Of a DNA stretch of 64,000 nt, positions 1 through 64,000 are shown in pieces. The first letter of the stretch is position 1. Every line of letters begins with the position of its first letter. The stretch is from Nitrospirota bacterium (GTDB taxonomy: Bacteria > Nitrospirota > Nitrospiria > 2-01-FULL-66-17). Where the stretch lies: contig JACQCD010000121.1 of the NCBI GenBank assembly GCA_016201825.1, positions 1,753 to 65,752 on the forward strand, written 5' to 3'. Made by a program: the position numbers and the translations under genes. The notes beneath the pieces were generated by a model. The model did not search any database and was not told where the DNA came from. It worked only from the letters and a program-made list of their open reading frames with translations.

Positions 1-1978
1 AGAGATCGGCACGGCGGCCGTTGGTCCATGCCTGCCCGATCGCAAACCGCTCGGCGAGAAACGGCAATCCCCCGATGTGATCGAGTTGGGGGTGACTGGC
101 GACGAGGTAGTTGATTTTCCGGATGCCCCGGTTCCACAGCATGGGCGCCACCACCGTGCGTCCCACATCCAGCTCGTGAAAGCGCTTGCCTCCGTCGACG
201 ACCATCACCTCACCCGAAGGGAACCGCACGATGGCCCCGTCACCCTGGCCGACGTCCAGGAAGGTGATGTCCAAGGATGCGTTGGACCCCCAGCGCGGAA
301 CCCCAGCCAGCCAGGGTACGACGAGGAACACGAGGGCGCCGCCCGCGAGCCCCCGCTTCCACGGCGTAAGTCGGCGGTCCAATAGGCCCGCCAGCGCCAT
401 ATAGCCCAGTGCGACCGCCGCCAACGGCGGCGCGGCGACGTAGAGGATCGCAAACGGCCAGGCGGCGAAACTCTCGACCGTCCGCAGGAGCAAGTCGAGC
501 GCGAAGGCGTTCAGCGACGCCAGCGGCAGGGTCGGGGTGTCGCCGATGGCCGCGGCTACGCCGGACACGAGGCCGAGCGGGACCACGAGCACGCCGGCGA
601 GCGGGATGATGACCGAGTTGGAGACGAGACCGACCCAATTGACTTGATTGAAATGATGCGCGACCAGCGGAGCCGTTCCGACGCCGGCGGCGACCGACGT
701 CACGATCAAGAGCGTGATCTTGGAGAAGAGGCGGGTCTTCCAGGTCGGGGGGCGGTCGTCCGGATTCGCGAGGAGCCGAGCCTTCCACCACTCCATCCCG
801 AGGGCGATGCACAGCACCGACAGAAACGAAAGCTGAAACGACACGTCCCGAAGCGCGTGAGGATCCCACGCCAGAATCGCGAGCGCGGCGAGCGCGAGGG
901 CGTTGAAGAGGTCGTCTTGCCGGTGCAGCATCACCGCGAGGAGGTACAGCGCGATCATCAGGAGCGCCCGCAGCGTGGCCACTTGTCCGCCGGCCAGCAG
1001 GGCGTAGAAGGTGACGGGCGCCAGGGTGACCGCGGCGGCCACCTGCGAGGGGGTGACGCGCAGCGTCATTCGCAGCAGCAGGCGTTCCGGAAGACGTAGA
1101 ATCGTCCATCGCGCGCCGACGAAGATGACGAAGGCGATCAGTCCCAGATGCGACCCCGAGATGGAGAGGAGGTGAACCGTCCCGGAGGCCATGAACGAGT
1201 CGCGAAGTTTTGCGGTGAGGTATCCGGTTTCTCCGGTGACCATGGCGAGGAAGATCGGGGCGGTGTCCTCGGGCAGCGAGGCGAGGGCGGCCGCTCGGAT
1301 GCGTTCTCGCCAGAGGTAAATCGGGTCCAAGATCGGCGAGGACCGGTGACCGATCGGCGAGATTCCGCTGGCTTTGAGCGTGCCGACGGCGACGACGTTC
1401 TGCCGTTCCAACCATTCGCCGTAATCGAAGAGCCCCGGGTTGCGGAATCCCCTCGGTGGATGGAAGGCGGCGGTCACTCGCACGATATCTCCATACCGCA
1501 GTCCGTCGAACACCGCGGAAGGGCCGGAGAGTCGGATGTGCCCGGCCAGGGCGCGATCGCCCTGGGAGGTGTGGATCCGGAGGCGTCCCGCGGTGACCGA
1601 CGCCCACTCGGGCATGTGATGGATGGGGGCGTCCAACTCGGCTTCGACGGTGACCGGATCGGCCGTGATCAACCGCGGGTCGGGCGACGGCGGGGGCGTG
1701 GCAAGGGTATAGGCCACGGCGGCGATGAGAACGAGCCATTGCCGAGGGGCGAACACGAGGACGCGGGGGAGGGATCGGCCCGCCACGCGATGGAGCCCCC
1801 ACAGCGCGACCCCGAGCGCCGTCGCGCCGAGGGGGAACAGGTCGGCCAACTCGCCGAGCGCGATGCCGATGACCAGTGCGAGCGCCAGCGGCACGAGAGG
1901 CCGAGACAGCCTGGTGTCGGTCGAAAGCCGCGGCGCGCCTTCAGGCGGGGCGCTCTGCGTCGGGTCCGCCGTCGGCAC
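1..1978 (-). CDS. comEC: DNA internalization competence protein ComEC/Rec2 (3' end runs off the left edge of the window)
   Basis: Not in the ORF track because the frame is open to position 1. My translation of the minus frame gives RLSRPLVPLALALVIGIALG, many TM helices, then ITFLDVGQGDGAIVRFPSGEVMVVDGG and YLVASHPQLDHIGGLPFLAERFAIGQAWTNG (metallo-beta-lactamase domain). Start assigned to in-frame GTG at 1978. The listed 240..1802(-) ORF is a shadow frame. Confidence 0.8.
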   Translation of the reverse strand, partial: MPTADPTQSAPPEGAPRLSTDTRLSRPLVPLALALVIGIALGELADLFPLGATALGVALWGLHRVAGRSLPRVLVFAPRQWLVLIAAVAYTLATPPPSPDPRLITADPVTVEAELDAPIHHMPEWASVTAGRLRIHTSQGDRALAGHIRLSGPSAVFDGLRYGDIVRVTAAFHPPRGFRNPGLFDYGEWLERQNVVAVGTLKASGISPIGHRSSPILDPIYLWRERIRAAALASLPEDTAPIFLAMVTGETGYLTAKLRDSFMASGTVHLLSISGSHLGLIAFVIFVGARWTILRLPERLLLRMTLRVTPSQVAAAVTLAPVTFYALLAGGQVATLRALLMIALYLLAVMLHRQDDLFNALALAALAILAWDPHALRDVSFQLSFLSVLCIALGMEWWKARLLANPDDRPPTWKTRLFSKITLLIVTSVAAGVGTAPLVAHHFNQVNWVGLVSNSVIIPLAGVLVVPLGLVSGVAAAIGDTPTLPLASLNAFALDLLLRTVESFAAWPFAILYVAAPPLAAVALGYMALAGLLDRRLTPWKRGLAGGALVFLVVPWLAGVPRWGSNASLDITFLDVGQGDGAIVRFPSGEVMVVDGGKRFHELDVGRTVVAPMLWNRGIRKINYLVASHPQLDHIGGLPFLAERFAIGQAWTNGRRADL

Positions 1979-1992
1979 TCCGGAACGAGGCC

Positions 1993-2706
1993 TCAGCGGT
2001 TGTGGCAGATCAGGCAGAGGTCGCGGGCAGGGGCTCGGAGGAAGGGGGCGTTGCCGTTGTCGTGCGGGTTGTGGCAACTGTCGCAGTGCATGATCCCGTT
2101 CGACGTTCGCACCATCTGTAGGCTGGCCAGATCGGTGGGCTCAACCCCCGTGGGGATGATCAAGAGGTCGGAGGTCGGGCCGGTCGGAAGGACGAATCCT
2201 TCGTCTCGCAGATCCGGAAGAGACCAATACCGGTACTGGCTGACAATCGGCCGTTCCGCCCTGAACTGTCCGTTGGCCCGCCGTGGGTAGGTCGTGTTGT
2301 ACGGGTGATCGAAACTTTTCGACTGCGGGGACGCGCCCTGGTGAACCTCCAGTCCGAGGACGCCGTCGTGACACCCCAGACACACCGATGACGAGCCGCC
2401 GGGTGCACTCTTGGCGCCTGGAGCACTGGATTCTACCGTGAAGGGGGGGGCGTCTTTCTGCCATAACGGCCCTGTCGTTTCCTCCGGTGTAGTCGTTGAG
2501 AGGACGGTGGCGCCGCCGGCGGCTCGGTACGCAGGACCTTCGGCGTGACAGCCGAAACAGACGTGCTGTCCCGCTGGAGTTTCGGAGGGGCCCAAGAAAT
2601 TGTGCGGGCTGTTGACGACCGCTTGAAACGGCTCCGCGATGGCCGGGCCGCTCCACGCGATTACGAGAATCGCCAGCGTCAGGAGTCCGGGGATTCCCCG
2701 CGTCAT
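1993..2706 (-). CDS. secreted tetraheme c-type cytochrome
   Basis: 237 aa. N-terminal signal-like [17 protein letters not shown]. Four CXXCH motifs counted: CFGCH, CLGCH, CDSCH, CLICH. Start overlaps the glmM stop at 2703-2706. Confidence 0.85.
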
Positions 2707-4082
2707 TCGCCGACCGCTTTCGGCCCTGGTCCGACGGCGCTTCGCAAGGTGTCGGCCAATTCTTCGGCCACCCCCGAGATGACGGTGAAGTCCTCCCCCT
2801 CGACCATCACGCGAACCAGCGGCTCGGTGCCGGAATATCGAACAAGGATTCTTCCTTGGGGGCCCAGCCGACGCTCCAGCGACGACAGGGCGGCCGTGAA
2901 GCCGGGAATGGTCTCGAGATTTTGGCGGTCGGCGACTCGGACGTTCACCAAGACTTGCGGGAGCACGGTCATGCAGGACGCGAGTTCGGACAATCGCTTC
3001 CCGGTCTTTTCCATGATCGCGAGGACCTGCAGGGCCGTAATCAGGCCGTCACCCGTGGTGTTGTAGTCCAGAAAGATGATGTGCCCGGATTGCTCGCCAC
3101 CGAAGACGAAGCCGTCCTTCATCATGCGTTCGAGGACGTATCGGTCACCCACGGCGGTGCGCACGAGGGAGATTCCGGATTGGCGGAGCGCGATTTCGAG
3201 GCCTAGATTGCTCATCACGGTGGCGACGACGGTGTGTCCGGTCAACCGTCCGAGCCGCTCGAGATCCAATGCGCAGAGCGCAAGGATCTGGTCGCCATGG
3301 ACGATCTTGCCCAGCTCATCGCAGAAAATGACCCGGTCGGCGTCGCCGTCGTGCGCGATCCCCAGGTTCGCGTGATGACTCACCACGGCCTTCTGCAAGG
3401 CCTCGGGGTACAACGCGCCGCAATACTGGTTGATGTTGGTCCCGTTCGGGCGGTCGGCGAGGGTGATGACTTCGGCGCCCAGTTCCCGCAACACCATCGG
3501 CGTCACCTTGTACGCGGCGCCGTTGGCGGTGTCGACCACGACCTTGAGGCCGTCGAACTGCATGCCCTTCGGCAGCGTGTTCTTGGTGAACTCGATATAG
3601 CGACCGTCCGCGTCGTCGATCCGGAAGGCCTTGCCGATGTCGCGCGCGGTCGGCCGTTCCTGGTCGATCGCGCCAGAAAAGATCAACTCCTCAATCTCCC
3701 GTTCGACGTCGTCGGGGAGTTTGAGGCCCTCGTGCGAAAAGAACTTGATCCCGTTGTCCTCGAAGGGGTTGTGCGAGGCGGAAATGACGACGCCGGCGTC
3801 GGCACGAAGGCTTTTGGTCAGAAACGCGATGGCCGGTGTCGGCATCGGACCCACCAGCAGCACGTCAACGCCCATCGAGCAGATGCCGGCGGTGAGCGCG
3901 CTCTCGATCATATAGCCCGAGAGCCGGGTGTCTTTCCCGATCACGAAACGGTGGTGGCCGGCTCGATGCTTCTTGAAGAGGTAGGCCGCCGCCCGGCCCA
4001 ATTTCATGGCGGTCTCGGCGGTGACCGGTTCGATATTTGCGGTGCCCCGGACCCCGTCGGTGCCGAATAGGCGGCGCTCCAT
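2703..4082 (-). CDS. glmM: phosphoglucosamine mutase
   Basis: [16 protein letters not shown]... and [16 protein letters not shown] (phospho-Ser motif). GGAG lies 8 nt upstream of the ATG at 4082. The 148 upstream codons of ORF 2703..4526 are Arg-rich and overlap the next gene, so they are not counted. Confidence 0.93.
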
Positions 4083-4132
4083 GCGCAGTCTCCACAGAAC
4101 GCCACTCATCTTAGCAGGCTTATCCCCCCTTT

Positions 4133-5017
4133 TCAACCGAAGCCGAGCGCGGCCGTGCCGGCGAGCGTGACCGCGACCCCGCCCCACTCCTTGCGGCTCA
4201 AGCGTTCGTGGAGCACGTGTCGGGCAATCACGATCGTGACGAGGGGATAGGCCGAGGCGATCGGCGCCGCAACGCTCGCGGGCACGGTGTGGAGGGCGAA
4301 GCCGTATGAGAAAAACGCGACGAGATCGAGGACCGCGGCCGGGACGATGAAGGCCCACAGCGCCGGGGGCCAGCGGGGGGGAGACGATTCGGTCCGGGGA
4401 ATCGCCCCCCGCCAGGCGAACCAGGCGGACATCGCGAGCAGGATCTCCACTCTGAGCAGGGCGATCGGCGCAAAGCCCCCCATTTCCTTCACAAGCGGAA
4501 GGAGAAGCGCCGTGCCGGATCCCCACGCGAGCATCGTGGCCACGCCGGCCAGGACGCCGCGCCGTCGCCCGACCGCGCCGAGGTCGTGCACGGCCCTGGT
4601 ATCGATCAGCATGATGGCGAGGCCGGTCAGCGTGAGGGCGATACCGCCGAGCCTCGATGCCGAGACCTTCTCTCCGAAGAGCACGAGGCCGGCCGAAACG
4701 GGGATCAGCGCGCCGGCGCTACTGATCGGACTGACCAGCGACACGGCCCCCACGCGGAGGCCGTAGAAGAACGAGAGATACCCCACGCCGAAGGCCGCGG
4801 CGGCAAGGGTGATCCACGCCAGGGAGGCGGGGTTCGGTGGCGGGGGGGCAACCACCGCCCAGGCGACGAGCAGCAGGGGGAGCCCGGCTCCTTGAATGCC
4901 CAACAGGGTTCGGGTTTCGCCAATGCGACGCGTGACATGGGCCGCCAAGTAATCGGCGGCTCCCCACGCCGCGCTGGTCGCGAAGGCGCACGCGAGACCG
5001 AGGCTGGTCGGATCCAC
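4133..5017 (-). CDS. EamA/DMT-family transporter
   Basis: Highly hydrophobic multi-TM sequence with two similar halves (…[11 protein letters not shown]…, …[13 protein letters not shown]…). Start moved to in-frame GTG at 5017 because the upstream 64 codons are Arg/Trp-rich. Confidence 0.7.
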
Positions 5018-5039
5018 TATCGTCGCCGCGCGGGCGCTG

Positions 5040-5777
5040 CTACACTCGGGAGAGAGCGCACGCCTGCGCCACACCGTCACGGTAGGCAATCCACAGCTCC
5101 AGCGACCGCTCCAGCGCGTGGACAACCCTCTGCTGGGCCTCGGCGGTCGACGCGTGGTCGAGCACCATCTTCCATGCGTCTTGGCGGTGAAGGCCTTCCA
5201 CCGCCCCATGGGCGCGGATGAGGTCGAGGTAGCGGGGTGCGACGCCGTGATACTTCACCAGGGGATGGTTGGCGATCTTTTTCTCGACGTCGGGCTCGTC
5301 CCGCGATGTGCCGTTCAGGACCGCGCGTTCGTGGACGCTTCCCTCGACGAAGATCGTGGTTACGGCCGCGCCTTCGATCCAGGATCCTCCGGTCGTGATG
5401 TGGTCGAGCCAGCGTCGGTAGGCCGCGCTCTCGGGCAGGAGCGAGACGTGTTCGAAGTCGGCCGGAGCATACCCGACCCCCTCCATCAAGTAGAGAAACA
5501 GGTCGGGGTGCGAGCGTCCACGCGTGAGGCCTCCGGTTTCTTCTTCATAGAGGTTTTCCGCCAACGCTCTGCGGACGCTGATCGGTGGATTCTTGCCGTG
5601 AACGCGGGAGAGCAGAACCGGAAAGTCCCGGACGTACACGGCGTACTCTTGTTGGAAGTGGACCTTGAGTTGAGCCGGGGTGATCTTCCCCCCGGCGAAC
5701 CACGTCCAGGCCCAGTGATCTTTCCGGTCCATGATGGTGAACAGGCGCTCTCGAAACGCCTCGCGTGACTCGGTCAT
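5040..5777 (-). CDS. heme-oxygenase-fold PqqC/TenA/CADD-like iron-dependent redox protein
   Basis: MTESREAFRERLFTIMDRKDHWAW…FQQEYAVYVRDFP…ENLYEEETGG…SHPDLFL, typical of the PqqC/CADD family. Start taken at the ATG at 5777. Confidence 0.6.
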   Translation of the reverse strand: MTESREAFRERLFTIMDRKDHWAWTWFAGGKITPAQLKVHFQQEYAVYVRDFPVLLSRVHGKNPPISVRRALAENLYEEETGGLTRGRSHPDLFLYLMEGVGYAPADFEHVSLLPESAAYRRWLDHITTGGSWIEGAAVTTIFVEGSVHERAVLNGTSRDEPDVEKKIANHPLVKYHGVAPRYLDLIRAHGAVEGLHRQDAWKMVLDHASTAEAQQRVVHALERSLELWIAYRDGVAQACALSRV

Positions 5778-5965
5778 CGTCGGTGTGCTCCACGTGATTA
5801 AGCGAGGAGCATTGTAGCACAAGGCTCTCTCAGAAAAAGAGGCGGGAACCGGCCGCGCCGGGTTTCAACACACCGCCGCCCGTGCTCTCACAAACCGAGA
5901 CGGCGAGCGCCAGCTTGGCGGGGCTTTTCCGCTTGTTGGCAGATGTCGAAATTGCATACGGGCTG

Positions 5966-5995
5966 TTGACAAAGCTTCGGCACGCGGCTTACAAT
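5966..5995 (+). promoter_or_regulatory. sigma70-type promoter TTGACA-N18-TACAAT; the -10 ends 5 nt before the ATG at 6001 (leaderless transcript implied)
   Basis: TTGACA at 5966-5971 and TACAAT at 5990-5995, read directly. No Shine-Dalgarno sequence can fit between the -10 and the ATG. Confidence 0.55.
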
Positions 5996-6000
5996 CCGCC

Positions 6001-6339
6001 ATGCAGATTGGGATTCTGTTGACTACGAGTCCCGACCACGAAAATTCGTATCTCGTGGGGAGGCTCTCCGAGGCGTGGCTCAAGCAAGGGCATCAGGTTG
6101 AATTGTTTCTGATGGGTGAGGGTGTGTACAATGGGATGGCTGTCCACTCGCCCAGGCGACCGTATGCCGTGCTGCCCACCTTGCTCGGCTTGGGGGTGAA
6201 GGTCTCCGTGTGTGGCGTGACGGCGGAGGCCCGGGGGCTGGCGGAGAGCAACCTTTATCCCGGCATCGAGATCGCCAGTCAGTATGAGTTGTCCAAGATC
6301 GTGGACCGGTCTGATCGCTTCTTGACGTTTGGCGACTGA
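6001..6339 (+). CDS. DsrE/TusD-like sulfur-relay protein
   Basis: 112 aa. MQIGILLTTSP… and …KVSVCGVTAEARGL (TusD/DsrE-type Cys context). Confidence 0.75.
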   Translation: MQIGILLTTSPDHENSYLVGRLSEAWLKQGHQVELFLMGEGVYNGMAVHSPRRPYAVLPTLLGLGVKVSVCGVTAEARGLAESNLYPGIEIASQYELSKIVDRSDRFLTFGD

Positions 6340-6341
6340 TC

Positions 6342-6686
6342 GTGAAAGCCGTGGTAGTGGCCGTCCGTAGCAGCCCGATGACGACGACCCATGTTCATGA
6401 GGCGCTTCGCATGGCGTTGGGTTTGACCCTGTCAAACCACGAAGTGACCGTGGCGTATGTGGGGGACGGCGCGGCCGCCGCGCTCCATCTGGATGGGCCT
6501 ACGGTGCAGCGTCCCGCGCTGACAGAGTCGATCGAGCTCCTCGATGCGTGCCGAATCCGGGAGATGGTCGAACTGGATGCCCTGCCTGCTCAGTGTCGAG
6601 CGAAGGTGCGATCCCGGGTTGAGTCGTGTTCTCGCTCCGGCCTGGTCGATCTTCTGATGAAGGCCGATGTGGTGATGACATGGTAG
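6342..6686 (+). CDS. DsrF/TusC-like sulfur-relay protein
   Basis: 114 aa. MKAVVVAVRSSP…EALRMALGL… Size and position (2 nt after the DsrE-like gene) match the middle subunit of DsrEFH/TusBCD. Confidence 0.65.
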   Translation: MKAVVVAVRSSPMTTTHVHEALRMALGLTLSNHEVTVAYVGDGAAAALHLDGPTVQRPALTESIELLDACRIREMVELDALPAQCRAKVRSRVESCSRSGLVDLLMKADVVMTW

Positions 6687-6943
6687 CGGGAGGTGCCTTG
6701 CACATAATCAGGAAACGAGATGATGCGTTCGCGGCGGCGGTGATTGCCGAACAGCGTCGCAAGGGGCCGGTGGGTGTGGTGTTGGTTCAGGATGGGATCC
6801 TTGCAGACGTGTCGCCGTCGGTTGACGTGTATGTGAATGGTGAGGATGCGGCGGCGCGGGGAGTGGACACGCCGTACCGCCGGGTGGGCTATGAGGAAAT
6901 TGCTCGCTTCGTGGCGGATGCATCGAGCGTGATGGTGTGGTAG
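6680..6943 (+). CDS. DsrH/TusB-like sulfur-relay protein
   Basis: 87 aa from the ATG at 6680, which overlaps the previous stop. …LHIIRKRDD…VLVQDGI…. Confidence 0.6.
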   Translation: MVAGGALHIIRKRDDAFAAAVIAEQRRKGPVGVVLVQDGILADVSPSVDVYVNGEDAAARGVDTPYRRVGYEEIARFVADASSVMVW

Positions 6944-6954
6944 GAGAATAAGGC

Positions 6955-7197
6955 ATGGCGATTGGGTATACCGTCGACGAGCGTCTGGATTGTAAAGGTC
7001 TGAATTGCCCGCTTCCCGTGATCAAAACGAAAAAGGCGCTTGAAAAACTGGCGGTAGGGCAGGTCCTGGAGATGGTTGCGACCGATCCTGGTTCCAAGTC
7101 AGATATGGCGGCCTGGTCGAAGAGCACGGGGCATGAGTTGCTCGAGACGAAAGAGGAACCAGGGCTGTTTATGTTTTACGTGCGCAAAACGAAGTGA
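6955..7197 (+). CDS. tusA: TusA/SirA-family sulfurtransferase
   Basis: 80 aa. LDCKGLNCPLPVIKTKKAL contains the CPxP active-site motif. Confidence 0.85.
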   Translation: MAIGYTVDERLDCKGLNCPLPVIKTKKALEKLAVGQVLEMVATDPGSKSDMAAWSKSTGHELLETKEEPGLFMFYVRKTK

Positions 7198-7247
7198 TCG
7201 GTCTCCTCGGGATTCGGCGCTGGATGGGAGAGGTGAAGGAGTAGCGT

Positions 7248-7847
7248 ATGGCGGTGACCACACAAGAACTCGATCAGATGGTGGCGGCGAAAGTGAAGGA
7301 ATTGGCGGAACATCGTCTGGAGCAGATGGTCCGCGAGCAGGTGCGGGCGGTCTTGGATGCCGAGGCCCAAAAATCCGCTCGGCCGAAACGGGTGGCGATC
7401 GTGTCGTCCAAAGGAACGCTCGACGCTGGGTATCCCCCCCTGATCCTCGCGACGACCGCCGCCGCGCTCGATATGGAGGTCGGAGTCTTCTTCACGTTTT
7501 TCGGGCTCCACATCCTGAAGAAAAAAGGTCTGGATAATTTGAAGTTCGTGCCAGTGGCGAACCCGGCGATGCCGATGCCAATGCCCAACTTGTTAGGGGC
7601 GTTGCCCGGGATGACCGGGTTGGCGACCCTGATGATGAAGCAGACGATCAAGCAGAAGAACATTGCGTCGATTCCCGAGCTGATGGATGTCGCAAAAGAA
7701 AGCGGGGTCAAGCTCTGGCCGTGCCAGATGACGATGGACATGATGGACATCAAACGGGAAGACCTTATCGACGGGCTGGAAGAACCGGTGGGCGCCGCCA
7801 CCTTTTTGGAGTTTGCTTCCCACGCTGATATCACCCTGTATGTGTAA
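7248..7847 (+). CDS. DsrE/DsrF-like family protein (DsrE2/YrkE-like, COG2210-type)
   Basis: 199 aa. N-terminal coiled segment, then KRVAIVSSKGTLD…LWPCQMTMDMMDI, the conserved Cys context of this family. Confidence 0.7.
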   Translation: MAVTTQELDQMVAAKVKELAEHRLEQMVREQVRAVLDAEAQKSARPKRVAIVSSKGTLDAGYPPLILATTAAALDMEVGVFFTFFGLHILKKKGLDNLKFVPVANPAMPMPMPNLLGALPGMTGLATLMMKQTIKQKNIASIPELMDVAKESGVKLWPCQMTMDMMDIKREDLIDGLEEPVGAATFLEFASHADITLYV

Positions 7848-7868
7848 ATGGGGTGATCAGGGCGTTGT

Positions 7869-7893
7869 AAGGGCACCCACCCTGGGTGCCCTT
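7869..7893 (+). terminator. perfect 11-bp hairpin after the sulfur-relay operon (weak U tract)
   Basis: AAGGGCACCCA-CCC-TGGGTGCCCTT, 22 nt after the stop at 7845-7847. It is followed by CGCATGCG rather than a T run. Confidence 0.45.
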
Positions 7894-8015
7894 CGCATGC
7901 GTCGGCATGCCCTATGTTGCGGATCAAGGGTAGGGGGGCAGAGTCGCATTCCAGTCCCGGGTCGGAAGGGCGACCTTCCGCTGTACACAGCACGCTCGCC
8001 AAGGAGGAGACACTG

Positions 8016-8198
8016 ATGTCCGATATGATGGTGGTATCGTCCAAGATCAAGAAATTTGTGCGGGAGAAAGCGGGTTTTAATACGTCGGCTGAAACGCTCG
8101 AAGCGTTGAGCCAGCGGGTTGAGCGGCTCTGCGCCGAGGCCATTGAGCGGGCGCGGGCCGATGGCCGTAAAACAGTGAAGGCGAGGGACGTCGTCTGA
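8016..8198 (+). CDS. bacterial histone-fold protein (DUF1931 / Aquifex Aq_328-like)
   Basis: 60 aa from the ATG at 8016, preceded by AAGGAGGAG. MSDMMVVSSKIKKFVREKAGFNTSAETLEALSQRVERLCAEAIERARADGRKTVKARDVV. Confidence 0.6.
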   Translation: MSDMMVVSSKIKKFVREKAGFNTSAETLEALSQRVERLCAEAIERARADGRKTVKARDVV

Positions 8199-8241
8199 TC
8201 GAGCCGTCCCGGCGAGACCTCATCGGGCGATCAAAAATCGT

Positions 8242-8270
8242 TTGACACGCTGGAACGGGGTGCGTATAAT
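8242..8270 (+). promoter_or_regulatory. perfect consensus sigma70 promoter TTGACA-N17-TATAAT for rho, with a 17-nt palindrome over the -10
   Basis: TTGACA at 8242-8247 and TATAAT at 8265-8270. The palindrome GTGCGTAT-A-ATACGCAC spans 8260-8276. The leader to the rho ATG is about 225 nt. Confidence 0.65.
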
Positions 8271-8500
8271 ACGCACCGTCTGTTGTGTCTTTCCAAATTC
8301 TCGATCCCCAAACTAAATCGTTAACGTGGTGACAGTCGGCAACTCCCCAGCGCGCGTTGTGAACATCAGCGATCATCGCTAGATATCGTGAACCTGACGC
8401 GCTTCGAGTATCCATTCATCAAGACACCGTCCCGTCGGACTGTTCGTCTGTCGGGACTCGTATGCGACCCTGCATTACGGTACGTCGGGTAGGAGGACCC

Positions 8501-9754
8501 ATGAATCTGACCGAACTCAAGGAAAAAGCGATTGGGGATTTGAACGAGATTGCCAGAGAGCTGAAGATCGAAGGGGCGAGTAATCTGCGAAAACAGGAGT
8601 TGATTTTTGCGATCCTTCAGGCCCAGTCCGAGAAAAACGGAACCATTTATGGGGAAGGCGTGCTGGAAACGCTGCAGGACGGTTTCGGGTTCCTCCGGTC
8701 CCCCGATTATAACTATCTGCCCGGCCCTGACGACATCTATATTTCCCCCTCCCAGATTCGGCGCTTTAACCTCAGAACCGGCGACGTGGTCTCCGGCCAG
8801 GTGAGGCCTCCCAAGGAGGGTGAGCGGTACTTCGCGATGCTCAAGGTCGAAACGATTAATTTCGAAGACCCCGACGTGGCCCGCGACAAGATCCTCTTCG
8901 ACAACCTCACGCCGCTCTATCCGATGGAGAAGATTCGGCTGGAAGCTCCGGGGATGGAGGACTACATGTCGACGCGCGTCATGGAGTTGATCTCGCCGAT
9001 CGGAAAGGGCCAGCGAGGGTTGATCGTCGCGTCGCCTCGAACCGGCAAGACGGTGTTGTTGCAGAATATCGCCAAGGCCATCATGAAGAACCACCCCGAG
9101 ATCGTGCTGATCGTCCTCTTGATCGACGAGCGGCCGGAGGAGGTGACCGATTGGCAGCGGCAAGTCAAAGCGGAAGTGGTCAGCTCCACGTTTGACGAAC
9201 CGCCCCAGCGTCATGCGCAGGTCGCCGAGATGGTGCTGGAAAAAGCCAAGCGCCTCGTGGAGCACAAACGAGACGTCGTGATACTTCTCGACAGCGTCAC
9301 CCGCCTCGCCCGAGCGTATAACACCATTGCCCCGCCCAGCGGGAAAGTGCTCTCCGGCGGGTTGGACGCCAACGCGCTCCAACGCCCCAAGCGATTTTTC
9401 GGCGCGGCGCGCAATATCGAGAACGGCGGGAGCTTGACGATCATTGCCACGGCGTTGATCGATACCGGGAGCCGGATGGATGACGTTATTTTCGAGGAGT
9501 TCAAGGGCACCGGCAACATGGAGCTCCATTTGGATCGAAAGCTCGCCGACAAACGGATCTTTCCGGCCATCGACTTGAACCTCTCGGGCACTCGGAAAGA
9601 AGAGCTCTTGGTGGAGCGGGAGGATCTGAACAAGATGTGGATCCTGCGGAAGGTCCTGAGCCCGCTAAGCACCGTCGAAAGCATGGAGTTTCTGCTCGAC
9701 AAAATCCGCGGGACGAAGACGAATCGCGAGTTTTTGGAGTCGATGAACAAGTAA
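8501..9754 (+). CDS. rho: transcription termination factor Rho
   Basis: [25 protein letters not shown]…, Walker [17 protein letters not shown] upstream of the ATG at 8501. Confidence 0.96.
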
Positions 9755-9859
9755 GTTTCCCTGCTTGACTTTCCGCGGCATTTCCTTTCTAATCACCCCG
9801 TCCGCCTTCTTCCGTATACGGTGGGCACAGCCTTCCGGGTGATGTCTGAGTAGAATCGA

Positions 9860-11332
9860 TTGACGGCCGTGACACGAAACAGCCAGATCATTGTCGTGGG
9901 CGCCGGCGTTTCTGGGCTCGCCACGGCGTATGCGTTGGTTCGCCAGGGATGTCGGGTACTGGTTTTGGAACAGGCGCCTCGTGTCGGCGGTTGTATCCGG
10001 AGCGAGCGAACCCCCGAAGGCTATCTGATCGAGCATGGCCCGAACAGCCTGCTCAACCTTAACCCGGAGGTGGCTCGGCTGTGCCGGGAACTGGGCCTCG
10101 ATAGCGACCGCGTTGACCAGCAGCCCGCCTCGCGGCGTCGATATCTCGTCAAGGGGCGCACGCTCGTTCCGGTTCCGTCGCGGGCGTATCAGTTCCCGTT
10201 GACGCCCTTGTGGAGTCCTTGGGGCAAGCTTCGAGCGTTGGCCGAACCGTTGATCCCCTCCGCCCCTCCCGGTGGCGACGAAAGCGTCGCGGCGTTCGTG
10301 CGACGGCGCTTGGGGACGGAAATGCTGGATTACGCCGTCGAGCCGTTTGTCGCCGGCCTCTTCGCGGGCGACCCGGAACACCTGTCGATGGCGAGTAGTT
10401 TCCCCCAATTGGTCGCGTTGGAGCGGACCTACGGAAGCATCGTGGGCGGCCTCATCCGTTCGCGGTGGGGACGCCGATCGCGTGCCCCGATCCGGGTGTT
10501 TTCGTTCCGGGGTGGCGTCGGGCAATTGCCCGACGCGTTGTCCCGCTGTTTGGGTGACCGGGTCCAAACCGGCGCGCGGGTCAACGCGATCCGGCATGAG
10601 TCCCGCAATGGGACGCCGCGCTTTACCGTCGAGGCCGAGGTGCGCGGGGTTGTTCAGACCTTTGCTGCAGATCGTTTGGTGGTCGCGACTCCGGCGGATG
10701 TGGCGGCCCGCCTCCTTCAGACGCTTTCACCTCTCTTGGCCGACCAGTTGGAGCAGATCCCTTACGCGCCGGTGGGGCTCGTCCATCTTGGGATGGCCCG
10801 ATCCGCCTGCACCCGCCTTCCGAACGGTTCGGGCTGTCTCGTTCCCAAGCGGGAACGGCTCCCGCTCTTGGGGTCGTTGTGGAGTTCCAACGTCTACCCC
10901 GAGCGGGCTCCCGAAGGTCGGGTCTTACTCACGAATTACGTGGGGGGCGTGAGAGATTCGGACGCGTTGAAGTGGAGCGATGACGAGTTGGTGGCATTGG
11001 TCGTCGACGCGCTCCGTCCCCTGGTCGGTTTGACCGGTCGTCCGGAGTTCGTCCGCGTGCTGCGCCACCCCCGAGCGATTCCGCAGTATCTCTTGGGCCA
11101 CGCGGACCGCGTCGCGCGGCTCGACCACTTGTTGAAGCCGCTCGCCGGTCTGTCCTTGGCCGGAAACTATCTTCAGGGGGTGTCGGTCCGCGACTGCCTC
11201 ACACAGGGGATGTTGTTAGCGGGGCGCATTGCGAATGGCTTGCCGAATGGCGAGGCTGGCCGGAAGTCATCCGGTTCTGGCGGCCACCCTGTCGAGTCCG
11301 CGGCACAATACTCCCCCCACTATTCTTCTTGA
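9860..11332 (+). CDS. hemY: protoporphyrinogen/coproporphyrinogen oxidase (HemY type, FAD-dependent)
   Basis: 490 aa. N-terminal Rossmann IIVVGAGVSGLATAY…VLEQAPRVGG. The start is TTG at 9860 or GTG at 9869. Confidence 0.8.
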   Translation: MTAVTRNSQIIVVGAGVSGLATAYALVRQGCRVLVLEQAPRVGGCIRSERTPEGYLIEHGPNSLLNLNPEVARLCRELGLDSDRVDQQPASRRRYLVKGRTLVPVPSRAYQFPLTPLWSPWGKLRALAEPLIPSAPPGGDESVAAFVRRRLGTEMLDYAVEPFVAGLFAGDPEHLSMASSFPQLVALERTYGSIVGGLIRSRWGRRSRAPIRVFSFRGGVGQLPDALSRCLGDRVQTGARVNAIRHESRNGTPRFTVEAEVRGVVQTFAADRLVVATPADVAARLLQTLSPLLADQLEQIPYAPVGLVHLGMARSACTRLPNGSGCLVPKRERLPLLGSLWSSNVYPERAPEGRVLLTNYVGGVRDSDALKWSDDELVALVVDALRPLVGLTGRPEFVRVLRHPRAIPQYLLGHADRVARLDHLLKPLAGLSLAGNYLQGVSVRDCLTQGMLLAGRIANGLPNGEAGRKSSGSGGHPVESAAQYSPHYSS

Positions 11333-11358
11333 CAGGGTTTGTCGTTTCGGTTTATAGT
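11329..11358 (+). promoter_or_regulatory. sigma70-type promoter TTGACA-N18-TATAGT
   Basis: TTGACA at 11329-11334 (overlaps the hemY stop) and TATAGT at 11353-11358. It would give a leader of about 240 nt before the ATG at 11607. Confidence 0.5.
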
Positions 11359-11606
11359 CAGCCCCGTTTTTTTGTGACGTCCCGTTCGGGGGACTGTGAA
11401 CTCGGTTCCGTGGATGTTGGGTGAAGGCTGTCCGTGGGTTGGTGGTGTTTCCCGCCGCGTTCGAATGCCCTGTCCTTCGTGTGGACTTCATCGGAATCGA
11501 ACACGCCGTGTGGTCGAGTGAATACCGGGGTCAATGGTTCGTCTGAATGGTGAGGACGAGTCCATCGGAAAGAACGATGGAACAGGCAATCAAAGGGAGG
11601 AGTGGC

Positions 11607-12428
11607 ATGAACGCTCGTAGTCGTGTGGCAGGAGTGGTGTTTGGAGTGGTGGCCTTGGCAACCGCGTCGATGGCCAAGGCGGAGGGGGGGTATACGGAAG
11701 CGCCGGTGGCCGACGGGGGAACCTTGGCTGGCAAGGTGGTGTTTAAGGGGGCGGTGCCTGCGCCGAAAACATTCGACTTTGCCAAATTTCCTAACCCGGG
11801 ATTCTGCGAAAAAACCGATTCGGACGGCAAGGGCCATCGCGTGGTTCAAGAGGTGAAAGTCGGCAAGGACAACGCCTTGAAGGACGTGGTCGTGTACATG
11901 GAGGGCATTGAGAAGGGTAAACCCTTCAAGTTCGGAGGGACCGACGTGAAGGCCAACGGCTGCCGGTTTATGGTTCAGGGGCCCTCCAGCTTTGCGGGCG
12001 TGGTCGTGAAAAAGGCGGAGATTCGCATCGAAAATACGGACGCGGACCCCAGCGATCCCAAGGCGGCGACGGGCGTGCTCCACAACCCCCACGGCTATGA
12101 AGTCGCCGGGGCTAGCAGCAGCACGATCTTCAATCTTCCGCTGCCGGAGAAGGGGCAGGTCATCAAGAAACCGGTGACGCTGCGAAAGAAAGAGAGCGTG
12201 TTTAAGATCGAGTGCGATCAACACAACTTCATGCAGGCGTTCTTCCAGCCGGTCGACAACCCCTACTATGCGATCGTCGACGAGGACGGGACATTCAGCA
12301 TCGACGGTATTCCGCCGGGCACCTACGAGGTCCATGCCTGGCACCCGACGTTGGGTCTCCAGGAGGCCAAGGTGACGATCGCGGCGAAGGGAACGGCCAA
12401 GACCGATTTCGCGTTCGCGGCAAAATAA
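11607..12428 (+). CDS. secreted cupredoxin-like protein with candidate type-1 Cu ligands plus a C-terminal Ig-like (carboxypeptidase-regulatory-like) domain
   Basis: RBS GGGAGGAG upstream of the ATG at 11607. Signal peptide VVFGVVALATASMAKA. LHNPHGYEV … IECDQHNFM gives a C-x2-H-x2-M pattern (nt 12213-12233). The C-terminus DGTFSIDGIPPGTYEVHAW is CarboxypepD_reg-like. Confidence 0.55.
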   Translation: MNARSRVAGVVFGVVALATASMAKAEGGYTEAPVADGGTLAGKVVFKGAVPAPKTFDFAKFPNPGFCEKTDSDGKGHRVVQEVKVGKDNALKDVVVYMEGIEKGKPFKFGGTDVKANGCRFMVQGPSSFAGVVVKKAEIRIENTDADPSDPKAATGVLHNPHGYEVAGASSSTIFNLPLPEKGQVIKKPVTLRKKESVFKIECDQHNFMQAFFQPVDNPYYAIVDEDGTFSIDGIPPGTYEVHAWHPTLGLQEAKVTIAAKGTAKTDFAFAAK

Positions 12429-12486
12429 CAAGACGGCGGACGCGAAGGGTCGGCGTCCGAACGCATAGAGGCAAGACGTAGTTTCT

Positions 12487-12521
12487 GACATGGCGGGGTC
12501 CTTTCCCGCCATGTCCGTTTT
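12487..12521 (+). terminator. rho-independent terminator
   Basis: GACATGGCGGG-GTCCTTT-CCCGCCATGTC (11-bp stem) followed by CGTTTTC. Confidence 0.6.
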
Positions 12522-12552
12522 CACCTTCAGTCCGTAGCAGGGAGCGAGCCAC

Positions 12553-13494
12553 ATGGACGGATCCTCTGGTCCGGGCCCCATCAAAAAGGACGCGCTGTTT
12601 TACGGAATGATTCTGGCGTTCCTGGCGTTTGTGCTGATGCTGGTGTTTTTAGGGTACGCCATGATTCAGTCGCGTGCGTCAAGCCGACTGGCGGCACAGC
12701 TCGTCTCCGAACCCACCGCCGTGGTCCAGACCGAACACTGGGACTACAGCAAATTGCAGGTGGTCAAAGACGAGTTTGGCGCGGGAATGGTGTTGGTGCC
12801 CGCGGGGCCGTTCCTCATGGGCAGTCCTCCCGGCGAAGGGGATCAAGATGAGATACCCCAACGCGGTGTGTACGTCGACGCGTTCCGGATCGATCTCTAC
12901 GAAGTGACCTTCAGGCAATATGCTCCGTTCGTCTCCGCAACGGGAGCCGCGAAGCCCGTCATCCCGGTGCTCCAAGACGATCCCGCGAAGCTGATGGCGC
13001 CCGATCAGCCGGTGGTGGCGGTGTCGTGGACCCAGGCGCGAGATTACTGTCGGTGGCTCGGAAAGCGCCTGCCGACCGAAGCGGAGTGGGAGAAGGCGGC
13101 GCGGGGAGACCGCGGGGCGAAATGGCCATGGGGCCCCGCCTTTGGCCCGGGCCTGGCGAATATTCAGGGCGAAGAGGACGGCTACCGGTACACCGCGCCC
13201 CCAGGCTCATTCCCCGGCGGTCGCAGCGCGTACGGCGTGTACGACATGGCTGGCAACGTGGCTGAATGGGTCGCCGATTGGTACGATCAGACGTACTATC
13301 TTGGCGCGCCATTCGAGTCGCCGACCGGGCCGACCAGCGGCAAGCACCGTGTCTACCGTGGAGGCTCGTGGAACGACGGGCCGTCAGACGTCAGGGCCGC
13401 CAAACGTTTTGCGGCAGCTCCCCATCAAACGAGCGCAGTGATCGGATTTCGGTGCGCCAAGGACGCCACACCGGACAAGGCGGGATCAGAGTAA
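12553..13494 (+). CDS. membrane-anchored FGE-sulfatase-fold (SUMF1/NirV/PvdO-like) protein, paralogue 1
   Basis: N-terminal TM FYGMILAFLAFVLMLVFLGYAMI. MVLVPAGPFLMG…RLPTEAEWEKAARG…YDMAGNVAEW…YRGGSWNDG…IGFRCAKD. No C-x4-C catalytic pair is visible. Confidence 0.8.
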   Translation: MDGSSGPGPIKKDALFYGMILAFLAFVLMLVFLGYAMIQSRASSRLAAQLVSEPTAVVQTEHWDYSKLQVVKDEFGAGMVLVPAGPFLMGSPPGEGDQDEIPQRGVYVDAFRIDLYEVTFRQYAPFVSATGAAKPVIPVLQDDPAKLMAPDQPVVAVSWTQARDYCRWLGKRLPTEAEWEKAARGDRGAKWPWGPAFGPGLANIQGEEDGYRYTAPPGSFPGGRSAYGVYDMAGNVAEWVADWYDQTYYLGAPFESPTGPTSGKHRVYRGGSWNDGPSDVRAAKRFAAAPHQTSAVIGFRCAKDATPDKAGSE

Positions 13495-13611
13495 ATCGAA
13501 ATAGTACAAAATCATAAAGACGGCGATGACCAAGTTGATCACCATGCCCAGCAGCACGATCCAGTCGAAAATCGACCGCTTGCGTGCCGCGTGCTCCTCC
13601 TCGACGTCCAT
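13486..13611 (-). CDS. 41-aa small membrane protein (hypothetical)
   Basis: Below the ORF-track size cut-off. GGAGGTG RBS, then ATG at 13611. MDVEEEHAARKRSIFDWIVLLGMVINLVIAVFMILYYFDLL. The stop overlaps the convergent FGE-like gene's end by 9 nt. Confidence 0.4.
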   Translation of the reverse strand: MDVEEEHAARKRSIFDWIVLLGMVINLVIAVFMILYYFDLL

Positions 13612-13700
13612 GGCACCTCCCAGGTTTTCGCTAGGATGCCAAAACGGGGAAGGCGAGTCAAGCGGGTTTCCTCAGTGCTCAATGTCGCAACGAGTGCCGC

Positions 13701-13730
13701 TTGACTTTGAGGCCGCCCGATTTTTATAAT
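13701..13730 (+). promoter_or_regulatory. sigma70-type promoter TTGACT-N18-TATAAT
   Basis: TTGACT at 13701-13706 and TATAAT at 13725-13730. The short leader carries GGAG before the ATG at 13747. Confidence 0.6.
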
Positions 13731-13746
13731 GCGGCCGGAGTCTACC

Positions 13747-13899
13747 ATGTACGAGTTAGGCATTGGGCATTACCTCTTTTACCCTCTCGCGATTTTTCTC
13801 TTCAGCGCGATCTTTTTCCTGTCCGGTTACCGCGTTGGGCGTCGACGTGAACGCAGTCGGGCGCTGTCGCCGGCCCTGGGCGCGGAGGGCGGACGGTAA
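13747..13899 (+). CDS. 50-aa small membrane protein (first of three paralogous-looking genes)
   Basis: Own translation: MYELGIGHYLFYPLAIFLFSAIFFLSGYRVGRRRERSRALSPALGAEGGR. The stop overlaps the next start (TAATG). Confidence 0.5.
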   Translation: MYELGIGHYLFYPLAIFLFSAIFFLSGYRVGRRRERSRALSPALGAEGGR

Positions 13900-14144
13900 T
13901 GCGGATGCGGTTTTATCTCATCGTCATCTTAGTGCTGGCGTCGGCGGCCATGCTGGTGGATGCCGTACTCGGCAAGCTGTACATCAGGTACATGATCCTC
14001 TTCTCCGGGGCGGTGTTCCTGTGGGGGATGGCGGTCGGCCAGCGATCCGAGCAGGCGTGGATCCGCCGGCGGGATAGGTTGGCTCGGCGGGGGACGGGGG
14101 CCGCTCCGCGCCGCGCGCGAATGACGGAGGAGGTTACGAAGTGA
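13899..14144 (+). CDS. 81-aa small membrane protein (second of three)
   Basis: ORF track. MRMRFYLIVILVLASAAMLVDAV…ILFSGAVFLWGMAVGQRSEQAWIRRRDRLARRG. Two hydrophobic helices and an Arg-rich tail. Confidence 0.55.
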   Translation: MRMRFYLIVILVLASAAMLVDAVLGKLYIRYMILFSGAVFLWGMAVGQRSEQAWIRRRDRLARRGTGAAPRRARMTEEVTK

Positions 14145-14359
14145 AGCACTTGTTCTACGCGTTTTATGTGTCGTTCTACGCGGGCGCGATGTTTGTGGCG
14201 GGATTGTTTTTCGGGCAATTCATGGAGAGGCGGTGGGCTGCTCGGGAGGCAGCGGAAGCCGTTGACGCGGCCATGGCCGGGCCGATCGCAGACAACGAGC
14301 TCGTCTTAGAGGAGGCGCCGATCGTTCTGTCCGGCAACTCGCACCGTCCTTCCCGCTGA
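14141..14359 (+). CDS. 72-aa small membrane protein (third of three)
   Basis: ORF track. The GTG start overlaps the previous stop (GTGA). MKHLFYAFYVSFYAGAMFVAGLFFGQFMERRWAAREAAEA…. Confidence 0.5.
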   Translation: MKHLFYAFYVSFYAGAMFVAGLFFGQFMERRWAAREAAEAVDAAMAGPIADNELVLEEAPIVLSGNSHRPSR

Positions 14360-14440
14360 TCGTTGGCCCTCCGCCAGACCGCCTGATCCCGGCGCAGTCG
14401 ATCCCGCCGGCTCGTTCTCCATAAAGTAGGTGTATGCGGT

Positions 14441-15463
14441 ATGAGTCGTCTCTTGAAGTGGCTCTATCTGGCCGTGGTGTTCGCCATCGTCGCCATCCTC
14501 CAAGTCGGTATCTCCCGAACGGGGCGGGTCCCAGGCAGCGCTGATCGCGAAGAGGGATATACCTCCTTGGCGACGAAGATCAAGCAGGCCGAAGAGGGGA
14601 TGAAAAAGGCCGAGGCTCAACTCGCCGCCGTGACGATCGATCCTGAATACGATCGGATGGTCACGATTCCGGCGGGATCCTTCCAGCTTGGAGACCGCGA
14701 CGGCGGAGCGATCGAGCAGCCGGAACGCGCCGTGTTTTTATCCTCCTACCGCATCGACGTGTACGAGACGACGTTTGCGCACTATTACGCCTTCATGGCC
14801 GCCACGGGGCATCGCAAACCGCGACTGGCGGGGTATCTCGGGGTCGAAAGTCGGGACCTGCCGCTCCTCATGAATCCGTTCAACCCGGCGGTGGGCGTGT
14901 CGTGGGACGATGCGATGGCGTATTGCGTGTGGAAGGGCAAGCGTCTTCCCAGCGAAGCGGAATGGGAGCGTGCGGCCAAAGGGACGGGGCCTCGATCGTG
15001 GCCGTGGGGCGATGAAGCCGATCCGCGCTTCGCCAATTTCGTTGGAGCTGAGGATGGCTTCAGATACAGCGCCCCGGTCGGGGCGTTCCGTCAGGATAAG
15101 AGCCCCGAGGGCGCCTATGACATGGCGGGCAACGCGATGGAGTGGACCGCGGATTGGTTCGACGAGCGCTACTACGCCGTCTTGCCGGCTCGGGATCCTC
15201 CCGGTCCTCCCAACGGCCAAGAGCGGGTGATTCGAGGAGCGTCGTGGAACGATTCGATCCAGCGTGGACAGACCACGACCCGTTTCAAAATGGATCCGAC
15301 GTTCCGGGACGTGACGATCGGTTTCCGCTGCGCTCAATCCATCACCCCTGTCCGCCATGCCGAACCCCCTCCGAGAGCCGCCGTCGCCCCGGAAAATTTT
15401 TTGCTTGACACCCGTTTTGGGCTTTCCTATAATGCCGCTGTCCTTTCTCAGAAATACTCGTAG
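14441..15463 (+). CDS. membrane-anchored FGE-sulfatase-fold (SUMF1/NirV/PvdO-like) protein, paralogue 2
   Basis: N-terminal anchor WLYLAVVFAIVAILQVGI. MVTIPAGSFQLG…RLPSEAEWERAAKG…YDMAGNAMEW…IRGASWNDS…IGFRCAQS. No C-x4-C pair. Confidence 0.8.
   Translation: MSRLLKWLYLAVVFAIVAILQVGISRTGRVPGSADREEGYTSLATKIKQAEEGMKKAEAQLAAVTIDPEYDRMVTIPAGSFQLGDRDGGAIEQPERAVFLSSYRIDVYETTFAHYYAFMAATGHRKPRLAGYLGVESRDLPLLMNPFNPAVGVSWDDAMAYCVWKGKRLPSEAEWERAAKGTGPRSWPWGDEADPRFANFVGAEDGFRYSAPVGAFRQDKSPEGAYDMAGNAMEWTADWFDERYYAVLPARDPPGPPNGQERVIRGASWNDSIQRGQTTTRFKMDPTFRDVTIGFRCAQSITPVRHAEPPPRAAVAPENFLLDTRFGLSYNAAVLSQKYS
15405..15433 (+). promoter_or_regulatory. perfect consensus sigma70 promoter TTGACA-N17-TATAAT for the bd-like oxidase operon
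   Basis: TTGACA at 15405-15410 and TATAAT at 15428-15433. It lies inside the last codons of the upstream FGE-like ORF. Confidence 0.65.
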
Positions 15464-15485
15464 GGACTTCCTGGAGGGTTGTTGC

Positions 15486-15626
15486 ATGGAGAAAAAAGGG
15501 CATTCCGAAGAAGGCAAAGGCAGCCGCGCCGGCGCGGTCGTCTACATCGTTGTCGCGATCCTGTCCGTCTTTTTCTTCTATTGGTTCGGGAACATCGGCG
15601 CCTCCGGCGGTTACGGGGCGCATTGA
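15486..15626 (+). CDS. 46-aa single-TM micro-protein preceding the oxidase
   Basis: RBS CTGGAGGG. MEKKGHSEEGKGSRAGAVVYIVVAILSVFFFYWFGNIGASGGYGAH (internal start of ORF 15357..15626). Confidence 0.5.
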   Translation: MEKKGHSEEGKGSRAGAVVYIVVAILSVFFFYWFGNIGASGGYGAH

Positions 15627-15660
15627 CGGCTTAAGTCCATATCGAAAGGGCCTCTCGATT

Positions 15661-15780
15661 ATGAAGACGGTATTGATGTTGGCAGTCGCGATCACGGCGT
15701 GGTTTTTCTACTTCCAGGTCATCGACTGGTTTTTTATGAAGATCCAGGGGTTGAACTACTTTACGTTTCTGACACTGTAA
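15661..15780 (+). CDS. 39-aa single-TM micro-protein preceding the oxidase
   Basis: MKTVLMLAVAITAWFFYFQVIDWFFMKIQGLNYFTFLTL (internal start of ORF 15550..15780). Confidence 0.45.
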   Translation: MKTVLMLAVAITAWFFYFQVIDWFFMKIQGLNYFTFLTL

Positions 15781-15924
15781 CGACGTCGTTTGCTCCTGCC
15801 TAATCCCTGGGGCGGTGCGACGTTCTTGCTCAGGGGGTGTGTCCCACGGGGTGAGCTATTTCCTGATCGTTTCAGTTCGGCGGGGCGAGGGATCCTGCCC
15901 GGTCGGCTAAAAGAGGAGAAAGCC

Positions 15925-17856
15925 ATGAAGCTGATGAAAGCGGTGGGGAACGGGAAGAGGGGTTGGTCCCTCGTCATACTTGGCGTCATGGCGGCGCTGC
16001 TGCTCCTTCCCGTGGTTGTGGCGCTCGCGCCCGCGACGTCGCTTGCGGCAGACGAGGCCCCGGCCCAGGTTCAGAAAGGGAAGGACGTCTATTTTAAGAC
16101 CGAGGGAATCGTCTCTGGCCCCCCGGCTCCGCAGACGACAGCGAAAGATTATCCCTCCTACGATCTGCCGTATCCTCTGAGCGAAAGCCGCGTTATTGTC
16201 TGGACGATCGCCCAACAGCATCTCTACTTTGGGAGTTTCGTCCTTGCGGTGCCGATTTTTTGTATGATCATCGAGCTGGTCGGGATCATGTCGAAGGACC
16301 GGACCGTCGGAAAGCGCTACGACGATTTGGCGCACGACTTCGTTCGGATCTCCCTCACCGCCTATTCGGTGACCGCGATCCTGGGCGGTCTGTTGCTTTT
16401 CACGTTCATCACGCTGTACCCGGTGTTTTTCACCTACCTGACCTCGCTCTTTAAACCGTTTATGCACATTTACGCGTTGCTGTTTCTCGCCGAAAGCGGC
16501 ACCCTCTACATCTATTACTACGGGTGGGACCGCATGAACGACGGCGGATTTCTGAAATGGATTCACGCGACGCTGGGCATCTTGCTCAACGTCTTTGGTA
16601 GCACGCTCATGATGCTGGCCAATTCGTGGAGCAGCTTCATGATGTCGCCGGCCGGGGTGGATGAGAAGGGGCAGTACCTGGGCAACCTGGTTCATCTGCT
16701 GCATAACGCCCTCTGGAACCCCCTGAACGTGCACCGCATCATCGGCAACATGGTGTTTGGCGGTGGGATCGTGGTCGCGTACGCGGCGTACAAGTTCCTC
16801 TCCGCGAAGACCGAGCAGGAAAAAGCGTACTACGATTGGATGGGATACATCGCGATGTTTCTCGCGGTGGCGTCGCTCATCCCGTTGCCGTTTGCCGGCT
16901 ATTGGCTGATGCGTGAGGTCTACGCCTATCGTCAGCAGATGGGGATCACGCTGATGGGCGGTTTGCTGGCGTGGCTCTTCATCATTCAGGCGGTGTTGAT
17001 CGGGGCGTTGTTCTTCACCGTCAACTACTACCTCTTTAACGGCATGGGGCGTATGCGAGGTTCCGAGCCCTACCGCAAATACATCAAGTACATCCTCTTT
17101 TTGACCACCGCGGCCTTTCTCGTTTGGCTGACGCCTCACACCCTCGTGATGCGGGCGGCCGAGCTCAAGGCGATCGGCGGTCAGCAACACCCCGTGATCG
17201 GGAACTTCGGCGTGATGTCCGCGAAGAATGGTGCGGTCAACACCATGTTGATGACCACGATCATCTCCTTCATTCTGTACCAGCGCAGCAATAAGATCAT
17301 CGCCGTCCCCTGGGCCGCGTGGGGGAACGCCGCGATGATCGGGATGTTTGCCGTCGCCCTCGTCAATAACTGGTGGCTGGCCATCATGGGCTACTTCATT
17401 CCGGCGAACATCCGTGTCGGCTTATCCGTGCCCCAGGTGGTCGGGACCCTAACGTGCCTTTTCGTGGGGCTGGCTATCAACACCGCCATGATGCGTGGGG
17501 CAAAACTCACCGGACCGATCGAGTGGGGTAAGATTTCAGTCAGATCCCAATACGGGCTGTTCGCCTTAGGCGTGTCGTTTACCTGGCTCATGGCGCTCAT
17601 GGGGTACATCCGCTCCTCGGTTCGGCTCTTCTGGCACGCCATGGAGGTTTTTAGGGACAACTCTCCCTGGGCGTTTACTCATGCCATAGGGTTTGCGGCG
17701 AACGTGATGTCCTTCAACGTGCTGATCTTTTGGATCTTCACGCTCTTTGTCTTCTGGCTTGGCGAATTTTCGTCACATAAGACCGTACCGTCGATGGTCG
17801 ATGAGCGCCAACCTGTCGGACTTGGGCGGCCTGTTGTTGCGGGTGGATCGAAGTAG
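15925..17856 (+). CDS. cytochrome bd-like oxidase, CydA-like subunit (no cydB partner in the operon)
   Basis: RBS AGAGGAGAAAG upstream of the ATG at 15925. 643 aa, very hydrophobic. CydA-like stretches IAQQHLYFGSFVLAVPIF, LAESGTLYIYYYGWD, MMLANSWSSFMMSPAG. Extra N-terminal signal/anchor and extra C-terminal TM helices. Confidence 0.8.
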   Translation: MKLMKAVGNGKRGWSLVILGVMAALLLLPVVVALAPATSLAADEAPAQVQKGKDVYFKTEGIVSGPPAPQTTAKDYPSYDLPYPLSESRVIVWTIAQQHLYFGSFVLAVPIFCMIIELVGIMSKDRTVGKRYDDLAHDFVRISLTAYSVTAILGGLLLFTFITLYPVFFTYLTSLFKPFMHIYALLFLAESGTLYIYYYGWDRMNDGGFLKWIHATLGILLNVFGSTLMMLANSWSSFMMSPAGVDEKGQYLGNLVHLLHNALWNPLNVHRIIGNMVFGGGIVVAYAAYKFLSAKTEQEKAYYDWMGYIAMFLAVASLIPLPFAGYWLMREVYAYRQQMGITLMGGLLAWLFIIQAVLIGALFFTVNYYLFNGMGRMRGSEPYRKYIKYILFLTTAAFLVWLTPHTLVMRAAELKAIGGQQHPVIGNFGVMSAKNGAVNTMLMTTIISFILYQRSNKIIAVPWAAWGNAAMIGMFAVALVNNWWLAIMGYFIPANIRVGLSVPQVVGTLTCLFVGLAINTAMMRGAKLTGPIEWGKISVRSQYGLFALGVSFTWLMALMGYIRSSVRLFWHAMEVFRDNSPWAFTHAIGFAANVMSFNVLIFWIFTLFVFWLGEFSSHKTVPSMVDERQPVGLGRPVVAGGSK

Positions 17857-17924
17857 GGCGGTTCGTTTAGCGGTCAGCCCCTTCCCACTCGGGGCCGACT
17901 CTCTCAGGGATTAGGAGAACAACG

Positions 17925-19175
17925 GTGATTCCAGGAAAAGTCGGTTTGGCCGTCGGCACTGTCGCAGGTATCGCCTTCATTCGGTGGGCCACGTCTGGAG
18001 GGGGGACATTAAACCTGGCGTTGGCCCTTTTACTTACGGCGGTTTTCATCATGTGGTTGGGCTATATGATTCCCCCTGCCCGGATGATTTTGGTGAGCGT
18101 TGGGTTCTTTACGCTGATGAGCGGAATCTTCGCCAGCTACTCCAACTGGCTGCCCCAAGTTCGCGGCGAGGTGCCGGTCGTGGTCGTCGAGAAGGGCGGC
18201 GGAACCAAACCGGAAGACATGCCGGCCGACAAGTTGGCGGAGAAAGGGGCGGCGATTATCTTCGCTGATCCCGGCGCCCTCGAGGGCCAGGGGAAGGGTC
18301 AGTGTCCTCTTTGTCATGGTTTTAAAAAAGGTGCGCTCAGTGAACGTGCGCCAAACCTATCGGGGATTCCGCAACGCGCCGCCGAGCGGGTTAAGGATCC
18401 GCGATACCTAAAGCCGGATTCAGTCCAGACCGAATCCTTTTCGGGAAGTGGACGCGCAACCACCGCAGTCGAATACATCGCCGAATCTCACTCCTGTCCA
18501 AACTGTTTCATCGTTGCGGGCTATGGGGTTAAAGGGAGCAACGACCGCGAAAGTCCGATGCCAGTAATTTATAAGCCGCCGATCGAGCTGTCGATCGACG
18601 AACTGATCGCGGTGGATACATGGCTGTTCTATCGAGAGGGTGGCGATGTCCCGCCCGCTTCGGAGATTCGTGCCGCATACGAAAAATTCATCCCTGCGGC
18701 TGATCGTAAGGAGGCGCCCAAAGTAGAGGCTCCTGCGGCGCCAGGACCGGTGATTGCGATGGGCACGGATACGCCGGAGGATATGATCAAGAAGATGGGG
18801 TGTGGCGCTTGCCACACCATCCCGACCACGGCAAACAAATTCGGAGCCATCGGTCCGGTGCTGATCGAGAAAACGAATGCGCCGAAGCGAATCTCCTCGC
18901 CGGAATATCAGGCTCGGGTCAAGGCCGGGAAGGCTCACGCGACGACTCCCAAGCAGTACATCATCGAATCGATTATGAACCCGAGTGCGTTCATCGTGCC
19001 GGCCTTTGTGAATAAAGGGAACCCCGACGTGTCGATAATGCCTCCGGATTTCTCGAAGAAATTTACCTACGAGGCCGTGGAGAAGTTGGCGGACTTCCTT
19101 CTTTCCATTGACGCCGCTGCGGCCTCAAAAGACGGGATCAAGATCGACAAAGACGGTAGGAAGGCGGCCGGTTAG
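17925..19175 (+). CDS. membrane-anchored diheme c-type cytochrome
   Basis: 416 aa. About 3 N-terminal TM helices. CPLCH and CGACH motifs. RBS AGGAGA before the GTG at 17925. Confidence 0.8.
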   Translation: MIPGKVGLAVGTVAGIAFIRWATSGGGTLNLALALLLTAVFIMWLGYMIPPARMILVSVGFFTLMSGIFASYSNWLPQVRGEVPVVVVEKGGGTKPEDMPADKLAEKGAAIIFADPGALEGQGKGQCPLCHGFKKGALSERAPNLSGIPQRAAERVKDPRYLKPDSVQTESFSGSGRATTAVEYIAESHSCPNCFIVAGYGVKGSNDRESPMPVIYKPPIELSIDELIAVDTWLFYREGGDVPPASEIRAAYEKFIPAADRKEAPKVEAPAAPGPVIAMGTDTPEDMIKKMGCGACHTIPTTANKFGAIGPVLIEKTNAPKRISSPEYQARVKAGKAHATTPKQYIIESIMNPSAFIVPAFVNKGNPDVSIMPPDFSKKFTYEAVEKLADFLLSIDAAAASKDGIKIDKDGRKAAG

Positions 19176-19262
19176 CGCGTGGAGCTCATGGCGGGGGAAA
19201 GCCTCGGCGACCCCTCGCTACTGTAGCGGTCTTTTTTAACCTCTCTTCTGGAGGAGACTACG

Positions 19263-20195
19263 TTGGGTAAGATATGGATTCCCGGCATGATGCCGATCGA
19301 GCTCCTGCTCATCCTCGCCACGACATTTTTCGTCTTCGTTGGGGTCGGATGGCTTTTGAAAACGCAGAATCGCAGCATCCCCAAGTTTGGCCAAGCGATT
19401 CTGATTTGGCTCACGGCCTTCGTCATCCTGAAGTTCGTGCTCTATCCGCCGATTCCCTCGGCCCTCATGAAGACCTACATGGGGTTGATCACCCTTGTGC
19501 TGTTCTTGCTGGTTTCGGCCGACGAGGAGTCGTGGACCGATTTCAAACGTCCGATCTTGAAGACCCTCGCGGGGGAGACTCCCGGGTATCGCGGGGTGCG
19601 GACGATCACGTTGGTGGCGCTTCCTCTGTTAGCTGGAATGGGGACCTATAACAATATCGTGCCGAAGTTTGAGGAGCCGATTGAACTTCGGACCGTCCAC
19701 CCCGCGCCGCCGGCTGCGGTGAAAGTCCACGACCTCAAGGGTGGCGACAAGACGTTCACGCTTCAGACCGCACAGAACCCGTTCCGCGTAGACGAGGATG
19801 GCCAGTACTCCCGTGATGTTCAGCAGAAGCATGTCAACGATAACCCGTTCGATCCCAATGCGTCCAAGTACATGCAGTACGTGCGTGAAGGGGGGGCGAT
19901 CTTCTTCCAGAACTGCCACTTCTGTCACGGCGATAATTTGGACGGGCGGGGGATGTTTGCTTTTGCGTTCAATCCGATCCCGGCGAATTTTTCTGATCCG
20001 GGTACGATCGCCCAGCTTCAAGAGACCTTTGTGTTCTGGCGGGTATCGAAGGGAGGCCCCGGGTTGCCGAGGGAGGGATTTCCCTGGGCGTCGGCGATGC
20101 CGCCGTGGGAGCAACACCTCACCACCGATGAAATGTGGAAGGCGATTCTTTTTGAATACTGGCACACCGGGTTCTATCCGCGAACTTGGGATTGA
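19263..20195 (+). CDS. membrane-anchored monoheme c-type cytochrome
   Basis: 310 aa. Several N-terminal TM helices. Single CHFCH motif in a class-I-like C-terminal domain. RBS GGAGGAG before the TTG at 19263. Confidence 0.75.
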   Translation: MGKIWIPGMMPIELLLILATTFFVFVGVGWLLKTQNRSIPKFGQAILIWLTAFVILKFVLYPPIPSALMKTYMGLITLVLFLLVSADEESWTDFKRPILKTLAGETPGYRGVRTITLVALPLLAGMGTYNNIVPKFEEPIELRTVHPAPPAAVKVHDLKGGDKTFTLQTAQNPFRVDEDGQYSRDVQQKHVNDNPFDPNASKYMQYVREGGAIFFQNCHFCHGDNLDGRGMFAFAFNPIPANFSDPGTIAQLQETFVFWRVSKGGPGLPREGFPWASAMPPWEQHLTTDEMWKAILFEYWHTGFYPRTWD

Positions 20196-20234
20196 TCAAC
20201 GCGTGATCAGGTCTCTTTAAGGGGGAGCTCGACA

Positions 20235-21905
20235 ATGAAGGGGATTGTCAGTGTAGGTCGATGGGGCAAGATACTCCTCGCAGGGGGGTTGGTGGTCACA
20301 GTTCTGGGCGTGTCTGTGGTGTTCACGACCGCTCAAACCGGCAAAGCGCCGGAGGCACCGAAAGCTCAGATGCCCGGCAAAGCAAGCCCCGAGGATCTGG
20401 CTGCGGGGAAGGCGATTTACTTCCGCAAATGCGTGTGGTGCCACGGTCCCGAAGGGGCCGGGGATGGCCCGGCAGCCGATCGTCTGTGGCCCCGTCCCCG
20501 GAACTTTACTCAGGGCACGTTTAAGATCCGCCACACGGCAAGCGGCGAGCTCCCTCTGCTCGATGATTTATTTCTGACCGTGACCAATGGATTACCTGGA
20601 TCGGCAATGCCTTCATGGGAAGGGATTTTGTCCGACAAACAGCGTCACCAGGTGGTTGAGTTTGTCCGGACCGAACTCGTAAAGGACCGCGATTTCACCG
20701 ACAAGGAAAACGAAACATTTACCCCGATCAGCTTCGGGAAACAAGTTGCGACCTCGAAAGAAAGTATCGAACGAGGTCGAGAAGTATATATGAACAAGGG
20801 GAAGTGCGTCGAGTGTCACGGTCCGGACGCGCGAGGGGACGGGAACGCGACGCAAAAAGACGAGTGGGGGTTCCCGATTCGTCCCGCCGATCTCCACAAG
20901 TGCTGGAACTTCCGCGGCAACCGCCGTGATCCCTACAATCCCACAAACATCTTTCGCGAAGTGTCGACGGGGCTGAACGGGACCCCCATGCCGTCATTTG
21001 CCGAAGCGTTGAGTTCTGATCAGCGTTGGGATGTCGCCAACTTTGTCATTTCGCTCTGTCCCAAGAAAAACATCGATCCGTTGACCACCAAGCCCAACAA
21101 TGACTTCGTGATCAAGGCGACGTTCGTCAAGGGCGAACTTCCGACGAGTCCCGATGATGCCGTCTGGAAAGATGTCTCCGCGGCCTACGTTGGCCTCGGG
21201 TCCCAGATCATGCACAAACCGAGGAATTTCGTTCGGCTGGTGGACGACGTGTGGGTTCGTTCCCTCTATAACGACAAGCAGGTGATGTACCTTTTAGAGT
21301 GGGACGATCGGACCAAGAGCCTGGGAACGCCGGAGGCAGTCGCGCAGACGGCTGATTTTAAGGAGACCCCACCCGCCGGGGAGCCGATCGCGATGCGGCA
21401 ATATCCCGTGTTCAACGACGCGGTGGCGATCCAGTTCCCCTCCCACTGGGAGACCCTGAGTGCTCCCGAGAAACCGCGTTTCGTCTTCGGTGACGCGAAG
21501 AACTCGGTCGACGTCTGGAAGTGGGAAGCCGACGGTTCCACGAAGCTCTATACCGGCCAGGGTTTCGATAAGCTGGAAGTAAGAGCGGGAGACTCGGTGA
21601 AGACGCCGTTCGTGGGCTTCAAGGACGGGGTGTGGCGGGTCATGTTTACGCGCACTCTGACCACGGATGACAAGGAACACGACGTCCAGTTCACCACCGG
21701 CAAGTACATTCCGACATCCTTCTTCGTGTGGGATGGCAACAACGGGGACCATGGGTTAAAAATGTCGATCTCAACCTGGTATTACACGATTCTCCTGCCC
21801 CCCGTGCCGAAGAAGGCCTACATCTATCCGGTGTTCGCCGCGATCTTTGTCATCGGCTTGCAGTTCTGGATGGTGTCGAAATTCAAGAAAGGGTCCAAGA
21901 AGTAG
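20235..21905 (+). CDS. diheme cytochrome c fused to an EB_dh (ethylbenzene-dehydrogenase gamma / DOMON-like heme-b) domain with a C-terminal TM anchor
   Basis: 556 aa. CVWCH and CVECH. Then …VRSLYNDKQVMYLLEWDD…AVAIQFPSH…VDVWKWEADG… (EB_dh-like). C-terminal helix IYPVFAAIFVIGLQFWMV. Confidence 0.75.
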   Translation: MKGIVSVGRWGKILLAGGLVVTVLGVSVVFTTAQTGKAPEAPKAQMPGKASPEDLAAGKAIYFRKCVWCHGPEGAGDGPAADRLWPRPRNFTQGTFKIRHTASGELPLLDDLFLTVTNGLPGSAMPSWEGILSDKQRHQVVEFVRTELVKDRDFTDKENETFTPISFGKQVATSKESIERGREVYMNKGKCVECHGPDARGDGNATQKDEWGFPIRPADLHKCWNFRGNRRDPYNPTNIFREVSTGLNGTPMPSFAEALSSDQRWDVANFVISLCPKKNIDPLTTKPNNDFVIKATFVKGELPTSPDDAVWKDVSAAYVGLGSQIMHKPRNFVRLVDDVWVRSLYNDKQVMYLLEWDDRTKSLGTPEAVAQTADFKETPPAGEPIAMRQYPVFNDAVAIQFPSHWETLSAPEKPRFVFGDAKNSVDVWKWEADGSTKLYTGQGFDKLEVRAGDSVKTPFVGFKDGVWRVMFTRTLTTDDKEHDVQFTTGKYIPTSFFVWDGNNGDHGLKMSISTWYYTILLPPVPKKAYIYPVFAAIFVIGLQFWMVSKFKKGSKK

Positions 21906-21932
21906 ATCTGAGGGTCGTTGAATCAGGACCGA

Positions 21933-21968
21933 AGAGGCCCCGCGGGAACGCGGGGCCTCTGTCTTTTT
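21933..21968 (+). terminator. strong rho-independent terminator ending the oxidase operon
   Basis: AGAGGCCCCGCG-GGAA-CGCGGGGCCTCT (12-bp perfect stem) followed by GTCTTTTT. Confidence 0.85.
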
Positions 21969-21988
21969 AACGGCCGCGCCGCGCGGGC

Positions 21989-22879
21989 GTGATGAGAGTT
22001 GGCTGTAAGAGGGGAGCGCGAGAGAAGAGCCCGGTGGGACAAAAGTCTGAAATTTTATTCTTACTCCTCGGGCAGCTTTCTGTGGGGGGTATCGTCCTGC
22101 TCGCGGTGATTTCGGGCCGCCAACTTGGCCTGAGCTTTTTCCGCTTGAACGGTCTGATCTTCTTTCTGCTCATGGGCGCGGCGATCCCGGGCATTCCTGT
22201 GCCCGAATCGGTGGCGGCCGCTGGATCCGCGAGCGAAGTGGCGAGGATTTTTCTCGGCACCTGGCCCGGGCTGACCATTACCTTGACCCTCGCGTACTCG
22301 ATCAGTCTCTTTGCCTACGTCGTGACCTTCTGGGTCAAGCAAGAGACCCAGGCCACTCGGTGGTTGTTCGCGGCCGCGGTGTTCGGAATTGGCTTGGTCG
22401 TGGCCAGCGCCGAGTCGTATGCCCAACGGATGTCGGACGGCCTCATCGCATCCCTGATTCCGATGAACTTCCTCCTCTCGACGTTGGTTCTGGGGTCGGC
22501 GATGCTGGGGATGTTGCTCGGGCATCGATACCTGACCAACCCCCACCTCCCGCTTTCCCATCTCAATTTTCTGGCGTGGATCTTTTTCATCGCGGTGATT
22601 CTGCAGGGGACGATGACGGTGGTGAGCTTTCTCCTTGGAGGCGACTGGGCGGTGATCGGGGCGGCCCTTCGCCTGGAGAGTTTTCTGGGGTTGTTCTTCT
22701 GGATTCGTGTGGTGATCGGCATCGCCGTGCCGCTGGCGCTGGCGGCCATGATCCTCAACACCATCCGCTATCGCGCCAATATGTCGGCGACGGGCCTCCT
22801 GTACATTGCCGTGCTCATGGTCATGGCCGGGGAGGCTTTTTCGCGGTATCTCTTGCTCTCGGACGCGATTCTGCTGTAA
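21989..22879 (+). CDS. polytopic membrane protein (about 8 TM), possibly an NrfD/DmsC-like anchor
   Basis: 296 aa. Eight hydrophobic segments by eye. The C-terminus …MVMAGEAFSRYLLL resembles the C-terminal helix of NrfD/DmsC-type anchors. The family call is tentative. Confidence 0.55.
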   Translation: MMRVGCKRGAREKSPVGQKSEILFLLLGQLSVGGIVLLAVISGRQLGLSFFRLNGLIFFLLMGAAIPGIPVPESVAAAGSASEVARIFLGTWPGLTITLTLAYSISLFAYVVTFWVKQETQATRWLFAAAVFGIGLVVASAESYAQRMSDGLIASLIPMNFLLSTLVLGSAMLGMLLGHRYLTNPHLPLSHLNFLAWIFFIAVILQGTMTVVSFLLGGDWAVIGAALRLESFLGLFFWIRVVIGIAVPLALAAMILNTIRYRANMSATGLLYIAVLMVMAGEAFSRYLLLSDAILL

Positions 22880-22929
22880 ACGGCTCTTGCGTCGACCGCG
22901 ACCGGGGAGCCAGTTCGGGGACACCTCCC

Positions 22930-23640
22930 GTGCCCAAATCGTCTTTTCGTACGACCGTCGAGTCGATCGACGTCCTCACGCCGACCGTGAAGGTCTTCCG
23001 CCTCCGGTTTGATCCGGGAGCGGCATTCGATTTCGTGGCCGGCCAGTATGTGATGGTCGATATTCCCCACGGCGATGCGGTCGTGCAGAAGGCGTATTCG
23101 ATCGCGTCCTCTCCGTCGGAACCGGGGACGATCGATCTGTGCATCAAGCTCGTTGAAGGGGGATACGCCTCGACCTATTTCCATCAATCCGTCCACGAGG
23201 GAACCGTGCTGACCGTCTACGAAGCGCAGGGCACGTTCGTCGATCGTGGCGCTCCGCGCGAGCGGGCGTACGTCGCCTCGGGTACGGGTATCGCCCCGAT
23301 TCGCAGCATGATCCGCCGGCTCTACGAGAGGAAGGGATTCGACGAACCGATGTGGCTCTTTTTCGGGGTTCGGTACGAGGACGAGATCTTGTACGAGGAG
23401 GAGTGGCGACGCCTGGCCGCCGAGCACCCCACCTTTCGCTTCATGCCGACCGTCAGTCGGCCGAAGACGTGGGCCGGGGACGTCGGATGGGTGCAGGACC
23501 TCCTGCGCAGGTACCTCACGGCTCCCGAACAGAAGGAAGCCTACGTGTGCGGCGTGGTGCCGATGGTCAAGGCGGTCAAGCCTCTCCTCATCGAATTGGG
23601 CGTGCCGCGCGCGCAGATCCACACCGAAAAATACACGTAA
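22930..23640 (+). CDS. FNR-like FAD/NAD(P)H oxidoreductase (FAD_binding_6 + NAD_binding_1 type)
   Basis: KAYSIASSP (RxYS-type FAD motif) and ASGTGIAPIRSM (NAD(P)H motif). GTG at 22930 is the only start candidate downstream of the membrane gene. The upstream part of ORF 22360..23640 is a shadow frame. Confidence 0.8.
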   Translation: MPKSSFRTTVESIDVLTPTVKVFRLRFDPGAAFDFVAGQYVMVDIPHGDAVVQKAYSIASSPSEPGTIDLCIKLVEGGYASTYFHQSVHEGTVLTVYEAQGTFVDRGAPRERAYVASGTGIAPIRSMIRRLYERKGFDEPMWLFFGVRYEDEILYEEEWRRLAAEHPTFRFMPTVSRPKTWAGDVGWVQDLLRRYLTAPEQKEAYVCGVVPMVKAVKPLLIELGVPRAQIHTEKYT

Positions 23641-23811
23641 CGCCCGCCGACGAGCACGGCGGCTCCGTTGCTGCGCCACCTGCTGGGAACGCTACCGCGG
23701 CATTGACATTCCGCGCCCTCTCGGGCGCGGTGCAGGTTTGACTCGTTCGATCGACTTGTGCTACAAATCGGCCGACGACCTCCCGTTCGGGGCGCTGCCG
23801 CCGGAGTCACC

Positions 23812-24564
23812 ATGTCGGGTCATTCGAAGTGGGCCACCACCAAACATAAGAAGGCCGCCGCCGACTCCAAACGGGGCAAGGCCTTCACGAAGTTGATCAA
23901 GGAAATCACCGTCGCGGCGCGGATGGGCGGCGGCGATCCGGACGGCAACCCTCGCCTCCGCTTGGCGATCCTCAAATCCAAAGAACAGAATATGCCCGCC
24001 GACAATATCAAGCGGGCGGTCATGAAAGGGACCGGCGAGTTGCCCGGCGTCTCGTACGAGGAAATCCTGTACGAAGGGTACGGTCCCGGCGGCACGGCGA
24101 TGCTCGTGGAAATCATGACCGACAACAAGAATCGGACGGTCGCCGAGATCCGTCACATTTTCTCCAAGCACGGCGGGCATATGGGCGAGGCCGGCTGCGT
24201 CGGGTGGATGTTCCACAAGACCGGTGACATCCTCGTCGAAAAGAGTAAGGCGGACGAAGAGACGCTGATGGCGCTCGCGCTCGACGCGGGCGCCGATGAC
24301 ATGAAGAGCGATGATCCCGAACAGTATGAAATTCTCACGGCGCCGGGCGAGTTGGAGCGGGTGAAGAAGGCCCTGGAGGCCAAGGGGATCCCCCTCGCGT
24401 TCGCCGAAGCAACCCAAATTCCACAAACCTACGTGAAGCTCGAGGGCAAGGACGCCGAGCAGATGCTCAAATTGATGGAAGCCCTCGAGGACCACGATGA
24501 CGTACAGAAGGTCCACGCGAATTTCGACATCGCTCAAGACGTGATGGAAAAGGTACTCGGGTAA
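23812..24564 (+). CDS. yebC: YebC/PmpR-family DNA-binding regulator
   Basis: [32 protein letters not shown]…. Confidence 0.93.
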
Positions 24565-24703
24565 CCGCGCCGTTCCACGGTGGTTCGCGTAGGACTCGGG
24601 GATGGAGCCCTACGTTGTGCCCAAGACCCCAAGGTCAAGAGTGTCTCGCAGCCTCGGGGCGGATACGTTGCGCTTAGCAAGCTCGGGAGGGAGGGAACCA
24701 GCC

Positions 24704-25222
24704 ATGCGCGTCTTGGGGATCGATCCCGGTCTGGTGGCGACGGGATACGGCGTCGTGGAGTCCGAACGAGGCGACCTTCGTCATATTGCATCCGGCACCA
24801 TTACCATTCCCGCCTCGCGCCCCTTGTCGGCGCGCCTGAGGATGCTGTACGACTCTCTCGGTGAGATCTGCAGCCGGTATGATCCCGCCGAGGTCGCGGT
24901 CGAAAATACCTTCCTCGCCAAGAACGTCGCGGTGGCGCTCAAGCTGGGCCAGGCGAGGGGGATCGCGCTGTTGGTGGCCGAACTGGCCCAACTCCCGATT
25001 TCGGAGTATGCCCCCACCGAGATCAAGATCGCCGTCACCGGGTTCGGCGGAGCGGCGAAGGAGCAGGTTCAACTGATGGTCGGTCGCCTCCTGCGTCTTT
25101 CCGTGGAAACCACGACGCACCACGCGACCGACGCGCTCGCCGCCGCGATCTGCCACCTCCACTCGGGGCCGTGGCGCCGTATCGTGGCGAGGCCGCGCGA
25201 GGTCGCGAGTCGGACGCTATGA
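24704..25222 (+). CDS. ruvC: Holliday junction resolvase RuvC
   Basis: MRVLGIDPGLVATGYGVVE… RBS GGGAGGGA. Confidence 0.93.
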   Translation: MRVLGIDPGLVATGYGVVESERGDLRHIASGTITIPASRPLSARLRMLYDSLGEICSRYDPAEVAVENTFLAKNVAVALKLGQARGIALLVAELAQLPISEYAPTEIKIAVTGFGGAAKEQVQLMVGRLLRLSVETTTHHATDALAAAICHLHSGPWRRIVARPREVASRTL

Positions 25223-25830
25223 TCGCGGCTCTGAGCGGGACGCTCGTCAGCAAAACCCCGCAGTCGCTGGTGGTCGACGTCCACGGCGTGGGGTACGAGC
25301 TCTTCACCTCGCTGCAGACCTACTACCGCCTTCCCGAACCCAAGGAAACCGTCCACGTTCACGTTCACACTCACGTGCGCGAGGATGCGCTTCACCTCTA
25401 CGGATTTCTCGCCAAGGAGGAAAAGACCGCCTTCCTGCTCCTGCTCTCGGTGTCCGGGGTGGGGCCAAGATCGGCGCTCGGGTTGCTGTCGGGACTCACG
25501 GTCCGGGAATTGGCGTCGGCGATCTGTTCCGGCGACGCGAAGCGGCTTTGCGCCGTTCCCGGGGTCGGGAATAAGACCGCGGCGCGGTTGATCCTCGAGC
25601 TCCAGGAAAAAGCCGGGGCGCTGGCCTCGTCGGATCCGCCGACTCAGGGGCCGCGCGAGGCCGGGTCCGAGGTGATGGATGACGCCCTGTCGGCGCTGGT
25701 CAACCTGGGATATCATCCCGCGGCGGCGAAAGACACGCTCCGCCGGATCGCGCAGTCGACGCCGCCCGGGCGAGTGTTGACCGTCGAGGAACTCTTGCGC
25801 GAGTCGCTCCGGAGCGTGTCGCGATCGTGA
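25219..25830 (+). CDS. ruvA: Holliday junction branch migration protein RuvA
   Basis: [28 protein letters not shown]… The ATG overlaps the ruvC stop. Confidence 0.93.
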
Positions 25831-26891
25831 CGCCCCCTCCCATCGAACCGGACGATTTGGCGTCGATCGCGTCGCGGTCGGCCGTGTCGACCCATGCCGG
25901 CGAAGACGAGCGCGGCTACGAAACCAGCCTGCGTCCGCTCTCGCTGGACGAGTATGTCGGCCAGGAGACGATCAAGGCCAATCTGCGCGTGTACATCGAG
26001 GCGGCGCGGCGGCGCGGCGAGGTCCTCGACCACGTCATCTTCTACGGCCCGCCCGGCTTGGGCAAGACCACGCTCGCCCACATCATCGCGAAAGAGCTCG
26101 GCGTCCACATCAAGGCGACATCCGGCCCCGCGCTCGAGCACGCCGGAGACCTGGCCGCGATCCTCAGCAACCTCGGTCCCCGCGACGTGTTCTTCATCGA
26201 CGAGATTCACCGCTTGCATCCCGCGATCGAGGAAGTCCTGTATCCCGCCATGGAGGACTTCCAGCTCGACATCATCATCGGGCAGGGCCCCTCGGCCCGG
26301 ACGATCAAGCTCGACCTTCCGCCGTTCACCCTGGTGGGTGCGACCACACGCGCCGGCCTCTTGACGTCGCCGCTGCGGGAGCGCTTCGGGGTCATCAGCC
26401 GGCTCGAATACTACCAGCCCGCCGAGCTGGAGCGGATCATCCTGCGATCCGCGCGCCTGCTCAAGGTCCCCATCGAACCGGCCGGCGCCGCCGAGATCGC
26501 GCGCCGGGCCCGCGGCACCCCCCGCATCGCCAACCGCCTCTTGCGCCGCGTGCGGGATTTTGCGGAGGTCAAGGGCGAGGGCGTGATCACACCCGAGGCC
26601 GCGCACAACGCGCTGGGCATGATGGAGATCGACGCCCAGGGCTTTGACGTGATGGACCGCCGACTGCTGACCGCGATCATCGACAAATTCGGCGGCGGCC
26701 CGGTGGGCGTCGACACGCTGGCCTCCGCGATCGGCGAGGAAAAGGAAACCATCGAAGACGTCTACGAACCCTTCCTCTTACAGGGCGGCTACCTCGATCG
26801 TACGCCTCGCGGCCGCCTCGCGACCCCCCTCGCATACCAGCACCTCAATCGTCCGCTGCCGAACAGCGCTGATCAAAAACCGCTGTGGTAG
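25827..26891 (+). CDS. ruvB: Holliday junction branch migration helicase RuvB
   Basis: [13 protein letters not shown]…[13 protein letters not shown]…FIDEIHRL…. Confidence 0.96.
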
Positions 26892-26941
26892 ACGTGACAA
26901 AACCTGCTGACTTAAACCCAGTTGTGTGAGATCATTTTACG

Positions 26942-27247
26942 GTGAAGCAACAGTTCCAGTATCAATTTGAGTGGGACCCAGCAAAAGCCCGTCAGAATGC
27001 CAAAAGACACGGAGTTCCCTTTGAACGTGCGGCGACAGTGTTCCTTGATCCAGACGCCTTGTCCGAATTTGATGAGGAACACAGTCGGGGAGAAGATCGG
27101 TGGATTACCTTGGGGGTAGATCGGACAGGAATCCTCTTGGTTGTCTGTCATACGTATCGTGAGGAGAGGCAATCCAGTGCTCGGATACGGGTGATCTCCG
27201 CGCGCAAGGCCACCAGACCTGAAGCCGGCCAGTATAGGAGGAAATAA
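26942..27247 (+). CDS. brnT: BrnT-family (DUF497) toxin
   Basis: FEWDPAKARQNAKRHGVPFERAATVFLDP…IRVISARKATRPEAGQY. Confidence 0.8.
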   Translation: MKQQFQYQFEWDPAKARQNAKRHGVPFERAATVFLDPDALSEFDEEHSRGEDRWITLGVDRTGILLVVCHTYREERQSSARIRVISARKATRPEAGQYRRK

Positions 27248-27250
27248 CCG

Positions 27251-27451
27251 ATGAAACGAGAATACGACTTTTCAAAGGCCGTGAGGGGGAAATTTTACCG
27301 CAAGGGAGCGATGGTACGGTTACCCATTTATCTGGGTTCTAAGCTGCAGAACCAGGTGGAACGCATTGCACGGAAAAAGGGCAAAGAGCTGGAAGACGTC
27401 GTGAATGCACTCGTGAAGAAGGAAGTGGAGTTGCTGGAGGAATTCACCTGA
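27251..27451 (+). CDS. brnA: BrnA-like antitoxin (RHH/CopG-like)
   Basis: 66 aa starting 4 nt after brnT. MKREYDFSKAVRGKFY…VRLPIYLGSKLQNQVERIARKKG…. Confidence 0.6.
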   Translation: MKREYDFSKAVRGKFYRKGAMVRLPIYLGSKLQNQVERIARKKGKELEDVVNALVKKEVELLEEFT

Positions 27452-27843
27452 GACAGAAATGGTATCAGACACCTTTTTACAACCTCGTCACCATTCTTGA
27501 TCACGACGAGAGTAATTGGCTCTACGGAAGACTCAGATTATCCGTAGGCTGACGTCGTAATAAAAGACGGCAGAGATGCCAGCTAATACATGCTATGTGT
27601 TCGGTGGGCGCGATCTGCCCGAGTTGTTCCGCGCGTGGGAACCCGCGCTCCGTTAGACGCTGAGCGTGTGGATGCCATCAGGAAGGGGCGAGACGCCGTG
27701 AGAGACGGACCTTCGAGCATGGGCGTCGAAGCGGCTCGCTTCGGAAACGATGTCGCTCGCCGCCGACAAGACCAACGGCGTTGCTGAAGCCGAAAGCGCG
27801 ACGCTATCGTTCAACAGTAACTTCCCAAGTCGGGGCCAAGAGG

Positions 27844-28677
27844 ATGCTCACCAAAGAGACGTGTGTCCAGAAATACGAGCAGTGCAAGCTCATCAAGAAC
27901 GGCGGCATTCCGGAGTACCGCGAGTTCTTGAAGTACGCAGGCATTGACAGACGTCAACTCGGAAAGCTCTTTGGATCGTCAGCGTACTCGAAACTTCAGG
28001 ACGCCGCTGGCGACGCTCCAAATAAACTGCAATTGGAACGCACGCCACTCTCGACGATCATGCAGCAATACGGCAGCCTCGTCACAGAACTCGGCGTTGT
28101 GCCAGCGTATGCCGAATGGGACCATCGAGGCCTGAAGCCCACAGAGAGTGGGCTGCGTGCAAAACCTCACAACATGAAATGGTCCGATCTCCCAACAAAA
28201 TTTGTGGAATGGGTGACGACGAACAGGGTCTCCGGATTCGAGAGAGCGATTGAAATTATCACGGCGTCCGATCGGACGCCCGCCAAAAGGACATCGGACA
28301 GCGATGGAGATTTTTCTAGACTGATCAAAGATGTCAGAACGTGGACGCCTGCCCGACGAAGAAACAACGAATCCGAGTACAAGATCGAGCTGCGCAAACA
28401 CCTGGAGTCTCTGAATCACGAACTGAATGAGGAGTATGGCGAGAGCAAGTACGATTTGCTTGTTCGACGAAAATACGCAATCGAGGTCAAGAAGGACCCA
28501 GATCTTGCCGAATATGATCGCCTCTTCGGGCAGCTCGCGAGGCATCTCCAGCACCAGTGCAAAGTGATCGTCCTGATACTCGAGGCCACAAGAAAAGACA
28601 AATATGACAATTTCACCGCGCTTGTCGACAAGTACCTCAATGTCGACGAAAACTCGGTCGTGGTAATTAAGAAATGA
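27844..28677 (+). CDS. two HEAR-like (homing-endonuclease-associated) repeats fused to a C-terminal PD-(D/E)xK-type nuclease-like domain
   Basis: Repeats …YEQCKLIKNGGIPEYREF…LFGSSAYSKLQDAAG and …YGSLVTELGVVPAYAEWD… C-terminus ESEYKIELRKHLE…YDLLVRRKYAIEVKKD (E…D…ExK). Start at the ATG at 27844 after AAGAGG. Confidence 0.5.
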   Translation: MLTKETCVQKYEQCKLIKNGGIPEYREFLKYAGIDRRQLGKLFGSSAYSKLQDAAGDAPNKLQLERTPLSTIMQQYGSLVTELGVVPAYAEWDHRGLKPTESGLRAKPHNMKWSDLPTKFVEWVTTNRVSGFERAIEIITASDRTPAKRTSDSDGDFSRLIKDVRTWTPARRRNNESEYKIELRKHLESLNHELNEEYGESKYDLLVRRKYAIEVKKDPDLAEYDRLFGQLARHLQHQCKVIVLILEATRKDKYDNFTALVDKYLNVDENSVVVIKK

Positions 28678-28833
28678 ACCCACAGGCGCCGTGTCAAAGG
28701 GCCAAGGACCCCCTACCAAGTCTACCCCGTCGTTCAAGCCAACCGGCCTCCGGCGTCGTGTTCCACGCGCCGTCTCCCGGCCGTCCGGCTTAACTTTGCG
28801 TTAGATGACAAAACCAATTGACCGAGGTTTCAA

Positions 28834-29388
28834 ATGACATGGAGTAATCTCGCGAGTATAGGTCCGCGCAAGTTCGTCTGCGGCTTCTGTGGGAACGTGG
28901 TTGCATCAGCGCTGGGATGGTATACGAACGTCCAACCGCAGGCCTTCGTTTACGTCTGTCCCAACTGTGATCGCCCCACCCTGTTCGGCGATCGTGGACA
29001 GATCCCAGGTGTAGTCCCTGGCAATGAGGTAAGCCATCTTCCTCAAGACATCGAATCCCTCTATCGAGAGGCCCGGTCGTGCGTTTCTGTTAGTTCTCAC
29101 ACTTCAGCAGTTCTGACGTGCCGCAAGCTATTGATGAACATCGCGGTTGCACAGGGGGCTAAAGAGGGGGAGTCATTCGTCTCCTACGTTGAGTACCTGG
29201 CTAACGCCGGCTTCGTTCCGCCAAATGGTCGCGGCTGGGTGGACCACATCCGCAGCAAGGGCAATGAGGCTAACCACGAGATCAAGCTCATGGGGCAGGC
29301 CGACGCCGAAGAGCTCATCGCCTTCGTCGAGATGCTACTCAAGTTCATCTATGAATTCCCGAGCAAGGTGCCGGCCAAGACAACGTGA
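28834..29388 (+). CDS. Zn-ribbon + DUF4145 domain protein
   Basis: CGFCGN…CPNCDR (4-Cys ribbon), then LYREARSCVSVSSHTSAVLTCRKLLMN…VDHIRSKGNEANHE…AEELIAFVEMLLKFIY, typical of DUF4145. Confidence 0.7.
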   Translation: MTWSNLASIGPRKFVCGFCGNVVASALGWYTNVQPQAFVYVCPNCDRPTLFGDRGQIPGVVPGNEVSHLPQDIESLYREARSCVSVSSHTSAVLTCRKLLMNIAVAQGAKEGESFVSYVEYLANAGFVPPNGRGWVDHIRSKGNEANHEIKLMGQADAEELIAFVEMLLKFIYEFPSKVPAKTT

Positions 29389-29502
29389 GTGAACGATCGG
29401 GCACATCGGTAACAGAATAGTCCGGGGACATGGGTTACAGTTGGCGCTTCGGTCTCCATAAGCATCTTCGATTCGCATGTGTTGTTTGAGCAACAGCCCG
29501 AG

Positions 29503-29551
29503 CTTTTAGGGGCCGAAGTACGCGGATCGGAACCCCCGTCATCGGTTTTTT
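29503..29551 (+). terminator. possible terminator (imperfect GC hairpin plus T6)
   Basis: GGGGCCGA…TCGGAACCCC then CCGTCATCGG followed by TTTTTT at 29546-29551. Confidence 0.3.
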
Positions 29552-29673
29552 CGACTCACCGCGTCAGGTTCTCGCTCTTAACCCGTCTGTAGCTGGTCGC
29601 TGCGCGGTGCCTCTCCGACGTGCCGCTGCTCACTGCGCGCTCGATCGCGAAGCGGGTGATGCGTGGTGCAGGA

Positions 29674-29702
29674 TTGCAAAAGCCATTGAAATGCTTTATG
29701 AT
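29674..29702 (+). promoter_or_regulatory. sigma70-type promoter TTGCAA-N17-TATGAT for the pheA supraoperon
   Basis: TTGCAA at 29674-29679 and TATGAT at 29697-29702, about 50 nt upstream of the pheA ATG. Confidence 0.5.
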
Positions 29703-29752
29703 GTGGCATTTCTGGCGGACTCGGACGCATCGGCAATAGATGATCTTTCGGG

Positions 29753-30832
29753 ATGTTTGGCATGGATAAGGCGCTACAGATCCTCCGCGACCGCATCGAT
29801 GAGATCGACGACACGATTCTTGGTCTGTTGAATCGTCGGGCGTCGATCGTCACCGAAGTGGGGCAGATTAAGAAGCGGGAGCAGGCTCAGGTGCATGCGC
29901 CTCGACGCGAACAGGAAATTCTCGAGCGCCTCGAGAAGCAAAATCCCGGGCCCTTTCCCAACGAGGCGGTGCGGGCCGTGTTTCGCGAAATCATGTCGGC
30001 GTCGCTCGCGCTCGAAGGGCCGCTCAAGGTCGCGTATTTGGGCCCGCCGGGGACCTTCACCCACGTCGCGTGCTTGAAACAGTTCGGAACGTCGGCGTCG
30101 GCCGTGGCGGTGAACAGCGTCAAGGACGTCTTTAACGAGGTGGAACGCGGACGGGCCGATTACGGCGTGGTGCCGATCGAGAATTCGACCGAAGGCGTCG
30201 TGGCCCATACCCTCGACCTGTTCGTCGACTCGCCGCTGAAGATCACCGGGGAAATCCTGCAAGAGGTCTCGCACCATTTGCTCTCGCGAACCGGCGTGCT
30301 CGAGAACGTGAAGCGGATCTACTCGCATCCCCAGCCGGTGGCGCAGTGCCGAGCCTGGCTGGAGCGGCACGTGCCGGACGTCCCGATTATCGAGGTGTAC
30401 AGCACCGCGCGCGCCGCCGAGCTGTGCCGCGACGAACCGGAGGCGGCGGCGATCGCGTCCGATCTGGCGGCGCGTCTCTACGGGCTGACCTTCGTGGAGA
30501 AAAAGATCGAGGACAACCCCTCGAACTCCACCCGGTTTCTCATCATCGCCCGGACGGCGCCGGAACGCACCGGCCGGGATAAGACCTCGGTGATGTTCTC
30601 GATCAAGGATCGAGTCGGCGCGCTATACGAGATGCTCAAGCCGTTTGCCGAACAGAAGCTGAATCTGTCCAAGATCGAATCGCGGCCCTCGAAGCGCAAG
30701 GCATGGGAGTACCTGTTCTACGTGGATATCGAAGGGCACCTCGATGACCACCCGGTGAAGGCCGCGCTGGAGGCCCTGCGCCCCCAGTGCCAGGTGCTCA
30801 AGGTCCTCGGTTCATATCCAACGGCTGAATGA
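29753..30832 (+). CDS. pheA: bifunctional chorismate mutase / prephenate dehydratase (P-protein)
   Basis: LRDRIDEIDDTILGLLNRRA (chorismate mutase), VAYLGPPGTFTH (prephenate dehydratase), and a C-terminal ACT domain. ATG at 29753 or 29762. Confidence 0.92.
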   Translation: MFGMDKALQILRDRIDEIDDTILGLLNRRASIVTEVGQIKKREQAQVHAPRREQEILERLEKQNPGPFPNEAVRAVFREIMSASLALEGPLKVAYLGPPGTFTHVACLKQFGTSASAVAVNSVKDVFNEVERGRADYGVVPIENSTEGVVAHTLDLFVDSPLKITGEILQEVSHHLLSRTGVLENVKRIYSHPQPVAQCRAWLERHVPDVPIIEVYSTARAAELCRDEPEAAAIASDLAARLYGLTFVEKKIEDNPSNSTRFLIIARTAPERTGRDKTSVMFSIKDRVGALYEMLKPFAEQKLNLSKIESRPSKRKAWEYLFYVDIEGHLDDHPVKAALEALRPQCQVLKVLGSYPTAE

Positions 30833-30839
30833 GGGGTCG

Positions 30840-31937
30840 ATGTCCGGTGGCGCCATGAGATACCGCGTGCGACCCGAGATTCTTGGGATCGCCCCCTATG
30901 TTCCCGGCAAACCGATCGAAGAGGTCGAGCGCGAATTCGGCATCAGCGGGGCGGTGAAGCTGGCGTCGAACGAAAATCCGCTCGGCCCTTCGCCGGCGGC
31001 GCTGGAGGCGGTGCGGGGAGTGCTCGGCGGCCTGCATCGCTACCCGGACGGCGGCGGAACGATGCTGCGCGAGACGATTGCGGCGCGACTGAAGGTGGCG
31101 GCCAAGCGGGTGATCCTGGGCAACGGGTCGGACGAAGTCGTCGATCTGCTGGCCAAGGCGCTCCTGACCGTCGGCGACGAGGCCATCATGGCGACTCCGA
31201 CGTTCGGAGTGTACCGGATCGTCGTCCTGGCCAATCAAGGCCGTCCGATCGAGGTGCCGCTCCGAGCGGGGCGGCACGATCTGGACGCGATGGTGGGCGC
31301 GGTGACGCCCCGGACTCGCTTGCTCTTCGTGTGCAATCCCAACAGCCCGACCGGGACGGCGATGACCCGAAACGAGGTGACGGCGATGCTGGAGCGGCTG
31401 CCCGAGCAGGTCGTGGTGGTGTGCGACCACGCCTACGAAGACTACGCCGTCTCCGCCGATTTTCCTCAGACCGCGGCGCTGCTCGAAAGCGGAAGGCCGG
31501 TGGTGGTGCTACGGACGTTTTCCAAGATCTATGGATTGGCGGGGCTCCGGATCGGATACGGGGTGGGGCCCGCGGACCTCGTCGGGATGCTCAACCGCAT
31601 CCGCCTTCCGTTCAACGCCAGCACGGTGGCCCAGGCCGCGGCGATCGCCGCGCTGGGGGATGAGGCGCACGTTCGGGCGAGCCGGATGGTCAATGCGGCC
31701 GGCAAGACGTATCTGACCCAGGGGTTTGCGAGGTTGGGGCTGGCGTGGTACCCCACCGAGGCGAATTTCGTGTATGTGGATGTCGGTCGGGACGGCCGGG
31801 ACGTATTCGAGCGGCTGCTGCACCACGGCGTGATCGTTCGCCATCTGGATGGGACGTGGCTGCGGATCACGATCGGGCTTCCCGAGGAGAACCAACGGTG
31901 TCTCTCGGCTCTCGAGAGAGTATTGGCGGACGGCTGA
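30840..31937 (+). CDS. hisC: histidinol-phosphate / aromatic aminotransferase
   Basis: YVPGKPIEEV…KLASNENPLGPSP…TFSKIYGLAGLRIGY. Confidence 0.88.
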   Translation: MSGGAMRYRVRPEILGIAPYVPGKPIEEVEREFGISGAVKLASNENPLGPSPAALEAVRGVLGGLHRYPDGGGTMLRETIAARLKVAAKRVILGNGSDEVVDLLAKALLTVGDEAIMATPTFGVYRIVVLANQGRPIEVPLRAGRHDLDAMVGAVTPRTRLLFVCNPNSPTGTAMTRNEVTAMLERLPEQVVVVCDHAYEDYAVSADFPQTAALLESGRPVVVLRTFSKIYGLAGLRIGYGVGPADLVGMLNRIRLPFNASTVAQAAAIAALGDEAHVRASRMVNAAGKTYLTQGFARLGLAWYPTEANFVYVDVGRDGRDVFERLLHHGVIVRHLDGTWLRITIGLPEENQRCLSALERVLADG

Positions 31938-32006
31938 CCGAGAGGCCGGGCGGATAGGCAAAGGCTCCCGGCGACGCGATCGCACGGAGCGATGAAGGAG
32001 TCGTGC

Positions 32007-33023
32007 ATGATCATTATTTTGAAACCGGAGGCCACGCAGGCGGAAATCGACCACCTGACGCAAAAAATCAAGGAACACGGCTTGACGCCGCACCTCTCGG
32101 CCGGTCAAGAGCGTCGGTTGATCGGCGTGATCGGTGATGAGCGGGCCATCCAGAACATGCCGCTGTCCATCTTTCCGGGGGTCGAGAGCGTCCTGCCGGT
32201 GCTGGCGCCGTACAAGCTGGTCAGCCGCGAATTTAAGCGCGAGAACTCGGTGATCCCGCTGGGCGACGGGGTGACGATCGGCGGCAAACAGGTGCCGGTC
32301 ATGGCGGGACCGTGCGCGGTCGAGACGCAGGCCCAGGTGCTCGGCATCGCGAAGGCCGTCCGGTCCGCGGGTGCGCGCTTGCTTCGTGGGGGCGCGTTCA
32401 AACCCCGCACGTCGCCGTACGCCTTTCAGGGATTGGGTGAGGAGGGGTTGCAGTACCTCGCCGAGGCGAAGAAGATCACAGGGTTGCCCGTGATCACCGA
32501 GGTCGTCGACCCCCGCGACATCGAACTGGTCGCGCAGTACGCGGACGTGCTGCAGATCGGCGCGCGCAACATGCAGAATTTCCGGCTTCTCACCGAGGTC
32601 GGCAAATACCATAAGCCCGTGCTGCTCAAGCGGGGCCTCTCCGCCACGATCAAGGAGTTTCTCCTGTCGGCCGAGTACATCATGTCGGGGGGCAATCACC
32701 GCGTGATTCTCTGCGAGCGCGGCATTCGGACGTTCGAGACCATGACGCGCAACACCTTGGATCTCGCGGCGGTGCCCTTGATCAAGGGGTTGTCGCACTT
32801 GCCGGTCGTGGTGGATCCCAGCCATGCCACCGGCCGGTGGGACCTGGTGGCTCCGATGGCGCTGGCGGCGGTGGCGGCGGGGGCCGACGGGCTCTTGATC
32901 GAAGTGCACGGGAATCCCGAGGAAGCCTTGTCCGACGGTGAGGAATCACTCAAGCCAGCCAAGTTCGCGGCCATGATGACCGAGCTCCGCAAGGTCGCAA
33001 CCGCCGTGGGCCGGGAGATTTGA
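32007..33023 (+). CDS. aroF: 3-deoxy-7-phosphoheptulonate (DAHP) synthase, type I-beta with N-terminal regulatory domain
   Basis: [17 protein letters not shown]…MAGPCAVE…[13 protein letters not shown]…VDPSH. An alternative ATG lies at 31992. Confidence 0.88.
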
Positions 33024-33066
33024 CATACCCGGTCCGGCGCTAGTCCGGCGGCTGGCCGTCGTCGGC

Positions 33067-33891
33067 GTGGGCCTGATCGGCGGCTCTCTGGCATGGGGCG
33101 TCAAGCGGCGCGGGTTGGCGCGGGAGGTCGTGGGCGTGGACCGCGACCCGACGTCGTTACGACGCGCGATCGACGCGGGAATGATCGATGCGTCGGCGGG
33201 GTTGGAGGCCGCGGTCCGCGGCGCCGATCTCGTGGTCTTGGCGGTTCCGGTCGGAGCGTTGGCCGGGCTGGCCGATGAGCTGGCTCCGTGGCTCGCTCCG
33301 GAGACCGTGGTGACGGACGTAGGGAGCGTGAAGCTCCCGGTCGTCGAACGCCTCGGGTCGGTGATTCACCGATTTGTCGGCGGGCACCCGATGGCCGGCG
33401 GCGAGCAGTCGGGCGCGGCGGCGGCGGTCCCCGATTTGTTCGACGGCACACAGTGTGTGCTGACCCCCACGGCGCAAACCGATCCGAAGGCGCTCGAGGC
33501 GGTGGAGCGATTGTGGAAGGGGCTGGGCGCGACTATCGTTCGGATGGACGCCGCGCGACACGACGAGGTCGTGGCGGCGGTCAGCCATTTGCCGCATCTG
33601 GCCGCGTACGCCTTGGTCAGCGCGGTCGCGGCCGCCGATCCGACCGGCGAGGCGCTTGCGTTTGCCGCGGGGGGATTTCGCGATATGACGCGGATCGCCG
33701 CGAGCTCACCCGAGATGTGGCGGGACATCTGCTTGATGAATCGCGACCCGCTGCTCGGCATGTTGGATCGGTATGACGAGGCGGTCGGCCGGTTGCGGGA
33801 ATTAGTCGGCCGGGGGGACGGCCAGGGGCTGTTGAACGAATTCGCCCGCGCGCGTTCGGTGCGCCGGGGACTTCGCGAGGGCTCGGGATGA
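33067..33891 (+). CDS. tyrA: prephenate dehydrogenase
   Basis: GLIGGSLA…GGHPMAG…SHLPHLAA. The annotated GTG start truncates the GxGxxG motif; see findings. Confidence 0.85.
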
Positions 33892-35186
33892 CGACGGCCG
33901 TGGTGAGCCCAGGCCGCGCGCTCCAGGGACGCCTCGCGGTGCCGGGTGACAAGTCGGTCAGCCATCGCGCCGTCATCCTCGGGGGCCTCGCGCGCGGGGA
34001 GACCGTGGTCCGCGGATTCCTGGCGTCGGACGATTGCCTGAGAACGGTTGCGGCGTTCCGCGCGATGGGACGCACCGTCGATGAAGTGACCGCGGCGGGG
34101 CGTCCCACGCTCCGCATCCGGGGCGATGGAGCCGCGGGACTGCGCGAACCGGGCGACGTGCTGGACTGCGGAAACTCGGGCACGACGATTCGCCTCTTGG
34201 CCGGCCTGCTGGCGGGGCGGCCGATGTTTTCGGTGTTGACCGGGGACGCGTCCCTTCGGCGGCGTCCGATGGCGCGGGTGGTTGACCCCTTGAGGACGAT
34301 GGGCGCCCAGATTGCCGGGCGCGAGGAGGGACGATACGCCCCCCTGGCCATCATGGGCCGTCGGTTGAAGGGCGGGACCGTCCGCCTCTCGATCGCCAGC
34401 GCGCAGGTCAAGTCGGCGCTGCTCTTGGCGGGGCTCTCGGCCGAGGGACGGACGACGGTGACGGAGCCCCAGTGCTCGCGCGACCACACCGAACGGATGC
34501 TCCGCGCATTCGGCGCTGCGGTGTCGGTGGACGGCGCGACGGTGTCGGTGTCCGGGCCGTCGGAATTGGCCGCGACCGAGGTGGAGGTGCCGGGGGATCT
34601 GTCGTCCGCCGCGTTTTTCATTGCGGCCGCGCTGATGGTGCCCGGATCGGAGGTCGTCATCGAGCGCGTGGGGGTGAACCCGACCCGAACCGGATTCCTC
34701 GACGTGCTCCGCGCCATGGGCGCGTCGGTCGTCGTCGAAGGCGCGCGGGAGGTGTCGGGTGAGCCGGTGGCCGATCTGATCGTGCGCGCCGGCCCGCTGC
34801 GCGGGACGGTGATTCGGGGCGAGTTGATCCCGCGCACGATCGACGAAATCCCGGTCCTGTGCGTGCTGGCGGCCCTCGCGGAGGGAGAAACCGTGATCGA
34901 AGGGGCGGAGGAGCTGCGGGTGAAGGAGAGCGATCGGATCGCGGTCATGGCCGAAGAACTGGGGCGGTTGGGGGTGACGGTCGAGGAGCGGCCCGCGGGG
35001 ATGCGGATCGTCGGGCCGCAGAAACCGGTGGGCGCGGAATGTGACAGCCACGGCGATCATCGAGTGGCGATGGCACTGGCGGTGGCCGCCCTGACCGCAA
35101 AGGGCCCGACGACCATCCGCGACGTGGAGTGCGTGGGCACCTCATTCCCGGGATTTTTCGAATTGTTGGAAGCGGTCCGACGGTGA
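33888..35186 (+). CDS. aroA: 3-phosphoshikimate 1-carboxyvinyltransferase (EPSP synthase)
   Basis: VPGDKSVSHRAVILGGLA…LDCGNSGTTIRLLAGLLAG…. Confidence 0.95.
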   Translation: MTTAVVSPGRALQGRLAVPGDKSVSHRAVILGGLARGETVVRGFLASDDCLRTVAAFRAMGRTVDEVTAAGRPTLRIRGDGAAGLREPGDVLDCGNSGTTIRLLAGLLAGRPMFSVLTGDASLRRRPMARVVDPLRTMGAQIAGREEGRYAPLAIMGRRLKGGTVRLSIASAQVKSALLLAGLSAEGRTTVTEPQCSRDHTERMLRAFGAAVSVDGATVSVSGPSELAATEVEVPGDLSSAAFFIAAALMVPGSEVVIERVGVNPTRTGFLDVLRAMGASVVVEGAREVSGEPVADLIVRAGPLRGTVIRGELIPRTIDEIPVLCVLAALAEGETVIEGAEELRVKESDRIAVMAEELGRLGVTVEERPAGMRIVGPQKPVGAECDSHGDHRVAMALAVAALTAKGPTTIRDVECVGTSFPGFFELLEAVRR

Positions 35187-35872
35187 TGGCGCGCGAGTTG
35201 ATCGTCGCGATTGACGGGCCTTCGGCCTCCGGGAAAAGCAGCGCCGGCACGCTCGTCGCGCGGCGCCTCGGCTATCTCTACGTGGAGAGCGGCGCCTTTT
35301 ATCGCGCGCTGGGGTGGAAGGTCCGCGCGTGCGGGGTCGATCCGGCGGACGACGCCGCGCTGCAGAAACTCTCCGAGACGACCGTAATAGACGTGGTGCG
35401 GACGTCCAACGGCGCCAAAATTTTGGTGGATCAGCGCGACGTGACCGACGACCTTCGGACGCCCGAGATGAGCCGGATCGCGGCGCAGATCGCGTCGAAC
35501 CCGCTCGTCCGCGAGCCGATGCTGAAGATCCAGCGCGCGATGGCCAATACCGGCGGGGTGGTGATGGAGGGGCGGGATATCGGCACCGTCGTCTTCCCCC
35601 AGGCCGACGTGAAATTCTATCTGGACGCCGATCCCGGCGTGCGGGGGAAACGGCGGTACCAGGAGCTGGCGGCCAAAGGGTTGCCGGTCGACTTGCAGAC
35701 CACCATTGAGGAGATCATGGCCCGGGACCGCAAAGACATGAACCGCACGGTTGCGCCGTTGCGGAAAGCGGACGACGCGATCGCGATCGACTCCACGGGC
35801 TTGACCTTGGATGAGGTGGTCGATAGAATGGTGGTCGCCGTAGAACGGCGACGAACCGCGATCACGCGGTAG
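35186..35872 (+). CDS. cmk: cytidylate kinase
   Basis: MARELIVAIDGPSASGKSS… The ATG overlaps the aroA stop (TGATG). Confidence 0.92.
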   Translation: MARELIVAIDGPSASGKSSAGTLVARRLGYLYVESGAFYRALGWKVRACGVDPADDAALQKLSETTVIDVVRTSNGAKILVDQRDVTDDLRTPEMSRIAAQIASNPLVREPMLKIQRAMANTGGVVMEGRDIGTVVFPQADVKFYLDADPGVRGKRRYQELAAKGLPVDLQTTIEEIMARDRKDMNRTVAPLRKADDAIAIDSTGLTLDEVVDRMVVAVERRRTAITR

Positions 35873-35876
35873 CGCG

Positions 35877-36539
35877 GTGTTGTACGAGATCGCGTACCCG
35901 GTGGTGTCGGTGGTGGCCCGCTGGTGTTGCTCTCTGGAGGTCGTGGGGCGCGAGAAGGTCCCGACCGGGGGCGGAGTAATCGTCGCCGCCAACCACGTCA
36001 GCTACCTGGATATTCCCATTGTGGGGTGTGCCCTCGCCAGGCGCGCGGACTTTCTGGCGAAGGCCGAGTTGTTTCGGACCCCGGTCGTCGGCTGGCTCTT
36101 CCGGCGGTTGGGCGGGGTGCCGATTCGGCGAGGGGGGCTTGATCGGGCCGCGCTCGCCGAGGTGCAGCGGCGTCTGGCCCAGGGACGGCTGGTGGTGATG
36201 TACCCCGAGGGCACGCGCAGCCCGGACGAACGGTTGCAGGACGCCAAGCCGGGGATCGGGATGTTGGTCGCGCGCACCGGGGTCCCGGTCGTACCGGCAT
36301 ACGTGGCGGGAACGGGCGAGGCCTGGCCGCCCGGCGCACGGTGGTTGCGTTGCCGGCCGATCACCGTGATCTTCGGCGAGCCGATGACGTGGGGCGGTCC
36401 ACAGGCAGAGTGGGAAGAGAACGACGTGACGAAACGACGATACCAACGAATCAGCGACGAGATCATGTCGAGCATCGCCGCGTTGCAGCGACAGGCGCGC
36501 ACGAGGCGGATTACTCACCCTTCACCGCAGTTGAACTAG
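35877..36539 (+). CDS. plsC: 1-acyl-sn-glycerol-3-phosphate acyltransferase
   Basis: VAANHVSYLDIP (HxxxxD motif) and YPEGTRS. Confidence 0.85.
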   Translation: MLYEIAYPVVSVVARWCCSLEVVGREKVPTGGGVIVAANHVSYLDIPIVGCALARRADFLAKAELFRTPVVGWLFRRLGGVPIRRGGLDRAALAEVQRRLAQGRLVVMYPEGTRSPDERLQDAKPGIGMLVARTGVPVVPAYVAGTGEAWPPGARWLRCRPITVIFGEPMTWGGPQAEWEENDVTKRRYQRISDEIMSSIAALQRQARTRRITHPSPQLN

Positions 36540-36554
36540 AGAGGAACTACGCGC

Positions 36555-38222
36555 ATGGCCATCACGCAATCGGAAACCGAGTCGGTCAGAAAACCCTTCC
36601 AAAAAGGCACCGAATTGACGGAGATGGAGTTGATGTATGCCGAGACCTTCAAGCAATTGGAGGAAGGCAGCATCGTGGAGGGGACCGTTGTGGCCGTCCA
36701 GGCCGAGGGCGTGGTCGTCGATATCGGGTATAAATCGGAGGGCATCGTGCCCCGCGAGGAGTTCGCTCCCGAGGAGCTGAACGCCGTGAAGGTCGGCGAC
36801 CGGTTCCTGGTCTACTTGGAGGAGCGGGAAGACAGCGACGGCAACATGATCCTCTCCAAGGAAAAGGCCGACCGGATGAAGATCTGGGGGGATCTCGAAC
36901 GGATCTCCGAAAAGGGCGAGGTGATCGAAGGCAAGGTCCTCAATAAGATCAAGGGCGGCATGATGGTCGACATCGGGATCAAGGCATTCTTGCCGGGGTC
37001 GCAGATCGACTTGCGGCCGGTGCGGGATCTCGATTCGCTGATCGGTAAGACCTACCAGATGAAGATCATCAAGATGAATCACCGACGCAGCAACGTGGTC
37101 GTCTCGCGCCGCGTGGTGCTCGAGGAGAATCGCGACCGGCGCAAACAGCAGGCGATGGCCACCCTCCAAGAGGGCCAGATCATCGACGGGCAGGTCAAGA
37201 ACATCACCGATTACGGCGCGTTCATCGACCTGGGCGGCATCGACGGCCTCCTCCACATCACCGATATGTCGTGGGGCCGGGTGGCCCATCCCTCGGAGCT
37301 GTTCATGGTGGGCGACCGGGTCAAGGTCATGATTCTCAAATATGACCGTGAGACCGGCCGCATTTCGCTGGGCGTGAAGCAGCTCAAGCCCGATCCGTGG
37401 CAGCAGGTCGAGCAGAAATACGCGGTCGGCTCGCGCGTGCGCGGCAAGGTGGTGAGCCTGGTGGACTACGGCGCGTTCGTGGAGCTGGAGCCCGGCATCG
37501 AGGGGCTCGTCCACATCTCCGAGATGACGTGGTCGCACGAGATCAAGCACCCCTCAAAATTGGTGGCGGTCGGCGACCAAGTCGAGGCCCAGGTGCTCAA
37601 CGTCGAGCGCAAGGGCCGCAAGATTTCGCTCGGCATGAAGCAGGTCGCGGCCAACCCGTGGGAAGTGGTCGAGGCCAAGTATCCGGTGGGCTCGATCATC
37701 GAGGGGAAGGTGAAGAGCCTCACCGAGTTCGGCGTGTTCGTCGGGCTCGACGAAGGGATCGACGGCCTGATCCACGTGTCGGACCTGTCCTGGACCAAAC
37801 GCGTGACGCATCCGGGCGACCTCTTCAAGAAGGGCCAGGCGGTGAAGGCGGTCGTGCTCCGAGTGGACAAGGACAAGGAGCGGCTGTCGCTGGGCTTCAA
37901 GCAATTGACCCCCGATCCGTGGGAGACCGACATCCCGAAACGCTATCAGGTCGGCCAGGACGTGAACGGGAAAGTCGTGAAGATCACCGATTTCGGGGCC
38001 TTCGTGGAGTGTGAAGACGGCGTGGAAGGGCTGATTCACATGAGCGAGATGAACCTCGAAGGGCAGAAGATCGAGGAGCGCTACAAGGTGGGAGACGAGG
38101 TCACGGCTCGCGTCATCCGCGTGGATTCCGGCGAGCGCAAGATCGCCCTCAGCATTCGCGAACAGGTTGGAGACTGGGGGTTGCCCGAGGGTGATGAGCA
38201 GCATGCTCCGAAAAAGCGGTAG
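36555..38222 (+). CDS. rpsA: 30S ribosomal protein S1
   Basis: 555 aa with repeated S1 domains (…GTVVAVQAEGVVVDIGYKSEG…, …ITDYGAFIDLGGIDGLLHI…). Confidence 0.96.
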   Translation: MAITQSETESVRKPFQKGTELTEMELMYAETFKQLEEGSIVEGTVVAVQAEGVVVDIGYKSEGIVPREEFAPEELNAVKVGDRFLVYLEEREDSDGNMILSKEKADRMKIWGDLERISEKGEVIEGKVLNKIKGGMMVDIGIKAFLPGSQIDLRPVRDLDSLIGKTYQMKIIKMNHRRSNVVVSRRVVLEENRDRRKQQAMATLQEGQIIDGQVKNITDYGAFIDLGGIDGLLHITDMSWGRVAHPSELFMVGDRVKVMILKYDRETGRISLGVKQLKPDPWQQVEQKYAVGSRVRGKVVSLVDYGAFVELEPGIEGLVHISEMTWSHEIKHPSKLVAVGDQVEAQVLNVERKGRKISLGMKQVAANPWEVVEAKYPVGSIIEGKVKSLTEFGVFVGLDEGIDGLIHVSDLSWTKRVTHPGDLFKKGQAVKAVVLRVDKDKERLSLGFKQLTPDPWETDIPKRYQVGQDVNGKVVKITDFGAFVECEDGVEGLIHMSEMNLEGQKIEERYKVGDEVTARVIRVDSGERKIALSIREQVGDWGLPEGDEQHAPKKR

Positions 38223-38264
38223 GGGGCGGAATCCCGTGCGTCGTGGGGTAGGGGGCATTCGCTG

Positions 38265-39149
38265 ATGGCGCGTCGTCCGCTCGTGACGGGATTGCTGCTG
38301 TTCCTCGTGCTCGCGGTGGCCTTCTTCCTCGGGACGTACCTCACCGCGTGGTTTATGGAGCGTCCGCCGTCGGGTTCCGACCAGATCGCCTTGGTCCGTA
38401 TCGAAGGGGTGATTCTCAGCGCCGACGAGCCGGTCGAGCAGCTTCGGACGTTCGCCGAGAATCCGGCGATCAAAGCCATCCTGATTCGGATCGACAGCCC
38501 GGGAGGCGCCGTGGTGCCCTCCCAGGAAATTTACGACGAGGTCAAGAAGATCCGCGCCGAGGGCAAGCAAAAGGTCGTCGTGTCGATGGGGACGGTCGCC
38601 GCGTCCGGAGGGTATTACATCGCGGCCGCGTCGGACAAGATCGTGGCCAACCCCGGAACGCTCACCGGCAGCATCGGCGTTATCATGGAGCTCCCCAACT
38701 TCGAAGGGCTCATGAAGAAAATCGGCGTGGAAGCCACGGTGATCAAGAGCGGGGCGCACAAGGACTTAGTCTCGCCGTTCCGCGCGATGGGCCAGGAGGA
38801 GCGCCAAATCCTCCAGCGGGTGATGGACGACGTGCACGATCAGTTCATTCAAGCGGTTTCCGACGGACGCGGCCTCGAGAAGGCGGCCGTGACCGCGATC
38901 GCCGACGGCCAGGTGTTCACCGGACGGCAAGCGAAGGAGAAGGGCCTGGTCGACGAGATCGGGAGCTTCGAGGACGCGATCAAGCTCACCGGTGAGCTGG
39001 CCGGCATCGTCGGCCGGCCGTCGGTCGTGGAGCCGAAGCGGCCCTTCTCGCTGTCGGAATGGCTCAAGTCGGAATTCCAAGGACAGATCGGGGCCTGGGC
39101 GAACCCCGCGCCGAGCATCCGCCTCAACTACCTCTGGACGTGGGGATAG
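38265..39149 (+). CDS. sppA: signal peptide peptidase SppA (36K type)
   Basis: IALVRIEGVI…IDSPGG…MGTVAASGGYYIA…. Confidence 0.88.
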   Translation: MARRPLVTGLLLFLVLAVAFFLGTYLTAWFMERPPSGSDQIALVRIEGVILSADEPVEQLRTFAENPAIKAILIRIDSPGGAVVPSQEIYDEVKKIRAEGKQKVVVSMGTVAASGGYYIAAASDKIVANPGTLTGSIGVIMELPNFEGLMKKIGVEATVIKSGAHKDLVSPFRAMGQEERQILQRVMDDVHDQFIQAVSDGRGLEKAAVTAIADGQVFTGRQAKEKGLVDEIGSFEDAIKLTGELAGIVGRPSVVEPKRPFSLSEWLKSEFQGQIGAWANPAPSIRLNYLWTWG

Positions 39150-39153
39150 GACG

Positions 39154-39432
39154 ATGACCAAGGCTGAGTTGATCGAAGAGGTGGCGGGCAAGGTCAAAGG
39201 CCTGACGAAGCGGCAGACCGAGATCATCATCAACGCGATCCTGGACGGCGTCAAAGAGACGCTGGCGCGTGGCGACAAAATCGAGATCCGGGGATTCGGC
39301 AGCTTTCGCCTCCGCAACCGTCGCACTCGCGAAGGCCGCAACCCCAAGACCGGAATGACCGTCCAAGTGCCCGCCAAACACGTGCCGTTCTTCAAAGCCG
39401 GCAAAGAATTAAAGGAATTGGTCGACCGCTAA
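39154..39432 (+). CDS. ihfB: integration host factor beta-like (HU/IHF family)
   Basis: MTKAELIEEVAGK…IEIRGFGSFRLRNRRTREGRNPKTG…VPFFKAGKELKELV. Confidence 0.88.
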   Translation: MTKAELIEEVAGKVKGLTKRQTEIIINAILDGVKETLARGDKIEIRGFGSFRLRNRRTREGRNPKTGMTVQVPAKHVPFFKAGKELKELVDR

Positions 39433-39546
39433 GCCGATCGTCGACGAGGCCGACGGTTTCCCCGCGGTCCTCGTGCGTTCCGTAATTCCCCCCGCCATGC
39501 CCGGGGCCAGGCCAGACAACTGGACGACCTACGTCTTGCGTGTCGG

Positions 39547-39993
39547 CTAGTCCTGCACGAGCAAGATAAAATCGCGATTAAGGTAGGCGACCGTGCGGGA
39601 TTGAAAGAGCGGCAGGAACCGAAGCGACTGGTTGAAATAATCCCGTACCCGTGTTGATGCCTCCGGGAGGTTGACGAAGATCGCGCCGCGGAGTTCGCCG
39701 TGGGTCGTCGTCACCCGGACCGCGTAGCGCTTGCCCAAGGTGACGAGATCGTCCCGTTCGCGATCGGCCGGCAGCGTCACCGACACGATATGGGCTCGAT
39801 GGAGGAGTAGCACCCCCTTCTCGGTCTTGACCGGGATGAAGGCCGCCTCCTCGTTGAGTAATTCGCCGACGCGCTGAGGGCCGAGGTGGTGCGGATCGCA
39901 CAGGCCGACGAACACGTCGCCGCGGATCTCGCGCCCGTCGGAGAGGACGAGCCGGGCGTGCCGGAGGGCCTTCTGAATCCGGCGCTCATCCAT
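39547..39993 (-). CDS. hypothetical protein built from two copies of a roughly 60-aa module, translationally coupled to pilT
   Basis: 148 aa. The start overlaps the pilT stop by 8 nt. Repeat: …GREIRGDVFVGL…RVGELLN…FIPV…LLHRAHIVSV versus …GELRGAIFVNL…RVRDYFN…FLPL…YLNRDFILLV. Confidence 0.6.
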   Translation of the reverse strand: MDERRIQKALRHARLVLSDGREIRGDVFVGLCDPHHLGPQRVGELLNEEAAFIPVKTEKGVLLLHRAHIVSVTLPADRERDDLVTLGKRYAVRVTTTHGELRGAIFVNLPEASTRVRDYFNQSLRFLPLFQSRTVAYLNRDFILLVQD

Positions 39994-41056
39994 TCGCGGC
40001 CTTCAACGCCGGTTGGGCGAAGAGCGCCTTGTTCACCGCGAACTTCTGCGCCTCTTCGATCGTCACCTTCTTTGCGACGACCAGGGCTTGGATCGCCTGA
40101 TCCATGAGCTGCATGCCCTCGGCCTTGCCGGTCTGGATGACCGACGGAATCTGAAACGTCTTTCCCTCGCGGATGAGGTTGGACACCGCGACCGTCACCG
40201 CGAGAATCTCCAGCGCCGCGCAGCGCTTGCCGTCCACGGTCTTGAGCAAATTCTGGGCGATCACGCCCTTGAGCGATTCGGCGAGCATCGCACGGATCTG
40301 CTCCTGCTGGCCGGTGGGGAAGACGTTGATGATGCGGTCCACCGTCTTGGCGGCGCTGCTGGTATGCAGGGTGCCGAACACGAGGTGGCCGGTCTCCGCC
40401 GCCGTGATCGCGAGCTCGATCGTCTCCAGATCGCGCATCTCGCCGACCAAGATGATGTCCGGGTCCTCGCGCAGAGCGGCCCGCAGGGCCGAGGCGAAGG
40501 ACCGCGTGTGTCGTCCCACCTCGCGCTGGTTGATCAGGCTCTTCTGACTGGTGTGGACGAACTCGATGGGGTCCTCCACGGTCAGGATGTGCGCCTGCTC
40601 GGTCTTGTTGATGTGATCGATGAGCGCCGCGAGCGTCGTGGATTTGCCGCTCCCGGTCGCGCCCGTGACCACGATCAGGCCCTTCTTGTACGTGGTAAAC
40701 CGAAGGACGGTGGGCGGCAGCCCCAGTTGCTCGACCGTCAAGATCTGGGTCGGAATCAAGCGAAACACCGCGCTCATCCCCAGCCGGCCGCAGAACACGT
40801 TGGCGCGGAACCGCGCGGCCAGCGCGGGGACCTCGTACGCGAAGTCGATATCGTGGGTCTCCTCGAATTGTTTTTGCTGCTCGGGGCTCATCATTTCAAC
40901 GAGCAACGCCTGGTTCTGGGCGTGAGTCAACTTCTGGGGGAGCAACGGGACCAAGTCTCCCGTGACCCGCATGAGCGGTGGATTGTCGGGCGAGAGGTGG
41001 AGGTCGGATCCTTTCTTGTCGCGGAGTACTCGAAACAACTCGTCGATGCGCGCCAT
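39986..41056 (-). CDS. pilT: type IV pilus retraction ATPase PilT
   Basis: SDLHLSPDNPPLMRV…VTGATGSGKSTTLAA…ILVGEMRDLETI…TGHLVFGTLHT. Confidence 0.92.
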   Translation of the reverse strand: MARIDELFRVLRDKKGSDLHLSPDNPPLMRVTGDLVPLLPQKLTHAQNQALLVEMMSPEQQKQFEETHDIDFAYEVPALAARFRANVFCGRLGMSAVFRLIPTQILTVEQLGLPPTVLRFTTYKKGLIVVTGATGSGKSTTLAALIDHINKTEQAHILTVEDPIEFVHTSQKSLINQREVGRHTRSFASALRAALREDPDIILVGEMRDLETIELAITAAETGHLVFGTLHTSSAAKTVDRIINVFPTGQQEQIRAMLAESLKGVIAQNLLKTVDGKRCAALEILAVTVAVSNLIREGKTFQIPSVIQTGKAEGMQLMDQAIQALVVAKKVTIEEAQKFAVNKALFAQPALKAANG

Positions 41057-41224
41057 ACGGACCCTCGGGCTGGACTGGACATCGTAAATGTAGCAGATGA
41101 TGACGAATCTGATGAGGGGTGAGAAACAACGAAACGGGCAGTGGCAAAGTGAGACCTGGTCCTACGAGGTCGGGACCACTCAGACGAGTGGCGAACGACG
41201 CCCGAGGTCTCATTGCCACGCGTC

Positions 41225-42028
41225 CTATTCTCCCACCTGCACCAGCAGCCCGCGCCGCCGGGCCACGCGGAACATCCAGAGGAACACGGCGATCCCGCCC
41301 GCCAGGTAGAGCACGTTGAGCCCCACCGCGTTCCACAAGAGGCCGGCGTCGAAGCGCTGCTCCAGCATCACGACGCGCATGCCTTCGAAGACGTGGGCGG
41401 CCGGCGTGGCCAGGGCGACGGGGCGCAGCCACGGCGGAAGGACGGAGACCGGGTAGAAGACAGCCGCGACCGGTTGGAAGAGGAAGATCACCGCCCACGC
41501 GAGGCTCTCCGCCCCTTGGCCGAAACGTAGAATCATCGCGGACACCACGAGGCCGATGGCCCACCCCATGACCAGCAGATTGCAAAAGAACGCGACCAGG
41601 GCGAGTCCCATGCTAAAGAGGTTGTAGTGGTACAGGGCCAGCGCCAGCGCGGTCATGAACGTGGCCGTGACCACGGTGCGGATGAGTCCCACGATCACCT
41701 GGCCGATCATGAATTCGAGCGGCGTGAGGGGACTGACGAAGAGGTTGGCGAGGTTGCGTGACCAGACCTCCTCGAGAAACGCCAGCGAGACCCCGATCTG
41801 AGCCCTGAACAGGATATCCCAGAGAATGAGAGCGCCGAGGAAGAGCGCGACGACGTTGGGCAGGCCGGGGCCCAGGTCGCGCAGGTACAGGGTCAAAAAT
41901 CCCCACACGAGCAATTCCATCGCCGGCCAGTAGACCAGCTCGACCACCCGGGTCCACGAACTGCGGTAAAGGTAGTAGTGCCGCAGCACGAGCGCGAAGA
42001 CCCGCGAGGCGCTTCCCGCGCGTCTCAT
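41225..42028 (-). CDS. ABC-2 type transporter permease
   Basis: MRRAGSASRVFALVLRHYYLYRSSW…, 6 TM. The ATG at 42028 overlaps the ATPase stop (ATGA). Confidence 0.85.
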   Translation of the reverse strand: MRRAGSASRVFALVLRHYYLYRSSWTRVVELVYWPAMELLVWGFLTLYLRDLGPGLPNVVALFLGALILWDILFRAQIGVSLAFLEEVWSRNLANLFVSPLTPLEFMIGQVIVGLIRTVVTATFMTALALALYHYNLFSMGLALVAFFCNLLVMGWAIGLVVSAMILRFGQGAESLAWAVIFLFQPVAAVFYPVSVLPPWLRPVALATPAAHVFEGMRVVMLEQRFDAGLLWNAVGLNVLYLAGGIAVFLWMFRVARRRGLLVQVGE

Positions 42029-42783
42029 GAGCCGCGCTCCGATCCCGTGGAGAGAGGGCCGGACCTGGCGATGTCCAGGAAGACGTCCTCCAACGTCGCG
42101 CGCCCGTAACGACGAAGCAGGGCGGCTGGAGCGCCCTCGGCCACGGCTTGCCCCTGCTTGAGCACGATCACGCGGTCGCACAGCCGCTCCACCTCGGGCA
42201 TGTTGTGCGAGCTAATGAGCAGGGCCGCTCCGGTCCGCGTGCGGTAGGCGGCCAGCCAGCTCCGCACCTTGTCGGCGACATCGGGGTCGAGGCTCGCGGT
42301 GGGCTCGTCCAAGAGCAGCAATTCTGGATCGTTGATCAAGGCCTTGGCCAGGGCGACGCGCGTTTTCTGTCCGGAGGAGAGGTTGCCGTACCGCGTGTCC
42401 AACAGGTTGGTGATCTCCAAGTGGTCGCACAGGGCGGCGATCCGCTCGGCGAGCTTGGGCACGCCGTACAGGCGTCCGTACACGGTGAGGTTCTGCCGCA
42501 CGGTCAGCCGATGCGGCAGGTCCACGTATGGCGACGAGAAGTTCACCCGCGAGAGCGTTGCGTGCCGCGCTCGAGCGACATCGAGGCCGAAAAGAGTGAT
42601 CCGCCCCACAGTGGGGGTGACCAGATCGAGGAGCATGGCGATCGTGGTGGTCTTGCCCGCGCCGTTCGCGCCCAAGAGGCCGAGGATTTCGTTCCGGTGC
42701 AGGGTGAACGAGAGATCCCGTACCGCCCACGCGTGGTGAAATCGCTTGCTCACGCGCTCGACCCGCACGATCTCTTCATTCAT
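42025..42783 (-). CDS. ABC transporter ATP-binding protein
   Basis: GLLGANGAGKTTT (Walker A), LSSGQKTRVALA (signature), LLLLDEPTASLD (Walker B). Confidence 0.92.
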   Translation of the reverse strand: MNEEIVRVERVSKRFHHAWAVRDLSFTLHRNEILGLLGANGAGKTTTIAMLLDLVTPTVGRITLFGLDVARARHATLSRVNFSSPYVDLPHRLTVRQNLTVYGRLYGVPKLAERIAALCDHLEITNLLDTRYGNLSSGQKTRVALAKALINDPELLLLDEPTASLDPDVADKVRSWLAAYRTRTGAALLISSHNMPEVERLCDRVIVLKQGQAVAEGAPAALLRRYGRATLEDVFLDIARSGPLSTGSERGS

Positions 42784-42966
42784 CGAAGGCAAGCAACAAT
42801 CATCTCAAGCACGGCGGACCTCGGTCGGGAGCGTGGCGGGGTGTATCCGAGTGAGTGCTGTGTTGTAGCAAAGGGGCCGCCCGGGGTCAAGTCGCGCGGC
42901 GGCGAGACTCCGATTGCGTGCTCGGGTGGTGATGCGCTATATATGTGGCTCCTTGGGAGGTCGACG

Positions 42967-44034
42967 ATGAAACTGTGGAGGAGGGGATCCCTGGTTGTGG
43001 CCGTGATCGGATTGTTCTGCGCAGACGCCATCGGCGCGCCGCCGGATCCGGATGAAGCCATCAACATTCGGGTCTACAGCGGGGCTCGCGACAGCGTCGT
43101 CAACATCACCAACGTCGCGATCGACTACGACATCTTCTTCGAACCGTACGCCAGCGCGTCGACGGGGTCGGGCGTGGTGATCGACACGCAGGGCCACATC
43201 GTCACCAATAACCACGTGGTCGAGAAGGCGTCGCAGCTCGAAGTGACGCTGGCCGATGAGAGCAAGTGGCCGGCGAAGGTGGTGGGAACCGACCCCTCCA
43301 CCGATCTCGCGGTCATCCTCATCAAGGCGCCGGCCGATCGACTCCACCCGCTCCCCTTCGGCGACTCGATCGATCTCAAGGTCGGTCAAAAAGTGCTCGC
43401 GATCGGCAACCCGTTCGGGCTCGAACAATCGCTCACTACCGGCATCGTCAGCTCGATCCGCCGCTATCTCAAGATCAACGAGATCGAGATGGAACGCGTG
43501 ATCCAGACCGACGCGGCCATCAACCCTGGCAATTCCGGCGGGCCCCTCTTGGACAGCGACGGACGGCTGATCGGGATCAACACCGCGATTTTCAGCCCCT
43601 CCGGCGGGAACGTGGGGATCGGCTTCGCGGTCCCGGTGGACACGGTCAAGCGCGTGGCCAAGGAACTGGTGGAGAAGGGATACGTCTCGTACGCGTGGTT
43701 GGGCGTGGAAATGCAAACGCTGATTCCCGGCTACGCCGAAGCCCTCCACCTCCCGATTGATCGCGGTGTCATGATCGGCCGCATCGTCCGCAAAGGACCG
43801 GGGGATCAAGCCGGTCTGCGCGGGGGCTCTGCCCGGGTCATCGTGGGCAACACCCGCCTGATCGTCGGCGGCGACGTCATCGTCGAGGCCGACGGCCAGG
43901 CCATTGCGTCGTCGGAAGAACTCCAGCGGATCTTGCGCGGGAAGAAGCCTGGGGACACGGTACGATTCACGGTGGTGCGAGACGGCAAACGAACGACGCT
44001 GTCGGTGACGCTTGGCGAGCGTCCGGTGGGGTGA
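42967..44034 (+). CDS. htrA: HtrA/DegP-family serine protease with PDZ domain
   Basis: RBS GGGAGG. …TNNHVV…DLAVI…GNSGGPLLD… The upstream part of ORF 42148..44034 is antisense to the ABC gene. Confidence 0.9.
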   Translation: MKLWRRGSLVVAVIGLFCADAIGAPPDPDEAINIRVYSGARDSVVNITNVAIDYDIFFEPYASASTGSGVVIDTQGHIVTNNHVVEKASQLEVTLADESKWPAKVVGTDPSTDLAVILIKAPADRLHPLPFGDSIDLKVGQKVLAIGNPFGLEQSLTTGIVSSIRRYLKINEIEMERVIQTDAAINPGNSGGPLLDSDGRLIGINTAIFSPSGGNVGIGFAVPVDTVKRVAKELVEKGYVSYAWLGVEMQTLIPGYAEALHLPIDRGVMIGRIVRKGPGDQAGLRGGSARVIVGNTRLIVGGDVIVEADGQAIASSEELQRILRGKKPGDTVRFTVVRDGKRTTLSVTLGERPVG

Positions 44035-44037
44035 CCC

Positions 44038-44433
44038 ATGCACATCACACACAACCCCGGGTTCCTCAAGCTGGTCGAGGGGGCCAAACAGCGCATCCGC
44101 GAGTGTTCGATCGCCGAGGTGAAGGCGAGACTGGATCGCGGAGAGACCTTCCACTTTATCGACATCCGAGAGGACCGCGAGGTGGCCAAGGACTTTGCCG
44201 CCGGCGCGCGGCACCTCGGCCGCGGTGTTCTGGAACGCGATATCGAAGAGATCATCCCGGAGAAGCACGCCGAGATCGTCCTCTACTGCGGCGGTGGGTT
44301 TCGCTCCGCGCTGTCCGCGGACAGCTTGCAGCAGATGGGCTACACCAACGTGAAGTCCATGTCCGGCGGGATCCGGGCCTGGCGCGAGGCGGGGTATCCA
44401 GTGGTGCGGGACGAGAAGCGACGCGATCGCTAG
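44038..44433 (+). CDS. rhodanese-domain sulfurtransferase
   Basis: 131 aa. Active-site loop LYCGGGFRS. Confidence 0.85.
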   Translation: MHITHNPGFLKLVEGAKQRIRECSIAEVKARLDRGETFHFIDIREDREVAKDFAAGARHLGRGVLERDIEEIIPEKHAEIVLYCGGGFRSALSADSLQQMGYTNVKSMSGGIRAWREAGYPVVRDEKRRDR

Positions 44434-44659
44434 GAGCCCGTCCCGGGATGGCCATCTGCCGCGTTACACGGTGATAAGGTGGCTCGGCAGTTTGGGTTCG
44501 GCTATTCGGGCGTGAGTCGGCGGGTGGCGGCGGTCGAGGCGAGGCTCCGAAGGGAGCCTCAATGGTGCACCAGAGGGAGGATTCTCCTGAATGCCAAATT
44601 CAAGACGTGAACCCGGCTGGTTTGCACGTTTTCGGATTCTGAATATTTCCCGTAAGAGC

Positions 44660-45613
44660 ATGACGACGGGAAAACATTCTGGAGACAGAGGCGTAACTTG
44701 TCTTGCCGTACTTACACTGGGGACAATGATTTTGTCCTTGGGAGGCTGCGGAGCAGTCATTCCGGCAATCGGGGGGGAACACTTCCTGTATCGAAACCCC
44801 GACTATGGTTTTTCGATCACGCTTCCTCGTGGGTGGCAGCGAGACGAGCTGTTGTCGGCAGGGCTTACGGAAGGCGTGCGTCGTGAGCAAAAAGATGCAA
44901 TCGGCGTGGCCTTCTCGGACCCACGGCAAGCTGAACCGGGGAGGTTCTTTCTCGCTATCGAATTTCTCGCGCCGGATCTTCGCGGGCAAACAGAAGCCTG
45001 GCGGAGCGAGCGACTAAGGGAAGTCCGCCGGGAGGTGGAGGGCCATCCAGGTGACCACTTGTACAAGTCTTCTGAGGTAACGATCTCCGGGCATCCCGGA
45101 ATCCAATTTGTGGTATGTACCGCCGCTGATGGTCCGCAGGGTTGTCAGTTTTCCCGGCACATCACCGAACTTTTTACGCCTCAGGCTCTGATCAAAATTA
45201 GCTTCAACATTTTCAGCGGAACCCACCCCCAATATGCGAAATTGATTGAAGGGGTGCTCGCTACCGGTCGTGTAGAGTCTGTCCCGCGCCCCCTCCCAAC
45301 GCCACAATGTGTGAAGCGAGATGTTGAAGTAGTCGAAGATCAATGGGATCCAGGGGCAACCTTGGGCGGGAAAACTGATGTGAAGTGGAAGGTGGTTTTA
45401 AGAAACCTTACACCCTACCGGTGTTCAGTTACTGTGGGATATCAGTTGCTTGACGAGAGTAACCATCTGATATTTGAGGACCAGGATCCGGTTCCTCAGT
45501 CTATCGAGCCTCGAGAAAGTAACACATTTGAGACGCTTACCTCTGGGAGAATCAAGACGGAGCTTATACCCAAGGTGGCCTCTAGCCGAGTGGTCATAGT
45601 GAAGATTGAGTAA
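44660..45613 (+). CDS. hypothetical lipoprotein (low-GC gene)
   Basis: Lipobox ILSLGGC after MTTGKHSGDRGVTCLAVLTLGTM. No recognisable domain. Line 45181 hand-counts to 27/60 G+C. Confidence 0.6.
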   Translation: MTTGKHSGDRGVTCLAVLTLGTMILSLGGCGAVIPAIGGEHFLYRNPDYGFSITLPRGWQRDELLSAGLTEGVRREQKDAIGVAFSDPRQAEPGRFFLAIEFLAPDLRGQTEAWRSERLREVRREVEGHPGDHLYKSSEVTISGHPGIQFVVCTAADGPQGCQFSRHITELFTPQALIKISFNIFSGTHPQYAKLIEGVLATGRVESVPRPLPTPQCVKRDVEVVEDQWDPGATLGGKTDVKWKVVLRNLTPYRCSVTVGYQLLDESNHLIFEDQDPVPQSIEPRESNTFETLTSGRIKTELIPKVASSRVVIVKIE

Positions 45614-45772
45614 GGATGAAGACAACAGAGACAGTTCAACGTCACCCCGGCTGGTCGTAGGATACTCCGCAGGATCGGCGCTCTAAAGAACAGCGCGATC
45701 ACATTCGGGATCGCGTGACTACATCCTTGAGGTAGTCTGGAATCCCCTCAGCAGCCATTCCATCGTCGACGG

Positions 45773-46963
45773 TCATGTCAAGCCTGCGAGCGCCGCGATG
45801 AGCCGTCCCAGCGCCGGTCTTGAGGTCTCGGGGTCCGAGACCATGCTGAGGACGAGGTGTGTGGGGTCGAGGTCGTAGAAAAATCCGGGATGGACGAGGC
45901 AGCCGGTTGACCGCAGGAGGTGGAGCGCGAGGTCTTCGTCATCGGATGAGACCGGAGACGTGACTCGAACCGCGACGTAGAACCCTCCGAGTGGCGGCAC
46001 GAAGCGCAGCGTGGGGGCACCGGCCAGGGCCTGGAGCGTCGCATCCCGTCGGCGAGCGATCTCTGATCGGTATTCCCTCAAGAAGGCCTGCCCTTCCCTG
46101 AAGATCCCGGGCACGGCGGCTTGGACGATCTCGTTCACGGGCAGAAAGGCGTCCGACAGGGCTTCGAGCGCGGTCAGCACGGGTGCGACCAGGGCCTCGT
46201 CCCCGGACAGGGCCATCCAGCCGAGTTTGATGCCGGGCAAGGCGAAGAGTTTGGAGAAGCCATTCAGCGTGATCACCAACGGAGCACGCGTCTCGGCGGG
46301 TCTGGGCAGGGCGTCCATCCCCCAAAGAAATTCTCCGAAGACCTCGTCGACGATGATCGGCAACGCATGGCGTGAGGCGATCTCGGCGATGGTGGCGAGC
46401 TCGGCCGCCGACGCGACCGCCCCCGTCGGGTGGTGGGGTGAGACGAGGACGATCGCGCGCGTGCGAGGAGTGATCCGGGCTTCGAGATCGGCCAGTTCGA
46501 TCGCCCAGTCGCGCGATTCATCGAGCCGATAGGTGGTCACGCGCACGCCGGCCACCCGCGCGATCTCGTCGAAGAGCGGGTACGAGGGTCGGGGCGTGAG
46601 AATCTCGTCCCCCGGATCGCACAAGGCCGAAAACGCGTACCAGTACGCCAAGCTGGTTCCCGGAGTGAGGATGATCCGGTTGGTGGGAATGGCCAGGCCG
46701 TGCGAGCGGTAATACGCGCTGATCGCTTCACGCGCCTCCGGCTGCCCCAACGGATGCGGATGGTAGACGCGGGCCGCGCGCGTGGCATCGAGCAGGACAC
46801 GCTCCAAGGCCGCTTGGGGGTACCGGATGCCTTGTTCCGTCACGTTGCCGGAGATGAGATCGACCACCGGTTCGCCGCGGGCGAGTCGCGCGTCACGCTC
46901 GCGGTAGAGTCGATTGGTCTGAACCTGAAAGGTCGCGGCCAACCGGGAAAGCGGCGCGGTCAC
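45773..46963 (-). CDS. class I/II PLP-dependent aminotransferase
   Basis: 396 aa. …TPGTSLAYW…PHHPTGAV…NGFSKLFALPGIKLGW (PLP-Lys context). Confidence 0.85.
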   Translation of the reverse strand: MTAPLSRLAATFQVQTNRLYRERDARLARGEPVVDLISGNVTEQGIRYPQAALERVLLDATRAARVYHPHPLGQPEAREAISAYYRSHGLAIPTNRIILTPGTSLAYWYAFSALCDPGDEILTPRPSYPLFDEIARVAGVRVTTYRLDESRDWAIELADLEARITPRTRAIVLVSPHHPTGAVASAAELATIAEIASRHALPIIVDEVFGEFLWGMDALPRPAETRAPLVITLNGFSKLFALPGIKLGWMALSGDEALVAPVLTALEALSDAFLPVNEIVQAAVPGIFREGQAFLREYRSEIARRRDATLQALAGAPTLRFVPPLGGFYVAVRVTSPVSSDDEDLALHLLRSTGCLVHPGFFYDLDPTHLVLSMVSDPETSRPALGRLIAALAGLT

Positions 46964-46966
46964 AGC

Positions 46967-47968
46967 TCAATCATAGAAGTTTCTCGCCCACGCGTGGCTC
47001 TTTGCGCGTTCCATGTCGTCGGCTGACAACGGCGGCCCTAGCGAATAGCGGCAGTTGGCCTCGACGTGCTCGCGACGCCGCATTCCGGGAATGACGGTCG
47101 ACACCGAGGGCTCGCTCAGGACGCGGTGGCTCAAGACAAATTGCAGGGCCGCGTGCGCCAGCGACTCGATCCCGTCGCCCACCAGGAACTTCAGCGCCTC
47201 GGCCCGCCGCACGGTGTCCCCAAGCCGCTCGCCCTTGAAGTATTCGCGCCGCCAATCCCCTCGCGGGAAGACCGTATCCCCGCGAAGTATCCCGGTCAGG
47301 CCGCCTTCGTCAAAGGGGCACCGGGCGATGATACCGACGTGGTGCTCCTGCGCGAGTGGGAAGAGCCGCGTGGCCGGGCTCTGATCGAAGAGGTTGAAGA
47401 TGACCTGGAGCGCATCGACCCATCCCGAGCGGACCAGGTCGAGGGCGTCGTCGGGCTCGTGGTCATTCAGCGAGACGCCGAGGTAGCGGATCTTCCCGGC
47501 CAGTTGCAGATCGCGAAGCGTATCGATCCACTCGGTCTCGGCCAGCCAGGCGGGTGACCAGACGTGGAGCTGCTGAAGGTCGAGGAAGTCGCAGTCCAAG
47601 TTCCGGAGGCTTTTCTCGGTGCAGGTGATGATCCAGTCCTTGGGGAAGACCTCGCGGATCGGCGCGTCATGCCGGGCCGGCCACTCGCGGTTCTTCGGCG
47701 GGATCTTGGTCGCGATTGTGACGGTGCGCCGAAGGCCCTCGTCGCGGACCGTTTCGGCGATCAGCCGCTCACTGTGGCCGTCGCCGTAGGCGAGCGCCGT
47801 ATCGAAGAACGTGACCCCGAGCTGGAGCGCGTTTTTCAGGGCCGACTTCGCCACGGCGTCGTCCGGATTCCCCCACAGACCCCCGCCGATGCCCCACGCG
47901 CCGAACCCGAGTTCGGAGACTGTGAGGCCCGTGCGTCCGAGCGTCCGGCTGCGAATACGCGTGGTCAC
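46967..47968 (-). CDS. aldo/keto reductase
   Basis: RTLGRTGLTVSELGFGAWGIGG…FFDTALAYGDGHSE…. Confidence 0.9.
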   Translation of the reverse strand: MTTRIRSRTLGRTGLTVSELGFGAWGIGGGLWGNPDDAVAKSALKNALQLGVTFFDTALAYGDGHSERLIAETVRDEGLRRTVTIATKIPPKNREWPARHDAPIREVFPKDWIITCTEKSLRNLDCDFLDLQQLHVWSPAWLAETEWIDTLRDLQLAGKIRYLGVSLNDHEPDDALDLVRSGWVDALQVIFNLFDQSPATRLFPLAQEHHVGIIARCPFDEGGLTGILRGDTVFPRGDWRREYFKGERLGDTVRRAEALKFLVGDGIESLAHAALQFVLSHRVLSEPSVSTVIPGMRRREHVEANCRYSLGPPLSADDMERAKSHAWARNFYD

Positions 47969-48063
47969 ACGGGCAGAATATCAGGCCGGGCTGAGAGGGG
48001 TCAATCGACGACCGCGGCGTCGACGCGCTGGTCGAGCGGGCGTGGCTGTGATAGCATGGCGGC

Positions 48064-48303
48064 ATGGCGAACGTGCAAATCTACACGACCGATTACTGCC
48101 ATTACTGCCGCGTCGCGAAGTCCTTGTTGGATGAGCAGGGCATTCCGTACGAGGAGATCAATATCTCGAAGACGCCGGAGATGCGCGATGTCCTGGTCGA
48201 GAAGACCGGGGAATGGACGGTGCCGCAGATCTTCGTCAACGGCGAGTACATCGGCCAGGACGATGAGCTACGCGAATGGCTTACATCCGGCCGCCTGAAG
48301 TAG
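48064..48303 (+). CDS. grxC: glutaredoxin (GrxC-like, CHYC active site)
   Basis: VQIYTTDYCHYCRVAKSLLD…TVPQIFVNGEYIGQDD. Confidence 0.85.
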   Translation: MANVQIYTTDYCHYCRVAKSLLDEQGIPYEEINISKTPEMRDVLVEKTGEWTVPQIFVNGEYIGQDDELREWLTSGRLK

Positions 48304-48316
48304 AGCCTCCCCTGTC

Positions 48317-48994
48317 GTGACGCGCTCCGCCCCGACCGACCCTCCGATCGAAATCGAAACGGCGCCGCAACCGACGGCGAGCGTGATCTGGCTGCACGGG
48401 CTGGGCGCCGACGGCCACGATTTCGAGCCGATCGTGCCGGAGCTGCGGTTGCCGCGCGAGCTGGCCGTGCGGTTCATCTTTCCCCACGCTCCGCACCGCC
48501 CCGTGACGATCAACGGCGGCTCCGTGATGCGCGCGTGGTACGACATCCGCACGGCCGAGTTCGTGCGGCGGGAGGACGAGGCGGGTATCCGCGAGTCCGA
48601 GCAGGTTGTCCGAGCGTTGATCGCCCGTGAGCAGGCGCGCGGGATCCCGTGTCGGCGCATCGTCCTCGCGGGGTTCTCCCAGGGCGGCGCGATCGCGCTG
48701 CACACCGGTGTGCGGTATCCCGAAGGCCTTGCCGGGCTCATGGCGCTTTCAACCTATCTGCCGCTGGCCGACCTGTTCAGCGCCGAGGCGCATCCCGCCA
48801 ACACGGCCGTTCCCGTCTTCATGGCCCATGGCGTCGAAGATCCCCTCATCCCGCTCGAACGCGGCCAGGAGTCCGCCAATCTGCTCAAGCGCGCGGGGGC
48901 CGACGTGGAGTGGCGAACCTATGAGATGGGGCACTCGGTGTGCCTCGATGAAATCGCCGACGTGGCCGCCTGGTTGATCCGCACGCTGCGGTAA
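48317..48994 (+). CDS. alpha/beta-hydrolase carboxylesterase/phospholipase
   Basis: VIWLHGLGADG…LAGFSQGGA (GxSxG)…MAHGVEDPLIP. Confidence 0.82.
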   Translation: MTRSAPTDPPIEIETAPQPTASVIWLHGLGADGHDFEPIVPELRLPRELAVRFIFPHAPHRPVTINGGSVMRAWYDIRTAEFVRREDEAGIRESEQVVRALIAREQARGIPCRRIVLAGFSQGGAIALHTGVRYPEGLAGLMALSTYLPLADLFSAEAHPANTAVPVFMAHGVEDPLIPLERGQESANLLKRAGADVEWRTYEMGHSVCLDEIADVAAWLIRTLR

Positions 48995-49029
48995 CCCGCT
49001 CTTCCCCGCCGGAATCATCTGCCGCCCCG

Positions 49030-49058
49030 TTGCCCTTGGAGGGCAAACCATATATGAT
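49030..49058 (+). promoter_or_regulatory. candidate promoter TTGCCC-N17-TATGAT for the seven-gene cytochrome operon
   Basis: TTGCCC at 49030-49035 and TATGAT at 49053-49058. The -35 overlaps a 6-bp hairpin (TTGCCC/GGGCAA), so this is ambiguous with a terminator for the esterase gene. Confidence 0.35.
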
Positions 49059-49190
49059 GGGCCGGTTTGACGGCTGGCCGATCGCGCCATGCTACCGCGA
49101 CGGGATATCAACGGGGCGCGCGAGCGCTCCCGGTGTGTCAGGTCGCGTGTCACCCCGCCGGTTCTCGGCGGGTTTCGCGACGGTGGAGGG

Positions 49191-51575
49191 ATGTCAATCA
49201 TGGCTCGCCATCGGTTGGACGTGGTCATCGCGGGGGCGGGCCCGGCCGGTTTGAGTGCGGCCGGCCACGCCCAGGCCAACGGCGTGTCTTACGTCCTGCT
49301 TGAGAAGACCGACCACCTCGCCGATACCGTCTTTAGCTACCAGAAACGCAAACACGTCATGTCCGAGCCGGGGCTCATCCCGCTTCGGGGGCCGCTGGCG
49401 TTTGAGGCGGGCACGCGTGAGTCCATCCTCGACGGGTGGAACCGGTTCGCGACGCAGGGCCGGTTGAACGTGTGTTACAGCCAACCCGTCACCGGGATCG
49501 TGTCACGCGACGGCGGATTCCTGGTCAACACCCCGACCGATGAGTACGAAGCGGGGAAGGTGATCCTGTCGATCGGCACGCAAGGCAACCCCCGCAAGCT
49601 CGGCGCGCCGGGCGAAGACCTCCCGCACATCACGAGCCGTCTCATCGACCCGGATGCGTTTGCCGATCAGGACATCGTGGTGGTCGGCGGCGGCGACGCG
49701 GCGATCGAGGTCGCCGTGGCGCTGTGCGAAAAGAATCGGGTCAGCATGGTGGTACGAACGCCCGAGTTCATCCGTGTGAAGGAGGCGCTCGAGCGCGAGG
49801 TGCTGGGCCGGGAGCGGGCCGGCCAGATGAAGATTTTTTACAACTCGGCGGTGAAGCGGGTCGAGCCCGGCTCGATCGAGCTCAAGACGCCGGACCGCGA
49901 CGTGGTCGTGCCGGCCGCCCACGTGATTCTCAAGATCGGCACGCAGCCGCCGCGGGCGTTCTTGGAAACCCTCGGGGTGCGGTTCCCCTCGGCGGATCGC
50001 GAAGCCCAGCCCGTCCTCAATCAGTATTACGAGTCGAGCGTGCCGGGGTTGTTCCTCATCGGCGCCGTCAGCGGGCGGCCGCTGATCAAGCTCGGCATCA
50101 ACCAGGGGTACGAGGTCATCGAGCACCTGTTGGGGCGGCCCGTCGAGCCGGCCGACGAGGACCTGCTCAAGGCCAAGCTGCCGTTCCTCCGCGGAACGGC
50201 GCGGGAGCGCATTCGCCGCGCGGCGAACGGGGTGCCGATCCTGGCCGCCGCGGACGACGAGTCGCTGCGCGAGGTGTTCCTCGCCGCCACCGTGCGGTCC
50301 TGCCGCCACGGCGAGGTGATTTTTCGGCAGAACGACTACACCGACAGCTTCCTCGCGATCCTCGACGGCCCGGTCGACATCTCCGTGGCCGCGGACGACG
50401 GCGCCGCGCGCCGGGTGGCCACGTTGTCGGCGGGGAGCTTCTTCGGCGAAATGAGCCTGATTTCCGGGCGCCGGCGGTCGGCCACGGCCACGTCGGTGGG
50501 CGAGACCCGGCTTCTCGAGATCCCGCGCAAGCCGATGCTCAAATTGGTCTACACCTCGCCCGCGGTGAGCGAGATTCTCAACCGCACGTACCTGATTCGC
50601 GCGTTTCAGAGCTATCTATTTCCTCAGGCGACCGACAACGAGTTGCGCGATCTGGCCATGACGGCGGTGGCACAGAAGCTCGAGAAGAACACGGCGGTGT
50701 TCCGCGAGGGGGAGCCGGGCGACGCGTTCTACCTGATTCGCAGCGGGATGGTGAAGATCGCCAAGGCGTCGGGCGTGAAGGAGCTGGTGTTGGCGTACCT
50801 TCCGGCGGGGCAGTACTTCGGTGAGATGGCGCTGCTCTCGGGCGAGCCGCGCAGCGCGACGGTCACGGCGATTTTCCCCACCGAGCTGATCCGCCTCGGC
50901 AAAGACGACTTCTTGCGGTTCTTGGAGGCCCGCCGCGAGTTGAAGGAGCGGATCGCGCGCGAGGCCGAGCGGCGCCGGTTGGCGACGCTCGAGGCCCAGG
51001 CGGGGACCGAGGGAGGCGGCGTGCTGGGCGAGTTGATCCGCGAGGAGGTCGTGATCGGGACCGACGTCCTTTTGATCGACGAGCATCGGTGTGTACGCTG
51101 CAACAATTGCGTCAAAGCCTGCGAGGGCGTCCACGAGGACGGTCAGGCGCGCCTCTCCCTGACCGGGACCACGTTCTACAACCTCCTGGTCCCGAACTCG
51201 TGCCGCCACTGCGAGAACCCGCTGTGCATGACCGACTGTCCCCCCGACGCGATCGCGCGCGACCCGCGCGGGGAGGTGTACATCAAGAACAACTGCATCG
51301 GGTGCGGCAACTGTGCGAAGAATTGTCCCTACGGCAACATCTTCATGGTCCATCCCAAGGCTCAGCACGGAATCCTGGGCTGGCTCAAGGCCCTCTGGCC
51401 GGGGGCCGGTGAAGAATCGGGACGATCGGTCGCCGTGAAGTGCGACCTGTGCCGGGACATCGCGGGCGGGCCGGCGTGTGTGCGGAGCTGCCCCACCGGC
51501 GCCGCGATCCGGCTCAAGCCCGAGGAATCCCGGCGGCAGATCGAGCGCCTTGTCGCGCGCGGGAGCGGCGCCTGA
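49191..51575 (+). CDS. fusion protein: TrxR-type FAD/NAD(P)H oxidoreductase (no CxxC) + two cyclic-nucleotide-binding domains + 4x[4Fe-4S] ferredoxin module
   Basis: RBS GGAGGG. VVIAGAGPAGLSAA and VVVGGGDAAIEVA. Two cNMP motifs FFGEMSLISGRRRSATA and YFGEMALLSGEPRSATV. Cys clusters CVRCNNCVKAC, CRHCENPLCMTDCP, CIGCGNCAKNCP, CDLCRD…CVRSCP. No signal peptide. Confidence 0.82.
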   Translation: MSIMARHRLDVVIAGAGPAGLSAAGHAQANGVSYVLLEKTDHLADTVFSYQKRKHVMSEPGLIPLRGPLAFEAGTRESILDGWNRFATQGRLNVCYSQPVTGIVSRDGGFLVNTPTDEYEAGKVILSIGTQGNPRKLGAPGEDLPHITSRLIDPDAFADQDIVVVGGGDAAIEVAVALCEKNRVSMVVRTPEFIRVKEALEREVLGRERAGQMKIFYNSAVKRVEPGSIELKTPDRDVVVPAAHVILKIGTQPPRAFLETLGVRFPSADREAQPVLNQYYESSVPGLFLIGAVSGRPLIKLGINQGYEVIEHLLGRPVEPADEDLLKAKLPFLRGTARERIRRAANGVPILAAADDESLREVFLAATVRSCRHGEVIFRQNDYTDSFLAILDGPVDISVAADDGAARRVATLSAGSFFGEMSLISGRRRSATATSVGETRLLEIPRKPMLKLVYTSPAVSEILNRTYLIRAFQSYLFPQATDNELRDLAMTAVAQKLEKNTAVFREGEPGDAFYLIRSGMVKIAKASGVKELVLAYLPAGQYFGEMALLSGEPRSATVTAIFPTELIRLGKDDFLRFLEARRELKERIAREAERRRLATLEAQAGTEGGGVLGELIREEVVIGTDVLLIDEHRCVRCNNCVKACEGVHEDGQARLSLTGTTFYNLLVPNSCRHCENPLCMTDCPPDAIARDPRGEVYIKNNCIGCGNCAKNCPYGNIFMVHPKAQHGILGWLKALWPGAGEESGRSVAVKCDLCRDIAGGPACVRSCPTGAAIRLKPEESRRQIERLVARGSGA

Positions 51576-52408
51576 TGTTGTTGGCCACGCCCCTGAGCGC
51601 GCGGTGGCGCCGCATATCCTGGTGGCTGCTCGTCCTGCTGACGGCGGCGTATGTGTGGGCCGCCTATCCGGACGCCGCGCACGGAGGATCCCGAGTCGGC
51701 ATCGCGTACGGGATCATCGGCTCGGCGCTCATCCTGCTCCTCCTCGCGTTCGGGATTCGCAAGCGGCGGTATCGAAGCCGGCTCGGCCGCGTCGAATCGT
51801 GGCTGCAGTCCCACGTCTACCTCGGCCTCCTCGTGGTGGTCGTCATTCTGCTGCACTCCGGCTTTCGCTTCCACGACCTGATCGCCGTGACGGCGTTCGC
51901 GCTTCTGGGCGTGGTCGTGGCGAGCGGCGTGGTCGGCGCCGTCGCGTACACGCTCGTGCCGGCGTGGCTGACCGAGGCCGAGAGCAACCTCACGCCGCAG
52001 CAGATCTCCGACCGGCTCAACCAGCTCGCCCAGTCGATGGGACGTCTGGCGTCGGGGAAGTCCGCCCCGTTCCGCGCGACCTGCACGCGCCTGCTCCGCG
52101 CGGAGCGGCCGGGCTGGTTTGCGGGGTGGCGCGTCGTCTGGTCCCGCGGCGCCGGTTCGCCGACGGGCGAGCTGGGCGGCGCGTGGCAGGCGCTTCGCGA
52201 CCAGGTCGGGCTCGAGGAGCGGGGAGATTTTGACGCGCTGCTCGTGCTGTCGCGCCAGCGACAGGACCTGCACCGGCGGTTGATCGCCCGGCAGCGGTAC
52301 AAGAACCTGATCGAGGCGTGGTTATACCTCCACGTCCCGCTGTCCGTTGCGATGCTCGTGGCCATTGCGGCGCACGTCACGGCGTTCTTCTACTACGTGG
52401 CGCCGTAG
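51575..52408 (+). CDS. 5-TM membrane protein with two H-x13-H pairs (candidate di-heme b transmembrane electron carrier)
   Basis: The ATG overlaps the previous stop (TGATG). H80/H94 in TM3 (SHVYLGLLVVVVILLHS, nt 51812 and 51854). H253/H267 in TM5 (LHVPLSVAMLVAIAAHV, nt 52331 and 52373). The Arg-rich loops fit positive-inside topology. Confidence 0.7.
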   Translation: MLLATPLSARWRRISWWLLVLLTAAYVWAAYPDAAHGGSRVGIAYGIIGSALILLLLAFGIRKRRYRSRLGRVESWLQSHVYLGLLVVVVILLHSGFRFHDLIAVTAFALLGVVVASGVVGAVAYTLVPAWLTEAESNLTPQQISDRLNQLAQSMGRLASGKSAPFRATCTRLLRAERPGWFAGWRVVWSRGAGSPTGELGGAWQALRDQVGLEERGDFDALLVLSRQRQDLHRRLIARQRYKNLIEAWLYLHVPLSVAMLVAIAAHVTAFFYYVAP

Positions 52409-52416
52409 GGTCCGAC

Positions 52417-54084
52417 GTGGCCTATCGCCTCATCAGACACGCCGACGGCCGGATCGAAACCACCGAGGTGGCGGGACCGGCGCTACGGATCGGCCGAGGC
52501 ACCAATGCCGACCTGCGGTTCGACGACACGGCGGTGGCGCTCGAACACGCCCGCATCGAACAGACCGACGGCGGGTTCCTGCTGACCGATCTGGGCGGCG
52601 TCACGGGCTGCTACGTCAACGGATCACGGGTCACGTCGACGCGCTTGGCCGGAGGGGACCGAATCGAGATCGGTCCGTTTCTGATCGACGTCACGCTGCC
52701 CCGAGGACCGGGCGAGTCGGTGGCGCTCGATGTCCGGCCGGTGGCCGGGGCGAGGGCGGCGCGCGGGGCGATCGATGCCAAGCCGATCGATTATGCCAAG
52801 GCCTACGCGCTCAACCGATGGTTTGCGAACAAGCCCCTCTTGACGCTGGTCGCGACGGCGGGGCTCGGCGCGTTGTTGAGCGGGATTCTGTGGGCGGGGA
52901 AGACCGAACTGTTCCGACCGGGCTCGGTCACGGTCGCCCATGCGCTTTTCACCAATCAGTGCGAGCGCTGCCACACGGCGTGGACCGGCGTCTCCGAGAA
53001 GGCGTGCCGGGGCTGCCACGTCCCGGCGGTCCACCACGACGACCAGGCCGATGCCCCGTCGTGTCTGGCCTGCCACGCCGAGCATCGCGGCCAAGCGGCG
53101 CTGGCCGGCGTGGCGACGCGAGACTGCGTCGCCTGCCACCGCCAGCTCCAGACCAAGGATCATTCGCCGCTTTCGTTCGCGGATCGGACCACCGACTTCG
53201 CGACCGATCATCCCGAGTTCGCGATCACCCGGGTCGTCAATGGGAAGAAGGAGCGCGTGCGATTGGACGTGCCCGGCGCGCGTCGCGCCGACGCCGCTTC
53301 GATCAAGCTCAATCACAAGGTCCATCTCAAGCCGGCTCTCAAAGGGCCCAAGGGCCCCGTCCAACTCGCGTGCCGCGACTGCCATCTTCCGGCCGAGGAC
53401 GGCGCGCGCATGGCGCCGGTGACGTACCAGGAGCGGTGCAAGGGATGCCATGAGCTGGGGTTCGACCCCCGCTTTCCAGACCGCGTCGTCCCGCACGTGC
53501 CCCCGGCCGACGTGCGCGCGTACCTCGTGGCGGAGTATACCGAGAACGCGGGCGCTTTAGTGTCGAAAGGCGGGGGGGCGGATCGGCTCGCGGGGCCGCG
53601 GTTTCCGGGGCCCGCGCGCTCGCCGTCGCTGGAGTGGGTGATGGAGCAGGTCGCCGTCGACGAGCGCCACCTGTACACCTCCGCGTGCCCCGAGTGCCAT
53701 GCGGTGCGCGCGGACGCGCGGCCGGTTCCCGAGATTGAGCCGACGCGGGTCCCCTCGTCGTGGCTGTCGCACGCGCGGTTCGCGCACCGCTCGCACGCCC
53801 AGTTGGAGTGCGGCGCCTGCCACGAAAACGTGGAGAAGAGCGCCGACACGAGCGACGTCCTGCTCCCGGGGATCGAGATCTGCCGCCGGTGCCACCGCGC
53901 GGCCGATCCGACGCCGAGGCTGCAGGCAGATCGGGCGAGCATCGACTGCGTCGCGTGTCATCGCTACCACGACGGGCCGGCCAAACCGGGGCCTGAGGGC
54001 TCGTTCACCATCCGGCGTTTGCTGGACGGAGTGGACCCCGGACGACGGGAACCGCGTCCCATGTCCGAAGGGCCTCAGACATGA
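52417..54084 (+). CDS. FHA domain - TM helix - decaheme c-type cytochrome
   Basis: GTG at 52417. FHA-like LRIGRGTNADLRFDD…HARIE…FLLTDLGG…YVNGSRV…GDRIEIG. TM LLTLVATAGLGALLSGILWAG. Ten CXXCH motifs (CERCH, CRGCH, CLACH, CVACH, CRDCH, CKGCH, CPECH, CGACH, CRRCH, CVACH). Confidence 0.82.
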   Translation: MAYRLIRHADGRIETTEVAGPALRIGRGTNADLRFDDTAVALEHARIEQTDGGFLLTDLGGVTGCYVNGSRVTSTRLAGGDRIEIGPFLIDVTLPRGPGESVALDVRPVAGARAARGAIDAKPIDYAKAYALNRWFANKPLLTLVATAGLGALLSGILWAGKTELFRPGSVTVAHALFTNQCERCHTAWTGVSEKACRGCHVPAVHHDDQADAPSCLACHAEHRGQAALAGVATRDCVACHRQLQTKDHSPLSFADRTTDFATDHPEFAITRVVNGKKERVRLDVPGARRADAASIKLNHKVHLKPALKGPKGPVQLACRDCHLPAEDGARMAPVTYQERCKGCHELGFDPRFPDRVVPHVPPADVRAYLVAEYTENAGALVSKGGGADRLAGPRFPGPARSPSLEWVMEQVAVDERHLYTSACPECHAVRADARPVPEIEPTRVPSSWLSHARFAHRSHAQLECGACHENVEKSADTSDVLLPGIEICRRCHRAADPTPRLQADRASIDCVACHRYHDGPAKPGPEGSFTIRRLLDGVDPGRREPRPMSEGPQT

Positions 54085-55619
54085 AACACTCGCCGCGAAC
54101 GTCAACCGGGAACGTGTCCGCTCTCGCGCGGATGGGGTTGCTTGCGGCGCTGGCGTTCGTCGCCGGCTGCGGCGGCGGGACGAGTGTTGATCAGAGCCTG
54201 ATCTGCGACGGGTCCGGCGCGCCGCTGTCGGCCGCCGAGGTCTCGGGCATCGTGACAAACGCCGCCTCGGCAATCGACGCGCCCGCCATGACGGTCGCCG
54301 TCGTGGACCGGAACGGGAACGTCCTCGCCGTGTATCGGCAGCCGGGCGCTTCGGCCGCGAACGACGACCTGGCCGTGTCGCTCGCGCGCACCGCCGCGTT
54401 CTTCAGCAACAACCAGGCGCCGCTCTCCTCCCGCACCGTGCGATTCATCAGCGGGATCCACTTCCCGCCGGGGATCAGCTTCACCCCTCCCGCCGCGCTG
54501 TACGGGATCGAGAATACCAATCGCGGCTGCGAACTGAACGTCACGTTCAACCCCGGCAAGGCGGTGCCGCCGGCCAAGTCGGTGGCCGGCGGGTCCTGCA
54601 ACAGCACCGACCGCAGCGGGTGCGGACGGGGGATCACGACGGGCAAGGCCGATCTCGCCGACAGCGACCCCGCGGCGGTGAACCCCGGCGGCGTGCCGCT
54701 GTTCCGCGGGTGCACGGTGGTGGGCGGCGTCGGCGTGGCCGGCGCGCCCGGCGCCCACGCCGAGTTCGCCGCGCTCGCGGGGGCCTCGGCGTTCCCGCCG
54801 AGTATCGCGCCACCCGGCATCGTGGTGATCGACGGCGTGCGCCTGCCGTTTGTCGAGCAGACCACCCAGCCGTCGGGCACGACCGCCGGGAGCGCGGCGG
54901 GCGCGTTCGTCGTCGGGCCGGTGGCCGGCGCCGGCGTCCCGGAGGGGTATCTGGCGGGGCCCGTCGCGGGGTCGCGGTTGTCGGCGGCCGAGGTGGATCG
55001 GATCGTCCAACAATCGGTCCAGACCGCCGACCGCACGCGGGCTGCAATCCGCCTCCCGATCGGCCTGCGCACGCGGATGGCGATCGCCGTCGGCGACGTG
55101 GACGGAACGATCCTCGCGCTGTACCGGATGCCAGACAGCACGGTGTTTTCCATCGATGTGGCCGTGGCCAAGGCGCGTAACGTCGTCTACTTCAGCGGGC
55201 CCGATCCCAATGCGGCGGCCGACCTCCCGGGCGTGCCCGCGGGCACGGCCGTCACCAACCGGACGATCAGCTTTGGCAGCCAACCCTTGTTCCCTCCGGG
55301 TATCGACGGCGGCAGCGGTGTCGGCCCGTTCTTCAGTCTGTTTCAGAACGATACGGCTGCGGCGTGCTCGCAGGGGAGCCAGGCGGTGAACGCCAACCAG
55401 AGCGGGATCGTCTTCTTCCCCGGGAGCCTGCCGCTGTACGCGAACGGCATCCTCGCCGGCGGCTTGGGGATCAGCGGCGACGGCGTGGAGCAGGACGACT
55501 ACGTGTCCGCGGGGGGCGCGACGGGCTTCGAATCCCCGGAAGGCATTCGAGCCGACGGCGTCTCGATCCGGGGCGTGCGCCTGCCGTTTCTGAAGTTCCC
55601 TCGGAACCCGGAGGGGTGA
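54081..55619 (+). CDS. lipoprotein with two GlcG/HbpS-like (DUF336, heme-binding/'heme-degrading') domains
   Basis: Lipobox LAFVAGC. Both halves show LSAAEV…(I/A)VAVVD/AIAVGDVDG…LAVYR/LALYRM…A(R/K)(T/A)…FFS/YFS and GG(V/L)PL(F/Y)…GG(V/L)G(V/I)(A/S)G. The ATG overlaps the previous stop. Confidence 0.7.
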   Translation: MKHSPRTSTGNVSALARMGLLAALAFVAGCGGGTSVDQSLICDGSGAPLSAAEVSGIVTNAASAIDAPAMTVAVVDRNGNVLAVYRQPGASAANDDLAVSLARTAAFFSNNQAPLSSRTVRFISGIHFPPGISFTPPAALYGIENTNRGCELNVTFNPGKAVPPAKSVAGGSCNSTDRSGCGRGITTGKADLADSDPAAVNPGGVPLFRGCTVVGGVGVAGAPGAHAEFAALAGASAFPPSIAPPGIVVIDGVRLPFVEQTTQPSGTTAGSAAGAFVVGPVAGAGVPEGYLAGPVAGSRLSAAEVDRIVQQSVQTADRTRAAIRLPIGLRTRMAIAVGDVDGTILALYRMPDSTVFSIDVAVAKARNVVYFSGPDPNAAADLPGVPAGTAVTNRTISFGSQPLFPPGIDGGSGVGPFFSLFQNDTAAACSQGSQAVNANQSGIVFFPGSLPLYANGILAGGLGISGDGVEQDDYVSAGGATGFESPEGIRADGVSIRGVRLPFLKFPRNPEG

Positions 55620-57367
55620 TGCGCGCGACGCGTCGGTGGTCCGGGGTCTTGATGGTTGGCGCATTCGTGGGACTCCTCGGCCTCGTCCCGGGGCCCGACT
55701 CAGCGGGGGCCGCCGAGGGCGACGAGGGAGAAGAGCGGCTGCCGCGACGGCCGCTCGCGCCCGTCACCGAGCCGCGCGAGCCCCTGCTCCCGCAAGAGAT
55801 GCCGGACGGCCGAGGCTTCGTGCCGCTTCCCGACCGGTGGACGATCGCGCCGCCGCCGTACGAGCTGAACGTGAAGGGGCATTGGTGGGATCCGTACAAC
55901 CAGAACCTTCTCAAGGGCGATCGGCCGATGTGGGGTCAGGACACGTTCCTCAACCTGACGCTGGCGTCGGAGACCCTCGCGGAGTACCGCGCCGTGCCGA
56001 CGCCCGGCGGCGTGAGCGCCGAGCGCGCGGGGAGCGCGGCGTTGTTTGGCGCGCGCGAGCAGGGGGCGTTCAGTCAGAACCTGATCGTGTCGGCCGACCT
56101 GTTCAAGGGCGACACGGCGTTTCGGCCGTTCGACTGGCGGGTCAAGGGCACCGTGATCGCCAACCTGAATTTCTTCGACGTCCGGGAACGGGGGATCGTC
56201 AACGTCGACGTGCGCGAGGGCGTGAACCGCCGGGATGGATTCTTTGCGCTGCAAGAGTTCTTTGTCGAGGCCAAGTACAAGGACCGCAGCCCCAACTACG
56301 ATTTCGTGTCGGTCCGGGCCGGCCTCCAGCCGTTTTCGAGCGACTTCCGGGGTTTCGTGTTCACGGACACGAACCTGGGCGTGCGCCTCTTCGGCAACGC
56401 CGAGTCCAACCGCGACCAGTATAACCTCGCGTTCTTCGACCAGCGAGAGAAAGAGACTAATAGCGGCTTGAACCGCTTCGAGCGTCGCGGCCAAGAGGTG
56501 TTCGTGGGCAACGTCTACCGCCAGGACTTCCTGGTGCCGGGCTATACCGCGCAGGTGAGCGCGCACTACCTGCTCGACGAGGAGAGCCTGCACTTCGACG
56601 AGAACGGCTTTCTGGCCCGGCCGGACGCCGTCGGTGTGTTCAAACCCCACGAGATCCGGGCCGCGTACTACGGGTGGGCGGGATCAGGGCACGCGGGGCG
56701 CGTCAACGTCGAGCACGCCGCGTACTACGTCGTGGGCGAGGACCGGCGCAACCCGATCGCCGGGCGCGAGGTCGATATCCGAGCCGGGATGGCGGCGCTG
56801 GAAGTGTCGTACGATCACGACTGGTTCCGGCCCAAGGTCTCATACTTCTACGCCTCCGGCGACGGCAACCCGACCGACGATACCGCTCGGGGGTTCGACG
56901 CGATCTTCGACAACCCGGCGTTCGCGGGCGGACCGTTCAGCTTTTGGAACCGACTTGGCCTCCGCCTGGCGGGCACCGGCGTGGCGCTGGTCAACCGCGG
57001 GAGCGTGCTGCCCGACCTTCGCAGCAGCAAGGAGGAAGGGCAGCCCAACTTCGTCAACCCCGGCATTCATCTCGTCAGCGCGGGTGTCGATGTGGATGTC
57101 ACGCCGAAACTCAAAGGCGTCCTCAACGCCAACTACCTGCGGTTCGACCAGACCGAGGCGCTCGAGTTCCTGCTCTTTCAGGCACCGATCCACAAGGACA
57201 TCGGGTGGGACCTCGGCGCCGGCTTGCGGTATCGGCCGTTGTTGAGCAATAACATCGTGATCCTCGCCGGCGTCGCGGCGTTCATTCCCGGCGAAGGATT
57301 CAAGGACATCTACGAATCGGGCCGCGTGTTGCAGATGGCGTTCACCACGGCGACGCTGGTGTTCTAG
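55619..57367 (+). CDS. outer-membrane beta-barrel (porin-like) protein
   Basis: Signal peptide GVLMVGAFVGLLGLVPGPDSAGA. Alternating beta-strand pattern with many aromatic girdle residues. The C-terminus …TTATLVF ends in Phe. The ATG overlaps the previous stop (TGATG). Confidence 0.72.
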   Translation: MRATRRWSGVLMVGAFVGLLGLVPGPDSAGAAEGDEGEERLPRRPLAPVTEPREPLLPQEMPDGRGFVPLPDRWTIAPPPYELNVKGHWWDPYNQNLLKGDRPMWGQDTFLNLTLASETLAEYRAVPTPGGVSAERAGSAALFGAREQGAFSQNLIVSADLFKGDTAFRPFDWRVKGTVIANLNFFDVRERGIVNVDVREGVNRRDGFFALQEFFVEAKYKDRSPNYDFVSVRAGLQPFSSDFRGFVFTDTNLGVRLFGNAESNRDQYNLAFFDQREKETNSGLNRFERRGQEVFVGNVYRQDFLVPGYTAQVSAHYLLDEESLHFDENGFLARPDAVGVFKPHEIRAAYYGWAGSGHAGRVNVEHAAYYVVGEDRRNPIAGREVDIRAGMAALEVSYDHDWFRPKVSYFYASGDGNPTDDTARGFDAIFDNPAFAGGPFSFWNRLGLRLAGTGVALVNRGSVLPDLRSSKEEGQPNFVNPGIHLVSAGVDVDVTPKLKGVLNANYLRFDQTEALEFLLFQAPIHKDIGWDLGAGLRYRPLLSNNIVILAGVAAFIPGEGFKDIYESGRVLQMAFTTATLVF

Positions 57368-57388
57368 CGCGCAGCCTCGGAGGATCGG

Positions 57389-60300
57389 ATGCGTGACGGT
57401 GACATGAAGACGCGATCGTGGCGGCCGACCTTGACGATCGTCCTGGTCCTCGCCCTGACCGCGGTGGGAGCGTCCCGTTTGTTCTCCGGGGAGCCCTCGA
57501 AAGACCTTCCCGACCTTCACCGGCAACCGGAGACGCTGGCCGACGAGAAGAGCGAGGGGTGTCGGGGATGCCACGAGGGGATCGAGCCGATGCACGCGTC
57601 CCCCGCCGTGAAGCTCGCCTGCGTCGACTGCCACGGCGGAAACGGCGACGCCAAGATCGCGACCGGCGTGGAGCGCGGCTCCGACGAGTACGAGGGCGTC
57701 AAGCGGCAGGCGCACGTTGCGCCCCGGTTCCCCGCGCGGTGGGCGGGGCCTGACGGGCGCTACCGCGCGGCCAACCCCGAGGGCAGCTACACGCTGCTGT
57801 TGGACGAGTCGCCCGAATTCGTGCGCTTCGTCAACCCGGGGGATCTTCGTGTGGCCGTGGAGACGTGTGGGCGCTGTCACGACGACGAGGTCGCGGCCGT
57901 CCGGCGGAGCACGATGACGACGTCGGCGATCTTCTGGGGCGCCGCGGGATACGCGAACGGGATCGTGTCGCCCAAGCGCTCGATCTTCGGCGAGGGCTAC
58001 GGTCGCGACGGCACGCCGCAACTGATCCGTCCCGCCGCGCCGCCCACCGCGGAGGAGAAGCGCAAGGGCGCGTTGCCGTTCCTGGTGCCGCTGCCTCGCT
58101 GGGAGATCATCCAGCCCGGCGATAACTTCCGGGCCTTCGAGGACGGCGGTCTGCTGCAACCGTCGGCCTTCCCCGAGATCGGCAATCCCAACCCACTCGA
58201 CGAACCCGGCAAGCCCGACATCCGCTTGAGCAGTCGCGGCCTCGGCACAGGCCTGCGGGTGAGCATCCCGGTCCTCAACATCCACAAGACGCGGCTGAAC
58301 GACCCGCACCTCTCGTTCCTCGGGACCAACGACCACCCGGGGGACTACCGCTCCAGCGGCTGTACCGCGTGCCACGTCGTCTACGCCAACGACCGCGACC
58401 CTGCGCACTCGGGGCCCTATGCCGAGTTCGGCCACCTGGGCCGCAGCGCGACCGACGACCCCACGATCTCCAAGAACGAATCGGGCCACCCCATCCGCCA
58501 CCGACTCACCCGCGCCGTGCCGTCCAGCCAGTGCATGACCTGCCACATGCACCAGCCGAACTCGTTTATCAATACGTATTACGGGTATAACCTGTGGGAC
58601 TACGAGACCGACGGCGGGTTCCTGTGGCCCGCGAAGCAGCAGTACCCCACCGAAGCCGATCGGCGCCTGATCCTCGACTCCAACCCCGACGGCGCGTCGG
58701 TGCGCGGGCTCTGGTCGGACCCCGCCTTCCTCGCGCGGGTGAGCGAGCTCAATCCCAAGCTGCAGCAGACCCAGTTCGCGGACTACCACGGACACGGCTG
58801 GATCTTCCGCGCCGTGTACAAGCGAGACCGCAAGGGCAATTTGTTGGACGCGGAGGACAAGCCGGTCGCGTTCGAGGACCCCAAGCGCTTCGAGAAGGCG
58901 GTTCACCTCGCGGACATTCATATGGAGAAGGGCATGCACTGCGTGGACTGCCACTTCACGGTGGACAGCCACGGCAACGGTACGCTCTACGGCGAGTACG
59001 GTCACGCCATCGAGATCGCCTGTGAGGATTGTCATGGCACGACCAGGGTGCGGGCCACGCTCCGGACGTCGGGCCCAGCGTCGCCCGCGGGCGGCACCGA
59101 TCTGCTCATCAAGACCACGCCGTTCGGCCGCCCGCAGTTCGCGTGGCGCGAGGGCAAGCTGTTCCAGCGCTCGATGCTGAAGCGGGATCTGGAGTGGGAG
59201 GTTGTCCAGGTGCTCGACTCGATCACGCCGGGCAACGCCCACTACAGCGAGAAGTCCCGCCTGGCGAAGACGATCCAGCGGGACGGAAAAACGTGGGGCC
59301 GCGGCGACGTCGACGACGCGTCGCTCGCCCACTCCAACCAGAAGATGACGTGCTACGCGTGTCATTCGTCGTGGATGACGTCATGTTTTGGCTGCCACCT
59401 GCCGCAGCAGGCGAACCAAAAATCCGACAAGCACCACTTCGAGAGCGGCACGACCCGGCAGTACAGCTCGTACGACATGCAGGTGGTGCGGGACGACGTC
59501 TTCATGCTCGGGATCAACGGGACGGTGGAAGGGCACAAGGTCGCGCCCGTCCGGTCGTCCAGCGCCGTGATGCTCAGCTCGACCAACCTGAACCGGCAGC
59601 GGTTCTACATCCAGCAGCCCACGATCTCCGCTCCGGGATTCAACGGCCAGGCGTTCAACCCCCACGTGCCGCACACCGTGCGCGCGCGCGAAACCAAAGG
59701 GTGCGCCGACTGCCACGTCTCCGCGCAGAACGACAACAATGCGTGGATGGCGCAACTCCTCCTGCTGGGGACCAAGTTCGTCAACTTCATGGGCCGCTTC
59801 GCGTGGGTCGCGGAAGGGGAGGCGGGCCTCGAAGCCGTCGGGGTCACCGAGTGGGAGGAGCCGCAGGCCGTGCTCGGGAGTTTTCTGCACCGCCTGGCCT
59901 ACCCTGACGCGTGGGCCGACCACCAAAAGCGCCGCCTCGAATTATCCGAAGCCCACCACCACGAGGGGGGCGGGGAGGCTCGGAGCCTGGTCAAGCGCGG
60001 GGAGTACCTCTATGCTGCGCTCGGACCCAAGGGCTTCGAGGTCTTCGACGTCGCGAACGTGGACAACAAGGACGCCTCCGAACGGATCGTGACGGCTCCG
60101 GTGTCGCCGCTCGGCCAGCGCACGTACGTCCGCACCTCGTATGCGACGGCCGTGGCGCTGCCGACGAACATGCCGATCGCGCCCTACCGAAAAGGGCTCC
60201 CGGAGAACGAGGAACAGGCGTGGCACCCGCTCTACCACTACGCCTACGTGACCGATCGCGACGAGGGGCTGATCGTCGTCAACGTGGACACGTTGGCCGA

Positions 60301-61156
60301 CCGGGACCCCACGAACAACTTCCTCGAGCGCGCCGCCACGTTCAACCCCGACGGTGAACTGAACGGCGCCCGCAACCTGGCGATCGCGGGGCGGTACGTG
60401 TACGTGGCCTGCGAGCGGGGCTTGGCCGTGGTGGACATCGATGATCCGCTGCACCCGCGCATCGCCGCGCGGCTGCACGACGTCGCTCGGCCCACGTCGG
60501 TGGCGATCCAGTTCCGGTACGCGTTCATGACCGACGCCGAGGGACTCACGGTGGCGGACGTCACCGACCCCCGCGCGCCGCGGGTGGTCGCGCGCCTGCC
60601 GATCGCCGAGGCCAAGAGCGTCTACGTGTCGCGCACCTACGCCTACGTGGCGGCCGGCCGGACGGGCCTGGTGATCGTCGACGTCGAGCGGCCCGATCGG
60701 CCGCGGATCGACCAGGTCTACACGGCCGACGGGCGGATCGCCGACGCGCGCGACGTGAAGGTCGCCTCGACGAACGCGAGCCTGTTCGCGTACGTCGCCG
60801 ACGGTGCGGGTGGACTCAAGGTCATCCAGCTCACGTCGCCCGAGACCATGCCGGGGTATCTCGGGTTCAGCCCGCGGCCGGAGCCGCGGTTGATCGCCAC
60901 GCGCCGCACGCACGGCCCGGCGCTCGCCGTGGCCGAAGGGCTGGACCGCGACCGCGCCGTGGACGAGAGCGGCCATCAAATCGCCGTGTTCAACCGGATC
61001 GGGGCGCGGCCGTTCCGGTCGGACGAGATGCAGCGCTTGTATCTGAAGGATGGCCGTCTGTACCAGGTCGAGAATACGCCGCCCGCGGCGCCCCAGGAAC
61101 CGCCGAAGGCGGACCGCAAGGGGCGGGCGGGATTGCCAACAAGGGGCGAACGATGA
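57389..61156 (+). CDS. 1255-aa secreted decaheme c-type cytochrome fused to a C-terminal LVIVD-repeat beta-propeller
   Basis: RBS GGAGGA. Signal TLTIVLVLALTAVGA. Ten CXXCH motifs between nt ~57560 and ~59716. Six LVIVD-like repeats at nt ~60000-60845 (GFEVFDVA, GLIVVNVD, GLAVVDID, GLTVADVT, GLVIVDVE, GLKVIQLT). Confidence 0.82.
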   Translation: MRDGDMKTRSWRPTLTIVLVLALTAVGASRLFSGEPSKDLPDLHRQPETLADEKSEGCRGCHEGIEPMHASPAVKLACVDCHGGNGDAKIATGVERGSDEYEGVKRQAHVAPRFPARWAGPDGRYRAANPEGSYTLLLDESPEFVRFVNPGDLRVAVETCGRCHDDEVAAVRRSTMTTSAIFWGAAGYANGIVSPKRSIFGEGYGRDGTPQLIRPAAPPTAEEKRKGALPFLVPLPRWEIIQPGDNFRAFEDGGLLQPSAFPEIGNPNPLDEPGKPDIRLSSRGLGTGLRVSIPVLNIHKTRLNDPHLSFLGTNDHPGDYRSSGCTACHVVYANDRDPAHSGPYAEFGHLGRSATDDPTISKNESGHPIRHRLTRAVPSSQCMTCHMHQPNSFINTYYGYNLWDYETDGGFLWPAKQQYPTEADRRLILDSNPDGASVRGLWSDPAFLARVSELNPKLQQTQFADYHGHGWIFRAVYKRDRKGNLLDAEDKPVAFEDPKRFEKAVHLADIHMEKGMHCVDCHFTVDSHGNGTLYGEYGHAIEIACEDCHGTTRVRATLRTSGPASPAGGTDLLIKTTPFGRPQFAWREGKLFQRSMLKRDLEWEVVQVLDSITPGNAHYSEKSRLAKTIQRDGKTWGRGDVDDASLAHSNQKMTCYACHSSWMTSCFGCHLPQQANQKSDKHHFESGTTRQYSSYDMQVVRDDVFMLGINGTVEGHKVAPVRSSSAVMLSSTNLNRQRFYIQQPTISAPGFNGQAFNPHVPHTVRARETKGCADCHVSAQNDNNAWMAQLLLLGTKFVNFMGRFAWVAEGEAGLEAVGVTEWEEPQAVLGSFLHRLAYPDAWADHQKRRLELSEAHHHEGGGEARSLVKRGEYLYAALGPKGFEVFDVANVDNKDASERIVTAPVSPLGQRTYVRTSYATAVALPTNMPIAPYRKGLPENEEQAWHPLYHYAYVTDRDEGLIVVNVDTLADRDPTNNFLERAATFNPDGELNGARNLAIAGRYVYVACERGLAVVDIDDPLHPRIAARLHDVARPTSVAIQFRYAFMTDAEGLTVADVTDPRAPRVVARLPIAEAKSVYVSRTYAYVAAGRTGLVIVDVERPDRPRIDQVYTADGRIADARDVKVASTNASLFAYVADGAGGLKVIQLTSPETMPGYLGFSPRPEPRLIATRRTHGPALAVAEGLDRDRAVDESGHQIAVFNRIGARPFRSDEMQRLYLKDGRLYQVENTPPAAPQEPPKADRKGRAGLPTRGER

Positions 61157-62523
61157 TGCACAACAGACGAGTCAGGTGGGGGGTGGCGGCGATGGTCGCA
61201 TGCGCGGCGGCGCTGGCGTCTATGGGTCTCGGTCCCGCTCGGGCCGCGGACAATCCGGCGCCGAGCGCCAACGAGAAGCCGCGCCCCGGCCAATACCTGG
61301 GCGCGCCCTCGTGCGCGTCCAGCCACTGCCACGGAAGCGCGCAGCCGCGAACGGCGTACGACGTGCGGCAGAACGAGTACCTCATCTGGCTCAAGCAGGA
61401 CAAGCACACCAAGACCTACAGCGTCCTCTCGAACGCCCTTTCGAAGCGCATCGCCAAGAACATGAAATTGAAGCGGCCGCCGCAAGAGGAGGCGCGGTGC
61501 CTGGACTGTCACGGCCTTGCCGTGGCCGAGGAGCTTCAGGCTCGCCCCGTGGACCTCGCCGACGGGATCTCGTGCGAGGGCTGCCACGGACCGGCCGGAG
61601 GATGGCTGGCGGGGCACACCGAGGAGGGATGGACGCACCAGCGCTCGGTCGAGGCCGGCATGACCGATTTGCGCGATCTCGTGACGCGGACGGAGGTGTG
61701 CTTGGGGTGTCACCTCGGCAAGACCGGCACCGGGGTGGACCACGAGCTGCTCGCGGCCGGCCATCCTGATCTCGTATTCGAGTTGGTCAACTTCAGCGCA
61801 GCGATGCCGGCGCACTGGACGCCGGTGTCCCGGAAGAAAGCCCGCGCGGACCGCCCCGATCGCAACACCGCGCGCGCATGGGCGGTGGGGCAGGTGGTGC
61901 AGTTCCGCGAATCGATGCACCTGACCGCGCGCCGCGCCCAGTCGGGCCGGTGGCCGGACTTCGCCGAGATGGAGTGCACCTCCTGCCACCACGCGCTCAA
62001 CGGCGGCAAGGAGCGGCAGCTCCGGGGGTATTCGCTGGCGGCCGGGCTTCCGGGTACCAGCCCCGCGCGCGTCGCCGTCTTCCGCCACGTGCTCGACACG
62101 TTCTCGCCGGACGACCGCGGTCCGCTGCTCGTGAGCGTGGACCGACTTGCGGCCTCGATCTCGCGCCTGTTTACGCCGCACGAGACGGTGGCGGTCCAGG
62201 CGAACGTGCTCGGGGACGAGACGCGCGGGGTGTTGGACCGGGTCGGGTCCACGGAGATCGACGACGCCTTGACCCGCGTGATGCTGCTGCGGGTGGCCGG
62301 CGACGGAGTCTTTTTGAACAGAGCCGACTTGAGGTCGGCGAAGCAGGTGGCGCTGGCGATCAACGCGCTGGCCGGCGCGCTGGCCGAACACGATCCCAAG
62401 TGGGCCCGCCCGGAGGTCGCGAAGACGATCGACGCGCTGTACGACGACGTCTCCGGCAAAGGTGACTATGACCCACAACGGTTCGTCAAGCACCTCGCGG
62501 CGTTTCGGCGATCGGTGAAGTGA
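61153..62523 (+). CDS. secreted multiheme cytochrome (c554-like N-terminal half, helical C-terminal half)
   Basis: Signal AAMVACAAALASMGLGPARA. CLDCH, CEGCH, CLGCH, CTSCH plus an atypical SCASSHCH (CX4CH) where family members normally carry the first CXXCH. The ATG overlaps the previous stop. Confidence 0.75.
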   Translation: MMHNRRVRWGVAAMVACAAALASMGLGPARAADNPAPSANEKPRPGQYLGAPSCASSHCHGSAQPRTAYDVRQNEYLIWLKQDKHTKTYSVLSNALSKRIAKNMKLKRPPQEEARCLDCHGLAVAEELQARPVDLADGISCEGCHGPAGGWLAGHTEEGWTHQRSVEAGMTDLRDLVTRTEVCLGCHLGKTGTGVDHELLAAGHPDLVFELVNFSAAMPAHWTPVSRKKARADRPDRNTARAWAVGQVVQFRESMHLTARRAQSGRWPDFAEMECTSCHHALNGGKERQLRGYSLAAGLPGTSPARVAVFRHVLDTFSPDDRGPLLVSVDRLAASISRLFTPHETVAVQANVLGDETRGVLDRVGSTEIDDALTRVMLLRVAGDGVFLNRADLRSAKQVALAINALAGALAEHDPKWARPEVAKTIDALYDDVSGKGDYDPQRFVKHLAAFRRSVK

Positions 62524-62560
62524 CGAGGTCGGGGGAACAGGGTTCGTGCGTTGCGGTGCC

Positions 62561-63328
62561 CTACACCTGAAACGTCGCCCCGTCTTCTAAGATGGTCAGG
62601 TTCGTGACCGGAAGTTTCCCCAACTCCCGCCGGATTGCCGCGCGGTACCGCGGCTTCACGTGGTAGACGTAGACGGGGAGGTTCGGCCGTCCCAGCTTGG
62701 CGAACTCGTCGGCTAGCAGCGCAGGCGTGAGGTGTTTGGTCTGTGCGGCGAGACCTTTCAGCGCGTTGGGGAACGAGGTCTCGATCATGGCGGCCTTCAG
62801 GTCGGGTGTGGCGGCCGCCGCCTTCCAGAGGTGATCCGTCCGGTACGTATCCCCGCTGTAGAGGAGCGAGCCTCGCCGATCACGGATCAAGAAACCCGCG
62901 CACGGGACGGTGTGGTTGACGGCGAACGCGCGGACCCGGAGGTCGTCGAGTTGAATCGCCGTGCCTTCGTCGATCGCCTCGAGCCGAAAGAGCGGATGGG
63001 TCGGCGTGGGGATCTTGGTGAAGTCGGGCCAGAGGCGGTCGTTGAAGACGTGGCGTTTCAGTTCGTCGATCACCTTCTTCAGGCTGACGATCACGATCGA
63101 CTGTGGCACGCCGTTCTCGATCAGATTCTCGGACAGGAGGGGGAGGCTCTTGATGTGATCCATGTGGATGTGCGACACGAGGACGTAGCGGATCTTCCGC
63201 TGCTCCGCGATCGTCAGCGCCGAGCAGACCGTGCCCGCGTCCACGAGGACCGATCGGTTGATCAGAAAGCCGGAGGTGCCGCACTCGCCCAGCTCCGCGC
63301 CGTGGCACCCCAAGACCCTCACCCTCAT
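62561..63328 (-). CDS. class-II 3',5'-cyclic-nucleotide phosphodiesterase (MBL fold, CpdP-like)
   Basis: MRVRVLGCHG…YVLVSHIHMDHIKSLPLLSE (HxHxDH signature region). Start at the ATG at 63328. The upstream part of ORF 62561..63730 is a shadow frame. Confidence 0.75.
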   Translation of the reverse strand: MRVRVLGCHGAELGECGTSGFLINRSVLVDAGTVCSALTIAEQRKIRYVLVSHIHMDHIKSLPLLSENLIENGVPQSIVIVSLKKVIDELKRHVFNDRLWPDFTKIPTPTHPLFRLEAIDEGTAIQLDDLRVRAFAVNHTVPCAGFLIRDRRGSLLYSGDTYRTDHLWKAAAATPDLKAAMIETSFPNALKGLAAQTKHLTPALLADEFAKLGRPNLPVYVYHVKPRYRAAIRRELGKLPVTNLTILEDGATFQV

Positions 63329-64000
63329 GCGCGCTCCTTTTTGAGTCCCGTGACCTCGTAGACCCGCACGGTCTTGGCCCGTCCCTTGACCGCCAGCTCG
63401 CCCAGATCTTTGAACGCCGCGCGGCCGATCTTCTTGGGCGCTTTGCGGCGATCCGGGTGCCGGATCAGCGCGGTCCGGGCGCGGCGTTCGTCGACCGGCA
63501 CTTCGCGGGCCTCGACCAAGTGCTCGATCGCCCGGTACGTGGAGTCGGTGATGAGGATGCCCGCGTTGTGTTGTCTGGTCAGCGACTCCACGCGCGCGCC
63601 GAGATTGACGTTGTCGCCGATCAGCGTGTAGTCCATCTTCTTGCCCTCGGCGCCCATGTTGCCCACGACCATCTCGCCGGTGTTGATCCCGATCCCCGCA
63701 TCCAGCGGCTCGCGCCCCTCGGCGCGCCACTTCGCCTGCAGCTCGGCGAGCCGGTGTCGCATGTGCAACGCGCAGCGGACAGCCAGCTCGGCGTGGTTGG
63801 GTTGGTCGATGGGCGCGCCCCAGAATACCATGATCGCGTCGCCCACGAACTTGTCCAGGGTCCCGTTCCAGTGGAAGATCACATCGGTCATCGCCTGGAG
63901 ATATTCGTTGAGGGCGGCGACGACCTCCTCCGGCTGGTGGGCCTCGGAGAACGCCGTGAAGCCGCGCACGTCGGAGAAGAGCACCGTCAGCTCCTTACGC
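63325..64000 (-). CDS. class III adenylate/guanylate cyclase catalytic domain (5' end beyond the right edge of the window)
   Basis: …TVLFSDVRGFTAFSE…LDKFVGDAIMVFWGAP…GINTGEMVVGNMG…DYTLIGDNVNLGARVES. The stop overlaps the phosphodiesterase start (ATGA). Confidence 0.85.
   Translation of the reverse strand, partial: RKELTVLFSDVRGFTAFSEAHQPEEVVAALNEYLQAMTDVIFHWNGTLDKFVGDAIMVFWGAPIDQPNHAELAVRCALHMRHRLAELQAKWRAEGREPLDAGIGINTGEMVVGNMGAEGKKMDYTLIGDNVNLGARVESLTRQHNAGILITDSTYRAIEHLVEAREVPVDERRARTALIRHPDRRKAPKKIGRAAFKDLGELAVKGRAKTVRVYEVTGLKKERA

Follow-up and report, generated by a model that had tools for sequence, protein, structure and literature searches.

Gene F and its cluster

The analysed window, i.e., a stretch of 64,000 nucleotides from a Nitrospirota bacterium, carries a cluster of seven genes, A to G, on the forward strand, followed by two genes on the reverse strand (Table 1). 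The genes are translationally coupled, with a start codon overlapping the preceding stop at A/B, C/D, D/E, and F/G (the last as ATGA). A promoter-like site was found ahead of gene A (49030-49058), of which the real start may be Met35 (49191).

Gene F was open throughout in translation, and GGAGGA was placed 4 nt 5' of its ATG. The GenBank start is Met6 (57404), giving a protein of 1250 aa. The gene is real, as the identical protein (P0001) is already deposited, as 'hypothetical protein HY207_11730 [Nitrospirae bacterium]'. F is a widespread uncharacterised protein in which a ten-haem domain is joined to a seven-bladed beta-propeller, and no description of the family was found in the literature searched. 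The signal peptide of the window F is plain, without a lipobox as read from the sequence. By a simple pattern scan, the N-termini of 133 full-length homologues were hydrophobic in 86, lipobox-like in 20, and neither in 27.

Table 1. Coordinates of the genes and of the features of F in the window
Feature	Position (nt)	Strand	Description
Gene A	49089..51575	+	cytoplasmic TrxR/YpdA-like flavoprotein, two cNMP-binding domains, HycB-like poly-[4Fe-4S] domain
Gene B	51575..52408	+	polytopic membrane protein, putative dihaem-b transmembrane electron carrier
Gene C	52417..54084	+	cytoplasmic FHA domain, one TM helix, periplasmic ten-CXXCH cytochrome; GTG start 52417
Gene D	54081..55619	+	lipoprotein (…VAGC), two GlcG/HbpS-like (DUF336) domains
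Gene E	55619..57367	+	outer-membrane beta-barrel, distant AlgE / 'Alginate export' type; signal peptide; ends ...TLVF
Gene F	57389..61156	+	decahaem cytochrome-LVIVD propeller fusion, 1255 aa; from ORF and translation
F, signal peptide/anchor	57389..57478	+	aa 1-30, Sec-type; hydrophobic core TLTIVLVLALTAVGA; no lipobox Cys
F, ten-haem domain	57560..59716	+	ten CXXCH motifs
F, CXXCH motif starts	57560, 57620, 57866, 58361, 58532, 58940, 59021, 59351, 59384, 59702	+	aa 58, 78, 160, 325, 382, 518, 545, 655, 666, 772
F, beta-rich subdomain			~aa 663-760, between haems 9 and 10
F, cryptic seventh (first in order) LVIVD-like blade	59774..59878	+	aa 796-830, RFAWVAEGEAGLEAVGV...; from repeat alignment
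F, helical connector	59879..59974	+	conserved, His-rich; EAHHH, aa 855-858
F, six canonical LVIVD repeats	59975..60883	+	propeller body; anchors aa 873, 951, 1003, 1044, 1084, 1133
F, conserved C-terminal tail	60884..61063	+	aa 1166-1225; ...LDRDRAVDESGxQ...FNRIGARPF...; contains invariant residues
F, low-complexity Pro/Lys/Arg tail	61064..61153	+	aa 1226-1255; not conserved
Gene G	61153..62523	+	exported c554-like cytochrome, 4 CXXCH, helical C-terminal domain
PDEase_II-like gene	62561..63730	-	metallo-beta-lactamase-fold / class-II cAMP phosphodiesterase-like, convergent; Pfam PDEase_II 7.7e-16
Cyclase gene	63325..64000	-	adenylate/guanylate cyclase catalytic domain, runs off window end; Pfam Guanylate_cyc 1.7e-23

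Of the partner genes, A carries its cNMP-binding (CNB) domains in tandem, in a PKA-R-like manner. Gene B had no significant family match. Its Pfam matches were all sub-threshold, i.e., Ni_hydr_CYTB (0.028), Ferric_reduct (0.045), and weakly b561, and for this reason its b-haems are treated as putative. Two His pairs, His81/His95 and His254/His268, were invariant in 35-39 homologues, and their i/i+14 spacing resembles that of NOX/FRD dihaem domains. Gene D matched Pfam PF03928 (4.4e-26), from a haem-binding family, and in the PDB it matched EfgA (6bws, 6e-12) and weakly HbpS (4bmw, 4nkp). The window E itself showed no Pfam match; two homologues 59-62% identical to it (P0322 and P0325) clear the PF13372 threshold (28.2 and 26.9 vs 25.2 bits). 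Many E homologues have an N-terminal Ig-like domain.

The PDEase_II-like gene possibly supplies cNMP control to A, but the association is weak and its homologues occur at few F loci. CpdA-like metallophosphoesterases adjoin the cluster in Sphingomonads, and cyclase homologues were found near it in loci L001, L035, L057, and L077. Genes of the cyclase and cNMP-phosphodiesterase types recur beside the cluster.

Haem domain and propeller of F

The ten CXXCH motifs of F match exactly those listed in the preliminary description, where they were said to extend over about 720 aa; motif 1 to motif 10 measures 719 aa. Twenty of the 21 Cys residues lie within them. In 20,000 composition-preserving shuffles of F, CXXCH occurred 0.012 times on average and at most twice. 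Leaving haem 3 aside, the nine haem motifs were kept in 136/136 family members, except that haems 1 and 2 (135/136) are missing from a single truncated sequence. Haem 3 was CXXCH in 129 members and CX4CH in 7.

When modelled alone by AF2, the haem domain reached a pLDDT of 75.6 and a pTM of 0.81. Foldseek found no match for it among solved structures, including MtrC, OmcA, and UndA. In Pfam, F did not match PF22113 (MtrC/MtrF domain II/IV) at E<=1; some homologues have weak precomputed matches to it. Membership in the HAO/ONR, MtrA/DmsE, and OmcA/MtrC families, suggested earlier, was tested, and F belongs to none of them. The conserved non-motif ligand candidates are 15 His plus Met. Because these could make all ten haems six-coordinate, no open catalytic haem is assignable.

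Six LVIVD repeats with the strand pairs reported before were recovered, and the Pfam LVIVD model (PF08309) matched F with E=2e-24 and 85.1 bits (cut-off 20.2). The propeller fold expected for the C-terminus was confirmed. In the AF2 model the LVIVD region shows pLDDT of 80-95 and four strands per repeat, and Foldseek matched it to the 7-bladed propellers 6nau and 1ri6 with probability 1.0 and TM of 0.65-0.67. BamB, WD40 proteins, and BtuG were among the other matches.

A degenerate LVIVD-like repeat, RFAWVAEGEAGLEAVGVTEWEEP (aa 803-825), starts 27 residues past haem 10. The model places two strands here, at trimmed residues 769-783, i.e., 804-818 of the full length, and the conservation is 0.82. 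With this degenerate repeat next to haem 10, F is counted as having seven blades. The stretch between the haems and the repeats (aa 777-862), which had been taken for a linker, houses the seventh repeat; its majority fraction of 0.68-0.82 and modelled pLDDT of ~70-90 show an ordered segment, not a flexible tether. In the connector, His834, His845, and His858 are each conserved in at least 92%. The family alignment showed no conserved His or Cys cluster for a metal centre within the propeller. The tail of aa 1166-1225 has a conservation of 0.84, the highest of all F regions.

Distribution, conservation and synteny

The haem-propeller fusion is intact in ~130 full-length homologues, and no intact homologue has the two halves as separate genes. 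It was found in at least 591 species genomes of at least eight phyla, with identity across phyla above 50%. Cultured aerobes with F, i.e., Duganella and Sphingobium herbicidovorans, make the family testable. The system also occurs in Caulobacteraceae and soil Acidobacteriota, and relatives were found in bins of Nitrosomonas, Rhodoferax, Crenotrichaceae, and 'Ca. Acidiferrum'.

Median identity places F at the top of the cluster (F 54, E 46, A 42, D 32, G 31, B 30, and C 29%). Within F, the conservation is even, and the inter-haem inserts (0.79) match the haem motifs. This evenness, inserts and tail included, argues for an enzyme or a tightly packed complex rather than a loose wire. In a natural variant (P0129), an 18-haem c7-type array is placed N-terminal to an otherwise complete F, suggesting that electrons enter F at its N-terminus and that the propeller is the far end.

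F usually travels with D, G, and the A-B-C module, and nearly always follows E: in 62 of 66 loci it is preceded by E, which ends within 700 bp of it. Among 40 fully flanked loci, D was present in 36 and any of A, B, and C in 29, with none of the three nearby in 11. Beyond A-E and G, no gene family was broadly conserved near F across the loci. One complete Verrucomicrobiae chromosome has F with none of E, D, G, or A-C within 10 kb. Together with the 11 loci, this means that the link of F to the A-B-C module is not obligatory. The reverse case, an A-B-C-like trio without F, is known from Ferrigenium (bioRxiv 10.64898/2026.01.22.701106).

Proposed role of F and comparison with known systems

In many soil and freshwater bacteria, the seven-gene cluster is probably a route by which electrons of cytoplasmic NAD(P)H reach the outer membrane. 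As the best, still tentative, explanation, F would be the terminal, outer-membrane-proximal reductase module of this regulated, non-energy-conserving export chain. A would oxidise NAD(P)H and pass electrons from flavin to Fe-S clusters, gated by its two cyclic-nucleotide-binding domains. The inner membrane would be crossed through B, whose four invariant His would hold two b-haems. Entry to the periplasm would be through the membrane-anchored decahaem C, whose cytoplasmic FHA domain may add phospho-dependent control. From C, electrons would reach F, possibly by way of the c554-like G, and run from the N-terminal haems along all ten to haem 10, which would be packed directly on the seven-bladed propeller; the AF2 model was computed without haems. 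The propeller, the His-rich connector, and the C-terminal tail may form the binding site for the acceptor or for E (and D). F would most likely be periplasmic, placed against the inner side of the outer membrane, with E as a narrow AlgE-type channel admitting a small or soluble acceptor, not as a haem-wire sheath like MtrB. Because the donor would be NAD(P)H, not quinol, and the electrons would move outward, the pathway is expected to dissipate energy instead of conserving it. A regulated reductive task, i.e., redox dumping or the reduction of an oxidant such as Fe(III) or Mn, would fit better than growth-supporting respiration.

F was first described as a terminal reductase or oxidase. The terminal redox position agrees with its top conservation, with the 18-haem wire of P0129, and with F being the only exported protein of the cluster that combines haems with a large non-haem domain. 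The oxidase role is disfavoured, because the inner-membrane module resembles an exporter that moves electrons from NAD(P)H out to the periplasm.

F might also be an exported cell-surface terminal reductase of the MtrC/OmcA kind, its propeller being a mineral or substrate head on insoluble Fe(III)/Mn(IV) oxides or humics and E a porin giving periplasmic C or G access to it. Its ten haems per ~720 aa resemble the density of MtrC/OmcA, and the barrel gene E adjoins it. The lipobox-like pattern of some homologues recalls MtrC, and the PF22113 matches of some homologues point the same way. However, the window F and most homologues lack the lipobox, F itself matches neither PF22113 nor the MtrC, OmcA, and UndA structures, and the cluster lacks partners of the MtrA/MtrB type as well as any linked genes for type II secretion. 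E is AlgE-like, a type with 18 strands and a narrow pore, and not like the 26-strand MtrB. Identity above 50% over so many phyla is also unusually high for a surface-exposed protein. The surface location and mineral binding first proposed for F are thus unsupported. LVIVD repeats are reported to have been first described from cell-surface proteins (PMC2447325), and this origin and the lipobox-like ~15% of homologues lend surface display some plausibility, but it is considered unlikely.

It is also doubtful that F is a non-catalytic periplasmic scaffold for electron storage or relay, with a propeller that only docks E, D, or G and the reaction elsewhere, e.g., at a haem on D, at G, or in the pore of E. 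Beta-propellers are common docking platforms, as the matches to BamB, WD40 proteins, and BtuG recall, and neither an open-coordination haem nor a propeller metal site is identifiable in F. The Ig-like domain of many E homologues would suit periplasmic docking, and D comes from a haem-binding family. Yet conservation is higher in F than in any of the proposed partners, and the large inter-haem inserts are kept as well as the haem motifs, which is unexpected in a passive relay. Moreover, F can be present with none of E, D, and G close by.

Least probable is electron uptake, in which F would oxidise a donor from outside or from the periplasm, e.g., Fe(II) or Mn(II) arriving via E, and pass electrons inward: the Nitrospirota MAG origin, the relatives in Nitrosomonas, Rhodoferax, Crenotrichaceae, and 'Ca. 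Acidiferrum' bins, and a small barrel beside a cytochrome, as in Cyc2-type Fe(II) oxidation, agree with it, but the sole cytoplasmic partner is an NAD(P)H-type flavoprotein, inward flow to NAD(P)+ via a dihaem-b protein would be uphill in redox and membrane potential, the cluster has no quinone-reducing or oxidase module, and the system is common in ordinary aerobic heterotrophs. An inward role was proposed for the FHA-nonahaem protein of Ferrigenium (bioRxiv 10.64898/2026.01.22.701106).

Returning to F as a terminal reductase module, the outer-surface decahaem cytochromes of the MtrC/OmcA family in Shewanella share with it ten c-haems over ~700 residues, non-haem beta-rich insertions, an outer-membrane barrel gene alongside, and a presumed position at the end of an electron-export chain. 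F differs in sequence, fold, barrel type, and partners, in the missing lipobox of most members, in its fused C-terminal seven-bladed propeller, and in its NAD(P)H-linked donor module, whereas MtrC/OmcA are quinol-linked (CymA).

Among curated families, only ExtM and ExtN (NF040943/NF040967) resembled the haem domain significantly, and each in part, i.e., ExtM with 1.4e-24 in four stretches and ExtN with 4.3e-08 at aa 645-778. The scores were far under the family cut-offs (86 vs 800; 32 vs 200). ExtM and ExtN of Geobacter are of unknown function, and their extHIJKLMNOPQS cluster includes the porin-like ExtI (PMC5877670). Cytochromes are clustered with a porin-like protein in both systems. ExtM, however, has 12 haems in ~600 aa and no propeller, and the ext cluster has a Rieske/cytochrome-b module where the F cluster has a flavoprotein and a putative dihaem-b protein.

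In the uet cluster of 'Ca. Tenderia', NHL-repeat propeller proteins were proposed for attachment or complex stabilisation (bioRxiv 10.1101/2022.05.06.490989). Stand-alone propeller proteins of the NHL-repeat and LVIVD types recur beside multihaem cytochromes and barrels in clusters for extracellular electron transfer. The uet propeller forms a polypeptide of its own, with a different type of repeat and no fusion described, whereas the fusion in F is invariant.

In the NOX/FRD family and Fre-MsrQ, a cytoplasmic-side NAD(P)H flavoprotein passes electrons outward through two b-haems, each bound by a His pair with a spacing of 13-14 residues on a transmembrane helix. A and B would work alike, with a cytoplasmic NAD(P)H flavoprotein and outward flow via two putative b-haems. 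B, however, is only sub-threshold to Ferric_reduct and b561, A has additional Fe-S and cNMP-binding domains, and the acceptor would be a multihaem chain instead of O2, Fe(III), or MsrP. The FHA-nonahaem / 5-TM / [4Fe-4S] trio of Ferrigenium straubiae, flagged as novel and of unknown function, was read as an inward route to quinone (bioRxiv 10.64898/2026.01.22.701106). Judged by its architecture, it is a sub-module of the type that C, B, and A form here, and it is described with no genes for F, E, D, or G.

Some enzymes pair a c-haem domain with a propeller, by fusion or by tight binding, i.e., cd1 nitrite reductase, hydrazine synthase alpha, quinohaemoprotein alcohol dehydrogenases, and cNosZ. 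F has no sequence or Foldseek relationship with these enzymes past the generic propeller fold. Their propellers hold haem d1, PQQ, or CuZ via conserved residues, a ligand set not evident in F, and they have one or two haems, whereas F has ten. In these enzymes the last haem feeds or drains the propeller site, and they are a precedent for the propeller as the business end of F.

Haem motifs, repeats and predicted fold of protein F

Protein F, a decaheme cytochrome fused to a LVIVD beta-propeller, is encoded by an ORF that is open throughout and gives 1255 aa, as the preliminary description had it. The ten CXXCH motifs listed there were recovered with identical sequences at aa 58, 78, 160, 325, 382, 518, 545, 655, 666, and 772, and the six LVIVD repeats were located at aa 873, 951, 1003, 1044, 1084, and 1133. 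All but one of the 21 cysteines (20/21) lie within CXXCH motifs. Shuffled versions of F (n=20,000) carried a mean of 0.012 CXXCH and a maximum of 2, against the ten observed. The Pfam LVIVD model (PF08309) matched F with 85.1 bits (gathering threshold 20.2, E=2e-24). An identical sequence is in the databases under the name 'hypothetical protein HY207_11730 [Nitrospirae bacterium]', which makes the window a contig of a Nitrospirota MAG. Long antisense ORFs over F, e.g., an 841-aa ORF with an ATG start opposite genes E and F, were regarded as high-GC artefacts, because full-length homologues exist for the sense strand and the window has 64% G+C.

In the alignment of 136 family members, nine of the motifs were invariant, i.e., kept wherever the residue was present. 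The haem 3 motif, CGRCH in the window, was CXXCH in 129/136 members and CX4CH (e.g., CGTSNCH, CGTAGCH) in the seven most divergent ones, i.e., P0122, P0123, P0128, P0130, P0131, P0133, and P0134. A plain Sec-type signal peptide is present, and no Cys precedes haem 1. By motif count, conservation, and signal peptide, F is predicted to be a multihaem c-type cytochrome. The conserved His residues outside the motifs (n=15), together with Met, suffice for six-coordination of all ten haems. Because all ten could be six-coordinate, no catalytic haem site was pinpointed.

A degenerate seventh LVIVD-like repeat, RFAWVAEGEAGLEAVGVTEWEEP, was found at aa 803-825, starting 27 residues past the His of haem 10. 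It falls in the segment of aa 777-862, which had been taken for a linker between the cytochrome and the propeller. This segment is conserved and was modelled by AlphaFold2 with good confidence as two strands and a helix that has the His-rich sequence EAHHH at its end, and is thus not a tether. The two halves are probably packed together, since the segment between them is both conserved and modelled as structured. The best-conserved stretch of F is the C-terminal tail of 60 residues (aa 1166-1225, conservation 0.84), which includes the conserved residues DRDRAVDESG. Evenly high conservation, including the inserts between haems, suggests that F is an enzyme or the core of an obligate complex.

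AlphaFold2 was run haem-free on residues 36-1220, using an alignment of 53 sequences. The pTM of this model was 0.68, and the repeat region had a pLDDT of 80-95 with four strands per repeat. When the C-terminal part was searched against the PDB using Foldseek, beta-propellers were hit at probability 1.0, and the best of them were seven-bladed. The top matches were 6-phosphogluconolactonase (6nau) and YbhE (1ri6) with a target TM of 0.65-0.67, followed by BtuG, AztD, and YncE. The proposed propeller was thus reproduced in the model. No conserved cofactor-ligand set was seen in the propeller in the family alignment. A metal centre lined by His or Cys, whether CuZ-like or of another kind, was rejected, as the blades are without invariant His or Cys.

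A separate model of the haem domain, built from a more diverse alignment, reached a pLDDT of 75.6 and a pTM of 0.81, and a beta-rich subdomain was placed between haems 9 and 10. In Foldseek, which is weak on haem-rich proteins modelled haem-free, this model had no PDB match at E<=0.001, and the full-length model matched generic propellers and nothing else. The F sequence had no match at E<=1 among all PDB chains. The family profile gave E values of about 0.1-0.8 against the PDB, i.e., chance level, mostly for TvNiR (about 0.3-0.5). The haem domain may be a new fold, and this assignment is provisional because of the haem-free model and the weakness of Foldseek on such folds.

Distribution of the fusion and its genomic context

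A word-indexed protein search with F returned at least 120 full-length relatives, with 62-74% identity among the matches listed. In an exhaustive search of 50%-identity representatives, about 17 full-length clusters were found at 44-57% identity, and the remaining matches were fragments or unrelated giant LVIVD proteins. So few full-length clusters point to a compact and strongly constrained family. At least 591 stretches from GTDB species genomes contain a gene for an F relative, and the best 80 of them showed 51-71% identity over nearly the full length (about 1200 residues). Of the large multihaem proteins found, F and its cluster rank with the most conserved. Everywhere, the homologues are annotated as 'hypothetical' or 'multiheme c-type cytochrome'.

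The hosts belong to Nitrospirota, many Acidobacteriota classes, Burkholderiales, Gammaproteobacteria (Steroidobacteraceae, Nevskiaceae, Moraxellaceae, Arenimonas, Rheinheimera), Alphaproteobacteria (Sphingomonadales, Caulobacteraceae, Rhizomicrobium), Verrucomicrobiota, and Bdellovibrionota. Burkholderiales include the cultured Duganella guangzhouensis (FT80W), D. radicis (KCTC 22382), and Duganella sp. SG902, as well as Rhodoferax and Nitrosomonas bins. Another cultured host is the aerobe Sphingobium herbicidovorans MH, where F lies on the 959-kb conjugative replicon pMSHV under the PGAP name 'multiheme c-type cytochrome' (RS18425, in a cluster spanning B6S01_RS18410-18455). In the pMSHV locus (L081), two transporters of the ShlB/FhaC two-partner-secretion type and a hypothetical protein of 2092 aa border the cluster (428-8581, 28041-29720). 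Three loci titled Patescibacteria, Dehalococcoidia, and Dormibacterota (L038, L060, L064) carry E-F pairs, including the outer-membrane barrel. These lineages are presumed to be without an outer membrane, and binning contamination is likely.

The two halves were sought as unlinked genes among the homologues, and no intact case was found, in agreement with the fusion first described. All candidate cytochrome-only or propeller-only orthologues in the representative library were truncated or frameshifted metagenome calls. The homologue P0129 from the representative library (1648 aa, 28 CXXCH) carries an 18-haem c7-type array N-terminal to a complete F. The position of this array suggests that electrons enter at the N-terminus of F and that the propeller is distal.

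In the window, seven genes on the + strand (A-G, 49.1-62.5 kb) form a translationally coupled run, in which F comes sixth. At four junctions, A/B, C/D, D/E, and F/G, the stop codon overlaps the next start, and the E-F gap is 21 nt with a GGAGGA. In a sigma-70 promoter scan, a promoter-like site was found upstream of A, and terminator signals were at chance level.

Features of the F gene cluster and its surroundings (positions in the window)
Feature	Position	Strand	Description
A	49089-51575	+	YpdA/TrxR-like flavoprotein, two tandem PKA-R-type cyclic-nucleotide-binding domains, HycB-like poly-[4Fe-4S]; no signal peptide
B	51575-52408	+	Polytopic membrane protein; no significant family
C	52417-54084	+	FHA domain, one transmembrane helix, and ten-CXXCH periplasmic domain
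D	54081-55619	+	Lipoprotein, two GlcG/HbpS-like domains
E	55619-57367	+	Signal peptide, OMP-like C-terminus ...TLVF
F	57389-61156	+	Decaheme cytochrome fused to LVIVD beta-propeller
Haem 3 motif of F	57866-57880		CGRCH
Antisense ORF	56840-59365	-	841 aa, regarded as artefact
G	61153-62523	+	c554-like tetrahaem protein, helical tail
Downstream convergent genes	62561-64000	-	Class-II-PDE-like MBL hydrolase; adenylate/guanylate cyclase

Conservation of this order was counted in the 80 best F loci, using the informative or fully flanked ones. The end of E lies less than 700 bp upstream of F in 62/66 informative loci, and G is directly downstream of F in 25/68. Among 40 fully flanked loci, D was present in 36, and one or more of A-C in 29. 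When homologues were compared with the window proteins, F had the highest median identity (54%), followed by E (46%), A (42%), D (32%), G (31%), B (30%), and C (29%). Clustering of the other ORFs in the 80 loci revealed no broadly conserved further family, only lineage-specific synteny. Genes for a cyclase or a CpdA-like metallophosphoesterase recur near the cluster in six loci (L001, L035, L057, L072, L077, L081). Together with the convergent genes immediately downstream of the cluster in the window, they may point to a circuit dedicated to cyclic-nucleotide control of A.

F is sometimes unclustered. On the complete Verrucomicrobiae chromosome OY969763.1 (locus L076, 9803-13744), a full-length F of 1313 aa is placed between mnmE and housekeeping genes, and E, D, G, and A-C are all absent within 10 kb. 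The A-B-C block (49089-54084, + strand) could be a self-contained inner-membrane electron exporter, and has the same architecture as a trio of Ferrigenium straubiae. A 2026 preprint describes that trio, i.e., FHA-nonaheme, 5-TM, and 4Fe-4S proteins without F, as novel, with no function known (bioRxiv 10.64898/2026.01.22.701106). Because F stands alone on this one Verrucomicrobiae chromosome and the trio occurs without F in Ferrigenium, A-B-C and (D)-E-F-(G) are considered separable modules that are usually found together.

Location of F and proposed electron route

The LVIVD repeat was first described in cell-surface proteins. A simple pattern scan found a lipobox-like motif in 20/133 F homologues, and the F of the window has none. 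Homologues of E at 59-62% identity exceed the threshold of the Pfam family 'Alginate export' (PF13372), and a relationship of E to AlgE would speak for a narrow pore. Many E homologues (e.g., P0274, P0291) have an extra N-terminal Ig-like domain, Big_13, which could serve for periplasmic docking; the E of the window is without it. A position of F in the periplasm at the outer membrane, where E would admit a small or soluble acceptor or anchor F, is judged somewhat the better of the placements. It is favoured by the plain signal peptide, the small number of lipobox homologues, and a barrel that is AlgE-like and not MtrB-like.

In B, four His (H81, H95, H254, H268) are invariant in 35-39 homologues and form two pairs spaced 14 on hydrophobic helices. 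Such pairs are the signature of the dihaem-b domains of NOX and ferric reductases. Matches of B to Ferric_reduct and b561 were below threshold. A and B may together form a split NOX/FRE-like exporter, in which electrons would pass from NAD(P)H to flavin, Fe-S clusters, and then two b-haems across the membrane. From B, they would be handed to C, then perhaps to G, and then to the N-terminal haems of F. Within F, the ten haems would act in series, with haem 10 at the propeller.

Redox span and membrane potential alike would drive electrons outward. F had been called the most plausible terminal reductase or oxidase of the operon. The part of that claim which is supported is a terminal redox module. 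Surface or mineral contact, likewise suggested, is putative. An oxidase role is unlikely, because electrons passing inward to NAD(P)+ would have to move against both gradients. The cluster looks like a regulated reductive device and not like growth-supporting respiration, because it would bypass quinones and dissipate energy and because it has cNMP and FHA inputs and neighbours of the cyclase and phosphodiesterase type. Such a device would also fit the abundance of the cluster in obligate aerobes.

A credible proposal, though less likely than not, is that the NOX/ferric-reductase principle of eukaryotes has a hitherto overlooked bacterial counterpart in this cluster, i.e., an envelope-spanning and signal-gated exporter that is widespread among aerobes of soil and freshwater. 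A-B-C, gated by cyclic nucleotides and FHA, would then drive F at the E channel. The outcome would be a non-respiratory reduction, extracellular or in the outer periplasm. Fe(III)/Mn oxides or humics might be mobilised by reduction, for example, or O2 might be deliberately reduced by one electron.

Discussion of multihaem conduits mostly centres on metal-reducing anaerobes and metal-oxidising lithotrophs. An NAD(P)H-driven and signal-gated exporter, should the cluster prove to be one, would be a new extracellular or outer-periplasmic redox route in oxic soils. Such an exporter would touch the cycling of iron, manganese, and humics, and perhaps reactive oxygen species as well. If O2 is reduced by one electron, part of the enzymatically unexplained extracellular superoxide from heterotrophs would be accounted for. 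The haem domain, if its fold is indeed new, would be a new fold coupled to a propeller. The cultured hosts should be amenable to genetics, so the function of the cluster is directly testable.

Comparison with known families and systems

The families that had been named for checking, i.e., MtrA/DmsE, HAO/ONR, and OmcA, were searched, and F belongs to none of them. For MtrC/OmcA/MtrF, no PF22113 match was obtained at E<=1 and no PDB or Foldseek match to MtrC, OmcA, or UndA. An MtrC-type lipoprotein with MtrA/MtrB partners is also absent, as F has no lipobox Cys and E is Alginate_exp-like. MtrA/DmsE (TIGR03508) gave no NCBIfam match for F at E<=1. For HAO, NrfA, and octahaem nitrite or tetrathionate reductase, F has no CXXCK and no Foldseek match. 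HAO/NrfA/OTR/MtrC/OmcS-type folds of the haem domain were unsupported by Foldseek with the model made haem-free. A paralogous relation between the haem domain and the decaheme of C was rejected, the alignment being limited to the haem motifs.

The only curated families with real, albeit partial, similarity to the haem domain were ExtM and ExtN of Geobacter. The ExtM model (NCBIfam NF040943) gave F 86.3 bits in four partial stretches, against an equivalog cut-off of 800. ExtM and ExtN are functionally uncharacterised (PMC5877670). In the literature searched, both the LVIVD-cytochrome fusion and the A-G cluster were undescribed, and surveys of Acidobacteriota report large multihaem proteins of unknown substrate (PMC8100337).

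The path of c-haems that ends at a propeller is found in several enzymes, and a propeller would be the distal part of F as well. Paths of this kind are known from cd1 nitrite reductase, hydrazine synthase, quinohaemoprotein dehydrogenases, and cNosZ. Unlike these, the propeller of F has no conserved cofactor-ligand set. In function, the cluster would be closest to porin-cytochrome conduits, with a multihaem gene and a barrel gene adjacent across genomes, and F resembles their terminal cytochromes. The cluster differs from these conduits and from the named families in its fused propeller, its AlgE-like barrel, its putative NAD(P)H/cNMP/FHA-controlled input, and its host range.
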